Source: Rhizodiscina lignyota | Lineage: Eukaryota | Assembly (NCBI GenBank): GCA_010015805.1 | Contig: ML978140.1 | Span: 310,001-374,000, forward strand | DNA: 64,000 nucleotides | Direction of reading: 5' to 3' | Shown here: positions 1 through 64,000 of the stretch, in pieces | Layout: every line of letters begins with the position of its first letter | How positions within the stretch are numbered: position 1 is the first letter of the stretch | The notes under the pieces: model-generated | Databases searched by the model: none | The model's input: the letters and a program-made list of their open reading frames with translations, nothing else | Told to the model about the DNA's origin: nothing | Made by a program: the position numbers and the translations under genes

Positions 1-1382
1 GTCCGGGCTGAGGAAGTTGTCCTTCTCAAACTCTTTGTTCCAAGGCAGCTTGGGAATCAAAGATGGCGCGGCCTCGACAAGCTTGCCGAAGGCTTTCGTG
101 CGGTCCTGGTTGACCATCGCTACGAAGCCCTCCCACTCGCCTCTGATACCATGCGGATCGCGATATGTCTCGACGAAGCCAATGTCTGTCTCCACCATGG
201 GACCTTTATCTTTAATCCAGTAACGCTGAGAGTCGACGTACGCGTTCATGCTTCCGGCACGGAACGATGTGACGTACTTTGCAAGCATGGACTTCTCATT
301 GTCGTTGGCAGCGTACTTTGACGCCTGTTCAAGAGCATAAGCGATGGTCTCCATCTCTTTCTTGTAGTCACCGAACACCAACTTGACCTTCTTGCCCTTC
401 AACTCGCCATATGGCAGCTCCCACTCCGTTTCAGGGACATCTTTGTCCTTGTCTGATGGTGAAGTTTCCGCACTTGCAATCAAGACCTCAAAGTCCCCGC
501 CCTTCGTCTTGCGTACCCTCGTATTCTCGGGCAGAAGCTTCTTCCCCTCCAAGAAATCGCTCACAGCCGCAATCTCAGCCTTCGTGATGTCCGGACTGTC
601 AGGATAATACGTGCTCACGTGCCCCTTGTCCGGATATCCCAAATGAAGCTTCTCCACACTGTCATCCGCGTATACCCCACCGACCTTATTTGCCTTCTCG
701 AACAGCTCCACGCCGCCTGGAGCCACTGACGCCAATGCTTTGAACTGCCGCTCTGCCAAACGAGGGATGAACTTGGCGTCGCCGAAGGACTTGTAATTGC
801 CACAGTTGCCGAGGAATTGAGCAGCGTAGCTGAGGAAGTCGGTCAACTCATCTTGCGAGAGGCCAGCTTCCGAGGCGAGAGAGGCCCAGTGGCCATTGCT
901 CTGCTTGTAGAGGGCGATGAGGAGGTCGTAGATGGGCTCGGATTCTGGGGAAACTTGGCGGAGGACGACACGTGTGCCGGCGAGGGAAGCGCTGTAATCG
1001 CCTATGTCAGCTCGACCATCCTGCTTTTGAACATGAAATTCATTCGCTGTAGTGCTTACACTGATATCCAGTGTGCGTAGAGCTTCTCTTGCGTGCTGAG
1101 GGCATCGAAGTGGGGTTTGATTTTGAGCTGCACGACAGTAGGTGGGCTGTCGGCCAGGTAATGCTTGAGGGTGTCGTCGTCGATTGCCATGTTCACAGAT
1201 CTTCTGGTGCGGGAAGAGTAGGATGGATCAGATTGGATAGTTGGAAAGGCGGTGCTGTGTCGTATATCAAGCTTCAGCCTCGAGACGCGGGGCACAAAGG
1301 AAGAAGCAGGGGACAGCTGGAGCTTTGCCCCACGGGGAGCTAGCTTGAGGCTTAATTTCGAGCTTAAAGACACCTTGAACAT
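1..1382 (-). CDS. DPP3: Dipeptidyl peptidase III (peptidase M49), 3' end runs off the window; alternative ATG at 1190
   Basis: Exon 1 MAIDDDTLKHYLADSPPTVVQLKIKPHFDALSTQEKLYAHWIS, intron 992-1059 (GTAAGC..CAG), then VASLAGTRVVLRQVSPESEPIYD..FLGNCGNYKSFGDAKFIP, the typical M49 N-terminus. The frame stays open to position 1. Confidence 0.9.
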
Positions 1383-1793
1383 TCGCTACCGATCAGAACT
1401 TGTCGAAGCCCCGTATGCCCGTGTTCCGACGTCTCGAGGCTGAAAAAATGGCTGGCCGGCGGGCGAGGTGTAACCTATCGTATCCTAAAGACAAGCAGCT
1501 CTCACACTACAAGGTAAGCGAGACTATCTCTGAAGGCTAGTCATACGTTTTTGGGGGTGTATTAAATCCTATCAAATCTTACAGAACTTGAATATTTTAT
1601 TCGTTATAGAAGCTATGAGCTAAAAGCCACTAGACAAGCCGTAACGCCAAAGCTAAGTAGCTCTCGTTCTTCCGGTCAAGCGAAACTTGTCTCCGAAAGT
1701 TCAAGTCCACGTTCTTAGGGATATATCTTACAATAACGCACCATTGAAAATCCGTATGCTCTATTGTCTGTTGAGGTTATACACAACAACCGC

Positions 1794-3644
1794 TCAATGG
1801 CCTGAACGTAGCAACTCTTTCACCGAAGCACTCTCCTCAAACCTTAATCCCTCTTTGATATCATGGCGGTAGTCCATCTTACAGTCGTCATCTGCCCAGT
1901 CCATAATCTCAGACGCCTTGCGGTTCGGGCACCGCTCTGCCATCATATCTGCAAAGTCTCGCATCAGTTGCGTGCCGCCGCCGATCTCCTCATCGCTGGC
2001 GCAGCATGAGGCATCCTTTAGCCAGCCTTTGTCATGGCATAAGCAGTCCCATACTCCCTTTTGGGTTTTCTGTTCGTGGCAGCTGTTGTGGTACCAGTAC
2101 TCCCTCGCACATACCTTCATCACCACAGGCATATCGGAGAAGTCGGGGTTGACGCCTCCTGTGTCCATTCGACGCTGTTTCGGCCCGGTCGGAACAAACT
2201 TCTCACCATAGAAGATCCCCAATTTCTCTGCGATGTCCCCGGCATAGTCGTTGTAGCACTCGTCATCCCCCCACACTATAATATCCGTCGCCTTGCGATC
2301 CCCGCACTTCTCTTCCATCATGTCTGCGAACTGTCGGGTCAGTTCCTGACTGCCACCGAGTTTCACATCGCTGGCACAGCACGCGGTATCCCTCAGCCAG
2401 CCTTTGTCGTCACATATACATCTAGCGACTGCGTGCGGTGTCGCCTGTTTATGGCAGCCATTGTGCGTCCAGTATGTGAATGCGCATTCCCTCATGACAT
2501 CGGGCATATCGCTAAAGTCGGGATCCTTACCGAGGGTCACTCCTGGGGTGCTGCCGGGCGCCTTGTATCGAGGCCGTAAGCGAATAGTGCCTGGGGTACT
2601 GCTCTCCGCCCTTTTCTCATAAGGCTGCAACTCGGTAGTGCCTGGGGTACTGCTGAGCGGCAATCCTCGAGGCGCTATTCGGTGCTCCGTAGGCGGCGCA
2701 GGAGGCGCATATCCAGTTAGCTCTCTCAGCTGTTTTCTGAGTGCTGGAATTTCCTTCATGTCCCACCAGATATTTTGGCACTTGCCGGCATCGCTTCCCC
2801 AGTCGTATAAATCCCCGTACGCCCGGTTCGGGCATTTTTCTGACATCATTTTTGCGTACGCCGCGACAGCGGAATCGGTCATGAGGAAACCGCGCGTGGT
2901 GCCAGCGGTCTTTACGGTGCCGCTGAGTGCGGAGTCGCAGCACCCGGTATCCTTTACCCAGCCCTTGTCGTGGCACATGCACTCCCACAGCTCCTCCTGA
3001 TCGTGCGATTTATGACAGCCGTTGTGGATCCAGTAATTTTCCCCGCATATCCTTGCCCTCGTTGGCATCCAGCTCAAGTCAGGGTGAATGCCTTTCGTAC
3101 TACTTCGCCGCAGTATGTAGCGTTCGAAGGCCGAATCTGAGGGTCGCATGACGCTGCCAGAATCGGAAGTGGCACTTTCCTTCGACGCTAGACGCTGTTG
3201 TTCTGGTTCCTCAGGCGGCACATGTTCATCTTGCAGCGCCAGCTTATAGCTGACCTCATCCCGATGGCGGCCCTCACATCGAAAGTGCGCCCAATCCAGC
3301 ATCATGGGCGTGTAGCCAGCGTGGTTCGGGCAGCGGTCGATGAACGTCTTTGCCAGTTCCAGAACCTCTTGGTCGCCGCCGCCGGGAAGGTGGGGCGAGC
3401 CGACGCAGCAGGACATGTCGCGCAAGAAGCCCTTGTCTTCACAGAGGCACTTCCACACATCGTCCTGCGACTGCTGCTCGTGGCAGGCGTTGTGCTTCCA
3501 GACCACGGGGCCGCATGTTGATGCTAGCTTTGAGAAGCCAGGGAACTCTGGTTGGAGGCCGTCAGTGTTTCCGCCGAAGCCGTCATCGGCGGAGACGAGG
3601 GTTGAGGATGTGGTGATGAGGAAGACGGTTTTGAGGAGCTTCAT
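1794..3644 (-). CDS. Secreted 616-aa cysteine-rich protein with four 8-Cys repeats separated by dibasic sites (CFEM-like / effector-like polyprotein)
   Basis: Intronless ORF with a signal peptide (MKLLKTVFLITTSSTLVSA|DD). Four repeats C-x9-C-x11-CxC-x10-CC-x23/34-C-x15/17-C. Linkers contain LRR, EKR and QRR. Confidence 0.85.
   Translation of the reverse strand: MKLLKTVFLITTSSTLVSADDGFGGNTDGLQPEFPGFSKLASTCGPVVWKHNACHEQQSQDDVWKCLCEDKGFLRDMSCCVGSPHLPGGGDQEVLELAKTFIDRCPNHAGYTPMMLDWAHFRCEGRHRDEVSYKLALQDEHVPPEEPEQQRLASKESATSDSGSVMRPSDSAFERYILRRSSTKGIHPDLSWMPTRARICGENYWIHNGCHKSHDQEELWECMCHDKGWVKDTGCCDSALSGTVKTAGTTRGFLMTDSAVAAYAKMMSEKCPNRAYGDLYDWGSDAGKCQNIWWDMKEIPALRKQLRELTGYAPPAPPTEHRIAPRGLPLSSTPGTTELQPYEKRAESSTPGTIRLRPRYKAPGSTPGVTLGKDPDFSDMPDVMRECAFTYWTHNGCHKQATPHAVARCICDDKGWLRDTACCASDVKLGGSQELTRQFADMMEEKCGDRKATDIIVWGDDECYNDYAGDIAEKLGIFYGEKFVPTGPKQRRMDTGGVNPDFSDMPVVMKVCAREYWYHNSCHEQKTQKGVWDCLCHDKGWLKDASCCASDEEIGGGTQLMRDFADMMAERCPNRKASEIMDWADDDCKMDYRHDIKEGLRFEESASVKELLRSGH
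2541..2654. repeat. Short intragenic direct repeat encoding (S/G)STPG(T/V) three times
   Basis: tagtgcctggggtactgct is exact at 2585-2603 and 2636-2654; a third, degenerate copy cctggggtgctgc starts at 2542. Confidence 0.8.
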
Positions 3645-4199
3645 GGTGAGTTTCGGTTACGTTGAGATGAGTATGTGATGGGGTTTGATGTGATTCTGTG
3701 ATGATACGCTATGCAATCATTCTGTGATGATGCGGTATGAGAAGAAAGGATGAATGTGAAAGAGGAGAAGAAACCTTTATAGCATCTGAAAATCACAGTG
3801 CGTCCGAGTTTGAGCGTCGCCTCCAACTCTATTCCAGTAAACCAAAGCGAATTGAAAATGCGCTCCTTTCGCTCGTAACCCCGCTTCGACGTTGTAGATG
3901 GAAGTTGTGCAGAAAAGAGGGGAACTGCATGACTGTCCTATAAATGCCTTCCACGCGCGTAATGCTTTTCGTTCGTTTGGCTTCGCGACGAACGCACCCC
4001 GCAAGTCCCAACTTTGTGGGCTTCAATATCGGTACCTAAGCTCTTTGAGTCACCGCAAGCGCCATTCCTGAGGCACAGATCCAGAAAATCAAAATAGAGT
4101 TGAAACAAAGAAGGATGGTGCAAAACATATTCAGTAAGAAGCTCGGTGGTAGTTATTGGTGGCTGGTATATGTGAAGCAATAATGGCCGTTCAAAGGCA

Positions 4200-5460
4200 G
4201 CTAAATGCAAACGTACTGACGAAGAAGGCGATTAAGGGAAAGAGATCGCGGGCAGAATTCGATGGGCAATACTGGAGAAGACCTCAAGTACTCTACGTAA
4301 CACGCACGTAAATGGCTTGCAGTCAGAGCTTGCATATTTTAGGAACCAGAGGTTCGAAAGAACCAAGTTACAGGAGTCCTAACGTAGAGAGGCAAGAGTC
4401 GTGTCCAGACGCTATAGTAGAGTATAGAGAGGGTAAATGTTATTTTCCCACGGGGCCTAGGTGATGATTGATGCGAGTTGTGCCGTGGAGGGTATTCGAA
4501 TCACGGTGGGATCGAGTTCAAGGGTAGGTATTGTCATAGAGTAGGTCAAGCACCTTGCTAAGGGGGTAACGAAATAGTTGAAAATGACTAATCGAAACGC
4601 GGCAGTATGAACAAGTCTTATTCTTCAATACGGATGAGAGTGTCTCTGAAAGCTCGATTTGGTATACACTAGGCCGTATTTACCTAAGATACGCATACTT
4701 AGTGTATGTAATATATATTGACTACCGAGGATATGCATCCTCCCGGTTTGATATGTTATATCGACGACTTAACCTTTCTGTCACCCACTTTGCCTCCTTG
4801 GTGCTGTGGTCGGGCCGAGCATGTCGGCCGAGTCGAGAACCTTCACTCAAAGGTGTCCTTAGTAGAACAAGCGCGTATGTGAATAGCGTGCTTGAGAGCG
4901 TGCCATTCAAGCGCTTATTTGAGTATTAAGGGTGCCATCATGTGAAGACGTACAGCTTTGTGGTTTTGAATAAAACAAGAGATTTAGGTTGGATGGCAAC
5001 GGGCTGCCCAAGTCATTCACGGGATATCAGAGGAGTGCCAGATGTAGGATAACAGATATGTCTACTCATTGGTGAGCTACCTATCCATTAAAGGCGCTCT
5101 GCTATCGTATCCAAATGCCACCATCGTCGTCCTAGTCCCACTGATAGCATTGGAGAAGATAACGAAGAGAAACGAGGATTTATATTCGTGTATAATCTTT
5201 ACACGTTCTTCACGCGTTTATAATAAACAAAAGCGGAGTTCGGGGTCCTTACTATATGAAGTAAGCGCATTCTTAATATAGCACCTCCTAGTACTAGATA
5301 AGAATGATATAATCCAATTAGGCCAGGATATAGATCACGTGATATTCTTTATGGAGAATAGAGAATGAAGAAAGTCTTTTCGATTGCTTAACTAGAGAAA
5401 GCTACCTAAGTAGCCTTCTCTGTGCAGAATTCTCTGCATAACCTAATGCCTCTTATCCAA
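4200..5460. other. AT-rich, TpA-rich intergenic tract, possibly a RIP-degraded repeat relic
   Basis: Visibly lower GC than the flanking genes, many TA/TAG/TAA words and no credible ORF. Judged by eye; RIP indices were not computed. Confidence 0.4.
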
Positions 5461-5477
5461 TGGCCTCACCTCACTGT

Positions 5478-7024
5478 TTAGTCCTCATCCTCATCCTCAT
5501 CCTCATCCTCACTCTCGTACTCAGCGTGCGGCGCTTCATCGTCGCCCTCCAGCCTGCCCTTCTTCGGAGTCATCATGTAACGCTCCCTGCTGTTCTTGAA
5601 GGACGCTTCAACTGTCCTTCCACCGAAGTGACGGCCGTTGAACTGCTCAACGCACTTGGCAGCAGCCTGAGCGCTCTCGAACCTGACGGTGACAACGCCC
5701 GCCTTCTCTCGGTCCCACACCACGACTCCCTCGACCTTACCCAGCTTCGCGCACTCATCGCGGATGTCGGCCTTGATGTCCTTGCGCGCTGTTGGATCAT
5801 GCTGTGGCATACGTTAGTATGCATCTTGAAGCTTGTAGGTAGAACTCATACCTCGAGCTCCTCGAGCGTGAACATGTGCTTGAGGACGACGATTGTTGTC
5901 CAGACCCTGGCGCCTCGCTCAGCCGGCATGTCATCGTCGTCGTCCCAGTCGGCCAGCTTGTTGTTCATCTTCTCTCTGACCTCTTTAAGCTTCCACGAGG
6001 GCAGCATCTGCTTCTTGCCACCTGCTCCGTCAAGCCCCTTCATCTTCGTAGGGTCCTTGTTCACCTTGTAGCTCCAATCTGCCTCCTTGACTTGCATCTT
6101 GCCCATTGGGCCTGCTTCTCCAAGACGGAAGTCGGTCTCGTCCAGCATCTGGATGGCGAGCTGAACGCTCTCCGGGCGGAAGTAGACGACGAGTGCCTCA
6201 CCCTTTGACTTGCCATCATCATCGGTGTAGATCTTGATACGTGGAGTGGTGTCACCGGTGCGTGGGTCGATTGACTTTGCGACGAGGCCGTACTTGGAGA
6301 AGACATTGTGGATATCGTCGACGTCAGCATCGAGCGGGAGCGACGTGACGTAGACAGCAGTATTCTGAGCCTCCGTCTTAGGTCCAGACTGGTCCGTACG
6401 CGCCTTCTTGGCTTGGTTCTTGCCGCCTTTCTTACCACCCTGCTCGTCGTGATACTTGTGCTTTGCCGCCTTCTTCTCTTTCTGATCCTCAGGCTCCTAC
6501 ATGAAATTGAGTATGTTCTGACGTATTAAACTTGAAGATGCAACTCACGGCACTGCGCTTGCGCTTCTTTGGTGGCTCCGAGGCACCGAACACTTCGCCG
6601 CTCTCATCAAGTTGGCCGACAGCACGAGCGTTAGCTCCGCCTTGTTGCCTCGAGGCACCAACCCGTCCGACGCTCTCATAACCGGCAGCAAGGGCGTCCA
6701 TTTCGATTTCATGTTCGATCTTTTCTGGGATATCCTCCTGTAAGACCGAGAGAAGATCCGGTGGTTAGAAAAAGCCAGGATACGACATTTGATGCCTTAA
6801 GTTCAAGTGACCGCTCTCAAACGAGAGAATCACCACCGATCGATTAGAGGGCATACCGATATGGTCCAGCTCTTCTTTGCATCGTCCCACACCCATTCCT
6901 CGCCATCCTCATCCTCCAGGTGGAATTTGCCATCTACCATGGATTGACTGACGCGAAAGTCATCATTGAACTCTTCCTTCGTGCGCGGGAAGGGAGCAAC
7001 GCCCTCCTCCGCCAAGCTCGACAT
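5478..7024 (-). CDS. CUS2: U2 snRNP-associated splicing factor of the Cus2/Tat-SF1/Uap2 family (RRM + UHM)
   Basis: ATG at 7024; introns about 6738-6856, 6497-6548 and one near 5800-5850. RRM1 NTAVYVTSLPLD..PRIKIYTDDDGKSKGEALVVYFRPESVQLAIQMLDET, then KLADWDDDD, IVVLKHMFTLEEL and DIRDECAKLGKV..FNGRHFGGR, with an acidic ED tail. Confidence 0.9.
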
Positions 7025-8168
7025 TTCGACGAAGATATTGAAGATGTAGCAGTAGTGCAAGTAGCGTTTGGTGCAGCGGCGAAATGTTGTTGAAGGTGGT
7101 GTTGTTGTGAACTTGTGATGTCAAGATTTAATGTGCCGCGCGGGCGGCCCAAGCTCCTTCCGCGCTAGCAGGTAAAATGTCGGACCGAGCCGCGAAGCGA
7201 GCCAATAATCGCATAGAAATGCTCCACCCGTGCTCTCTGCGGTTGATGCCGTGAACAGCTTCGTGAGGTGGCTTCGCGGATTTGGTGGGCATTTCTAAGG
7301 TTAAACTGTTCCGCAGTTATGCATCAAATTGCACCGGAAGTTAGCTTAATTCCGACCCCCATGGGAAGATTCAGCCTTCATACGGTGTACATGGTGATGT
7401 GCATGGAACAGGCCAGACATTATAAAGTGCCTAAGCTGCAGCACTGGCTGCACTGCAGCCTCAACTGCGGGCTGTGCATATATCAGTGGAGAATTCCGCC
7501 AGTGCGGAGAGCTATGGAAGGCGCCCTTTTTGTTTTGAGCTGTCGCCAACAGCTTTTGTCTCTATTAGAGCCCAGCTCAGAGCTACCTTTCTCGAGGCAT
7601 ATTTTGGGAGTCGGGCACCGTAGCACAATAGAGCAATTTGCAGCAAGCTCCACGGGTCACTCAAGCATCCAGAACCAAGGAGTGCTTCATCCACATCGTC
7701 TCTCATTCATCCCTATCACTTACTCCGTGATCTCATCAATCTCACCCGCCGGAAATAAGTCTAAAGCCCATCCGTATCGGAAGATTAATTGTACAGGGTC
7801 GCGCGTGAAGAAAGCTGAAAAAGGCGACGCGGAAGAAAAGAGGACAACCCTCTGAACGCAAAAAGGTATCACTCAATCGTCAGAACCGCCCAACGAGTCG
7901 ACCATAGCATAAGCCGGCACATGTCCCGTACACCACCCCAGAACCGCTCCTCCTCACGCTCACACCTCATCCCCAGCCCAGACCACAATTTTACCGCCCC
8001 TCATTATCGTGTTATAGTTATGCCTTTTTCTCGCGGAACAAGATTTCACTTGCGCAGTAATTCTAGCAAATGCGCCGAATAAGAATGCTGAGCCGACACG
8101 CCGTGGTAGGAAGGAAGGAGGGAGGAAGTAGGAGGAGGAGGTCCATACTGATGTGGATGTATGTGTTT

Positions 8169-9976
8169 TCAGAGGGCGTGGAGCATCATACCTTCCGAGT
8201 CGTGGTTCATCTTGTCATGCGGCTCCGCCGTCGAGTCGCGGTTGTGCATCGACGAGTGCGAGTCGTCGTCACCTGGGCTCTTGACTTCGCGGGCAAGCTC
8301 CACGTAGTCATACTGAGGGTGTTGGTTAGCACTGTTAAACTTTTCATTCGAGGAGAGGGGGATTAGCGTACGGCAAACTCTCCAATTTCGACGTCATCGA
8401 TACCGAGCATCTCCTCCTCCTCGCTGGCACGTAGCCTGAAGGCTGGCATGAACCTGCCAAGGAAGTCAAGCACGGCGAGGATAACGCAGGTACCGGCGAA
8501 TGAGTAACCACCACCGGCGAGAGAGTCGGCTACTTGGTAACCAAGCTGGACCCAGTGATGGTTCAGCCAGCCACCGTCGATGGAGTTGATACCGTCGAGA
8601 TGAGCAATGTAGTCACTGTGGGCCGTTAGTGAGGATCATACGTGGGGAGTGGTAGACATACGCGGCGAAGAATGCAGTGCAGATGTTTCCAACAAAGCCA
8701 CCAACAGCGTGGACGGCGAAAATGTCGAGAGCATCATCCGCACGGAGGAAATACTTCAACTTTGTAGCGTAGTTGCAGGCAGCTCCTCCAACGACACCGA
8801 AGACGACCGCTGACCAGGGAGGGCAGTATCCGGAACCTGGCGTGATGGCAACGAGACCAGCGATAACTCCAGAGCAGAATCCAACAGTAGACCATTTCTT
8901 CTCCAGTCTGTAGTCGACCAAGCACCATGTGATCCCACCAACGCACGCAGCCAAATTGGTGACGACGGCAGCAACAACAGCGCGCATGTTAGCGCCCAAG
9001 GCCGAGCCTGCGTTGAAGCCGAACCATCCAACCCATAGGAAGACGGTTCCGAGGACAATCTGCGTGACATTGTGCGGACGGTAGTTCAACTCTTGAGTAC
9101 CGTGGCCACGACGCTTGCCAAGCATATAGGAGTAGGCAAGCGCAGCAGAGCCAGATGAGATATGCACTGGCGTGCCACCTGCAAAGTCAAGGCCGCCCAT
9201 CTTGAAGGACCATCCAGCAGGATTCCAGGTCCAGCAGGCGATCGGATCGTAGATGACTGTGCTCCAGACGAACATGTAGATGATGCATGGAAGCATGCGT
9301 CCACGCTCGGCCACGGCTCCTACTGCAAGGGCGACACTAATGGATTACGTTAGACCAATTAATCGAGAAAGTAGAACGTCGTCGTGAAACTCACGTGATG
9401 GCTGCAAACATCCCTTGGTAGACAGCGAAAAGCAGGTCAGGGACTCGGGGGCTTCCCACTGAAGGTTGTGCAAGCACATTCATGAAGCCAAAGTTGTCGA
9501 GGGCGCCAATGAACTTGCCAGCCTTGTGGGAAAAGGTAAGAGAGTAGCCCCAGAAGAACCATTGGAAGGAGATGACAGCTGTAGCCATGACAGAAAGCCA
9601 TAGTAGTGACAAAGCCGATTTTCTCCGAGCCAATCCAGAGTAGAAGAAGCTGGAGTTTGTTAGTGATCAACATCCCAACTCGTGAATGGAGGTCTTTGGC
9701 ATACCCGACACCTGGAATCATGAGCAAGACAAGTGCTGTGGATGTAATCATCCATGCAATGTCTCCAGACTAAAGAAGCAGTTAGTGACAAAATGCAGAA
9801 TAAAGATATCGATTCTGACAACGCACAGCATAGTACACATTCAGATCTTCTGTAAGTGAGTTTCCACCAGTTGCAGGGGCATCTGTAGGGTATGGAACCA
9901 GTGGGACAAACGGTATTGACGGCGCCGTGGCGGTGGCCGCATTCGGGAACGTCAATGTCCCGGAGACGACCGACAT
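8169..9976 (-). CDS. Ammonium transporter (Amt/Mep family, MeaA-like)
   Basis: Multi-exon gene with TALVLLMIPGVG, FAVYQGMFAAIT, AERGR, DFAGGTPVHISSG, WVGWFGFNAGS, GLVAITPGSG and DDALDIFAVHAVGG. Last intron 8313-8371; last exon YDYVELAREVK..LHAL, stop at 8169. Confidence 0.95.
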
Positions 9977-12900
9977 GGCTGCTGGATTCGAATTATCTGT
10001 AGAGAAGAAAGGTTGAAGTGGCTGATCTTAAAGGAGCGCGAGAATAGTGAGTACAGCCAAGTATATGGGGTATCCTTGGCACACGCGTGTAGCCTGTCAG
10101 ATCGTAGGGAGCGGACCGATAAACGATGAAAATCGGTCGTTAAAGAGCGGAAGAATGAGTCCTCAGGCGATCCGGTCAATAGGTTACCGAGTTGATACCT
10201 AGGAATCGAGTATGGCCCGAGTCCAGAATGACCGCTGTGGATGATCTGGGCGGTTTCCCTGGAAGGAGTGACAGACTGGTATGCTTGGCGATGGTCTGCC
10301 CAATTGGGACCTGCCGGAGGGTTTGGACAGTCGAATCGATACTCGTTGAGCCGGGTGAGAATGAGGTGAGAAGGAGAGTCCAGCAACGCGAATCGTCGAC
10401 CTGCAACGCGAGCGAGGGTCGTTGATCGTGTGCTCCGGGGCCGTTGCGCAGGAAGAAGAAGACGAGGGAGAGAGTTTGGGTGTCGGAAAGCTATAAACAG
10501 CCTGGGTCAGGCACGCGCGAGATGCAGATTGCACTCCGCCGCCTCCGCGTCTGGGCTGCTGGTTATCGGAGCACTTGCAAGGCTCCTCCTCAAAACGTCT
10601 GGGCGCTCTGTTCGTCACTTGGGTTCCGGCTAGGAGCTGACCGGGGACGTGGCCAATCCGAAAACGTGGATCTTAAGGGACCGCACACAGCACTAGGAGG
10701 GCGTAGGGCGTAAGCAGCCCACAAATCGCACGGAACTCGCGTGAGACGCCGTCGAGCGGAGAGCGCAGCACGTTGCGGCTGCTATCGTGCTGCGACGTCG
10801 CAAATTTTCAGCAAAAGGAACGAGGCGTGATATCTCCAGCGCCATTTTCGCCGTTGATGTATGCTGCGGTAGCCTCGACGTGCTGTATCGTTATTCAGCG
10901 TTTTACGAATGTCCCCTTCAGCGGTCTTATCTGGTGGCGCGCGACCCTGGACGCGGGATGCATCGGCTGGCGTGCTCGTACCGGCATCACGGATTTGACA
11001 TGAAGAGACATCGTCCCCTGCTGCGCCGTCCACATCGCCGGACGGCTGGCAAACAAAAGAAACGCGAAATCTCCAGTCCCACGAAACGTCAAGGGGTTTG
11101 CTTTGAGACAAATTTCGCCAAAGGCGATCATTGCCTTCACCACCACGCTTGATCATCATGATACATCGACTCTCACGCCGTTCCTGGTCAATCCTCTACC
11201 GATAGGGACTTCCTCCTGCCCTTTTCCATCTAACCGACCTATAACGGCCCGTCTTGCGCAATTTGCTTCAGGTAGGGCTGGGAGACGCGACATCTCGCGT
11301 GCGACTGACCCAGCGCAATGGTGCTTTGTTCCTGGTGTGAGGCCGCTACCTTCCCTTCCTTTCTATATCATGGGCGATGAGCCAAGCCTGCTTCTTCATT
11401 CTGCGCCGGGCTGTTCCCGAAACGGTTGCATCGTTTCGTATTTCTTTTGGCATGTTTCATGGCCAGTGCGTTCCCCTATCAATGCCAAGGCTTTTCGAGA
11501 GTGGAGAGTACGGCGAGTTATTGTATTATGCGACATCTGACTGGGCTAGTTTAAAGGCGCTCACTCCATCTCTTCGTTAATCCATTGGACTGAAATCGTG
11601 AACGAAAAAGAAAGAAGAAGCCAAGCTTCCCGCCTTTGCGCCATTTGCGCCATTTATATGCTTAGCCTTGCTTGTCTTGCAACGCCTTCATCGAGTATGA
11701 ACCACGCTGAGCGACACGACGCTGTAGACGCTTCGTTTCTTGACTCTCAATTCCCCCTTCTGTCTTCAGTACCGTGGGGTTTTGTCATCTACGCTAAGCG
11801 AAACAGATGAATGCGATATAGCCGACGTCCTTGTCTGGAGTATAAGCTCGACGAAATTTGCAAAGGTTGGAGTCCCGCATCTAGATTGACGCTGTCTCGG
11901 CGAGAGTATAGCATCCATATTATATGACAAGGTTCGAGAATCTTGGTCGTACTCGATCCGGTCGCTCATCACCAACTGCCACATCCGGGCTATTCTGTCG
12001 TCCGAGTGAGTTGGCTGTGCTACCGGAGGGCGAAACCATTTCACCGGCTGGAATTCCTTGCGCATGACCCCTATTTTCGTGGTCGATTTAGGATGTTTTC
12101 AAGCTCCTCTGCTGAATCTGAATGATTTTGCGCGTCATACTGTTCCGCGAGAGAGCGTGAAGCCAGGGGCTCGTCTTCTTGAACATTCTGTTGTTACATA
12201 TGTCGACACAAGTCTTCCCCGTACTTCATAACTTGAGGGCAGCCGATGCAAGCGACCGGGACATAGCAGATTCTGTTACTGGCAAGCTGAAGCGTAGAGA
12301 TCAATTCGCCTCTTGCGAGTCTGAAACCAGCGTCGCTTGCAATCATGATCGTTCTCTTGAGATTTCTAGGTGAGATATTGGAGGACAAACTTGGATGGTC
12401 TTATGAAAGAACGTTCTCAAGAAAGAAGCAATGGTAGCTTCTTGAGCTCCTCGCGATAGCAGTGTATAGTGAAAAGTTGCAATGCACTGCTCGAGTAGCT
12501 GCGAGACAGTGTATGTTGCTGAAATCAGATCCTCCTCGCTGCTGTAGTGTTCTAAATAAATAAGGAAAGGCCGACCATCACTTCTACCAGAAACGGTAAT
12601 AGCGAGCCAAAATGTAGCATGCGCTTACTGGTTACAAATGCACTGTTGATTTTCGGTGCATGCTGCCACTTTCGGGGCCAATGGAGCACGAGGACAGCTC
12701 GCGAGCTGCAAGTTGCAGCAGCAGGTTTCTGAGCCATGACAAGGTTGGCTGGGCTGGATGGCGACATCAATACGCTTGAAAAAATGCTCTTCCCCCTTTG
12801 ACGCTCTCATCTCCATGCCTCATCGCCACATCAAAAATCCTTGCCCAATGCCGACGCGCAGAGACGCGTGAAGGTGTTCTCGACCGCCGAAATTCCTGCA

Positions 12901-12983
12901 CCGCCACAGCCACCGCACGCGTGCTGATCGCGTCGACCTGTAAGGCGGCTGGGCGCTGAGGCGGCTCAAGATTCCGCTTTAAG

Positions 12984-15900
12984 ATGGATGCGTCTCCCGA
13001 AGCTCCATCATCCTCACTTCGAGCACAAGGCGTGCGCTTCTCCGACCCTGACGACACGAGCGCTGGCGAGCGCATCTCTTCAGCGACGTTCGCCAGCAAG
13101 ATGCTCTCCAGACAAGGATCGAGCGGCTCCGGCACGTCTGGCGAGTCTGAGGATGCCGCCGCTACTGCTGTCGCCGGGATCGTGGGCACTGGCTCCGACG
13201 ACGACGCTGAAGGCCAGTACCAATTCACTCCCACCATTGTCGCCACCCCTCTGGACGATGTGCCTGCTATGGGCAGCCAGGCCTTTAGCTGGAGTGCCGC
13301 AACGACTCAACCGCCAAGGCCACGAGGGTCGGTAGGAGTGCCACCGAACCAGCTCAACCTCAACGGCATCGCAGACTCCGCTCCGCCATTCCAGCTTTCA
13401 GCAGCCGCAATGAATGCAAGAGCCTCCAGACCAAGCGCCGTGAGGGCGCCCTCCAATGCTTACGCTCCAGCTACTGCCCGCCGCCCCACGTCGCATTCAT
13501 TGAGCAGCTCCGGTCGGCACAGGACTTCCTCGACGAACAGAGGCCGAAGGAATCCGAATGCAGACTACAGAGCGCAAGAAAAGGCTTATGTGCAACGCAT
13601 ACGCCAGGATCTGCCAGAGCAGGATGATTTCTACGGCTCTGGTGTGCGAACACCGAGTCTGGGTTACAGCTCAGATTCCATCTCTGATGACGAATCGCCT
13701 GCGACCGCCGACTATCTAGATAACGACCCTTACGACCACGAGACGCTCTTATACTATGGTAACGAAGACATGCAGCCCTCGGTGGAGGAGCTTAAGATAC
13801 CCGAGAACAGAGAGCGACTGGAGTGGCATGCGATGCTTGCCAGCGTCCTCACTGGCGATGTCGTCAAGCAGGAGAAGAGGCGATTGATTGGTGGTGGCGA
13901 GCAACAAGGAGACGCTACCTTCAGGACGGAGATGTGGGTGGGCATCAGGGCGAAATACTTTGGCCGGGCACTTGCGGTACAAAGAAAAATCTTGGATGAG
14001 AACCGAGCCAAGGCGAAGGCCCTCATCGAGACGGTCATAACCTTTGAGATCAAGGGCGAAGCTGAAGCTGGACAGACCGCACTGCAGCAGGTTGAGGAAA
14101 TCCTTGAGAAGATTGAAAAGCTCGAGTCATTGTACCCATCCATCAGTGAGCTTCGCGCTACACATCCTCGAGCTGCATCCGAGCCATTCCAGGAGACTGT
14201 GGCAGCCGTAACTTCGTGGTACAACACGACGAAGATTCTAGAGACGGAGCTTAAGATTCTTCAAAACTGGGTCGGCAATGAGGAGCTCGACTTCGCCAAG
14301 CAGCGGCCACATGACCCCACCGAGAGCAACCACCTATCTGACGACTCAAACTTCATCGAGCGGCTCTTGAAAGAGGATGGTCTCAAATCGCTACAGGGAG
14401 AGAAGAGCCTACTCAAGGGCCTCGACTTTGTCATCAAGAAGGCAAAGGCGAATTTCATTGAGAATGCTAAAGCGTTCGCTGAGCGCCACCTGCCGCCGTA
14501 CATGGAAGAACTGCAAACATTAATCAACTTCCCGTCACGACTTGTGCAGGAAATTATCCGCATGCGGCTCACATATGCAAAGAAAATACGAGATCCCAAT
14601 CAGCCGGGAGTCATGATGGCGGAGTCAATGATATCCCAGTTCCAGATTCTGCTCACGCTTGCGGTTCGCATCAAGCAAGAGTACAATATCATCTCTCATC
14701 CGGAGCCTGGATGGGACCCACCTGATTGCATCGAGGAGAATTTCGACTCCGTTGTTCTCGATGCGCTGAAGTTTTACTTCCGAATGCTCAACTGGAAGCT
14801 ATCTGCCAACAAAAACACCTTCAGGGAAGCTGAAATCCTGGAACAGGAGTGGGAATTTTCAAACAAACTTGGGCGTCACCTAGAGGATGGTGACGTAGAA
14901 GTTGCTGAACAATTCAGGTACGTAGAAATTTCCCTCGAATACACTGAAGCTAATATGCTGCAGCGCTTTGACGTCAAAGTCCCTCTTGCGACTCACAGCG
15001 CACTTCGAGAAGGAACTGCAACGACGACCCGATGAGCTTGGCGGCCCTGAAATGGAGAAGAGGTATAAGGGCATGCTTGATTCGGTCAGAGTTAGGCAGC
15101 GAAAGCTCTTCCGTTTCTCCAGGATTTTGACCCAACGGTTCGAGAACTCCTCGGAATACAACCTGCAACCGCCTCACGACGAACTCTCACAGCTGTACGA
15201 GTCATTAGCCGTGACGGGACACATTCTCGTGGAGAACACATCCGCTTCGGAGTCGGATGGATGTTATCTTATTGCCTCTGAGTCGCTCTTTGAATCACCG
15301 GACAAAATCCCGTCCCTCCTGGGAACATGCTACCACGTCGAAGAAGCTCCAGCAGAGGATCCAGCGAATCCTTATGTACTAATAATTAGACCCGAAGCGC
15401 CTATCTACTGGACAGGCAAGAAATTGGAGATGACGTTCAAGCAGCCGCATTTCGACCTAAAGACTAACCGGCTCCGACTTGTCGCAGACGGATCCCAGCA
15501 GCGCCTCGCCAACGCCAAGATCAAGTTCTCACAAGAAGTCGGCATCGATCTGACCGTGGTGATGGAGCAGCGCGCGAATCTTCCCCGTGTTTACCAGGAG
15601 TTGCAGAGGATCAAACGCACGGCGTACAAGCTGTCGAACACCATCATGGACAGTGTGGCGATCATCAGGAGACAGACCCAAGGCTTGGAGTGCCAGGAAC
15701 TCATCCAGACGTGCTTTGGCTTCGCGACGGAGTTTGGCCAGCGCTCGCTGCTGTATATGAACTTCAATCAGCGTGCGATGAATAATGCTAAACTAACGAG
15801 CTTGGCGCTGGACTGGATCGCTTTCATCGTGGATGATTGCGTCGCGTCGGATCGAAGGACGTTTCGCTGGGCTGTCACGGCACTTGAGTTTGCGATGGTC

Positions 15901-17297
15901 ATGACGCGGGGTCAAAATATTCTGGGCCTAAGCGAGGAAGATTACGCCAGACTGAGGTCCAAAGTTGCCGGGTGCATGTCAGTTCTCATCTCGCATTTCG
16001 ATATCATGGGTGCGAGGTCGACAATGGCGGCCCAAGCAGAGAAACAACGCATGGACACTCTGCTGGGTAAGACGAGGCTGGACGTTACGCACCTCAAGGA
16101 CGACGATGAATCAGCAGCTGTCGTTCAGAGGCAAACTGTTGTCAAATTAGACGAACTTGAAGCTTGCCGAAAACAGAGGGAGACGGAGCGCCAGGCGTTT
16201 GGTCGTGTCCTTGAAGATTCTAACGAAGCCGACCGCGCACTGACATACCTGACGTCTTCTGCTATGAACTCTCAGATCCGCTGGCAGCAAGGTCAGTACG
16301 TCGGTGGCGGCACCTTTGGCTCGGTGTATGCGGCGGTCAATCTCGACACCGGACAGTACATGGCTGTGAAGGAGATCCGCCTGCAGGATCCACAGCTCAT
16401 CCCTCAGATTGTGACGCAGATCCGAGACGAGATGAGCATTCTGCAAGTGCTGGATCACCCGAACATTGTGTCGTACTACGGAATCGAGCCGCACAGAGAC
16501 AAGGTGTACATCTTCATGGAGTTCTGCTCTGGAGGCAGTCTCGCGGGTCTGCTGGAGCATGGTCGAATCGAGGACGAGATGGTCACGGTGGTCTATGCAT
16601 TGCAAATGCTCGAAGGGTTGGCGTATTTGCATGACCGGAATATTGTGCACCGTGACGTCAAACCAGAGAGTGAGTCGTCCTATTTCCGCACGCATGCCTA
16701 TGACAATTATTGATGTTATTAGATATCCTCTTCGACCACGACGGCATCATCAAATTCGTCGACTTCGGCGCCGCAAAAGCCCTCGCCCGCCAAGGTCAAA
16801 CCCTCGCGCCGCAAGCCGTAGGCCACAAGCAAGCCGCCGAGCGCCAGGGCCGGCAGAACAGCATGCAGGGCACGCCAATGTACATGTCGCCGGAAGCCAT
16901 CAAGGGCGAGAACACCGGCCGCGCCGGCGCCGTCGACATCTGGTCGCTGGGCTGCGTCATCCTCGAGATGGCGACGGGCCGCCGCCCCTGGGCCAGCCTC
17001 GACAACGAGTGGGCCATCATGTACAACATCGCGCAGGGCAATGTCCCACAGCTGCCGACAAAGGAGCAGCTCAGCGAGCCGGGCCTCGACTTCCTGCGGC
17101 GCTGCTTCGAGAGGGACCCCGCGAAGAGGGCGAGCGCGGCGGAGCTGCTGCAGTGCGATTGGATCATGGCGCTGAGGAATCAGCTCAGTCTGGAGCCGCA
17201 GACGCCGCAGACGCCGATTACGCCAAGCAGCGAGAGTGGGAGTGGCAGCTTAGGGAATAGTAGGCATAATTCGCAGATTTCGCAGCTGTCGTACTGA
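12984..17297 (+). CDS. SSK2: HOG-pathway MAP kinase kinase kinase Ssk2/Ssk22 (SskB/Os-4)
   Basis: Ssk2 N-terminal motif RERLEWHAMLASVLTGDVVKQEKRR. Kinase motifs GGGTFGSVY, MAVKEI, HRDVKPEN, DFG and GTPMYMSPE. Introns 14918-14963 and 16670-16722. Confidence 0.95.
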
Positions 17298-17776
17298 AAG
17301 GGAAAGGCAGAGAGGATGAGATTCTTCACATATTTACTTGAAGCGTTTTGTTCTTAGCATGATTCCAGTATACGGCGGCATCTGCATCAGCGAGGGAGTT
17401 TGTTCCTTTTGGTCACGTCAAGCGTTGGGCTTAGTTACTCTCTTTGCCGACTGTATAATGTTTGTAGTGTAATCGTTCGCTACCTTCAATTCAACCTGTC
17501 ACTAGCTTCCCAAGAAAGACCCACATCAATGGACGGATATCACATGACGATACATGTCTGATGGCAATTATTCTAGACGCACGAAAATTTTCTTCTTCTA
17601 GGGTGGACAAGAAGAGATTTTCTTTGAATCCTTGAGCCTCATCATCCGACCGCCGGCTCCTTTCGTGCAGCTGCATGGAGCTATGACGCCGCGGGGCAAC
17701 TGCTGCACACAGAGAATAAAAAGTTTTGTGGGGCGCGCGGAGCTCCCGTCTGAACTTTTTGGCGCACTTATCGGTC

Positions 17777-17783
17777 TGACTCT
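17777..17783 (+). promoter_or_regulatory. Candidate Gcn4/CpcA (cross-pathway control) element TGACTCT upstream of ARG1
   Basis: TGACTC core 84 bp upstream of the ARG1 ATG; arginine biosynthetic genes are established Gcn4/CpcA targets. Confidence 0.45.
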
Positions 17784-17860
17784 CCACTTCCCTCCGCGCC
17801 TCTTCATCGACCTCTTACTTTCTGAACCTCAATTGAGCGCTCCCGAGACCAATTGAAACA

Positions 17861-19455
17861 ATGGCGAAGGAAAAGGTGTGTCTCGCGTACTCTGGCGGGC
17901 TCGACACGAGCTGCATCCTTGCGTGGCTCATTGAGAAGGGCTACGATGTCGTGTGCTTCAGTGAGTCACCTCCACTTGGATATCATAGCAATCGCTAACA
18001 TGTTGCAGTGGCCGATGTTGGACAGGAAGGTGAGTGATTGACGACCTCGTTCAATGTTTTGCGAGACAGAAGCTTAACCTGCGTGCAGAGGACTTCGAGG
18101 CGGCAAAGAAGAAGGCGTTGAAGGTCGGCGCGCTGGATTGTGTTGTTGAAGATCTGAAGAGGGAATTTGTTGAGGAGCTGTGCTATCCGGCTGTTCAGTA
18201 AGTTGAATTGGGTTCATTTGGATAGCGGTCTCTGACAATCATTAGGTGCAATGTACGAACGTCCTGCCGTCGCCTCCTCACCGATCCCACAATGACTAAC
18301 ATGTGAACAGGCCGTATACGAAAGTGTATACCTCCTCGGCACCTCCCTCGCCAGGTCAGTTCCATGCAAGACCATCAGCACTTTCCAGCCCACTTTCCAG
18401 CATGCTAACGACCCTCCCGCAGACCAGTCATCGCCCGCAGCCAGATCCGCGTCGCCCAAAAGACGGGCTGCGTCGCCGTCTCGCACGGCTGCACCGGCAA
18501 GGGCAACGACCAAGTGCGCTTCGAGCTCGCCTTCTATGCCCTCCAGCCCACCATCAAAGTCATCGCGCCGTGGCGCGACCCCGAGTTCTACAACCGCTTC
18601 AAGGGCCGGCAGGACCTGCTCGACTACGCGGCGCAGCAGGGCATACCGGTGACCAGCACGAAGAGCAAGCCGTGGAGCATGGACGAGAACCTGGCGCACT
18701 GCAGCTACGAGGCGGGTATTTTGGAGGACCCGAATACCACGCCGCCCGAGGACATGTGGAAGCTGACGGTCGACCCGACCAAGGCGCCGGATGAGCCGGA
18801 GGACTTTACCCTGTTCTTTGAGAAGGGCTGGCCGACGAGGTTGGAGTATGCGGAGAAGGGACAGAAGAAGAGCGTCACAGATCCTGTGGAGCTGTTCTTG
18901 ACCGCCAATGCCATCGCGAGGAGACATGGTGTCGGAAGGTACGCGAAGATGCTGCAGTGAGCCAAGTGGGAATGAGAACTAACTGCACAATCCAGAATCG
19001 ACATTGTCGAGAACCGCTTCATCGGCCTCAAGAGCCGTGGCTGCTACGAGACCCCTGGCCTAACCATGCTTCGCTCCGCACACATGGACCTCGAGGGCCT
19101 CACTCTCGACCGCGAAGTCCGCGCGCTCCGCGACCAATTCGTCACCTTCAATTACGCCAAGATCCTGTATAATGGGCTGTACTTCTCTCCCGAGCGCGAG
19201 TTCCTCGAGGGCAGCATCGCGTCGTCGCAGAAGACAGTGAACGGCGCGGTGCGCGGCCGCGCGTACAAGGGATCGTTCACCGTCCTGGGCCGCTGGAGCG
19301 ACACAGAGAAGCTGTACGACATGACAGAGAGCAGCATGGATGAGATTGGTGACTTCAAGCCTGATGATACGACGGGCTTCATCAGTGTGCAGGCGATTCG
19401 GTTGAAGAAGTATGGCAAGAAGAAGGAGGAGGTTGGCGAGAGCTTGGTCAAATGA
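17861..19455 (+). CDS. ARG1: Argininosuccinate synthase
   Basis: [57 protein letters not shown] and [17 protein letters not shown]. Exons 17861-17960, 18009-18029, 18089-18197, 18246-18252, 18311-18354, 18423-18938, 18996-19455. Confidence 0.96.
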
Positions 19456-19760
19456 GCTAGCTGTCTACAACTCCCATAGACCCTTTTTTTTTTTGATCGG
19501 CAATGGCAATAGGGGCGTAAGGCTGGATAGCATTAAGCCTGTCTCGGGGCTTCATTAGCCAGGCACTGTTCTATTTCATGAAAAGTTTGATCTACATCTC
19601 ACGGATGCGTTTTGCATTATCTTTCTCTATAATGATGAGCAAGATTCGCTGGACAACGACTCCAAGAGTCTTGACCAAGAAGACACTTTAATGTCCTTGC
19701 TCACTCGCAGGTCGCATATGACAGCTCGGAACGATCACAGCGGTCATCGGACAGATCCGG

Positions 19761-21621
19761 TCACAGCGTGTACCGGAACTGAGGGTTCTGCAAATTTCAT
19801 CAGTTCAATCATTCAAAGGAATGGAAATCCATAAGCTGTTGCCACATACCCTACGGTCAGTTAGGTCATCCTCGTATGCATGATCGTAACTCTCCATGAT
19901 TCCAGCCTTGTCCCTCTTCCGGTTCTCCAAAACGCACACGACGCGATACACCAGAGACAACACAGCAACAACCGCAGAAGTGACTATCACAGCGATGAAA
20001 CCTGGTGCGTAGCGTGGAGCATCTTTTGGCTTGAAAATGAGAGGCCCGACAAAGTTGCCTACGTACTCCATTAGCATCTCCAGCTGCTCAGTCTACCATT
20101 CAGATCATGAAAGAACGACTCACCGAGACAGTACCCAATAAAAATTCCCGACGAGCTCACCGATCTCTTCGTATAACCTGTGTTATTCGCAATACTCAGC
20201 CCCATAGCAACCGCATAACCCGCGCCAAAGCTCGGCAAGAAATACACTCCAATCAACAAGCCGCCCTTCGCCGACCTTGGCAGCAGTCAGAGCAGCAGCG
20301 CCGCCATGATGGTGCCCAGCTCGGGGATCGCCATGATGTACGTCCTTGCCCGCGGGATCTTGTACGCTAGAAACGGGGCGAGGATCTCCAGCGTGCCGCT
20401 CGTGAAGCCCGCAGGCATGATCAGCAGCAGGCTATTCAGCGTGCTGTACCCGAACGAGTTGATGATGATGGGCGTGAACGTCGACACCGGCCCGTTGGCG
20501 ATCATTGCCAGAAACGCAATGCTAAACATCAGCCAGAAGCGCACGTCGGTCGCCGCGTCGTGCACATGGCTCCACTTGAAGTGCGTGTTGCGCACGCCGG
20601 CGTTGTTCTCGCGCATGCGCGCGACGGCGATGTAGCGTTCCCGATCATCAAAGCCGCGCGCGCGCGCGGATCGGGTCGGGCGGCATGATGAACCACAGGG
20701 CGGCGCCCCAGAGGACGGTGACGGCGACGGCGACAATGTACATGTAGCGCCATGGGGCGAGGGAGCCCTTGATGTGGCCGAGGCCGTAGTTTATGAGCGG
20801 GGAGACGATGGAGACGTAGCCAGTGCAGCAGTACCAGGCGCCCATCCGCAGAGCCTAGATGGAGTATGGGATCAGTTGAGAGCAGGATTTAATAGCGCTC
20901 TCAGTGGTGACTGTCACTAACCTGTTCGCGCTTCTTGTACCAGCCGCCAACGACGAGCATGAACATCGGCTGGCGCACGTCAGCGAAAATATGTCACATC
21001 CCAATACTCTGCTCTGAAGAATGAGTTAAGAAGGGGAGACAAAAGCAACCACTCACACTGATACCTACCTCTAAAAACTCTAGGAAAAAGCGCTGAGCGA
21101 ACAACCTCTTCCAATTATGACACGCCGCCGTACACATCAAGCAAGCGCCCCACACGGCCACTATGCAAGAAGCCACGCGCTCAATCGGCCACCGCTGCGC
21201 CATCAGAATGGCCGGGTACGCACCGACAATGAAGCCCAGGTAGAAGATCGACGCGGAGAAAAAGTAGCGATTACCGACCTCGAGCTCCAAGTCCTCGCGG
21301 GGCCCGAATATTGCCTGGGCAGGTTCAGCACATTGGCACATCAGATTCCAGGGACATCCTTACGGCCTGCGAGAGCATCGCCTTATCGTAGTACTGCAAT
21401 CCGTACGTGATGCACAGGATAGAGAGCAGCCTTCGGTCGATCTTATGCAGCAGTTTCTTCTCTTCCTTCGCTGTCCATGTCTCGTCGCCCGCGTAGGCAG
21501 CGAGGACTTTGACGGCCTCGTCGCCGTGGACAGTGTCGACGGTAATGGACTTCTTCAAGTCATCCGCAGCGCCGGGCTGCGCTTCGGCCTCGTTATGTTC
21601 GGTGATGTCTGCCTTCTCCAT
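19761..21621 (-). pseudogene. MFS transporter of the allantoate permease (Dal5/ACS) family, frameshifted
   Basis: KLLHKIDRRLL..GLQYYDKAMLSQA, GGWYKKREQ, PPDPIRA, NNTGYTKRS and C-terminal DLTD..NPQFRYTL*. The frame breaks at a (CG)7 tract (20655-20668), giving PDPIRARARL* instead of PDPIRARGFDDRER. Confidence 0.8.
20655..20668. repeat. (CG)7 microsatellite inside a coding exon
   Basis: aagc-cgcgcgcgcgcgcg-gat; 5 or 8 units would restore the reading frame. Confidence 0.9.
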
Positions 21622-22732
21622 GACGGTTACAGTGACACAGGATTAAGGGGGAACTAAGAAAGGAAAAAAAGGGAATCTCCGGCCTTATGATGAAAGAAGA
21701 AATGCTGGAGCGACTTGGGAAGTCGACTGAAAATAAACCACTGACTGGCGTCAGTACATAAGTACCTCAATGGCTACCAGGTCCTTCACCTCAAGATGAA
21801 AGCATGTTTTACTCAACGATGCCCGAACATTGCCGAAATTGGCCAGCAGCTCCACAGTCAAGACCAGGAAAACATTATGTGGGGAAATCCGGGGGAGAGC
21901 GATATGCGGAGAGAAGAACCAGATCTACTTAGGGAATGGTTCGAGGCCATCTTTCAAGCTGCATTCACGGCTGGTCTTGGCATGCGTAAATGAGTCGGAT
22001 TGGCATATCTTTTACGCCAATCGGGCGAAGTTGTCGAGCCAGTAGTGAATGACTGGAGTCAGAGGAAGGATTGGAGCGAGAGATATTGAGATAGCGGGAC
22101 GAAACCTACTTACACTGAGACTGAAAGTCTTACATGGAGCAGCTACATGGGTCCAGATTGCCATTGAATACGGTGAACAAAGCCGGCAGCTTGTGGCAGC
22201 CTAAGAATTCTTAGTTAGGTTGAAGCGATTGAAGCAGTTGGTGTGCAAATTAAAGTCTCCGAACGGCGGAGAGCTTGGCGGCAGCGGAATTCGTCCGCTC
22301 TCCACTCCTCTCCAACGACATCACCGAGGGCCGACGAAACCTGAGGAGAGTATTAACGCTTCCTCGGTGTTTGCAAATGATGGGGAAAAGCAAATATCAC
22401 GGACTACTCATGCTGAGCGAAACGTAGCCGGTGTACTTTCGAAGGAAGTTGAGAACAATCGTATGAGAATTGAAAATTGATAGAACGCATATTTCATTTA
22501 CCTAAAAGTTCCCTTTTCCCAGATTCAAGTTTTAAAACGCCAATAATGTAATTTACACACGACTCGGAAGGATGTGCCTCTTCGCTCGTGGCATGCAATT
22601 GTCGTGCTAATCCCCTGCTAGCTTCTACGCCTCAGGGCCCGTTTTCATTATCCACATCATGATGAGCATGGATTTTTTCTCGTCTCCGCTTTGTAGCTTC
22701 CTCTTCTATCAGCCACTGCGAGAAGATGGCGT

Positions 22733-24166
<1,434 letters not shown>

Positions 24167-25295
24167 GTGTGCAAACACTCAAAACTCCAATGGGAAAGGT
24201 TGTAAAAAGAGAGCGTGGGCGGGTTGGTGGGGTTGAAGTAGCAGCGTCTGTGAAGTCGGTTGGCAGTCAAAAGGTGGCCTTTAAGAAACTCCACGGGCCC
24301 GTGCGCCGTAGGTCCCTTAAACTGCCGCACAGGTGCGCTTTCGCGCCAGGCACTGAAGATGACGGGAGCAGTAAGCAACGCTGCAAAATCGCTTGCGCTA
24401 ATGCACCCACAAGATGCAATATTTAGACTCCGCGAACAGTAATGCTACGGTAATGGCTGAGCCTCCCAAGTCCAATTCACCGCTCATTCGACGGCGCCGT
24501 TTAAGCATGTTCCTATTTGGGGGCGCTTCAGCCACACACGATTTGCATGGCATTTTCAGATGATGCCGGCAAGAGAGTGGTCCTGCATTTTCGTCCGTCG
24601 ATCTGGACGTCATTTGAGATGGAGGGTTTTGAACACCCGTCTTTAGTTCCTAGCTACGCACAAGCTACTTCGTGCTGTCTTTGTTCATGCTGTCCCCAAA
24701 CGGGCAGCCGCTAGAAGAACTCTCCATACAAAGACCAAAGACTGTCGAAGTTCCTCTCCATATTCATCTTTTTTGAGTGACGACCAAAGGTGTTAGAGAA
24801 CGCTGCGAACGCAGAATCCCCACACTTGGTGTACGCAAAAACAAACCTTGAAAACGCAGAGCCATCCGAAATGAAAACAAACTTCAACCAAGAAAAACCT
24901 CCGCAGTTTTTGGTGTCCTCTCTCGGCTCGAGGACAGTTGGGCGGACACGCCATAACGCCATTCCAATGAATCTTAACCTCGGAAAGCAAGAGCTTGCCC
25001 AAACATGCCTGCTGTTATACATAAGTTGCAAATGTAAGATAAAGTCAACAAAAGAAAGGTAGTTCGACGCAAAAATATAAGGGTATTTTCCCTATAAAGT
25101 GAATGAAGTCGAGTGGCGCCCATAAGTGATGCAACGGAGTGATTCGGGGACCAGAGCGAAGGATACATGATGTGCAGATGTTTCCATCGATAGAACGTAT
25201 GTGATCTTTTTGTCCGGGACATCCTTTTGTCCAGAACGGCGTACATTATAGGTAAGTAGGGAGAAATGGAGAAGTAAATACCTTTAGCTCGTACT

Positions 25296-26609
25296 TCAAG
25301 CAACAGCCCAATCTGAATCCTCCTGCTGACGATACTTCTCAAAGTCGAACTCCGAGTTATTGCCCGTAGCAATTGGCGAGTCGAGGCGCTTGCCACCGGC
25401 GACCACGTCCTTCACCTCGCCATTGGCCGGAGCCTCCTGCGTCTTCTTCTTGCGCTGCTTCTTCTTGTCCGTAACAGTGCTCCAGTTGCTCTCATCCTGT
25501 TCTGCCAACTGCCGCATCTGCTCTTCCTCCGAAGGGAGGTGGTCCCAGTAAGATTGAGACGAGGTAGTGTTGCTGATGGGGCTGGAAGTGTTGTTTGCGA
25601 CATTGCTGCTGCTAGCAGTGGATGCGCCATCGTGATCGAAGGTGTCGAGCATAGGGCCATTGGTAGAGCCAGCAGCTGGGGCGGCTGGGACTATGGTGCT
25701 CTCAGAACGACCAGAGGACCACGAGTTGACCGTGACAGGAGATACCAGGCCATTCTTGGCGGGCTCTCCACGCGCCTCGCGGGCTGTGCGACGCTGCTGT
25801 TCCATCAGGACGCGCCTGGCTTGCTCATCCGCCTCACGCTGGGCCTTCTGCTCCTCGGCCTTGCGCTTGTTCTGGCGCTGCTTCTTAGTCTCAGCTTCTG
25901 CCTTTGCAGCAGACTCCTGGCTCTTTGGCTTGTCCTTCTTGCCTGCAAGCTCCCAACCCTGCTCAGCGGTGCCCTTTGGCTTCACACCAGCTGGAGTGAC
26001 GCGCAAGACGGTCGGGGCCGACGCGGTAGGTTCGAGCATGTCGGAGACATCCTTAGCACTGGGAGCGTTTGCGCTCTTGACGGTGGTGGCGCCCAAGGCA
26101 GGCGAAAGGGCGGGGGAGAGATCGTCGTCGGCATCACCTCCTGTGGTTGACGATGTCGCAGACAGTTCTGGGGTTCTACCCGCAGATGCCTGCTTGACAG
26201 TCTTCGCGCGCGCTTCTTTGCGCTTTGGTGCCTCCAAATTGGTGCCCTTTCGCAGATTGTCCAATTGCGCTGCCCACTCCTTGTCATTCTCTTCAACCTC
26301 CGGCTCCTGATCCGCCCCTTCGTCGCGCAAGGCCTCGAAGCGGTTGCTTGGCTGTTCCTGTTTGGAAGCTCTGCTCCGTTTGGCGCGCTGAGCTTTCTCT
26401 TTCGCGAGTATCTTCTGACGCTCACTTCCGCTTAGATCGGATTGGCCTTCTTTCCGTCTGTTGCGTTGCTTGACATCTTGTTGTTCGCGCGTTGCTCGAT
26501 TCGACGACTGTCCTGGTCGAGTGGTGTGAGTGTAGTAGCGATACGCGCCATAGCCCACCGCTGAGAATACGGCCCAGCTGCAGAGAGTGTATTGCCAAGA
26601 GTGCTCCAT
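25296..26609 (-). CDS. Uncharacterised protein: N-terminal transmembrane anchor, long basic/disordered region and a coiled coil
   Basis: First ATG at 26609 (MEHSWQYTLCSWAVFSAVGYGAYRYY), open for about 437 codons. Probable 5'UTR intron 26659-26713 (GTAAAC..CTGAC..CAG). Confidence 0.8.
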   Translation of the reverse strand: MEHSWQYTLCSWAVFSAVGYGAYRYYTHTTRPGQSSNRATREQQDVKQRNRRKEGQSDLSGSERQKILAKEKAQRAKRSRASKQEQPSNRFEALRDEGADQEPEVEENDKEWAAQLDNLRKGTNLEAPKRKEARAKTVKQASAGRTPELSATSSTTGGDADDDLSPALSPALGATTVKSANAPSAKDVSDMLEPTASAPTVLRVTPAGVKPKGTAEQGWELAGKKDKPKSQESAAKAEAETKKQRQNKRKAEEQKAQREADEQARRVLMEQQRRTAREARGEPAKNGLVSPVTVNSWSSGRSESTIVPAAPAAGSTNGPMLDTFDHDGASTASSSNVANNTSSPISNTTSSQSYWDHLPSEEEQMRQLAEQDESNWSTVTDKKKQRKKKTQEAPANGEVKDVVAGGKRLDSPIATGNNSEFDFEKYRQQEDSDWAVA

Positions 26610-29215
26610 CTTTGATGCAATGTCAGAAATTAGGTAGAAGGTAATGAGTTGACTCGTAACTGCCAATTCTGTCAGTCATTGAGGGGGTTGAAACGCGATG
26701 GACTAGTGTTTACCTTGAGGGTCCGGCGGAGAGAGCGTGATCCTTCTCCGCGCGTCGTTGTGTCAGAACAGGTTGTGTTGGATGCTGAAACGTATCCTTG
26801 ACCGGATATACGAAAGGCGAGAGGGAGAATTGTCAGGAACAAGATGCCTCTCGGAGTGCTCCTCGTTCAATGCTGCGGGAGGCGGATGTGGGAGAACGAG
26901 AGGTCGTAACACGGTCGCCGAAAAATGAGCGTGTTGAACGGGGTTCGACGCAAGGTTCAAAGTCGAACAAAGAAAATAGCCACGCGGTCGAAGCGAGGTC
27001 GTCTGGAAATGGGCCGCACGAGCAGCGGCAAAGGGGATATTGGAATGTTGAGTATGCGTGTTCCTTTGTCGTGAAGCTTAAGAGTCGATGCTTGGTGATG
27101 GGAGGTGTGATTTGCGAGCTGCGTTGCAAGGTACCGCGTGAAAGTGGCCAATTGAAGGGTGTTGCGAGCTGTGCAGCGCGTGCAGAACAGGAGGAAGGGT
27201 TGAGAGCTGTCCCTGCACAGCTTCGAGGAGCTCCTGCGATGGCGGAAGAATTGCCGCGATGGCACAGCAGTGAGGAATTTGGAGTTGCGGGAAGCGGCGG
27301 TGCGAGAGGATGAGATGGTGTTGCTTGGATTTGGAAGAGGGAGGCGGTGATGCAGCGAATGGAGGAAGTTGGGGAGCACCTCGTTCCTTGGCTGAGCGAA
27401 CAGTCCGACGACGCGCCGCTGCTCAGCTCAAGCGTCGAGGGCGCGGGCCATTCAGAGGTGCAGCAGTAGTGCAGGATGCGCGAACGTGGGAAGCGTGCAG
27501 TGCGTAATAGTGCTTCTAATTTTTATTCCTCACCCCTGATACGGCATGGCCCTTTCGAGCATTCAATTACCTTACGGAGCACTGTTGCCACACAGCGTCC
27601 CCGCCTTCGCGATATGACCTGCAGCGGTAGCCAAGACTTTATTCAGCAAGACCAGGTGTCATCTTCTATCTCATGTATGTCACGACATGCGCCGGAAACA
27701 GTGTGGGAGTCGGCGGCCAGTCCACGACAGGATGGCAGACTCTCACTCCAGAGACAGCATCGCGCGCAAAGACCGACCACCGATGCAGTGCACAACTTCC
27801 GACAAGCACCAAGCCCAAGCACCAAGCCCAACACGTTCCCGACACGCCAATCCCAGCTAATACTTTCCATAATTGGCCCTTCACGCCACGAAGTGCGGCG
27901 CACACGCTCACGTTCCTCTCGCCCTCCTCTCCTGCTGCACTCGGCCACTGAGCTCTGGTTTCGTTGCACACCCTCTTCTCTGTGCCCAAAGCTGTAAGCA
28001 TGACTTGAACCATCGTACCCGCCAGACGCACTCGCTTTTATCCAGCTCGACCGCAAGCATGCGCCCGTATTGCCATTGCCCCGCAGTCACCAGGTGACCA
28101 GACCTTCCGCTCCCAACGCCTTTCCACGACGCCTTCTGGAAGATCAAGCCGGATCTTTTCGATCTCGCTCTGACTGCTTGGCATCGCAACGTCTCTGACA
28201 AATATTGCAGCCCTCCACGTGCTGGGAATTCGGTGGTGGGGTGGCTGTTGCCGTGTCATCCCTCCAACGTCTGCTCAGGCAAAGGGAAGTGCTGAATCCT
28301 GATGCTCCTGCTTTCATGTGAATACGACGCCTTGGCCGTCCCCTTCTCCGTCCTTCAGCCTCAAGCCTTAGCCGCACTTCAAGCGCGACCAAAATGTCGA
28401 GCCGCAGCCGCTCCGGCTTCGCCTGCCGCAACCAGCTCGACTTCGTTTCACGCTGGAGAGACGTGGAAGAGAAACACGAGCCTCTCAAAGCGGAAGGTCT
28501 CGAACTTACTCATTTAACTTTGTCTTAAGGAGCACACTTTCCTGGAACCGTGACACTTGGGACTCTTCGTCGTGCTCGCTTGCTCTCTGGGCAGGAGACG
28601 CCCAGCAATTGGACAAGCGTTCCAGATGCTCCCTGCGAGCCACGCAGTCACACGCGTCATCGCGTCGCGTCGACTAATTCGTCCAGTCTCAACAGGAGAA
28701 ATGTGGCGCCCCCGGCGCCAAGCGAGATGAATGCGATCTTGACAAGCGTGACAAGCCTGTGGGGAAATTTGATAAATGTGCTACCTGCGCCTGCGTCTTC
28801 TCGCCTCTTCTGTTCCCCTCTCACAGCAGCCAAAGCGCGAAACAGCCTCGAAGAGATTGCGTATATTTCGGCACATGTATGAGGCCGAGACTATCGGTAA
28901 GCCGAGCACACAACACAGTCGATTGCTTGTGCCCGGCTCTCAATTATGGAGACTCCGCTCAGGGCTTTGAGTTCACTGGGAACTCCGAAACAGTCTGACG
29001 AGAGACTATCCTTCGTCAAAGGTTTGTAAAACTGGAGACTCAACCAATCTCAATGCACCTGGCAGCAATGCTTATAGGACCATCTGCTCCCCTCTCATGG
29101 CATTCTCGCGTTCCTATTTCCGCACACCATTTTTCAAAACCTGAGGACAATTCCACCTGAGGCCATCACAATGGCGGGTGCTGCAGATCCCTCCTTCGAT
29201 ATCTAGTCTTTCTTC

Positions 29216-32200
29216 TCATTCCTCCGCTCCTATGAACTTGACGAGACTGCTTCTGGTAGTAATGAGAGAAGCAAGTCCACGAAGACTGCCCGCCCCCATC
29301 AGGTCGAATACTGCAACATCCGCTCCAAGCTCCTTCAGCAACCACGATCGAAGCTCGACTGCAACTAGAGAGTCCACGCCATATGCGTGAAGCGGCTTCG
29401 ACCCGTCGACATCATTCACGTCAATGCTGAGTGCTTTGCAGAGCTTTGTGACGAAAGCGCTGAAAATTATATCGGTGGCAGCGTCGTATGACTCCACTGC
29501 AGCCAGCAACAAGCTGTAGTTGACGGATTCTTCTGACGAGTCTCCGCCTCCAGCTTGCGTGCGGATCTGGAATAGGTGTCTGAAGATTGGATCAGACATC
29601 CAGCCTGGCTCATCGATACCTTCGGACCGTAGAAGCTCTGGAATCTCGATGCCGAGGGAGATCTGAGCCTTTAGCAGCAATGGCTGAGGCAGATTTGGAT
29701 TGCATAAGTCATCCAGTAACGCATGATACTCTTCCTCTCTCATTGCGGAGAATCCTGAGCCGCGAAGATGCTGGATAAGGTGGGGATTGTCGGCCACGTA
29801 TCCCACAGACAAGATCATTCCGAGATCTAGAGACGTTGCCTTTAGTCCATTCGACACGCGATATCGAGCGAGCGCGTCCTCATACGAGTTTCCTGCGCAG
29901 TAGTTTGCCTGCCCACGATTGCCTACGACGCCCGAGGTAGAAGACAGGAGTATAAAAAAGTCGAGCTCTTTTGGAAGGACCTCGTGCAAGTTGCAGGAGC
30001 CTTGGACTTTCGGCCTCACTGCCGTGTGCCAGTCGTCGGCCGACATATTTTCGAACACGGAGTCCTGCTGTACGTTAGAAATAGAATGCTAACTGGAAGC
30101 CTAGACGCACCCTTAGGACCATTGACCCTTGTATGCAGCCTTTGATTGGCGGCATACTGGTCAAACATTCGCTGATCACGGAGGCAAGAGATTCCTTGTC
30201 GCTAACATCACATACTGGTGTCATCGCCTTGACCCCTTGTCCTTCAAGTTCAGCTACGAGCTCTTTTGCTTCCGTTCTCGATGCACCTGAGCGGGAAAGA
30301 AGAATCAGATTGCTCGCGCCCCTTCTTACCATCCAGCGTGCCATGCTGCGGCCTAGTCCCCCAAGGCCTCCAGCGATGACATATGTGGCCTCCGCATCGA
30401 ATTGATACTTCGGCTTCCTGCTTGGGACGATCTGGTGCAACACACCAACATCAGCATTTCTTCCAAACGTCTCGAGCCATTGATAGTGGACACTCACCGG
30501 AACTTCATCATCATCATGCGGCTCGATCACAATCTTTCCCGAGTGTGACCCAGTCTGCATGTAGCGGAATGCCTCCTGGATTTTTGAGAATGGATAAATC
30601 TTAGTCGGACTTGGTTCCCGAATCTTCTCCTCCCTTATGAGACTCATCACGGCCTCAAGGATGCGTTTCAGATCGGGGCCGTCATGATGTGCCATGTAAT
30701 CGATGTCGACAAACTCAAAGCTGACATTAGTCTTGAATTTCTCCATATTCAACCGGGCGGATGAGTAAATGTCGACCTTTCCTATCTCGACAAATCTGCC
30801 AAACGGTGCGATGCAGTCCCAAGATGCTCGGAGAGCAGCTCCGGAAAGCGAATTAACAACGACATCTACGCCGCGGCGTTTAGTCATACGCTTGATCCCC
30901 GAAGCAAACGTCAAATCTCGACTCGAGAGAATATGATCACGAGGGATGCCGTAGGTTGACTCCAGCAAGTCGCGTTTTTCGATGGAACCCACGGTTGCGA
31001 ACACCTCTGCGCCTCTCAATTGCGCTAGCTGGATACATGCTTGTCCAACGCCTCCGCCAGCGGCATGAACCAGCACACTCTCTCCTTTTTGGATGTTCGC
31101 AATGTCGTACAGTGCTGCATATGCGGTAGCATATACTAGAGGAAGGGCGGCAGCGGCTGTGAAAGAGAAGTCATCTGGCATCTTGGTGATTGACGTCTCC
31201 AAGGCTCTAGCAAAAGTCTTCAATGTCCCTCGTACGATCCCGCACACTCGGTCGCCGACTTTGAATCCCGAGTTGACGCCAGTGCGAGTCACAATTCCAC
31301 TTCCCTCGGCACCTAAATAGTTACCGTTGACTTGGCCGAGAGAGATCATTATGTCGAGGAAGTTAAGCCCGGAAGCCATCACCTTGAATTCCACCTCGCC
31401 TTCGGGAAGCGACTCCTCATATACCGGGTCGTCATCGAACTGCAGCGTATCCAGAAGACCAGCCGAGCCGACAACGAGCTTCAGCGCCCTCTCTGGATCG
31501 CGAGCAAACTTTCCAAGCTGTGTGACAGACTGCGTTGTCTTCTCAAAAATTGCCGTGTTCATGTAGTTGGCCTCCACTACGCGGCCAATATGAAGGACTC
31601 CGTCAGATTCGAAAAAGCTGTTGTCCACCACCTGCCTGTCCCCTTTCGCGAAGATGGCATCGAATATCTTCATTGTTGCATTGGTGGCATGCTTTGAGTC
31701 CTCGATGCTGTCGATGGAGAGCGTGACGAACCTTAGGGCCGGATTCTCCGCTCGAATGGCTCTCGCGAAGCCGCTCACAAGTTCTGATGCTGGAATTCTG
31801 GACGACGCACCACCTCCCTGAGTCAGCCAAAGGATACTATCTGACGAGGCTACCATCCTCTGCAGGCTCGCATATTGCTCGCTGTTCATTCGGTCCAGGA
31901 ACGGCGTTTCAGTTTCAGGGATGAAAATGCAGAGCCTCTTCTCGAAGCTCTGTGTGGCAAGAGCAGAGAGCGGGCAAATTTCACATTGTGCAATGCTGTG
32001 ACGTGAAATCTCACGATGCAGACTCTGGGCAATATCTTTCTGGAATGGGGAGTTCATGTCTGCCACGATTACGGAAGCTGGCGGTGAGATTTTATGGACG
32101 GTTTGTGCAGTCGCTGTCGAGATCAGGACGCCATGGGCCTGACTTATCTCCTCCTCGTAGTCATGCAAAGAAACGTCAACACCGCTGAATCCGGTGCGCT

Positions 32201-35200
32201 GAAGGTGCGAGGACCAATCTTGGACACTGAGTAGAGGGCCCCATTCACGATAAGGCTCTTCTGATAGCCACCACCCTGGTGTCGTGCCAAAGACGAAGCT
32301 CGAAACGAGCAATGTGGTATTCGTGATTTCAAACAGGATGAGCTTCCCGCCTGGCTTCAGCAATTTGCGTACATTGCGAAGGGTTGCCGTAATGTTCTTT
32401 GTCGCGTGGAGCACATTTGCAGCAATAATGCAATCATAAAACTCCGCGTCAAACCCTTGCTGAACTGGGTCGCTCTCAATGTTCAGCGTACGGTACTCCA
32501 TGCGATCTTCACAAAAAGGGAACTTCTCCCTGGCCTGTTCGAAGAAAGCAGGCGAAATGTCCGTGAAATCGTATCTTTGAAAGCGAGCTGCGCCAACCTC
32601 GTTCCCGCCGTGGTGCATCAAGGTTTCCATGATTGGCACGGTTGCACCGCCTGTCCCAGCCCCGATCTCGAGGATCTTTTGGCCGGGATTTTTATGGGCG
32701 AGCGCATCAAGGTATCCACACAAACGAGCATATGCGATTTCGGCACCTGTTGCGAAGCGGTACACGTTCTCAGACAGCCTATCTCTGAACATGACCTGGA
32801 GAGGATCGACCTCGCCCGTGAGTATCTGCGGGAGGACTTTGCCTATGGCAACGCAAAGCTTCGCCTCCGGACTTGATTTTTCGAGCAGAGTTTCCAATTC
32901 GGCAAATCGGGCATCATCTGAAGCGATATCGTTCCATTGAGAGACCTTGCTGTAGATCAGGTCATTATGGCTGTACCTGTCCAACTGATGCTGCATCCAG
33001 GCGAAGTACTTTTGGTGGTGGGGTTTCATATCCTCCCTCTTGGTCTGTGTTTGTTGGTTAAAGTACCGCCTTATGTACATGTAGCAGATGGCTTCGCGGT
33101 CTCCGATAAACTGTGTTGGATCGAAGTCGAGAAGTCGCTGGGGCGCTTGGAACGTCTTAGTGGCAATTGCTGCGTCCACAAAGCTCGGGTCAGGCTTCCA
33201 GTCCACGTTGAAGCAGAGATGACGCTGCATGTTATTGTCATCACTCACACTGCGTCCCGACACGGCTGTCGAAATGAGGCCGTCTGCGACAACAAGCGGT
33301 TTCTTGGTCGTAGGATCGACAGCAATCAGAGATGCCTCAGCTTGACGAAGTCCGAGGAACGCGGCTTTGGTGCTTAACCTATAGACCTCATGAATCGCGT
33401 CGGTATCAGCAGCGATCCACAGTTCCCCAATGGTTGTCGGAACCACTGCCTCTCGAGCCTCACGACCGCCTCTAGTAAGCGCTACAATAACGCTCTGCAG
33501 AAGGCCGTCCAGCGTCGTCGGATGGATAAGATGGGGTTGAACATATCCGTGCGGCATTTTACTCTTAATATCAGCTGCCGACACTGTCGCGATGCTAGTT
33601 CGGTTCTGGCCGATGCGGACATTTGAAACAGTCTTAAACGTGGACCCGAAGTCAAACCCTACTGTTCTGAGGAGTTCGTACAGTTGCTCTGTGGAGACGT
33701 CCGTTGTGCAAGCATCTTCGGCGTCCGCGATTTCACGTCCGCACATGTCGCGAAATAAGCCGTCTTCCAAACCGTCGTCGACGGGCGTATACGCTTCTTC
33801 GTACTCGAGCTGAACGAGCCCCCGACAATGCTCTCTCCACTCATCACCCTCGTGGCTGGAGAGCTGGAACTCATGCCAAGCAAAAGATGTGCTGGCGGTG
33901 CTGTCTGCATATGGCCTGACCTGGAATTGAGTCTCCACACCCTCTGCGCTAGTTGGGACTCTCAATGCCATGTGTAGCACAACTTCTTTGAAGCGGATGC
34001 CTTTAACCTTCTTGTTCGGGTTGGCCAGGTGACGACTTGCTTCAATGGCCATGACCAACATTCCTGCGGCGGGATACAGAGTGCTTCCTGTAATCTTGTG
34101 GTCTTTGATCCAAGGATTTTCACTTATACGGATCCAATTCCTCCAGATCGCGTTGGCCTTTGGGTTCCAGTCGGGCACTGGCGCACCAAGCAGTTCGTGA
34201 CGAGGCATGCTGCGGAAACGGTACCCCTTGCTTATGCGACTCTCTGTCCAGTACGTCTTCGAATGGTTGAAGGCATAGCTGGGCAGGTCCACTAGAAGAG
34301 AAGGTGAACCGACATTGCGACCTCTCATATTGATGAGAGATAGATCAACAGGATGGCCTCGGCAGAATAACTGGCCTGCTGCCGCCAAGGCAGTTTCCGT
34401 CGCTTTCTCACCACGCTTCAACATAGACACATACTGTACGTTTTTGGCACTGGCTGTTTGTTCCATTATTTCTCTCAGCGGGCCTCGGAGCGCTCCATGT
34501 GGTCCGATCTCAAGAACATCCGTGAATGGCGTCGATGCACGTTGTGCTCCAAGTTTCTTCGCCTTTGCTGCCGAATCACTGAACAAGCGAGCCGTTGCTT
34601 CGGAGAATCTGACTGGAGACACCAAATTGCTTACCCAATACGCCGGGTCTTGGAGTTGCTTGTGCGTCGCGATGCCGCCGGTGAGAGATGAGTAAAACTT
34701 AGCCTCCCGCGACGGGTGGCTCATCGCACCTGGCTGGATATACAGGATAGCTTTGCGGTATTCATCCGCAATCGCCTTCATGTAGTCCGAGTGGTAGGCG
34801 TTGTCGACTTGCAGCTTTCTTGCGAAGATATTCTCCGCATCTAGAATGTCTTTGAGAGCTGCGAGCTTGTCTACGCTGCCGCTGATGGTGACATTCTTTG
34901 GACTGTTGATGCATGCCACAGTGAGCGACCCCGTAGAGGGCACCTCGTCGATCCTTGCGATGTATTCCAGTGCTTGATCGGCATTTAGAGCCACCGACAA
35001 CATTCCGCCCGGCGTTTGCTTAGTCGACAGCGCGAGTTCTGCCGTGAAGAGACCGCGGTAGTACGCCAGCTGCCACGCGCTCTCTCGCGAAATGGCACCA
35101 ACCGCGAAAGCCGCGGCAATTTCTCCAGATGAGTGGCCAACCACCGCCCCAGCAGATATCGACCAACTTTCAAGAAGCTCTACAAGAGCTATTTGAAGCG

Positions 35201-37476
35201 CAGTGCATAGTGGCTGGCTGTACATGGCGCTGTTAATAGACGTTGATGCCACATCTTTGGTCAACTCTTCAACCAAAGACCAACGACAACCAAGGTTATG
35301 AAGGCACCTATCTGCCGCCTGCAGGCTTTGACTGAATGTTGGGTATTCCATCAATTCCCTACCCATTTCGGGCCACTGTGCGCCTTGGCCAGTGAAAACG
35401 TATGCCAACTTGGCATTTGTATCGGATCGGACAGCTTTCGGCTTGCTCTCAAGCGCTTCCCGCAGTGCATCCAAGGAGTTAGCGACAATAGCAGCCCTCC
35501 AAGTAAAGCTTGACCTCTTGCATGCTAATGTATAGGTCAGGTCGTCCAAATACGAGTCTTCATCGTATATTTGCCCGGCGTTCGCAGCAAAATGCTCTCG
35601 ATATGAACTGTAGAGTCGCTGAATCCCATCCTCGTCGAAGGAGGATAACACGAAGATACGATTCCGAAGTGCAGGTTTCGCGTGGACTCCGTTCATGAAG
35701 GTGCCGTTTGTGAAGGTGCCGTTCGTACTTCCCACCGAGGCTACTACTGGAGATCCATGGACCGACTGGGATAGCACATCACCGTTCACTATATGAGCAT
35801 CACCATTGATCTTTTCCTGCTTCAAGAATTGATCTGTGCGCTTGACCGATTGCGCGACCTCGAGTGAGGTACCATTGACCACGGAGTGGTTCGTTCCACC
35901 GATAGCCATGGTTTCGTCTTCAATTGCAAACTGTGGAAGCTTTGGGTCGACGATCGTCCTATGTTTTCCGCTCAAACCATGGGAAGCCATATAATGATAC
36001 GCGTCATCCATGATCACATGTGCATTACTACCTCCATATCCAAATGAATTGCAGGACGCGCGGCGGATTCCGGTCGTAGGCCAAACTGTAGCTTGCACTG
36101 GAAAGGCTAGATTCCATTCTTGAGCTGGGATTTGCGGGTTGAGCTTCTCGAACCAAATATTCGGGGGTATTATGCCGCGCTCCAAGACGTAAATGGACTT
36201 CATCAGCCCTGCAATACCGGCAGCGCCTTCCAAATGCCCAATATTGCTTTTAAGAGCGCCGACATATAAGGGGTCATCTGGAGTCCGGTGCTTCGCAAAC
36301 ACGTCGCCAATCGCAGCGGCTTCGATTGGGTCACCCACTGGCGTCCCCGTCCCATGAGCCTCGAAAAATCTCGTCTCGTTGAAATCAAGCCCAGCATTCT
36401 TATAGACTTCGTGGATGAGGTCTGCTTGGGCTTTCTTCGTCGGCTGCGTAATACCAGGCGATCGGCCGTCTTGGTTGGAACCTGTGTTTCGGATGACGGC
36501 TCGTATTGTATCACCGTCCTGGATGGCGTCTGACAATCGCTTGAGGACTAAAGTACCGAAGCCTTCTCCACGAGAATAACCGTTTGCCCGGTGGTCAAAG
36601 CTGTGGCATTTGCCGTCTGGACTAAGAAATCCCAAACTCGACAGCGGAATAATCGTGTCCGGGTTGTAAAATAGATTGCACCCGGCGACAATAGCCTGGA
36701 CGAGAAAACTTCAGAACAACACTGTTGAGTGCATTGCATCAGAGCTCAGTAACTCACCATTGAAGCTTCTCTTAACTTTAGACTAGTGCAGGCCATATGT
36801 GCAGCATTGAGACTGCTTGAGCAAGCAGTGTCTAAAGTAATACTGGGGCCGTGAAAATCGAAGAACCAACTAACGCGGTTCGCCAGCATAGCTGTGCCCA
36901 CCCCTGTCGAGACGTACTTGAGCTCGACCTCTGGATCGCGACTAACAACGGTCTCGTACTCCCTTGTGAAGCAGCCTACATGCACCGAAGTCTTGGAGTT
37001 TATCGCTTTCGAAAGAGGTATACCGGCTATGGGCGCAAAACATGCTATTAGAGTTCGGCCTTCTCAAAGCTCTGTCTCATAGCTGAACTCACCATTCTCA
37101 AGGGCTCGATATACGCATTCGAGGAGGCCGCGCTGTTGTGGGTCCATAAATGCGGCTTCAGCTGGCATAATTGAGAAGAAAGGAGCATCAAAAGCGGCAA
37201 TGTTCTCACGAATGAAGTGAGCATGTCGGACGTTTGTCTGGTATTGCTTAGCCCAAGTACAGCGTGAACAGAGTGAAGGTCGAAGCTTACTGCTCCAGCT
37301 CGCTCTGGATCAGGATGATAGAACGCCTCGACGTTGTAACGGTCTTTAGGGGTCTCGGACCGTGCCGATCGCCCGGCGATGAGCATCTTGTAGAACTCTT
37401 CTGGACTTGTAGCGTCACCCGGGAACTTTAGGTCCAGTCCGACCACTGCAATCGGTTCGTTCATGTCTACGGCCAT
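29216..37476 (-). CDS. Highly reducing iterative type I polyketide synthase, KS-AT-DH-CMeT-ER-KR-ACP
   Basis: [54 protein letters not shown]; CMe[59 protein letters not shown]. Introns 37238-37290, 37027-37092, 36696-36757, 30432-30497, 30065-30110. Confidence 0.97.
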
Positions 37477-38839
37477 GATTGCTCTAGGCTTTGTGTTAAG
37501 GGGCCAGGTAAAGAGGATCTAGTTTATTGAATCTTTCCAAGTCACAAACATCTGGTCGATAGTGTGCTAATGTATCCTTTCTCTCATCCCCTGCGGACAG
37601 TTTTCAAGGGGCCGCAGCTTGAGCCTTGATTGTGAGCTTGTAACGCAAATGCGGAGACTCTGAAATGCTCGCTATCCTAAAGCTAAACAAATAAGAATCG
37701 CGTATGATGTCAGATTCTAGGCGTAGATCTACCCATCACGAAACTATTGATAGCCCACAATACCTTGCTAATCGAAAGTTAGAGCTCCTGTTGCAAAGCC
37801 GTAACTTGATAGGTAGGGTAGCCATTTGCGGGCCCAGCATATACTACAAACAGCACGCACTGAGATACTAAATGCATCCTTCATCCCGCAATGATGTGTT
37901 TACTCCTGGTGGATTTTCGTGAGAATTTGGCCTGAAAGGGAAACTGAATCATCGAAAATGGTGTCGAGTTCCTTCATCGCTATGGGCTGATTAATCAAGC
38001 CACAAGTAGGTCATCTTGAAGATCCTGCTTTGCTGGTACCGTTATTCGTTCCACGCAAGCGGGGATAAATCGTTGTGGGATATCTGCAAAAACAAACAGC
38101 CTCTAGAACTGCAGTCGAGAAAGTTGGGCACGGGAGGCGTTGAACGAATGACGGCAAACTGGGCAGGGGTTCAGCGCGCGGCACCTTTCCACATCTAGCA
38201 TGAGCGGATAAGGTACGATGCAGAGGAATTATTAGAACATTTAAAACAACGTTACCCGATCAATACTAGATTACATGATGCCTTAACATTGTAGAGTCTT
38301 AGACATGCTATGTAACTAATAGCTATCGCAAAAGTTCTAATAGTGGTACTAAGCTCTTTCTCCGTAGGATAGTAAGCTTATTGTGAGAAAACAATAGTGT
38401 TAAAGAATGGCACGCTAACCCTGTAATAATGTATAGAATTGCCTCTACTGCATGCCAGGGCTAAGGCTCTGGTTCAAAGAGGGTCTCAAGATTGCGAAAT
38501 CCTTCCAGGGTGGCTTTGGTCAATTTGATTAGATATACCAACCTCAATATCCTTGGCCTGACTGACCCTTCGGTACCAGCACAAGATGGCATCCTGCCGG
38601 TCTCAGCAGTGGCATCTGGCTGCATTGTCTCATTACAAGGAACGCGCTGCGTCGTATTCAAATTTCTGCTTGGACTCCCGATATTCGTATTGATGAGGGA
38701 ACCAAGGTACACCGACTATTCATAGCAGAGGATGGAATAATCTTTCTTTACGGGTTTTCTTCATTAAACGGGCCGGAGTCCAGAGGTAGAACTTTCAGCT
38801 CAATGATATCGTCTCGATCCTTAGTTTTGCATTAGAGAA

Positions 38840-40569
38840 ATGGCGTTTCCAAACATAGTGGCCTCTTGGTACACAACTTTCTCGCTCATGCTATTGGCCA
38901 CCGCGACGTCTTTCAGTCCGGCTGCTACACGAGCTTGTTCAGCGCTCAAGCACAGCTTTCCAACGAAGACATTTTCCCCAAAGGACGATGATTACACGCT
39001 GGCGTACAATCGTGCGTTATCTTCATGCCCCGGGTAGCTGGCCTGTGCTAACACGTTGACTGCCAGACTCATGGTCTAAAACTTGTGTCCTGCCACCAAC
39101 CTGCGTATTCGAACCGACCACAGCTCAAGATGTCTCTACTGCTCTCAAAATTGTGGAGAAATTCGCTGCGCACTTTGCCGTGCGAAGCGGCGGGCATATG
39201 CCGGTCCCTGGCGCCGCCTCGATCCAAGACGGTGTTCTGATATCCCTCTCCAAGATCGATCAAGTTGATCTTAATCCAGATGGCACGGCTACGATCGGCA
39301 CAGGTCTTCGTTGGTTCGAAGTATACGAAGAGCTGTCGAAACAGGGCTTGGCCGTGGCTGGAGGGCGCTTTGGAGATGTAGGAGTCGGTGGCCTGCTGCT
39401 TGGAGGTGGCGTAAGCCATTTCGGCCCTCAATATGGTTGGTCGGCGAACTGCGTCACACGCTACGAGATTGTGCTTGCCGGGGGAAGAGTGCTCGATGTC
39501 ACGAAAGAGAGCTCTCCCGACCTCTTCTGGGCACTTAAGGGAGGTTTGAACAACTACGGAATCGTGACGAGGTTCACACTCAAGACCTTTCCACTTACCG
39601 ATGTCTATGGTGGAGCTGTCATATACGATCCTTCACGCTTCGATGACTTTGTCAAGGCAGTTGCTTTCTATTCAACTCCAGAGGGCGGCATGTCTGACAG
39701 CCTATCCGCTATCGAGCCGGTAATGGCCTTTGTCCCCAGCTCTGGGCTGATACAGGGAGGCACGTTCCTATTTCATCAAGGCTCCGATGCCGCTCCTTCT
39801 TCTCTGGCCAACTTTACCGCCATTCCAGCGAACCAAAGTGACGCCAGCGTTCGGAGCTATCCCTCCTTCGTCAACGACACGCTCACACCTGAATTCAACA
39901 GCTATGCTTCCCGGTGGGTTCAAGACGCGCCACCGCTTTTTCTGTGAGAGGTGTCGCTGACTGGAGTAGGCAATTGTACTTCACTGTCTCGCTAAAGGCA
40001 TGCCCCCAATCGGTGTTTCTGGTTAACAACACCTTTGCTCCGATGGCGTTTTCTTCTGCATTGCTTAAGAAAGTCAGTGGGTTCACCACCACAATCAACC
40101 ACCAGCCGATGCCTCTGTCTTGGATAGAGGCAGCCCAAGCGGCTGGTGGAGATACTCTTGACCTCGACCCGGCAGCCGGGCCCTTCATTAGTGCGTCTGC
40201 TATTTCCATCAGGTATTGATAATCCTACCTGCTGACATGGCATAGTCGTCGGTATCTCATCTTTTTGGGACAATGCTGAGGATGACGATGCTGTGTTCAG
40301 CTTCCACAAAGTCGCTACAAAGGCCATCGTCACTGCCGCCGAGAAAGAGGGACTGAATTATCCGTTTCTATACGTCAATGATGCAGACCCGGTCCAGAAG
40401 CCTTTTCAGTTCTATGGAAAGGGCAAATCGTTGCCGAAGATGCGGACCATTGCAAAGAAATATGGTATGTTACTCCGTCCCTGGATCGCGTATCCTCCAT
40501 CACTAAGAGACACCAGACCCGGCCGGAGTATTTCACACATTGCAGCATGGGATCTGGTCGCTGTTCTAG
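38840..40569 (+). CDS. Secreted FAD-linked oxidoreductase (berberine-bridge-enzyme/VAO family)
   Basis: Signal peptide; intron 39012-39066; CVFEPTTAQDVS..FAVRSGGH (flavinylation His), GVGGLLLGGG, DLFWALKGG and C-terminal YVNDA..KKYDPAGVF after intron 40465-40516. Confidence 0.92.
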
Positions 40570-41039
40570 TTTTCATTACGCACATGTCAGATAGTTGTTC
40601 TTCTATGCACCGTTTCGTCGGCACGACCTGAGACACTATTCTTAAATAAGTACTTATGCCTGCCCTATCCAAAACACCACTTCTTGGAGAGCACAGAGCG
40701 ATGGCTCGGCGAGTTTTCATCTGTTCATATGGCGACAATGGCGACTAATTTAGTCTCTTGATGCTTTCATTTCAAGGAGGTAAGCACATTCGCATTCTCT
40801 ATGAAACTCTCCATTTAGAAACCCACCACCACCAAGACTCAAGACTTGATAATAAATATCCCGCATTTATTACGCGAACTTAGTTAACGATCATCATGCT
40901 TATTCTAGCCTATCAGATAGTCGATTAATCATACTGTGTGAGTAAGAAGCCGCCAAATGCCTTAAGAGGGTGTATTAGACAACGACATGCTCTATACCGC
41001 TCTATCCTAACGCCTTACACTAAATACAGGCTAGTAGCG

Positions 41040-41834
41040 CTATTGAATATACGAAGCCTTTGTGATTATATCCTGCACGCACTGTGCCATGTTTTCCGTT
41101 ACACCGTGAGGTGCGACGGGAACTTCGTGGCCCCGACCGTGATCAAACACCTTCTTCAAAACACCGTAACGAACACTAGATCCTTCACGATCGGTCATTC
41201 CATCAGCACAAAGGTCTATCAACTTTATAGACTCGCCCAGGAGATCATCCTTCCGACCGATTATGTGTGCGGTCGGGACATTGATGACTGCGCCGTCCTT
41301 TTCTGGGCTTAGGAATCTCGGGACACCGCGACGGAGCGACTTCTCACAGTAAGGGGCCCCGGCACAGATGAAGATTGCGAAGGTGAAGACTGGGGCGAGT
41401 GAGGGTCTAGCCAAGAGCATTGCAGCTAATGCGGCCCCTTGCGAAAACGCCATGACACCATCAAAGGGTCCTTCACTCGCAATATATGCGGCCAAGTCCT
41501 CGATTGCTTGCAGAATAGAGCTTGCGCTACTGGGATCAAAATATGCCCAGTATCCAGTTGTTGAAGGGAACAGAGTAGATATGCCTGGATATGCTAATTA
41601 GCTAGAGATCGAGACGAGGGGCTTGAGGGAGACTCGTACCCGGGGCAGCGGGATATTCTACGTTTCCCTCTACAAACTCGAATTTATGTACACTTGAACA
41701 TCCCAATTGTGCCCTCAAGGCAAGAGTTTGCATCGCGAAGACCTGAAGTGGCGTTGGTACTGGATTTTCTTGGGGGAATGCGCAGTACTTACGTCGTTAT
41801 TTGTCCCCATCCCATGTAGACAAAGGACCCTCAT
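41040..41834 (-). CDS. FSH1-family serine hydrolase (LovG-like trans-acting thioesterase/esterase)
   Basis: MRVLCLHGMGTN, EGPFDGVMAFSQGAALA (Ser), HIIGRKDD (Asp) and DHGRGHEVP (His). Introns 41743-41792 and 41585-41639. Confidence 0.92.
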
Positions 41835-42348
41835 CTTGATTGAATTGTGAAACCAAGAAAACTTTGTGTTCACGCTGATAAGGTGGCAATCGATAGCTTT
41901 AAAATACCAGCTCTGAGATCTTGGTTCAGATTGTTAGACGACGGAGACTAATGAAGGTCAAAGCGGACTGACAGAAGGGGCTGCGATTCACTTGCCCCAA
42001 CCCTCAAGAAAGTAGGTATTCTATTGGACTCGCAGGCATAAATTTAGCCACTGGTTCGGCTATCTTTTCCAAAGAGAATCCAGACCATCTGCACGCACGC
42101 GCCTATCTCACGTTCGGCGTGGTGATAACACATCAGACGGTGTGCACATCCCTTTATACGAAGTCAAACCAGATAAAGATAAAGCTCATGCAGCTATATT
42201 TATCTACCAGCGCTGAGGTAAACGGCCGCTTCAGGCGCAGTGGATTCTTGGTTGTCATCTTTACGTGCTTGCGATTTGGGAAATATGATAGTAACACTAA
42301 TCATTCATATGTAAGCTCTTCAGGTGTGATACACACGGACAACAGCCC

Positions 42349-44021
42349 CTAGAGTAGTTTCCCATAATAGCTCGCAAGTGATATGACACCTAACGCAGTG
42401 CAAATCACTATCAACCACTCGTCCATGTTGGTAGAACGGATCCAAGACATTCGTGCATCTGCTGTCTGAAGGTGCATGGGTGACAGCTCGACGCCGCGGC
42501 CACCGTTTAGACTTGTAGCAGCAGCTGACTTCTCGCTTGGGTCGTATTCAAACCGTAGATTCCAGTCGTACATGTGCTCTTCAATCAAGTCGGCGGCTGC
42601 ATGTTTTCTTCGCGCTGCGACATGAGCTATGCGCTGCATACGGTGAACGTTGCGTCTAAACTCGCCGCGGGGATCAGCAAGGATTACGGCTACTGCGTTC
42701 GAAATGTCCGCTGGCTGGAATTTGTCTTTGCTAACTTCCACGGCGACACCAGCGGCCTTCAAGCGCATGCTTTCTTGGATCTGGTCTCCGTAGACGGGCA
42801 TCGATACCATAGGGACTCCATGGAAGAGTGCCTCGTTTGCGGAAGAAGGTCCGGCGTGTGTGAGAAAAACGCGGGTAGATGAATGATCAAGGACTGCTCG
42901 CTGTGGGGCATAGTCAAGGAAAAGCCAAGATGGATGTCGATTTTCGAGAAGACCTGCGAAGGTTTGATTTGTTGTGCCGTGAACAGGATAGTTCTTCGAC
43001 TCGTCAAATTGTTTTCGAGCAATCGATCTGATCGCCCAAATGACTCCGTCGATGCGCTGTTCAAGGAGAGCAAGCGCAAGCCCAAGAACAATTTTTTCCA
43101 GTTTCTCCGCAGTCAGTATGACATGTGTACCGAAAGCAACGTAAACGACGCTGTGTTTGTTGACCAAGAATTGCTCGGTTGCGTTGTCAAGCGGTAACCA
43201 GTCGTCCGCTAGAATGGGTCCCGCGGCTTGGACCAAGGGTGGCAGATCTTTGGCGGGCTCTACGCCGAAGAAATTATTGACCAAGAGAACGTGATCGGGT
43301 TTTGATTTCATCAGAGGTATTGTCTTGACGCCAGCCGCTAAGCGCATACGACGAGTCCAGAGTAACAAGTCCAGCAGGTGCGGTCCCCACCTCAACAGAA
43401 ACATTTGCTCGTACAAACGATCCCACAGGCTGGCATTTTCGCTTGTAAGGCATCGTAGCTGAAAGCCCGGTGATCCAGGGATCCACTTCTGAGGTAGCAT
43501 GAGCCAAGGCATCTGGCACCACATTTGTGCGAGTGGGATACAGTGCTGAAGGGCGACATCCTTCGCGGCCTCCACCTGGTAATCGGCAAAGATGAAATCC
43601 GGCCGGCTCTTTGCAATGACTTGGTTCAAGCCTTGATACGTCTCGGTCCAGAAAGAGTCGTAAAATCTTTTCGTTCTCAAGATGTGTCGCCTCCCGCCAT
43701 GGGTGGAATTGTCCCACCGGCTGAAGTTTAGATACAAGCGTTCATCCTCTTCCGCTGTCACGGCGCGACCAACGATGTGAACTGTAGAGACGAAAGGGTA
43801 AGGGGCGACCAAGGTCTCCCTCTCCGCTAATGTTGCGAACTCGATAACATGGCCGCGCGCGGCCAAGATGGCGCAGATCTCCAAAATAGGTGCTACAACT
43901 CTATCAGCATATGCTGCCACTGAAGCGGCGAAGGCAGACCTGAATTGGTGGAACCTCCAACGGTGACAACGACAAGTATCTTGTGCGATGGATGAATTAC
44001 GTTTGATTGGACGCTCATCAT
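42349..44021 (-). CDS. UDP-glycosyltransferase, CAZy GT1, with C-terminal hydrophobic anchor
   Basis: Probable exon 1 [27 protein letters not shown] (ATG at 44021), intron 43893-43939, then [21 protein letters not shown]. UGT signature YAPQRAVLDHSSTRVFLTHAGPSSANEALFHGVPMVSMPVYGDQ. Confidence 0.93.
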
Positions 44022-44606
44022 GGCCAAGTGTCGAATCACTCCGTTCAGTCACGGCGCAAATATGAGATTGTGCCTCCATATCCATCCGTGACAGTCACTC
44101 CTATATATAGAGCAAAGATATCGCATTAGATATGGGTCGTGTAGATGATGGACGTTAATATTGGGCGATCCGGGGGATGGTGTATGGTAAGTAACTTTTT
44201 CTTCCCGAATCCCTACCTAGGTATATTACGATCTGACATTTCCCTGCTCCAAAACCCATGTACTGTATATACATAATCAGGCCTCGGCCGGTGGTCGGCC
44301 GCCCAACCTCATTGACCAATATCCGCGTTGAGCAATCAGCCTTGGTTCCCCTGCAAATCCATATATCTTTTCTTCCTACGCCACTTTTTGATGAGTAAAG
44401 TACGATAAGCTCTAGCGAGTAAATAGAAGCGGGCCCACTCCATGTCCCAAAGCATGCCGTTCCGTCGATCCAGTCAATCGAATACGTTGCATCGACCTCA
44501 ACGGACATGTCTATGTGGCTCTTCTATCTGTTTTCTTCATTCCCTTGCTCTACTATTGCAGATCTGACGCATTCCTCTTATTAGCGGTCGTCTGAGTTCT
44601 ATAGGG

Positions 44607-46731
44607 ATGATGAGGAAAGCTGCTTTGTTCAGTTTTCGATCCAAACGACATGAAGGAGGAGCAGCAGAAACGTCTTCAACACTCGATACATTGTCGTCCC
44701 CAACAGCTCAGAACGATACCACAGGAGAATCCGAAGAAGACACGAGCTCACATGTTAAGGGATGGCGACTACACGTATTGACTGCTGGGTATGGTCATTG
44801 GTGAAAAGCTTCCGGACAACACCTTTGTACTCACGGCTTGCAGGCTATGGGTTGCTCTTTTTCTGTCCACTTTAGAAACGACAATCGTCAGCACCTCTCT
44901 AATCTCTATAACGGATGCAATAAATGGTTTCCGTTTGCGGGATTGGATAGTCACCGCATACTTGCTCACGTATACCGGTATGGACTGCTTCAGCTTCTCG
45001 GGACAATGATCATATACTTACAGAATTGTGCAGGATTCTTGGTCGTCTACGCCAAATTCGGAGATATCTTCGGACGCAAGAGCATGCTGATCCTCGCTCT
45101 TCTGATCTTCATTCTTTTCTCCATACTCTGCGGAGCTTCTAATCATATCACTGAGCTGTACGTATTTTCCCAGCCTTCAAGAAGGAGTTCTGGATACTAA
45201 ATAGACCTGCGAAGCATCCTATTCCGTGCATTCCAGGGCGTGGGCGCCTCTGGCGTCTACACCATGATCATAGTGCTTGCCCCAACATTGGTACCAAAAG
45301 CCGAGTTCGGAAATTATATTGCCATCGTTTCCACTGTCTTTGTCGTTGCCAGCGTTCTTGGGCCAATCCTCGGGGGTGTAATAAACCATCACTCATCGTG
45401 GAGATGGATCTTTCTTTTGAAGTGAGTACTTGTGGCAATGACAACTCCCAACTGTACATGGTGCTGAGTACTGACATAATTGCAGTGCACCAGGGGGCGC
45501 CGTCGCCATCGTTATCCTCCTCTTCTTTTTACCATCTTCCACTCCATCGCTAAACTTCAAGCTCCGGTCGCATCTGCGACGCAAATTTTCGAAAGCGGCT
45601 CTCGCGCGTATAGATGTACTTGGAATGTTTTTGCTTTTGGCTTCGTCAATTTTGCTGGTCTTTGCCTTAGAAGAAGCTGGCTCACGATATGCTTGGAAAA
45701 GCGCGCCGATTATCACTTCACTACTTCTGGCCGGCATTCTCGGCGTGGGCTTTGTGTGCTGGGAACTTGTACTCCAGAGATCATCCTTCAAGCAGGAGCC
45801 CGTCTTCCCACCGAGGCTTCTTAAGGGTCGCTTGGTTGCTGCAATGATGTTGTAGGTGAGGATGAGCTTTTGTGGAGATACGAGGCTAATAATGAGACCG
45901 CGCGCTAGAACAGCCTTCTTTATCGGGTTTCCTTTCGTTGCAATTGTCGTCAACATTCCCCAACGAGCCCAGGCCGTCAATGGTCGATCACCTTTTGGGG
46001 GTGGATTAGTCCTCCTTCCCCTCTTACTCGCATCTCCTCTTGCAACAGCGCTCTCCGGCATCTTGACCTCGAAGTTTAAAGTCCCGCCTTTCTATCTCAT
46101 CTTCTGCGGATCAATCCTGCAACTTGTTGGAGTTGGCCTAACCTGCTCGCTTCCGATAGACACCACGTCGAGAATCGCGCCGCAACAGTACGGGTATCAA
46201 GTAATCATGGGTCTAGGCTTTGGTTTAGGTTTGAGCACCATTCTGGTAATTGCACCTTTACTTGTGGAAGGATCGGATCTAGGTAAGAGCAGAATTCGCT
46301 CTACTCGGTGGACAGTGCTGATGTACTTCTCAACCGCGTAGCCGTCACAATGGGAGCGGTAACACAGATTCGCGTATTGGGAGGAACAATCTCGCTGGCG
46401 ATTTGGTATTTATGCGCCCCGCTCCCATGATATCTGAATCTCTTGCGTCCCTCCCTTTCACTTCCCGTCGGACTGACTCAGATGTAGTTCAACAATCCTC
46501 AACAACCATCTCAAAGGCAAACTCGCCCACTTGATCACGCCTGCGCAAATACAAGCGATATCGGAGAATCTATCGTCGATTCAGAGCCTGTCGCCCACGG
46601 AGCGAGCGGCAGTGCGTACCGCGTTTGCGGAGGGCTACAACAGGCAAAATATCTTCCTCACTGTATTCTCAGGGCTATCGCTCATCGCTTCGTTGTTCTT
46701 ATGGGAGAGGAAACCACGAGCTGTCACTTGA
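44607..46731 (+). CDS. MFS drug:H+ antiporter (DHA2/14-TM type), probable product exporter
   Basis: Multi-exon gene with LFLSTLETTIVSTSL, WIVTAYLLTYTG, YAKFGDIFGRK, FRAFQGVG, LGPILGG..WRWIFLL, NIPQRAQAVNG and C-terminal AFAEGYNRQ. Confidence 0.92.
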
Positions 46732-47784
46732 TGATGAAAAGGTCTAATCTTTACTGGTTTAATTTGACGCACTGTCCTGTTGCCCCAACCGTCCATGTGA
46801 CAGACAAGCGGTTCGGAGAAATTGATTAAGAGATCTTTTATTCATAACGATTAATGCAAGAATGGGTCCTGGTACCTCTATTACGAGCGTCAAGCAGATG
46901 GCGTCAGTATTTCCGTCACAGCCATGCATAAGCCTGTATTCGCAACGCTACACTTCCTGTACCACACCCATGCGTCTTCTTTACCGACCATTAAGTGAAT
47001 GGAAATGTTTGGGATATCCTCCTCCTAAATTACTCATTCCGTCATTCCATCTACATAGACAGAGCACTTGGCGAATTGCGACCCTTGGCCTTGCACCATA
47101 ACAGAGAATGAGAGAATGACACTGCGGCGCAGCCTTACTATGACATCGCATGTACACTTGCAGCTTTTTCATGAAAAGGACGTCGACTACTGGATAGGCG
47201 AGCAGACCAATCCATACGCCAACTACACTGCATTCGCCGCCGAAGGGAAAAAGCCCCATGCAGCGTTTATTATGCGTCCGCATACATCTTCGCGTATGAT
47301 AACGCGCCCCAGCGCAAATACATTCTAGCCAAGTGCTTCCAGGTATCAGCACGTACATACTCGGTTGGCTCTACCTCCCCAGTATTCAGTTATGAAGCGA
47401 GAGGCGGAGGGATGGAAGATGATGACCTATTCGGAATGATCAAGCTTAGGTAGTTAAACGTTGCATTCATCGTAGCCATGCAACGAAGATGCATCGGAGT
47501 CATTATAGCTTTACAGAATGCAAGTTCTCATCCCGGAACAATCAAACACACATTCAGAGGGCGTTATGCAAAGGGGATATTTACGCAGTTTATCACTCAA
47601 ACCGCGTCCCCAAGATAAGAGCCGTCCTCTTAATGACTCCCACAATAACCAAACACATGTTCAGATCACAGATGGAGATTCAGAAAAGACCCTCTTAAAG
47701 AAATACAGGAGAGCCACCCGGGGATTGAGAGACTGCGCTCTCTTCTAGCGTACTAGTTTATGGCAAACTAAATAGCCTCCCCAG

Positions 47785-48365
47785 CTATATAGCGCCATTG
47801 TCACGTAGTAGCTGGACGATCTCTTTATACCCCTCATGTAAAGCCGTCTGGAGCGCTGTACCTAATTGCCCCCATTTTATATTGACATCGGCGCCGTTGT
47901 CAAGTAGTAGCTGCACAATCTCCTTATCCACTCCAAACGAGGAAGCCGCCTGGATCGCTGTACCGTACTTCCCGCCTTGTATATTGATATCGGCGCCGCT
48001 GTTGAGTAGTAGCTGCATAATCTCCTTATGCCCCCTATGTGTGGCCGCCTGGAGCGCTACACCATAGTTTCCTCCTTGTACATTAACGTCGGCGCTCTGG
48101 TCGAGTAGTAGCTGTACAATCTCTTTATGCGCTCCAGCTGAGGCCGCGCGGAGCGCTGTACCAAGGTATGATTCCGTTTGCATATTGACGTCGGCGCCGT
48201 TCTTGAGTAGAAGTTGCATAATCTCTTTATGCTCTCTTCTGAGGCTACTATGAGCGCTGTCTCGTGGTGATCTCCCGCTTGCATATTGACGTCGGCGCCG
48301 TTCTCGAGTAACAGTTGTACAGTCTTTTTATGTCCTCCAGCTGAGGCCGCGTAGAGCGGTGTACC
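47785..48365 (-). repeat. Tandem ankyrin-coding repeats (about 99-102 bp period) with strong DNA-level similarity
   Basis: The motif atattgacgtcggcgccgtt and its variants recur near 48283, 48182, 48080, 47981 and 47879; protein unit TAL-x-AAS-x-GHKEIVQLLL-x-NGADVN. Confidence 0.9.
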
Positions 48366-51113
48366 GTACATGCATTGTTCATCGACGTGGAATTTCTTTT
48401 GAGCCAAGATATACTCGACGACCGGCTTTAGACCCACGTAGCTCGACAGAGTCAAATCATTGTAGCCTTCCCAATCATTCCACCGTGCCAGATAAGTCTG
48501 GTGTTCTTCGAAATATTCAGGCACCCAAGCCTTCACCTGCTCTCCAGCCATGTTACAAAGTGTGCGTGCCTTCTTGACTGATCCGGTTGCAACACTAGCT
48601 TCCTGCGAGATATAGTGCAAATGCCAGTGGGCACGGGCGTAGGAGAAGAATGAGGTTTGACCATCAGGACAGTCCTGGGATAGTGTGAGGTCCGGTAGCA
48701 GTAAATAGTCAAGGCAGACCAGCGACATCGTGCTGTGTGACTTTGGCATGTTGAAGCGCCCTTCCCACGTATTTTGTCGTTTAGGATTAATAAGGAACTC
48801 CCTCGCCGTCTGATGAATGAAATACAACTTTGAGTCATAGACACTGAGAAAGAGACCGCATAGATTTGTAACGTCGCCTCTGAATCTCTCTCTTGGCCAC
48901 AGCATTTTGCTCAGTGCCTTGTGTGATTCGGCCTGCTCTTCCCGTAAGGCCAAGGTTAATGCGATATTTGCCTCATCGAGTTCTAGCGGTCGCCCTGCAG
49001 AAAGCACAATTTGAAGAAGAGTCTCGGTCTTCTTTCGATCTTTGCTTCGGTGCAATATCTTTTCGTATGCAGCAGATATCTCGGGCGGTAGTTCGGACAG
49101 CAGGTCTTTTACATCTATGGGGCGTCCGTAACTGCTAGGCGTCTGTTTAATTATATCCACAGTAAGGTGGAGCCAGAGATATGTGCGATGCTCCATACTC
49201 TTTAGACGCGCACAAATTGTGTCCCGGTCCTCACGTTCGAATCCTCTGGCAATGTCAGGCATTTTAGCGTCAATGACGAGATTGATCTCTTGGCTGATTT
49301 GCTCGGACTTATCATCAACGTCAACGCGCAGATATCCGGCTGCACCTGAGAATTTTTTGAAAGATGCCTCCAAGGTGTCGTACGGGCGACTGGTAATGAG
49401 AAACTTGACCTTACAGGTGCTTCTCGACTTGTCATTCGGGTTGGAGTAGAGTTCTTTGAGCTTCTCGATCAATGCATCCCTGTCTCCTACGTGGCATTCG
49501 TCAAGAGCATCGAGGATGCAAACAAACAATTTCTCCACTATCCAAGGATTCGGCACATTTCATCAAGAAATCCCAGAGCTTGCCAAACATTTTGGGTAGT
49601 TCGTGATTGCTCTTGTGGCTGGGTAGTGCATTCTCGATCAGGCGACCTGGGGGGTCCTGGGTGAACAGCTGGTGGAGAATTGCGCACAAGGCATTATAAT
49701 TGTACATACGATTTGGGTCCCCGTCCTTGAAAAAGAAATGGCAGACGGTAGACGTCGTAACGTTCGTGGATAGCCGTTGCTCATCGACCAGAGCTCGTGA
49801 CAAGACCGACTTTCCACATCCAGGGCCGGCAGAGACCCAGAGAAGATGGGACGTGTTGGAGTCGCGCCATTTGTGGAACCTGTCATCGCTGAAGAACCAT
49901 TCGCATGTGCCTTCCACCTTCCGTGGGTTGAAGTCTTTGTGGCCCTCGTAGTCGGACGAGAGAGCTTGGAGGAGTTCTTTCTCCCTCTCGTCTTTATCGT
50001 GTATCTGGGTCTGATTTTTATTTCTCTCGAGGATCTGATGGATCTTGCTGAGAATTTCTCGCGACTGTTGTATCTCTTTCAGGTTCTCAGCCCACTGTCT
50101 CCTGATTTCGCCCTTCTCCAGGTGAGGAAGGAGATTGCTGCACTCATTACTCAGGTCTGTAATCTTTGTCGCCTTGGCATCCCAATCGTTCCAGCCGCTC
50201 ACGTCTTGCCATGCGCGGGACAGCTGAGATTTGGAGAGGTGGCATATGACACAGGCCTGGTATTCTACAATGTACGAATAAAGCTTGGCTAGAGGTTCGA
50301 TAAGGCCTTGGTAGTGTTGTTGTCGCGAGGATCCGAGGTAGGTCTTCTCGCAGATGTCCCAGTAGACTTGGACATCGCAGATGGAATTGAAGCCCTTCAG
50401 CATAGCCTCATTTTGTGTGGTGCCGCTCGTGAGTAGCTACCCGGGTAAGCATACGCGTGAGATGAGGAGGGTTCTATACCTACAGGGAGAAGCAACGAAA
50501 CACTAGACCATCCTAACGCTGCGTACGGCTGGGCGCTGATGGCGTTTTTGACTATCGGGTCAGACCAGAGGAGGAACTTAGCCAGCCTCTCGACTTGTTT
50601 TCGTATCTTGATATCCTTGCTCAGAAGCGGTACCTGCCACTGCCGCTTCTCGCGGTCTTCCAACAGCTGCTTGATGATACATTCAACGTCCCGTGGGGTC
50701 GAAAGATCTACGCCGCCGGATGCGTCGCCCCGCAGAGAAGCTAGGTGCTTCTTATAATCCGCCGTCAGCTCTGGTTCTCTACTTCGGAATATCTCGAAGG
50801 CGAGAGACCATGGATCGCTATCGCGGTTGGAAGAAGTCGCGTCAGAAATGGCAGGCGAAGACGCCGGTGCGGGTGAGACAAGAGAAGTCTCCAGAGGCTT
50901 TTGAACAGGCAATGCGATCTGCTCAAGAGACGACTGAGCGATACTTGTCACGACTGAGGAGGTTTCAGCTGGCACAGGAGCCACAACCAGCGGTGGAGCA
51001 GAGGTTGGGATGGGTTTTATTGCCGGAGTGTCGGACAGCGAAGCAACTCCGCTGCCAGCCTTTTCCTTTCGCCTTCCCAGCAACTTGTCTTTCACCCGCG
51101 AGAATCGTCCCAT
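47785..51113 (-). pseudogene. Fungal NLR-like gene (NWD NACHT-N-like domain, NACHT, ankyrin repeats) with two frameshifts
   Basis: PYAALGWSSVSLLLP, intron 50437-50483, EGTCEWF, P-loop SAGPGCGKS, Walker B (IV)CILDALDEC, YFIHQTAREFL and ankyrin repeats. A +4 duplication at 49520-49527 and a -1 deletion near 48233-48240 break the frame. Confidence 0.88.
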
Positions 51114-52716
51114 GATGTCTAGAAAATGAGCTTGTGTAGAGAGGATTTATGGCTGTCTGCAGAGTTTGATGTCAGACAAGGCCAACACTCGCCAGTTTGT
51201 CGCCCCGGCTGTACAACTGAAATTGAAAGTTGCGGACACACAGACGAGGCTGCAAGCGGAGTGTGTGGCAGCTTTATTGCGGGTTGTCGTGACAGCACAG
51301 CAGCTACAGCCAGCCACTAGGATACAGCTGAAACGTGCAGCTGCAGCCTCGCGAGGATGCGAGAGAGAGGGGCCAGACATTTTTGCCGCACACGGAATCC
51401 ACAGCAACGCAGTTACCAGAGGAAGGAGACTTGTTCCTAGTAGACTTGAGTACTGCACAGCGCTGCATGGTAAGCGTGGAGAAGACAGCGGCAAGGAATA
51501 AGCTACTAGTGAGGGAAATGAAGGGACTCTGAGTAGTTCAGCAATGGTAGGGTGAAACTACGACCTCTAGAGACGAGAGAATGGGGTAGGAAGATGGAGC
51601 TTAATACAGAGCATCCAGATACGCTGACTAGCACGGTAAGTACGGGTGCAATGCCGAAGCTATAAAGCAGATAAAGCCAGGCCCCCGACGCTTAATAGTC
51701 GCCTATCCTATCCCGGTTGGGGTTGTGACATCGACCTCATTACCGATGCGGCGAGCAACATCTACACCTATGTAGCCGAAGCAGACGACACAATCCGCCT
51801 ATACCACAGATGTTCACGAGCTATCGGTAAAGAGCGTATCACGAATTTTGCAACTTCACGACTCAGCATTTCTGTGATGAGCCCGAGTTGACCAAGGCCC
51901 TTTCAGCGATAGAGACGCGCAACGGACAGAACATTTCTAACAAGGACCTCCTGAAGCACTGATCCAAAGACTTCACAACTTGTGGTGTCATCAAGAAGGC
52001 CTCTTCAATCTATGGCCTAAGTCTAAGGAACTTCTCCTTCACGAGCCAAAGTGAAATCCGGTTGGCAAGGAACCCATCCCTACTATCAGGTAATACCAGG
52101 GCACGTTTCGTCACAAGCTGGCACACGAGAATCACCTGAAGCATCCCGAACTCCTTGACGAAGATGGAGTTTTCACAGAGAAGGTCGCTCGTACGATAAT
52201 GTGCTTCAAGGCAAACCTGTCGATGTATCATTCTTGGGTTCGCTAAAGACCACCAAGGACATCACGGCACACCCAGCTCTCATGTATGAGTCCGGCTCTC
52301 AATTCCATAACTCTTGAAATAATCTATTGAATGCTCGGAAGTCAGGCACTGAATGGCACTTCAGAAGCTTCGCGGCTTGTAAGTGAAGGTTGAGGTGAAG
52401 CGTTGAAGGGCCAGAAGAACCGTCAGGCCAGACGTCAAAGCTAATATATTAATGTGACGCTCGTGTGATATGTCAAACAAATCTATAGCCGGCTGCAACT
52501 CTCTAAGGTCAAAGCAGCAGACTCACATTTTTGCAGTGCGTAGAACGATAGATCCGAGCAGGTGGGCAATCAAGTCAAGATTACGAGCTCAACTTCTAAG
52601 ACATGCAAACCATTGCATTGTTTTCAACTACGTCGTGGAAGCAACATAATCCTACTTGCTCTATTTTGTAGCAAAGTCCATTTGACCTATGTTATGCTTT
52701 CGCAGAATGCCATCGC

Positions 52717-55245
52717 TTAAAACTTCGACAACACACCTCTAACACTCCCATCCAGCACGACATGTCCCGGAATGACCAACTCGCTAAACCCAGCATCGCC
52801 ATCACCCTCATGACTCAACCACTTCTGCAGCAGATCATTGCTCTCCTTCGGCTTGATGTTCGAGCTCGCCGTGCCAATCGTAACGTGCGGCACCTTATTC
52901 ACGCTCTGCCACTGCTCTCCCTGATCCTCGTTCAACAGTCTCGCCACGACGCACATGAGCCGGTTGTCCCAAACGACGCGCTCGAGCATGACGTTGCAAG
53001 TGCCGAGCTCCGGCTCCGGGTAGCCTGACTTTGGTGGATCCTTCTTCATCGCGTCGTCGAAGGCTCGCTCGTGGATGGCGGCGAGCCGATCCCATAGTTC
53101 TTGATGCTGCGCTGCGCTGGCCTTGTGGATGAGCGTGACGTGGAATTCGGACTGTACACGGCGGGTTTGCTGGAGCTGTCGGAACAGGCGTGCGGTGGCA
53201 GCATCCTTATCGCTGAAGCAGGCTTCAACGATTGAGTTGACGCGGGATGCAGGGAGACGGACGGCAAAGAATTCGAGTTTGGGTTGTTTCTTAGCAGGGA
53301 CGGGTTCGGGTACGGATCCGTATTCAGCTCCGTTCTGGTCTCTGGATTGAGCGCGCTCGAGTTGTCGTTGCATTTGAACCTGCGTCTGGCGGTCTTTGCC
53401 GCCCTTGTTCTTGTTACCGCCACGGAAGCCGAGGTCGTGCTTGATATCGGGTTTGTAGTCGTTGAGTGCTGCTTCGATCGCGTTGTCGAGATCGTCTGCT
53501 GTAGGCATGTCGCGGAATAGCTTGGGGTACTCTTGGTGCAGCTTCGTGACGATCGTTTCGAGATTGTCCCTCGAAGACGCGGTAACGTCGAGATCAATCG
53601 TAAAGTCAAACGCGTCATCTGGAGACTCGCTCATATCGAGGGGTTGGAAGCGATACAGGAAGCCTTCCATGATTTCGATTACCGCACCCGAGCCCTTGGC
53701 ATTCGCTTGAATTGTCTGATGGTTATCTCCTCTGCTCAAGACGCGCTCTTGCATTACCCTGCGAATCTCATTGTAGTTTGAGCGATCATGGACCCAATGT
53801 AAAGCAACATAGTGTGCATTCGGGATGATCTTGCCGACCTCGTCGAAGATTTGCTGTCGCTCCCGCTTCTGGTGGTTGTTCTTGTCCGCGATGACCACCT
53901 GCTCTTGGCCGAGAGCAGTGCAGATGGCCTGAGCGAAGCGCTCCATTCGTCTTTGCTTGCCCTGAATGTTGTCGTTCTGCACATGGCCCCATTGAAAGAG
54001 TTTGACCAGAGCAAGAGCAACTGTAGTTTTGCCGCATCCGATCGTGGCAATAGGAACTAGTACGACATTGCTTGTGACATCTCCTGACGCGACCTCTCCA
54101 TTCTCAATCTCTTGTCGAATGATGTCGGCACCATTTACACCTCTGTCCGCCAAAAAATCGTTCCGCAGAGCAATAATCCCGTGATTCTGGTTGTAGAGCT
54201 TGGTCAGATGGGGCTCTTTGACGAAGCGTCGACGTGCGTAGAGAAGGTAGTCCTCCGTGATCTTCTTGTGCTTCTTTATCTTAGGAGACTTTCCGGCGAT
54301 CACTGCTTTTGTGCACTCTCGCCATTGCCGGTACATTAGATACGGCTCCTCGAACTTGTACTTGAAAAACCAATCCTCCCATGGACTATCAGCAGTCTCT
54401 CTTGCTTGACAACGTATCACGAAGCCCTCCGTCTCGCGACCCGCATACGAGCCAGTCTCAGCAACCTTGTCGAGAAACTCTTTGACTTGGTGGATGTCGT
54501 CTTCCATGACGTACATCGTCTTCTTGAAGCCCCACTCGTCGGCGAATTGGTCAACGAGATGTCCAGGGTATGTCGCAAATGTAGGAAGGTTGAGGTTGAT
54601 ACCGTGGAGATAGAGGCCTGCTGCCTCTGGAGTATACGCAAGGACATGCTCCTCGAAGTCATCATCGCAGAGTTCTGCAACGGCCGTGGCATTCATCTCG
54701 CGAAGCTTTCGTGCCAGGTCCTCTTTGGTCTTGCCGACCTGAGCCAAGTGCTTCTCGACCCATCGCTCTCCGGCTGCAGCATGGCTGACATCTATATCTG
54801 ACCTCTCACCCGTGGAATGCTTGCTGCAGACCAGCAGCGTGTCGTCGTCCATGCCAGCCATGAATATGATGCACCCATTCTCCTTGACGCTCAGCTCGTA
54901 CGGTCCTCTTGTGTTCTTCTCCACATTCCTCCACTCCGTCTTGCGCACTTCGCCAGTATTGAAGAACTTGTCATATCCTCTGACTACGATCTGTGGATCG
55001 CCTTTGGAGTTCTTGCACGTGAATAGGCCGCGGGCATAGGTAATGAGGTTGGGTTTCTTGTAGTCCCAGTCTTGCATTCGCCAGGAATCCACAGTGCGTC
55101 CAGTTGGGAGGTGAAATGTGCTCTTTTTGACAGAGAAGCCGCCTTTGCCTCTGCCCTTCTTCTGATGTGCCTCCAGGCCCTGAACCATCATTCTGACCTC
55201 GTGCACATCCTGGGCGGCATAGGGAGCCTTCTCGCGGTGAGCCAT
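52717..55245 (-). CDS. TRL1: Fungal trifunctional tRNA ligase (ligase-kinase-cyclic phosphodiesterase)
   Basis: RGYDKFFN, SVKENG, EGFVIR and FFKYKFEEPY (ligase); IATIGCGKTT (kinase); FHVTL and PHVTIG (2H phosphodiesterase). Confidence 0.96.
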   Translation of the reverse strand: MAHREKAPYAAQDVHEVRMMVQGLEAHQKKGRGKGGFSVKKSTFHLPTGRTVDSWRMQDWDYKKPNLITYARGLFTCKNSKGDPQIVVRGYDKFFNTGEVRKTEWRNVEKNTRGPYELSVKENGCIIFMAGMDDDTLLVCSKHSTGERSDIDVSHAAAGERWVEKHLAQVGKTKEDLARKLREMNATAVAELCDDDFEEHVLAYTPEAAGLYLHGINLNLPTFATYPGHLVDQFADEWGFKKTMYVMEDDIHQVKEFLDKVAETGSYAGRETEGFVIRCQARETADSPWEDWFFKYKFEEPYLMYRQWRECTKAVIAGKSPKIKKHKKITEDYLLYARRRFVKEPHLTKLYNQNHGIIALRNDFLADRGVNGADIIRQEIENGEVASGDVTSNVVLVPIATIGCGKTTVALALVKLFQWGHVQNDNIQGKQRRMERFAQAICTALGQEQVVIADKNNHQKRERQQIFDEVGKIIPNAHYVALHWVHDRSNYNEIRRVMQERVLSRGDNHQTIQANAKGSGAVIEIMEGFLYRFQPLDMSESPDDAFDFTIDLDVTASSRDNLETIVTKLHQEYPKLFRDMPTADDLDNAIEAALNDYKPDIKHDLGFRGGNKNKGGKDRQTQVQMQRQLERAQSRDQNGAEYGSVPEPVPAKKQPKLEFFAVRLPASRVNSIVEACFSDKDAATARLFRQLQQTRRVQSEFHVTLIHKASAAQHQELWDRLAAIHERAFDDAMKKDPPKSGYPEPELGTCNVMLERVVWDNRLMCVVARLLNEDQGEQWQSVNKVPHVTIGTASSNIKPKESNDLLQKWLSHEGDGDAGFSELVIPGHVVLDGSVRGVLSKF

Positions 55246-55827
55246 AGCTGCAATTTTGTAATTGAAGAGTCGTCGGTGTTAGCTGGAGGTGATAAGATGT
55301 TAGCAATATTTACAAAGAGGTAGTTTTCGACCTTCAGAAGGATACTGCGACAGAGCAAATAATTGTGGCAGCAGCAGCCCAGTGCAACTCAGCCGTGTTA
55401 AATCGCCAAGATGAGTCACGTTGCCTTGATAGACACTGTGTGACCGTGAATGGGAATTACCACGACTGAATAGCACCGCCTTCAACGCTGATTCCAAAGC
55501 GTCTAGCGGTGTTCGAGTCACAATTTGAGGCTGATGATGTCGACAGGCATTCTCAAACTTCGCCCCAAGTGCCTGGAGCTCGATGTCGAGTCGGAAAGTG
55601 CCGTGTTAAGCGAGAGGCCATCGACAGGGGGACCGCGGCTTCCTTCAGCCCTATCTCTACTGCACTTTAGCCTGAATATCCTTGCCAAGAGATTTATTGT
55701 GGATTTTATCGTTATCCGTCACGCTTATTCTATCCAAATCGTTTCTAGCTAATGCATGGTATCAACGAAGCTGATACGGAAGGTAAGCCCTCAAGCAAAG
55801 CTCTCCAAGTGCGCCGCCTGCTACCAT

Positions 55828-56896
55828 CTACTCGTCGTCGCCGAAGAAGACACGGACCGGGAGCCACGCATCACCGCACACCTTAAACCGCTCTGGCAAG
55901 CTGCTGATCGCCTTGAACTCGTCGTCTTCCAGCTTCCATCCGTCAAGCTCAAAGTTCGCCTCGATTCTAGAAGCAGTGACGCTCTTTGGGATGACATCAG
56001 TTCCACGCATGAGACCCCACATAAGCCTAGAGTGCTGTCAGTGCCTTTCCTTCCGATCGATGCTGGGATACGACTCACAGTATCTGCTGGACCGTCTTGC
56101 CCTTGCCCTCGGCAATCTTCTTGAGTTTGTCGTTCTTGTAGAGAGGCGAGTCGGTCGAGCCCAGGCAAGAGTACGCGGTGCAGTGAATGCCCTTAGACTT
56201 GCAGTACTCGACCAACTTGGGGGATGGGTTGTTCGGATGCAACTCGATCTGATTCGTTGCGGGTACAGTCTTGCAAGACGGGTCGTTCAGGAGCTTCTCG
56301 AGGTTCTTAATAGCGAAGTTGGAGACACCGATATTCTTCACGCGACCAGATGCCGGCAGCTTCTGCATCGCCTCCCTAGCGTTTTCATCAACCAAAGTTC
56401 TCAATTGACATTTCCTTTTGGTCCTTACCATGTCTTCACAAAGTCCCAGTCGGGCAGATGCTTCTTCAGGTTGTTCGGGTCTGTGGATGACGGCCAGTGC
56501 TGTAATTGGTTAGAGCTCCGTCGCCTTGCATTATAGGCAAAATCCACCCACCATGAGGTAAAGATCAACATAGTCGAGCCCCAACGAATTCAAGGAAGAC
56601 GTAATTCCCTCCTCAGTGATGTGATGCCATGTGTTATCGAGCTTCGTCGTAACCCATATCTCTTCACGTGGAACGCCAGAGTCCTTGATTCCAAGGCCGA
56701 CCTCTTTCTCGTTGCCATAGGCCAGAGCGGTATCAATGTACCTGTAACCCTTCTGCAATGCAACCTTGACAGCCTCGCGGACCTCGCCAGGCTTAGACTG
56801 CCAGGTTCCAAGACCAACGGCGGGGATCTTATCACCTGTGTTCAGAGTGAAATGGTGCTTTGTCCATTTGAGGTCTTGGGCGATCTCGACGGCCAT
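55828..56896 (-). CDS. Aldo-keto reductase, GCY1/YPR1-like (NADP glycerol dehydrogenase family)
   Basis: IPAVGLGTWQ, YIDTALAYGNE, VTTKL, YVDLYLMHWP, IGVSNF, NQIELHP and VIPKS; three introns. Confidence 0.92.
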
Positions 56897-57306
56897 TGTG
56901 AGACAAGATGAGAGTTTCTAAGGTGGCGAGCAGAAAGCGAGAAGACTGGAAGGAATGCAGGAGATTTTTGTCGCGAGAGATTCAAGGGCGCGACGCGTTT
57001 TTATCTGCAAATCCATTGATCGGCGGCAAAATTAGTTGCTCATGACGATACGTGGGGCAGATGGACCGCGCTCCGGGAGAAATGGCAACGAGTGCCTGCA
57101 TTGAAAACACGACTCGCATTTACCCGCTCCATACACAACTCTCGCTCAAACCGCTGCTACCGGCGTGGCACGAGGCATCCAAGATAGCTGCCTCCCTTTT
57201 CTGCAACACGTCCTGCATTGATCCTTTCGGCTATCTGCGCCGGCTGCTTGACAGCTCGTAGCTCCCCCTGTCTGCACCGAGGTCTTCCGATCTAGATGCC
57301 GGCACC

Positions 57307-58108
57307 ATGTCACGCTTCGTCCCAGCTGGCACGCTCGAGGAGCCTGTGAACCGAGACGAGGAATGGGCGAAGGCCCAGCAGGATATTGAGGCTAATCGGA
57401 AGCAAAAGGAAGAAGAGGGGAAGCAGGAGGGTGGCAAGTCGCTGTACGAGGTACTTCAGGCAAACAAAGGTAGGGCGCATTCCGCAACCGCTCCACTTAA
57501 TGAGCTATATTAAGGCTTACGTAGCGTCTCTCGTTTGATGCAATACAGCCGCGAAGCAGGACGCATTTGAAGAGAAGATTCGCTTCCAAAATCAGTTCAG
57601 ATCTCTTGATGAGGATGACGTCGACTTTCTCGACTCCGTTCTAGAGTCGACGCGTGCCAAGGAGGCTGCCGTTCGCAAAGAAACATCAGAACAGCTCGAG
57701 GAGTTCAAGAGGAAGCAGGAGGAAGCAGATAAGGCAAATGCTACTCAGGCAGATAGTGGCAGTCCGGAACTGGAGCAAGAGCATTGGACAGTGCACCCGA
57801 GAAAGCGCAAAAAGAGCCATGTGAAGGAGAATCCGCTCGGCTTGAAGCTTCGCAAGACTTCATCAGCAGGCGATATATCCAGCACAAAGGCTAGCGCATA
57901 TGATTCTGAAGCAAAGGAGCCAGAGGATATCGATGTAGCCGCCAAGAGTGCTTCCAGCCAAAGCAAGTCTCTCACGGGGGGCGATGCGAAGTCCAAACAG
58001 TCTCCTCCACCACCAGCCACGGCTTCCACTGCTACCAAAAAGTCCCCCTCACTGTCTGCGAAAGGTCTTGGTCTTGGAGCGTATTCTTCAGACGAAGACG
58101 ATGAGTAG
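57307..58108 (+). CDS. FYV6: FAM192A/NIP30/Fyv6-family nuclear splicing protein
   Basis: MSRFV..KSLYEVLQANK, intron 57470-57548, AAKQDAFEE..NQFRSLDEDDVDFLD; C-terminus LGLGAYSSDEDDE*. Confidence 0.88.
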
Positions 58109-58361
58109 GACAGCGAGCGATTTCCAACTTATGGACATGTGGCAAGTTTCAAGCTTTGCGAAAAGCATATGATATTATATTACATCGAATCTAGGTCTGC
58201 ACAAGCTGCCCTTACTGCCTGTGAAAGGCTTTAGTCTCGGGACGTTATTCTCAGATGAGGACGATGAGAAGCACAACGGGTGATTCTGGTCTCATGGAAG
58301 TATGGCAAGTTCCAAGCTTTGCGAAGGGGTGACAATGCCAGATTACGTCAATTCTAGGTCT
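58036..58361 (+). repeat. Diverged tandem duplication, 2 x 163 bp, covering the FYV6 C-terminal codons and 3'UTR
   Basis: Constant 163-bp offset: gaaagg 58060/58223, ggcaagtt 58141/58304, ctaggtct 58191/58354. Confidence 0.85.
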
Positions 58362-58926
58362 AGCAAATGAGATACACCCATCAGAATATGAAAATGAATC
58401 CCTCTATAAGTAATCCGTGATGAATTCTTGCTGCATCGTTCTTTGTTTCGCCCACCAGTCAAGGCTGTCTTGGCAGACACCGGCCCCACTTTTCCACCTC
58501 CAGCTTCGGCCGTCCGTGGAAGGTAATGAGAAATTCGAACGCCAGGACTTTGTTCGAAATACTGTGCTGAGTGTCTCCTATAGAATCAGATCTGGGATTT
58601 GGGCTTGGTCATGCTTTCCCTGTCGAGTATTGTGCTGTACGCAAGCGGAAAGTGGTCGCAAGACACTGTTGTCCTTCAATGAATACCAGGCAGCCGAACA
58701 AGTCTTTGACGCCAGGCTGGCAGAGCAATCTCCTTTCTGGAACGTTCCTTTATTATTCCTAGCCTGCTACACTCACGTTCCTCCACCACACAGAGCTTGA
58801 CTTCCTGCAACATCTGGATCAGGACTCCTCTACTCCGGATATTCCGACACCCCCAAATATCAAATTCCATGGTATCCTACAGATAAAGCACCAAGGTGTT
58901 CGCCCCCGGGGCAACTCGAACTGGGG

Positions 58927-60894
58927 ATGCGCAAGCGTAGGAGATCTTCCGTTGCTCAAAACAAGGTCGTGCTCCGGAGCCCTAAGAAGGGCAAAAATGG
59001 CGCTCCAGCAGCGATCGAGGAGAGTTCGACGAGTCACGGCCATACGACAAAGACCAAGCCGCGGCCAGTTCAGATTCGACGCCCGCTACAAGTCCATGAG
59101 CAGCGCCAGAAGCTCCGAGCGCGCGTAAAGCACTCCCGCCGAGAAGCTACGAATCAGAAGAAGCTGCAGAGGACGCTGCAACAGGCTGGCAGGAGCTTCA
59201 CCGGCTCTGATATCCACCCCATTACTATGATCTCATGGCTTGCCTCGGAGGAACCATTCCACGCGGATATGCTGAGAGATGCCTACACCGGAGACGTCAA
59301 AGGAATGCCGGGAGCAGAGGCGGCAGCTCTCGCCGCCGATATGGAGACGCTGGTGGAACAGTTCAAGAACACGGATCTGTCTAACACGAGCCTGCTGGCC
59401 AATCCCTTGATAGACATTCCGAAGGGGTTTGCTATGCAGCTGCAGCTGGTGTGCTTTTCACAGGACTACGGTGCGGTGATTGCGGAAATGCACAAGCGCG
59501 AGGGAGCCATCTACCACATGGGCTTCATGAAAAAGCCGGGCACTCAGACTCAGCGGAAGTATGGATTCGACCCTACGGAGATGCTGAAGAAGCATGCAAT
59601 CTCGTTTCCGCCAGGTTACGGTCTTCAGAGCCCCACTCTCGACAATGAAATCCATCCTCTCCTCCAGCTGGATAACTTCCACGGCTGTCCATCCGACATA
59701 TACGATCAACTCAAGCCAGGACTCCGCCTTGCAACCACGCTGCTCCTCCATCGCTCGACAGCTCACTTTTGGCATACAATCGCATTTGGCGAGCGCACTC
59801 TCGACGAGGCAATGACACTGACCAACGGCTATCGGTGCTTCCGTCTCGCTTCAACCCTCCCATACAGCTCCGAGAACGCAACGCGCTTCGTCAACCTGCT
59901 CAACTCGCTCGTTTCCACCGTGCACATCCACTTCTCCCTCTGGCCTCTCCCAGCACGATCCGGCCTCTACGCCGGCATGTCCATGATCACCGACTACAAG
60001 CGCGGCGACAAGTACTACAACCCGTTCACCATGGAGCGCGAGCTGCAGCGCAAATGCCGCATCTGCCTGCACACCGACTTCTACACGACGGCCGCGCGGC
60101 TCGCGAAGCTGCGCAACCCGGATCGCAGCTTGGTGCTGCGCTTCAACTTCTTCCTCGCCATCACCGTGTGCCACGAGCTCGCGCACTTCGTCGAGATGAA
60201 CGGCCCGCATGAGGGCGCGGCGGTGCAGCGCGAGGCGTACTGGGGCAAGAAGGGCAGCCGGCCAGAGATGGGCAGCGCGTTTGAGGAGGCGGTGTTTGGC
60301 GGCAAGGTGCATCCGATTGCGTCGCGGGTGGACTGCGCGTGGGGCTGCACGGTGTACGATAATCCGGACTCGATAGTCAGGCCCAGGCGCGATCTGATGG
60401 ACCATTTCGACGCGGAGGCGGATGATGCCCGGAAGGGGCGAAAGAGAGCGTCGAGCGACGCGAACCTCGCCTTGCTGTGTGACCTGACGAAGTTTTCTAC
60501 TGTGCCGATGACGTACATTGCTCGTCTGCAGCAGCGGGAGACGTGGGAAGCGGGAAAGTTTGACGAGGACGATTTGGATGCTGGAAAGGCTTTGATCATT
60601 CCACGAGATGGCGCCGAAGCAGTCAGCGTGCCGGTTTTCGATACGATGGTGTGGGACGACGACATCGGCAACACGGTTACCGATGAGAATGAGGGTAGAG
60701 ATACCCCATTTCAACGACTGCCCGATGGCAGTATCGTCAAGTTTCAGGCACCGAAGCTGGAGAAGCCCAAGTCTGCTGATGTCGCGATGGACGGACTGGG
60801 TTTGCATTTAGAAGTGGAAATGGACGAGGAAGAGGACCAGGACCAGGAGTCGGAATCGGAATCGGACTCGGACGTGGAAGTGAAAGTGGAATAA
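58927..60894 (+). CDS. Hypothetical protein with an HExxH zincin-like motif, basic N-terminus and acidic tail
   Basis: 655-codon intronless ORF with coding-like codon usage; FFLAITVCHELAHFVE followed by EAYWG..PEMGSAFEEAVFGG. Confidence 0.8.
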   Translation: MRKRRRSSVAQNKVVLRSPKKGKNGAPAAIEESSTSHGHTTKTKPRPVQIRRPLQVHEQRQKLRARVKHSRREATNQKKLQRTLQQAGRSFTGSDIHPITMISWLASEEPFHADMLRDAYTGDVKGMPGAEAAALAADMETLVEQFKNTDLSNTSLLANPLIDIPKGFAMQLQLVCFSQDYGAVIAEMHKREGAIYHMGFMKKPGTQTQRKYGFDPTEMLKKHAISFPPGYGLQSPTLDNEIHPLLQLDNFHGCPSDIYDQLKPGLRLATTLLLHRSTAHFWHTIAFGERTLDEAMTLTNGYRCFRLASTLPYSSENATRFVNLLNSLVSTVHIHFSLWPLPARSGLYAGMSMITDYKRGDKYYNPFTMERELQRKCRICLHTDFYTTAARLAKLRNPDRSLVLRFNFFLAITVCHELAHFVEMNGPHEGAAVQREAYWGKKGSRPEMGSAFEEAVFGGKVHPIASRVDCAWGCTVYDNPDSIVRPRRDLMDHFDAEADDARKGRKRASSDANLALLCDLTKFSTVPMTYIARLQQRETWEAGKFDEDDLDAGKALIIPRDGAEAVSVPVFDTMVWDDDIGNTVTDENEGRDTPFQRLPDGSIVKFQAPKLEKPKSADVAMDGLGLHLEVEMDEEEDQDQESESESDSDVEVKVE

Positions 60895-61178
60895 GACTGT
60901 GATGGTCGGTATTTGTCCTGGTTAGGCTGATGCCCGTTGGATCTGATCGGGCCTGACGAACGGATTTCGTTGGAAATGAGAAATGTCGGGCGTGACAGCG
61001 CCGTATGCATCAAGGCAGTTAAAAATTATGACAACCAGCCATGGGACTTCTGGTTCTTAAAATCTCGTTCGTGCCAGTCGTCGTGCATCCTGCTTGAGTT
61101 AGGCGCCCGCTTCTCGACCGTCGCCGTGCCACATGCAACCCACTTAGTTGCAGACGTATCTTACAATAAATGCCCCAT

Positions 61179-61884
61179 CTACAACCTCCCCTTCTCCTTC
61201 TCCTTCTCCTTCTCTTCCCTCCCCCTCTCATACCCCCTCACCTCCTCCGCCAGCACCCTCCTCATCTCCTCCGCCAGCTTCTCCCCCTCCTCGTCGTCCA
61301 GATCCTCCCTCTGGCCCCTTCCAAACATCGTCCAGCTCCTGCTCTTCAGCTCGGGCACGTGTCCCGGGCGCGGGATGATGTGGAAGTGCACGTGCGGCAC
61401 CACCTGCGCGGCGCGGATGCCGTTGTTCTGCACGATGTTGTAGTCCGTGACCCCCGTGACTTTTGCGACAGTTTTGGCGAGCAGCGGGAGCCAGAATCCT
61501 GGGCGGAGGGTTAGACACGCATTTCAATGAAAGACGGATGTAGGTGCGCAGAGTGAAGAATTGCATACCGACGTCAGAGCTCTCCTCCGGCTGCATGTCC
61601 GCGACTTTCTCCCGATGCGGCCGGCAGGTGACGAGCAGGTGGCCTTCGGTCATGGGCATGATGTCCAGGAAGGCCATCACGTTGGGCGCGGAGAGCACGA
61701 GGCAGCAGCTTGGTTGGAGTTTGGTGATGTCTGGATTGGACGGGATGGATGAAGAAAGCGCGGGCGATGTCGATGTGGGAGATTGTGAGCTTGACGAAGG
61801 TACGGACGGCGAATATGGATATGCGGATGCGATGCTGCAGAATGCGCAGGAAATAGGGTACGGGTCTTCGAGTACGTCCGTCAT
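61179..61884 (-). CDS. HIT (histidine triad) family nucleotide hydrolase, Hint-like
   Basis: CAFCSIA, AFLDIMPMTEGHLLV, intron 61499-61568, YNIVQNNG..QVVPHVHFHIIPR. Confidence 0.92.
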
Positions 61885-62748
61885 GTTCACTCTAATTCTA
61901 GCGCGACTTTTAATTGAAATGGAAAATTCTATTTGATTGATGAGACACGCAAAGAAAAGAAGCGTAGCTACGTATCGATGTTTTCGGATTTCGATATCGA
62001 AATCCCCGGCAGACCTCGGCTTGTCGATCAGCCGGGGTGCTGCGTCTCAGTCAGTGCAGGAAGCGATCAAGTCATCTAGAGTCACGACCGCAACATGAAT
62101 AAAATTCGTTCAAGGAAATCAGATTGTTCTCTACCCGTTATGAACATAATTCCGTTGATCCAATGCCCCGTTTGTGCGTGACGTGTGATACTCCGAGCAA
62201 CACCGAGAGCCGACCATTAGGATATCGAAACAGGAAAAAACAAGACGTCTTCAGCTTCCATCCCAGCAGCCAGGGCGATAGCCATCGCGAACCCAAAAAC
62301 GATGTAGACGCGCGCACAGAGCCGGAATGCTCGTCGCAGCAGAAATACAATGTTAGAATCCGAGAATGGCGGTGCCTCGAAGATGTCACGTATCCGTCGT
62401 GGGCAACAAGGACTGCGACTCACGACTAAGACACGAAGACACTCGACAGTGGATGAAAGAGAATTCTCCAACGAGAGTAACTAGCTCTGCTGAAAGAATG
62501 AGACGCCATCTGAGCTGCTGCCAGCTAAGCCCAGTGAAGTAAAAGCAAAGTAGACAAATTTGGGGAATGATGCACCGATGAAAACCCAGAACGCCATATT
62601 TTTGCTGTCATGACAAAGACACTGATGATGTGGATCGGGGGAGAGGTAGGTACACTGGGTGCAAGAGTGCAGAGGGTGGTCCGGGGCTTCTGTGTATTGT
62701 GTCCTCCTCAGGCATTCCCCGTGCTCATGGTAGAGCGATCCAGGCCGT

Positions 62749-64000
62749 TTAAGAGACATATTCGTCGTGATGCTCCTTGACCCACTGTCGCAGGAGGATG
62801 GAGGCTGTTAAATAGTTAGAATTGCTGAGTGATAAGGGATAGTAAGGCACTGACCTTTCATAAACTTCTTGCTGGCATACTTCTTGAAGAAGGCTTCGTG
62901 AGCGACGGGACCATGGAGATAGTCGATCATCAGCTCCAAGACAGGTCGAATCTGCTCCTCTGAGTAACCAGCGTAATGAGCAAGGGTGGGATCCTAGTAA
63001 ATGTGTAAGTCAGCCTGATTCTACTAGGTGAAGGACAGATGTCCTTACCCATTCGCCCTTCTCGAGCACAAGGCGCGCGAAGTACATCGCAGCTGCGGCA
63101 ATTTGGCTCGAGGGATATTGCATAAAGCGGTAATCGAGACAGCCAATCTCGAGGAGATATTTGCCAAGAGTACGCGTGTTGATGTCGTAGTTGTCAGCTT
63201 TGGAGATCCTCCGGAGGAAATTCATCGGGTTCGGGTGGCTGAGGTCATAGTCCAGGGTGGAAAGGATGAAGCGCTCGGCATCGAGAATGTCTTGCTCCGT
63301 GAAGCCGTCGTCGCCGGTGACGTGTCTAAAGTTCTGCACGTGTGGCGAAAGGACTTCCTCATACTTTGAGGCGATGAACATGGCGGTTATTCCCACCAGT
63401 TGCAGCTTGTCCAACTGAACGACCTTGCAAGAGAGGAAACGATCGATGATGTTGACGGCAAGGAACATCGTCTCAGGAAGGAGCCGGAAGCGCGTGTGAA
63501 CCTCAAGCAGCCAATCGACGAGGATGCCTCGCATCTTCCACTCCAGCTCTGGCTGATTGTCAATGTAGTCGGGGTTGGCCATGGTCGTCTGCTCAAGCTC
63601 GCGAAGGTACTCGAAGATCTCGCCAACATACTCCGACACCATCAAAGGGTCGTCGTGGTCGTCTGCATCGAGGTCAGGGATCATCTCATCCTTCTCCGCA
63701 ACCTCTTCGATGAGCTTGGCTTCAATCTCTTCTTCGACGACATCCTTCTCCACCTTAACGGTCTTTGTGACCTCGACAGTAGTCTTCTTCGACGGTGGCT
63801 CGACGTTTTCATCTTCTTGAAGGGTCTCTTGCACAACCGACTTTGAACTTGAGGATGATGCAGTGTGTCGCTTCTTCGTCGCGTGGCCGGCAATGCCTGA
63901 CCCACTTGCCGGGCGCTTCAAGTCTGACGCAGCAGTGTTCTTGTCCTTTGAACTTAGTATGGAACGCGTAGAGGCTTGACGAGACACCTTCTGGACTCGC
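62749..64000 (-). CDS. G2/mitotic B-type cyclin (NimE/Cdc13-like), 5' end outside the window
   Basis: DPLMVSEY, cyclin box MRGILVDWL, LQLVGITAMFIASKYEE, NFLRRISKADNYD and KKYASKKFMKAS. Introns 62994-63048 and 62805-62854; stop at 62749. Confidence 0.95.

Follow-up and report, generated by a model that had tools for sequence, protein, structure and literature searches.

A putative Kex2-cleaved precursor of four rewired CFEM-derived domains in Rhizodiscina lignyota

The window analysed here, a 64,000-nucleotide stretch of Rhizodiscina lignyota contig ML978140.1 (assembly GCA_010015805.1, positions 310,001 to 374,000), contains near its beginning the gene of a precursor, P0001, in which four homologous repeats (D1 to D4) are separated by long linkers (Table 1). 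The adjoining genes encode proteins with Peptidase_M49, RRM and ammonium-transporter domains, in keeping with the placement of the gene amid housekeeping genes in the original prediction; the spacers on either side, described there as AT-rich, are indeed lower in GC than the gene, but only modestly so (47% and 44% versus 57%). A dispersed repeat of about 230 bp (window ~4560-4795), with at least 39 other matches in the genome at 67-83% identity (40 of 48 candidates scored), probably represents one end of a transposon that is decayed or non-autonomous. On the plus strand at ~5090-5160, a short helicase-like stretch, which we take to resemble helicase motif Ia of the RecQ/DEAD type, lies among stop codons. 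Of all 255 windows of 500 bp, those at 1251 and 4251 score highest on the RIP-like index, and the gene is therefore placed among transposon remnants.

Table 1. Features of the P0001 gene (positions in the window) and three further CFEM loci (positions in each locus); arrows mark putative cuts.
Feature	Position	Strand	Remarks
Gene for P0001, 616-aa precursor	1794..3644	minus	single exon; one open frame, GC3 0.67
Putative signal peptide, aa 1-19 (VSA↓DD)	3588..3644	minus	hydropathy; cleavage site inferred
Repeat D1, aa 29-123	3276..3560	minus	probably CFEM-derived; 8 Cys
ILRR↓SS, P1 Arg180	3105..3110	minus	linker 1; aliphatic P4; 8 residues before D2 lead Pro
Repeat D2, aa 185-289	2778..3092	minus	11-residue insertion between C6 and C8
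Linker-2 internal repeat	2535..2654	minus	51-nt period; two full and one partial S/T-P-G unit
YEKR↓AE, P1 Arg345	2610-2615	minus	linker 2; 30 residues before D3 Pro, out of register
Repeat D3, aa 372-463	2256..2531	minus	matched by CFEM paralogue P0002, E 9.4e-5
KQRR↓MD, P1 Arg492	2169..2174	minus	linker 3; 8 residues before D4 lead Pro
Repeat D4, aa 497-588	1881..2156	minus	Pfam CFEM E 0.0075, 16.7 bits
Polar C-terminal tail	1797..1880	minus	GPI, TM and HDEL-type signals absent (sequence, hydropathy)
P0002	L002 1471-1860	minus	intronless; single-domain; without haem Asp
P0003	L003 1498-1851	minus	intronless; single-domain; without haem Asp
P0004	L010		ten-Cys CFEM; Ser-rich stalk; GPI-type tail

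The amino acid sequence of P0001 is identical in NCBI, UniRef and nr, where it forms a one-member cluster, and a contig re-assembled from sequencing run X1 (possibly the same sample) has zero differences within the gene. A search of sequencing runs found the gene in one run, with no RNA run among the matches listed. Outside the gene, at window position 5481, the RRM gene differs in length between the window and the X1 contig: within a TCCTCA tandem repeat at its acidic 3' end, the contig has an insertion of 12 nt, a difference in two-codon units.

The predicted signal peptide is plausible but weak, the N-terminus being only slightly hydrophobic (best Kyte-Doolittle mean 1.14). Beyond the N-terminus there is no hydrophobic stretch (best 19-residue mean 0.42), and P0001 is therefore considered to have neither a transmembrane segment nor a GPI tail, as had been proposed. 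It contains zero N-glycosylation sequons.

The four repeats lie where they had been predicted and cover 384 of the 616 residues. The 32 Cys of P0001 fall in four blocks with the spacing C-9-C-11-C-1-C-10-C-C-(23 to 34)-C-(15 to 17)-C, and 21 columns are invariant, including W-x-H-N-x-C-H, C-x-C-x-D-K-G, D-x-x-C-C and a late Trp; every motif listed in the original prediction was found in all four repeats. The domain cores carry a net negative charge (-4 to -7). Pairwise identity among the repeats is 29-56%, and dN/dS is 0.30-0.56 in all six pairs, figures that are rough because dS (1.2-2.6) is near saturation. The repeats are old duplications kept under purifying selection. An assembly artefact or a pseudogene is rejected in view of the identical X1 contig and these dN/dS values.

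P0001 stays below the Pfam CFEM (PF05730) gathering cut-off of 22 bits, with 13.5 bits for the whole protein and 16.7 for the best repeat, D4; searched singly, three of the four repeats gave no CFEM match. A Pfam EPF match on D1 (E 0.008) was rejected as a match of Cys pattern. A search of the genome with P0001 returned two other proteins, both small and single-domain with signal-like N-termini, and both labelled CFEM proteins in UniRef: P0002 (129 aa), whose 22.3 bits lie above the Pfam CFEM cut-off, and P0003 (117 aa, 20.4 bits). These two and the four-repeat gene make up a three-gene subfamily, whose members have in common a P-D/N-F lead-in and a tail ending in W-G. An HMM built from the repeats only ranks P0002 (33.9 bits) and P0003 (26.4 bits) first and second among 59 targets, scores that were reached by none of 1000 full shuffles and none of 1000 shuffles with Cys held fixed. 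P0002 as query matches only itself, P0003, D3 and D4 in the genome. In a tree of 15 rows, with no branch starred and with long branches meeting, the repeats and the paralogues are joined at 91/97 and P0003 adjoins the repeats at 84/89. The repeat profile matches ten canonical CFEM stretches weakly (E 0.035, probability 1.5); with the paralogues added, the match reaches E 0.001 and probability 21.

The reciprocal matches thus point to homology of the repeats with a bona fide CFEM member, P0002, and the repeats very probably derive from CFEM by way of this small subfamily of the same genome. They are filed as CFEM-derived rather than as canonical CFEM because their scores, Cys spacing and haem-ligand position (see below) all depart from those of the family. 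The domains had been described as novel-looking and not CFEM; they appear instead to be divergent CFEM derivatives linked to the family through a Pfam-positive paralogue. That they belong to a new eight-Cys fold family with a convergent likeness to CFEM is very unlikely: the repeats do fall outside the CFEM consensus and the Pfam cut-off, and they match canonical CFEM weakly when profiles or folds are compared directly, but the strong reciprocal similarity to P0002 goes beyond the Cys pattern (as the Cys-fixed decoys indicate), the C2-x9-C3 and C5-x11-C6 spacings are the same as in P0002, P0003 and P0004, and the Cys missing from the repeats constitute a known disulfide pair.

The CFEM consensus is given as PxC[A/G]x2Cx8-12Cx1-3[x/T]Dx2-5CxCx9-14Cx3-4Cx15-16C (PMC13586796). 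Both this strict pattern and its Cys-only form fail on P0001, bearing out the earlier remark that the Cys spacing is not canonical; the Cys-only form passes P0002 and P0004, and the strict form none of the four proteins checked. P0002 has canonical spacing (3, 9, 10, 1, 11, 4, 15). The repeats keep six of the eight consensus Cys in register (C2, C3, C4-x-C5, C6 and C8), including the spacings C2-x9-C3, C4-x-C5 and C5-x11-C6, but they lack C1 and C7 and have one extra Cys directly before C6 and another 15-17 residues after C8. Compared with canonical CFEM, the repeats also have a longer C3-C4 loop (11 residues versus 6 in P0004) and a C-terminal extension with an invariant Trp. P0003, with six Cys, likewise lacks C1 and C7. 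In MaCFEM85 the predicted pairing is C1-C7, C2-C6, C3-C4 and C5-C8, the C1-C7 bond being C26-C69 (PMC9967070), and MbCFEM10 is reported without both C1 and C7 (PMC9684206). Loss of the C1/C7 pair, together with the acquisition of a different pair of Cys, accounts for the odd spacing of the repeats.

In P0004, too, C6 is directly preceded by an extra Cys, which forms a CC as in the repeats, and a further one lies 12 residues after C8; these comparable places suggest that the two extra Cys of the repeats, that of the CC and the last one, bond together. Unlike the repeats, P0004 retains C1, C7 and the haem-ligand Asp, and it has one domain and a GPI-type tail. Ten Cys are also reported for VdSCP77 (PMC8867779). 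P0004 is not joined to the repeats in the tree, and the extra pair may therefore be convergent; its inheritance from a ten-Cys subtype was considered and is unsupported by the 15 rows.

The haem ligand of CFEM proteins is an Asp (Asp80 of Csa2), required for haem binding in Rbt5 and Pga7 (PMC13586796, PMC4183699). At the corresponding position, three residues before CxC, the four repeats have Val, Leu, Val and Val, whereas nine of ten canonical CFEM stretches of the same genome have Asp. Canonical haem binding by the repeats, originally proposed as possible haem or metal binders through their paired His, is unlikely because this ligand is missing from all four. The invariant WxHNxCH is new to the repeats: both His are present in 4/4 and absent from P0002 and P0003, and the fold that they share with these paralogues is therefore independent of the His pair.

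An AlphaFold2 model of D4 from a six-row alignment is all-helical, with seven helices (pLDDT 93). Compared with 48,161 chains, it matches Csa2 (4y7s_A) over model residues 1-93 at rank 6 (Z 4.7, rmsd 3.5, 83 residues aligned). DnaA domain IV entries and DnaG occupy the five places above Csa2 (Z 4.9-5.8). The likeness to DnaA domain IV (Z 5.8), at 6% identity and with no known correspondence of Cys, was put down to a common helical arrangement. Foldseek of the same model on PDB and on viral models returned nothing at E 0.001, and re-alignment of its PDB matches gave a best Z of 3.2, with Csa2 not among the matches listed. The D4 model is compatible with a modified CFEM basket, short of proof. 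A single-sequence model of the full-length precursor is of low confidence (pLDDT 44) and gives only a rough layout of helix and coil.

One dibasic site per linker had been predicted, and exactly three [KR]R sites are present, one in each linker, versus zero among the 384 domain residues, which hold 16 Arg. RK pairs at 303, 450 and 575, two of them within domains and all unmentioned in the original prediction, are discounted as Kex2 sites because Kex2 requires Arg at P1; it cuts exposed KR/RR in flexible linkers (PMC8528282). The linkers (33-82 aa) are disorder-prone, linker 2 being rich in Pro, Ser and Thr. A site in every linker together with none in the domains has P 0.002 under shuffling of the whole mature protein and 0.021 under shuffling segment by segment; a site in all three linkers, taken alone, has P 0.027 and 0.11, respectively. 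The equal 8-residue register of the sites in linkers 1 and 3 has P 0.004, calculated post hoc. With the extended motif of PMC8528282 added, the sites number six, all of them in linkers (joint pattern P 0.0013 for the whole shuffle and 0.022 per segment), but six or more such sites arise in the Arg-rich linkers with P 0.11 under the per-segment shuffle. One of the six is LRPR↓YK, which lies with YEKR↓AE inside the internal repeat of linker 2. A single kexin gene, encoding S8 and P domains, is present in the genome. Cleavage in silico after KR/RR gives four fragments of 161, 165, 147 and 124 aa (18.0, 18.5, 16.3 and 14.2 kDa), each with eight Cys.

The polyprotein nature originally ascribed to P0001 is thus moderately supported by linker-only sites, two of them in register, by disorder-prone linkers and by the presence of a kexin, the cleavage itself being putative. 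From this pattern, Kex2 probably cuts the precursor into four soluble proteins. The opposing possibility is an unprocessed beads-on-a-string protein, resembling the multi-CFEM Wap1/Csa1 of Candida but unanchored and acting by avidity, in which the dibasic sites would be by-products of Arg-rich linkers. It has a precedent in the four-CFEM Wap1, made by domain duplication (PMC4530338), and it accords with the length of the linkers, the stalk-like composition of linker 2 and the 11% of per-segment shuffles that place a site in all three linkers. Set against it are the complete exclusion of [KR]R from domains containing 16 Arg, the equal register of two sites despite their differing flanks, and the targeting by Kex2 of exposed KR/RR in flexible linkers (PMC8528282), so that an unprocessed P0001 is considered unlikely.

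The preferred explanation is that of CFEM-like folded repeats released by Kex2, to which, both steps taken jointly, we assign a probability of about 0.52. P0001 would be a lineage-restricted secreted precursor that arose when a divergent CFEM domain was duplicated in tandem long ago. Each repeat would adopt a CFEM-like, all-helical basket, kept together by C2-C6, C3-C4 and C5-C8 bonds and by an additional new bond from the extra Cys of CC to the last Cys. Kex2 in the late Golgi would then cut after Arg180, Arg345 and Arg492, releasing four soluble proteins of ~14-18 kDa in equal amounts.

What the released domains may do is a more tentative matter. They would bind no haem in the manner of Csa2; a transition-metal ion might instead be chelated by His-x3-His and nearby invariant Asp residues, and the acidic domains might serve as diffusible metal scavengers against competing microbes. 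This suggestion builds on the descent of the fold, on the invariance of two Asp and of His-x3-His, and on earlier cases in which CFEM proteins sequester iron or act against microbes (PMC11481751, PMC12975806), and it may well be wrong. The complete scheme, a Kex2-cut CFEM polyprotein in which a His metal site replaces the Asp-haem site and one disulfide has moved, is doubtful. If true, it would mean that one transcript supplies a four-way metal-scavenging cassette, and it would be an instance of proteolytic activation within the CFEM family.

Release by Kex2 may equally yield domains that are metal-free, with WxHNxCH and DKGW serving structure or the binding of protein, lipid or cell wall, and with products that are antimicrobial, surface-active or wall-associated. 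CFEM proteins without the Asp have been reported in non-iron roles (PMC8867779), a purified CFEM protein is antimicrobial (PMC12975806), and in the D4 model His-x3-His straddles a helix break, so that the two His do not lie on one continuous helix. The conservation of both His in 4/4 repeats, and their absence from two paralogues whose shared fold needs neither, speaks against metal-free domains, as does the net acidity of the domain cores. Typical antimicrobial proteins are cationic, the opposite of these cores. Metal-free products are, on balance, a somewhat unlikely outcome.

Effectors or toxins, also raised originally, are most improbable as products of P0001, whether directed at a plant or at another host. 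Secreted CFEM proteins are effectors in plant pathogens (PMC13586796, PMC8867779). The flanks of the gene, with their transposon remnants and raised RIP-like indices, would suit such a role, but the gene itself sits between housekeeping genes and zero toxin similarity appeared in any search. Moreover, R. lignyota is a wood-dwelling saprotroph.

Each component of this organization has known counterparts. Like Csa2 of Candida albicans (PDB 4Y7S) and other type I secreted CFEM proteins, the predicted products are small, all-helical, disulfide-held and extracellular. In contrast to P0001, which is unanchored and has Kex2-type sites between its domains, Wap1/Csa1 of C. albicans is GPI-anchored. Both have four tandem CFEM-type domains produced by internal duplication, but those of Wap1 are 83-100% identical (PMC4530338), far above the 29-56% of the P0001 repeats.

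Kex2-processed repeat proteins (KEPs; Le Marquer 2019, PMC6339444; Umemura 2020, PMC7329392) resemble P0001 in having a signal peptide (putative in P0001) and at least three similar units with KR/RR between them, but where KEP units are peptides, those of P0001 would be folded domains with four disulfides each, carried on fragments of 124-165 aa; 9-24 aa is the commonest class of KEP unit, with motifs of up to 352 aa reported (PMC6339444, PMC7329392). Le Marquer 2019 defines KEPs by a signal peptide, no transmembrane segment, at least four KR/RR fragments of which at least three are similar, and repeats exceeding 15% of the length (PMC6339444). P0001 gives four fragments with one repeat in each, by our own alignment rather than the FIMO pipeline, and its hydropathy of at most 0.42 outside the N-terminus agrees with the absence of a transmembrane segment. 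It lies beyond the limit of Umemura 2020, which is repeats of at most 100 aa between KR/KK/RK/RR (PMC7329392): with RK counted, the domain-bearing fragments are 161, 124, 106 and 84 aa. Nine of the 7878 KEP rows in Umemura Table S2 carry a CFEM profile (PMC7329392); because the table lists these rows but no sequences, a CFEM-repeat KEP may already be present there, uncommented. The term CFEM is absent from four supplement files of PMC6339444. P0001 also differs from K2PP effectors (Outram 2021), whose N-terminal pro-domain terminates at a Kex2 motif, in that D1 follows the putative signal peptide without any such site before it.

Searches for relatives outside the genome came back empty: full-length P0001 matched only itself among 6713 candidates, and of the 96 candidates for a six-row profile only the two own-genome paralogues matched. 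At E 0.001, 1.84 billion representatives contained no match to the repeat profile other than itself. A sequence search of PDB returned nothing for P0001 and two chance matches for alignment A2, and the ESM Atlas gave zero usable matches. In control searches, a canonical CFEM exon found its own protein alone among 2 candidates, and a canonical CFEM query missed Csa2 in PDB at E 10. The precursor is likely to be rare outside its source genome, a rarity that is not established because these controls indicate low search sensitivity for the CFEM family.

Precedents exist for tandem CFEMs and for Kex2-processed repeat proteins separately; their combination is apparently undescribed, no case having been found in a literature search that covered subscription journals thinly. 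The available text of a CFEM review leaves Kex2 unmentioned and treats cleavage of CFEM effectors as an open question (PMC13586796), for which this gene, with three predicted cut sites, offers a clean test, within the scope of one genome and of two ingredients (tandem CFEM and KEP) that both have precedents. If P0001 is cut, the units of Kex2-processed repeat proteins would include folded domains with four disulfides as well as peptides. The series from P0002 (eight canonical Cys) through P0003 (six) to the repeats (six plus two new) represents CFEM rewiring within one genome. A CFEM domain has here apparently been rewired past detection by Pfam, and counts of CFEM proteins may therefore miss others of this kind.

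P0001 differs from dikaritin/ustiloxin-type RiPP precursors in its units of ~95 aa and in its location, for none of the 76 UstYa/DUF3328 matches of the genome is on the contig of the gene; KEPs differ from P0001 in the same respect, a DUF3328 gene being absent from its contig. The 76 matches, which are exon-level and not gene counts, are distributed over many contigs and often clustered, which suggests that the genome is rich in RiPP-type clusters.

Follow-up and report, generated by a model that had tools for sequence, protein, structure and literature searches.

A compact reducing polyketide synthase and glycosyltransferase cluster in Rhizodiscina lignyota as a candidate source of a pyrone glycoside

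Positions 29216..46731 of the window (the whole 64-kb stretch of DNA analyzed here, which is from Rhizodiscina lignyota by protein matches of 100%) contain five neighboring, apparently intact genes, which encode a polyketide synthase of the highly reducing type (HR-PKS), an FAD oxidase, an FSH1 hydrolase, a glycosyltransferase (GT), and an MFS transporter. We consider it somewhat probable that these genes form a working-looking cluster whose product would be a methyl-branched 4-hydroxy-2-pyrone C-hexoside, exported from the cell and oxidized late by a secreted flavoenzyme. Among the product classes weighed, a pyrone glycoside is the best supported. The locus does not represent a novel type of system; it is an uncharacterized member of a pathway type that has already been described. 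In the available portions of the published accounts, the pathways to fusapyrone, proliferapyrone, epipyrone, and verapyrone share a core made up of an HR-PKS, a hydrolase, a membrane-bound GT, and an MFS transporter. The view in the first-pass annotation that GTs are uncommon in fungal HR-PKS clusters is dated, given the membrane-bound-GT pathways for proliferapyrone, epipyrone, and verapyrone described in 2020–2024.

Gene content and the reducing synthase

The five adjacent, intact genes of the first-pass annotation were recovered where it had placed them, and both outer coordinates proved to be exact stop codons. The genes are spaced 0.5–1.4 kb apart. The PKS and oxidase genes are divergent, and the ~1.4 kb between them (37465..38840), which holds no long ORF by sequence reading and ORF lists, is presumed to be their shared promoter. 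When three upstream regions were compared for words, they had 3 8-mers in common (null mean 1.3, maximum 23), a count that does not exceed the null, and no 9- or 10-mer. Six-frame motif scans of the whole 64 kb returned neither a Zn2Cys6 pattern nor a P450 heme motif, bearing out the earlier claim that a P450 and an intact transcription factor are absent. Likewise, Pfam scans showed no P450 and no short- or medium-chain dehydrogenase gene beside the PKS, and no FMO, BVMO, or GH3 in window ORFs of at least 150 aa or in the cluster ORFs. A pseudogenized regulator or P450 in the ORF-poor 26.7–29.2 kb was considered and rejected, as that interval had no Pfam match and no motif.

The highly reducing iterative PKS lies on the minus strand at 29216..37464, running from an ATG at 37464 (with an alternative in-frame ATG at 37476) to a stop codon at 29216–29218. 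Its annotated protein, P0116, is 2599 aa in length and is arranged as KS-AT-DH-cMT-(structural KR)-ER-KR-ACP, with Pfam matches to ketoacyl-synt, Ketoacyl-synt_C, Acyl_transf_1, PS-DH, Methyltransf_12, NAD-bd_HRPKS_sdrA, ADH_zinc_N, KR, and PP-binding. The enzyme carries a full reducing loop together with the cMT, and the ACP is its last domain by Pfam. Nothing further was found by Pfam beyond the ACP in P0116, which upholds the earlier description of a PKS that lacks a release domain. The catalytic motifs, including GVDSL, were also all present when read directly from the sequence.

A homology search with PKS residues 1–420 was dominated by bacterial modular PKSs among the 120 matches listed. 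At least eight fungal relatives occurred among the matches listed, and six of the eight shared 58–65% identity over their full length. The relatives in this range are collinear with the query and are found across several ascomycete classes. P0220, a PKS whose contig seems to carry a Fusarium-type GT as well, was 50% identical to the query. One Colletotrichum relative had been auto-named “alt5” by its source, and we take Alt5 to be the alternapyrone synthase. A literature search outside subscription papers found nothing on this locus or on the products of its PKS relatives.

The hydrolase, transporter, and oxidase

The FSH1-family serine hydrolase is encoded on the minus strand at 41040–41834, where three exons, as read, give a protein of ~230 aa with a Pfam FSH1 match at 7.4e-19. 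The protein begins MRVLCLHGMGTNND, and its nucleophile occurs within AFSQGA. The triad of Ser52, Asp117, and His157 (ORF numbering) was invariant across a 14-row alignment, and 843 relatives were found at E ≤ 0.001. The protein also has a 13-residue insertion not present in 13 aligned relatives. The MFS transporter gene occupies 44607–46731 on the plus strand and has 8 exons, with 567 aa in the first open model. Open spliced frames with 7 GT-AG introns ranged over 562–572 aa, and hydropathy of the first model gave 14 hydrophobic segments; single-exon Pfam matches were weak, with MFS_1 and Sugar_tr on one exon.

Might the cluster be silent or decaying, with no product made under any natural condition? 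The FSH1 insertion and the failure to find a pathway-specific transcription factor would both fit such a state, but all five frames are open and each catalytic motif checked is intact, and we regard this outcome as very unlikely. The search for transcripts listed no RNA and a single run of DNA contigs, identical to the window and free of joints, which speaks neither for nor against silence.

The FAD-linked oxidase, of the VAO/PCMH superfamily, is encoded on the plus strand at 38841–40569. Its five exons (38841–39011, 39067–39915, 39969–40189, 40247–40453, and 40507–40569, from splice sites read in the sequence) encode 503 aa and match the annotated protein P0236 at 100%. The N-terminus is hydrophobic and resembles a signal peptide of the typical kind, from which the oxidase is predicted to be secreted. 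The first-pass label of a “BBE-type” oxidase holds in part: FAD_binding_4 is present at 1.3e-26 as the sole Pfam match, but the Pfam BBE domain (PF08031) was undetected in full-length P0236 at E ≤ 0.01, leaving the label loose. A likeness of the C-terminal DPAGVFHTLQ to the BBE motif was noted by eye only.

The oxidase shares the FAD_binding_4 domain and an RSGGH motif with Sol5 and other BBE-like/VAO oxidases; by eye, it appears to lack the Cys found in bicovalent enzymes. Its 55 PDB relatives at E ≤ 1e-10 include the FAD oxidoreductase 9p1o, mitomycin radical oxidase, and EncM, and two other relatives at 47% identity had been auto-named “solanapyrone synthase” by their sources. Sol5 itself acts on a pyrone polyketide, in which it oxidizes a primary alcohol (PMC11375781). 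The 120 matches listed for the oxidase include no close relative in Penicillium hispanicum, A. fumigatus, or Xylona, and so it is considered an accessory gene. Among these matches, the oxidase goes with the GT only in the nearest relatives.

The glycosyltransferase and known pyrone pathways

The GT1/UDPGT-family glycosyltransferase (42349–44018, minus strand) has two exons (44018–43941 and 43893–42349) that encode the 540 aa of annotated protein P0001, which matches Pfam UDPGT. Its C-terminal tail is hydrophobic, and the enzyme is predicted on this basis to be tail-anchored in the membrane. The AlphaFold model (pLDDT 83) has two Rossmann-like domains in a GT-B fold, and its top Foldseek match was 6j31_C (E 2e-19, TM 0.80). 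In the C-terminal part, the UDP-sugar signature region gave a match to human UGT2B7 at 1.3e-16. Altogether, 115 relatives were found at E ≤ 0.001; identity to Fusarium and Verticillium proteins was 42–52%, reaching 49–52% for Fusarium lineages said to carry FPY.

A tree was made with FastTree only, with no bootstrap, from 46 of the 115 matches, these being named or long rows; truncated rows and a bacterial outlier were left out. In this 46-row tree, the query GT falls within a 12-row clade with support of 98, which also includes the Xylona GT P0022. The sister is a 9-row clade that includes proteins from Verticillium dahliae, Fusarium FIESC, F. sarcochroum, and F. phyllophilum, with joint support of 96; among them is the V. 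dahliae GT P0038, which is 49% identical to the query. The Fusarium lineages in this sister clade are those reported to carry FPY orthologues, and α-pyrone 3-C-galactosides are known from V. dahliae, according to the part of the literature available. From taxon distribution and reviews, the Fusarium/Verticillium clade may be labeled a “C-GT” clade. The query belongs to the same family tree as these GTs, which would correspond to FPY2, ProJ, and the verapyrone CGT.

The N-terminal catalytic His of GT1 enzymes is not present in the query GT, which has GGSTNSAP at the usual place. We take this to be the catalytic position from alignment. GGSTNSAP is common to the query and the Fusarium/Verticillium clade, whereas the His is kept in a more distant clade as GG[FY]THAAP.

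The fusapyrone (FPY) cluster of Fusarium mangiferae is one known system to which the locus can be compared. Like the query locus, it sets an HR-PKS that lacks a release domain, a UDP-GT, an FSH1 serine hydrolase, and an MFS transporter side by side, and it makes a pyrone C-glycoside with methyl branches. The likeness to FPY drawn in the first-pass annotation stands for PKS40, the UDP-GT, FSH1, MFS, and the P450, all of which the available text lists together with a “dehydrogenase”; the “FAD enzyme” claimed for FPY does not appear in that text, where FmFpy6 is termed only a dehydrogenase or oxidoreductase and FmFpy4 goes undescribed (PMC10512364). PKS deletion and co-expression have been demonstrated there, while the role of the GT is a proposal in the same portion of that source (PMC10512364). 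FPY further includes the P450 FPY7, the dehydrogenase FPY6, and FPY4, none of which is recognizable at the query locus; a secreted FAD oxidase is there in their place. The suggestion that the locus is a “reduced” FPY cluster does not fit the data, as the query GT falls in a separate clade and the PKS is 58–65% identical to its own relatives versus 50% to P0220. Direct orthology with FPY was likewise not supported, since the query GT lies outside the Fusarium clade and no P450 or dehydrogenase is present, a comparison made via Fusarium proteins among which FPY2 was a presumptive assignment.

A second system is the proliferapyrone (pro, PKS16) cluster of Fusarium proliferatum, which, in the part of the source available, resembles the query in having hrPKS, hydrolase, membrane-bound GT, and transporter genes (PMC11441467). 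As described there, the hrPKS yields an α-pyrone, the α/β-hydrolase aids its release, and the GT uses UDP-glucose; ProF alone gives the α-pyrone, of which roughly four times as much is made with ProG (PMC11441467). Of the relatives covered here, it is the one with biochemistry for PKS, hydrolase, and GT alike. Unlike the query, pro also encodes an FMO for C3 hydroxylation, a BVMO, a GH3 β-glucosidase, and ProK (PMC11441467). Pfam scans placed no counterpart of FMO ProI, BVMO ProE, or GH3 ProL beside the query genes, and orthology with pro was not supported. Also comparable are the epipyrone (epnABCD, Epicoccum nigrum) and verapyrone (Verticillium dahliae) clusters, compact HR-PKS clusters in which a membrane-bound GT C-glycosylates the pyrone at C-3. 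Epicoccum, like Rhizodiscina, is a dothideomycete. The sugar in both cases is galactose, and the available passages on them mention no flavoprotein oxidase.

The same query cluster could possibly make an O-glycoside or a glycolipid-like acyl-glycoside, although we give this distinctly less credence than the C-hexoside. FSH1/LovG-type enzymes are thioester hydrolases, and the query FSH1 might free a hydroxy-acid for the GT; or else the oxidase, whose PDB relative EncM is an oxygenase, might oxygenate the pyrone and the GT would then act as ProJ does. ProJ, from a related type of cluster, is a membrane-bound O-glucosyltransferase that needs the C3-OH supplied by the monooxygenase ProI and leaves the 4-OH unused, in the portion of the paper available (PMC11441467). 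According to the same text, Xylona heveae has a cluster of the PKS16 type (PMC11441467), and the Xylona GT shares the query's clade. Against an O-glycoside, the cluster has no FMO-type hydroxylase, the pyrone 4-OH is not glycosylated by ProJ, and the query GT has the GGSTNSAP of the Fusarium/Verticillium clade, not the His of the distant clade.

Linkage of the genes and the proposed pathway

Evidence that the genes belong together comes from their recurrence elsewhere. In P. hispanicum, the PKS relative N7459_001737 and the GT relative N7459_001740 have locus tags three apart. PKS P0220 and GT P0030 are probably linked as well, since both list a 72471-nt contig. There is indirect evidence for two GT–oxidase pairs, with GT P0006 and FAD protein P0237 both listing a 16445-nt contig, and GT P0004 and FAD protein P0242 a 34043-nt contig. 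A metagenome survey gave 22 loci, 14 of them with a true family GT (36–43% identity) and most shorter than 8 kb. An FSH1 match occurred in two of the 14 family-GT loci (L008 and L009) and an MFS match in two (L005, weak, and L008), so that L008 is a GT-MFS-FSH1 neighborhood and L009 a GT-FSH1 one. Because of the PKS–GT proximity in P. hispanicum and these recurrent metagenome loci, the grouping of the cluster genes is judged from gene order to exceed chance.

The neighbors might conceivably be independent, with the PKS and hydrolase making a polyketide that is not glycosylated, while next door the GT (together with the MFS) serves as a general detoxifying or housekeeping UGT. GT relatives at 56–65% identity are indeed widespread, and one Aspergillus fumigatus cluster alone has 70 member sequences. 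Adjacency of PKS and GT was found in only one of three named genomes with both tags; the best relatives are far apart by locus tag in Elaphomyces granulatus (V8E54_000892 vs. V8E54_006980) and in Chaetothyriales sp. CBS 135597 (g2743 vs. g5437). Moreover, FSH1 was not seen in 12 of the 14 metagenome family-GT loci, and the query cluster has no regulator of its own and no shared promoter word. A PKS match was likewise found in none of the 14, but the majority are not long enough for a PKS to be seen. Since the PKS and GT lie together again in P. hispanicum, and probably on the 72471-nt contig as well, and GT-FSH1(-MFS) recurs in L008, L009, and the published FPY and pro clusters, independence of the neighbors appears unlikely.

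The pathway to a pyrone C-hexoside would begin with the PKS, which would assemble a partly reduced chain with methyl branches and leave its final two or three ketides unreduced. The FSH1 hydrolase may then aid off-loading as a 4-hydroxy-2-pyrone, much as ProG does for ProF. At the cytosolic face of the membrane, the tail-anchored GT would use a UDP-sugar to attach a hexose to the pyrone. Because the cluster has no hydroxylase, the sugar would most likely be C-linked at C-3, the arrangement found in epipyrone, verapyrones, and fusapyrone. Finally, the MFS pump could export the product, and the secreted flavoprotein oxidase could act late, for example by converting an alcohol to an aldehyde in the manner of Sol5.

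Two points, the PKS relatives and the Asn/His split of the GTs, reach slightly beyond routine genome mining; in other respects the locus is a candidate biosynthetic cluster of an ordinary sort. Collinear PKS relatives (58–65% identity) occur in several ascomycete classes, and no assigned product was found for any of them. The PKS–GT set has relatives among the Eurotiomycetes, Sordariomycetes, and Dothideomycetes, with dermatophytes and Colletotrichum among them. The clean split of Asn-type from His-type GTs might mark C- versus O-glycosylation of pyrones. More tentatively, the tail-anchored Asn-for-His GT clade could be a dedicated family of base-independent pyrone C-GTs, and the PKS–GT set could make an undescribed, widely conserved C-glycosyl pyrone that is matured extracellularly by the oxidase in Rhizodiscina and its nearest relatives. 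Fusapyrone, epipyrone, verapyrones, and proliferapyrones have been reported to be antifungal, antiviral, or phytotoxic. If expressed, the cluster should yield a polyketide glycoside that is new, from a wood saprobe that has hardly been studied.

Gene content and surroundings of the cluster

ORF listing and Pfam scans of the DNA of Rhizodiscina lignyota, a dothideomycete, place five secondary-metabolism genes at 29216–46731, exactly where the first-pass annotation had put them, and each of the two outer coordinates that it gave is the exact position of a stop codon. Public R. lignyota proteins match three of the ORFs across their exons: P0001 (540 aa) matches the glycosyltransferase (GT), P0116 (2599 aa) the PKS and P0236 (503 aa) the oxidase. 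The HR-PKS (29216–37464, minus strand) contains KS, AT, DH, cMT, structural KR, ER, KR and ACP regions by Pfam, and all of the active-site motifs read in its sequence are present. Pfam detected no domain C-terminal to the ACP, bearing out the earlier claim that a release domain is absent. The public PKS model splices out two in-frame stretches within 30075–36710 (minus strand), one in the KS–AT linker and one between ER and KR, and the frame is open through both of these supposed introns. Because the model drops the two stretches, the PKS matches its own public protein at only 84% identity over ORF residues 1–420.

The FAD oxidase gene (38841–40569, plus strand) has five exons, the first of which encodes a hydrophobic, signal-peptide-like N-terminus, and FAD_binding_4 was the sole domain detected by Pfam. 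The FSH1 hydrolase (41040–41834, minus strand) keeps its Ser, Asp and His residues, none of which varies across the 14 rows of an alignment. A 13-residue insertion (GMTDREGSSVRYG) at about 41130–41170 (minus strand), immediately ahead of the conserved FDHG.GHE block, is missing in all 13 aligned relatives. The GT gene (42349–44018, minus strand) has a short exon 1 and encodes a UDPGT signature and a hydrophobic stretch formed by the final ~20 residues. For the MFS gene (44607–46731, plus strand), removal of seven GT-AG introns can yield open frames of 562–572 aa, and 14 hydrophobic segments were counted in the first such model.

Six-frame scans of the whole window found neither a P450 haem motif nor a Zn2Cys6 pattern, in agreement with the first-pass view that a P450 and a transcription factor are absent. 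Gaps among the five genes measure 0.5–1.4 kb, and so no additional gene is hidden within the cluster. Farther out, the flanks (1–24500 and 52717–64000) carry an M49 peptidase, an ammonium transporter, a MAPKKK with MEKK4_N, argininosuccinate synthase, SURF4, a tRNA ligase, a Fyv6-like protein and a cyclin. As these are housekeeping genes, the cluster is a small island amid core genes. On the right, the border is formed by an NLR-type gene and the tRNA ligase. The NLR-type gene (47785–51146, minus strand) adjoins the cluster and encodes NACHT_N, NPHP3_N/NACHT, DUF7069 and ankyrin repeats, spread across four ORFs that overlap or adjoin one another and lie in differing frames. The left border is a 2.5-kb stretch beside the PKS 3′ end (26700–29215) with no ORF longer than about 230 aa and no Pfam match, followed by a low-complexity protein, SURF4, an MFS gene, argininosuccinate synthase and the MAPKKK. 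The G+C peak of the neighbourhood (0.564) lies in 26–28 kb.

Relatives of the genes and their linkage

Among the 120 PKS matches listed, at least eight fungal relatives are collinear with the R. lignyota PKS at full length. They include the truncated protein P0169 (65% identity), P0205 of Neurospora sp. (61%), P0180 of Penicillium hispanicum (60%), P0230 of Colletotrichum fructicola, which was automatically named "alt5" (58%), P0200 of Microsporum audouinii (58%), P0209 of Elaphomyces (58%), P0216 of Chaetothyriales sp. (54%), and P0220 (50%).

Scoring of 8000 candidates gave 115 GT relatives at E ≤ 0.001. The closest show 63–66% identity, followed by proteins of P. hispanicum, Aspergillus fumigatus, Elaphomyces, Microsporum, Hypoxylon, Nemania and Xylona (56–61%), those of Fusarium and Verticillium (49–52%), and remoter relatives (39–45%). 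A FastTree phylogeny of 46 chosen rows, with supports that are SH-like only, places the R. lignyota GT in a clade of 12 rows (support 98). The sister of this clade (joint support 96) has nine rows, among them proteins of V. dahliae, V. longisporum, Fusarium FIESC, F. phyllophilum, F. sarcochroum and NRRL 66182, and a remoter 20-row clade contains further Fusarium proteins. An AlphaFold model of the GT (pLDDT 83) matches GT-B glycosyltransferases across both domains; relatives in the PDB were found by sequence for the donor-binding half only, with human UGT2B7 at the top.

Linkage of these genes in other genomes is frequent but not universal. In P. hispanicum, the tags of the PKS (N7459_001737) and GT (N7459_001740) are three apart, and PKS P0220 and GT P0030, of the Fusarium-type clade, are each listed on a contig of 72471 nt. 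The contigs listed for the two best full oxidase relatives equal in length those of two GTs (16445 and 34043 nt). One metagenome locus (L009) carries GT and FSH1 genes, and another (L008, 782–7899) carries a row of GT (42% identity), MFS, FSH1 and an RTA1-like lipid-translocating protein; as its contig stops 781 bases past the GT, a PKS may lie beyond the end. In Elaphomyces and Chaetothyriales sp., the locus tags of the best PKS and GT relatives are far apart. None of the 14 metagenome loci bearing a GT of the family, most of them short, contains a PKS, and the 120 oxidase matches listed include no close relative from a named GT-bearing species. This linkage pattern, together with the lack of a close oxidase relative from the named GT-bearing species among those matches, argues for a core of PKS, FSH1, GT and MFS to which the oxidase is a lineage-specific addition.

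The proposed pathway and the mode of glycosylation

The fusapyrone cluster is described as PKS40, a UDP-GT with a proposed C-GT role, an FSH1 hydrolase, an MFS protein, a dehydrogenase and a P450, and its orthologues are reported from, among others, the FIESC and lateritium complexes (PMC10512364). In the proliferapyrone (pro, PKS16) cluster, the PKS ProF by itself yields an alpha-pyrone, and the yield rises about fourfold with ProG (PMC11441467). For epipyrone of Epicoccum nigrum and the verapyrones of V. dahliae, a membrane-bound GT is reported to attach galactose to C-3 of a pyrone through a C-glycosidic bond. By analogy, the R. lignyota PKS would leave a terminal tri-ketide, the FSH1 enzyme would aid pyrone-forming release, the tail-anchored GT would place a sugar onto the pyrone, and the MFS protein would export the product. 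The secreted oxidase would conceivably act late; the BBE-like enzyme Sol5 carries out the oxidation of a primary alcohol on a pyrone polyketide (PMC11375781).

The transfer by the GT is favoured to be C-glycosylation at C-3 of the pyrone. In the pro cluster, ProI is an FMO that hydroxylates C-3, and ProJ is a membrane-bound GT that O-glucosylates the C3-OH after ProI, leaving the 4-OH alone (PMC11441467). The R. lignyota cluster has no hydroxylase to supply the C3-OH that ProJ requires, and the nearest labelled neighbours of its GT belong to lineages making C-glycosyl pyrones. O-glycosylation is the less likely mode; it draws support from Xylona, for which, as for Neonectria, a cluster homologous to pro is reported (PMC11441467).

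C-glycosylation is also favoured, by inference, by the GGSTNSAP motif of the R. lignyota GT (within exon 1, 43941–44018), where the distant clade shows GG[FY]THAAP. The N-terminus was readable in 46 of the 110 GT matches, with Asn at this site in 29, His in 16 and Ala in one. The Asn type includes the R. lignyota GT, the Fusarium FIESC/F. sarcochroum group and both V. dahliae proteins. The site presumably corresponds to that of the catalytic His in GT1 enzymes, and a 4-hydroxy-pyrone, being acidic, may be glycosylated with no help from a base. The Asn/His split may mark C- versus O-glycosyltransferases.

The first-pass annotation was right about the kind of pathway, a candidate for a polyketide glycoside, and overstated its novelty: the cluster type is already known, and the R. 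lignyota locus is an uncharacterised member of it. Two small points go with the locus, namely a group of PKS relatives for which no assigned product was found and a GT family that divides into Asn and His types.
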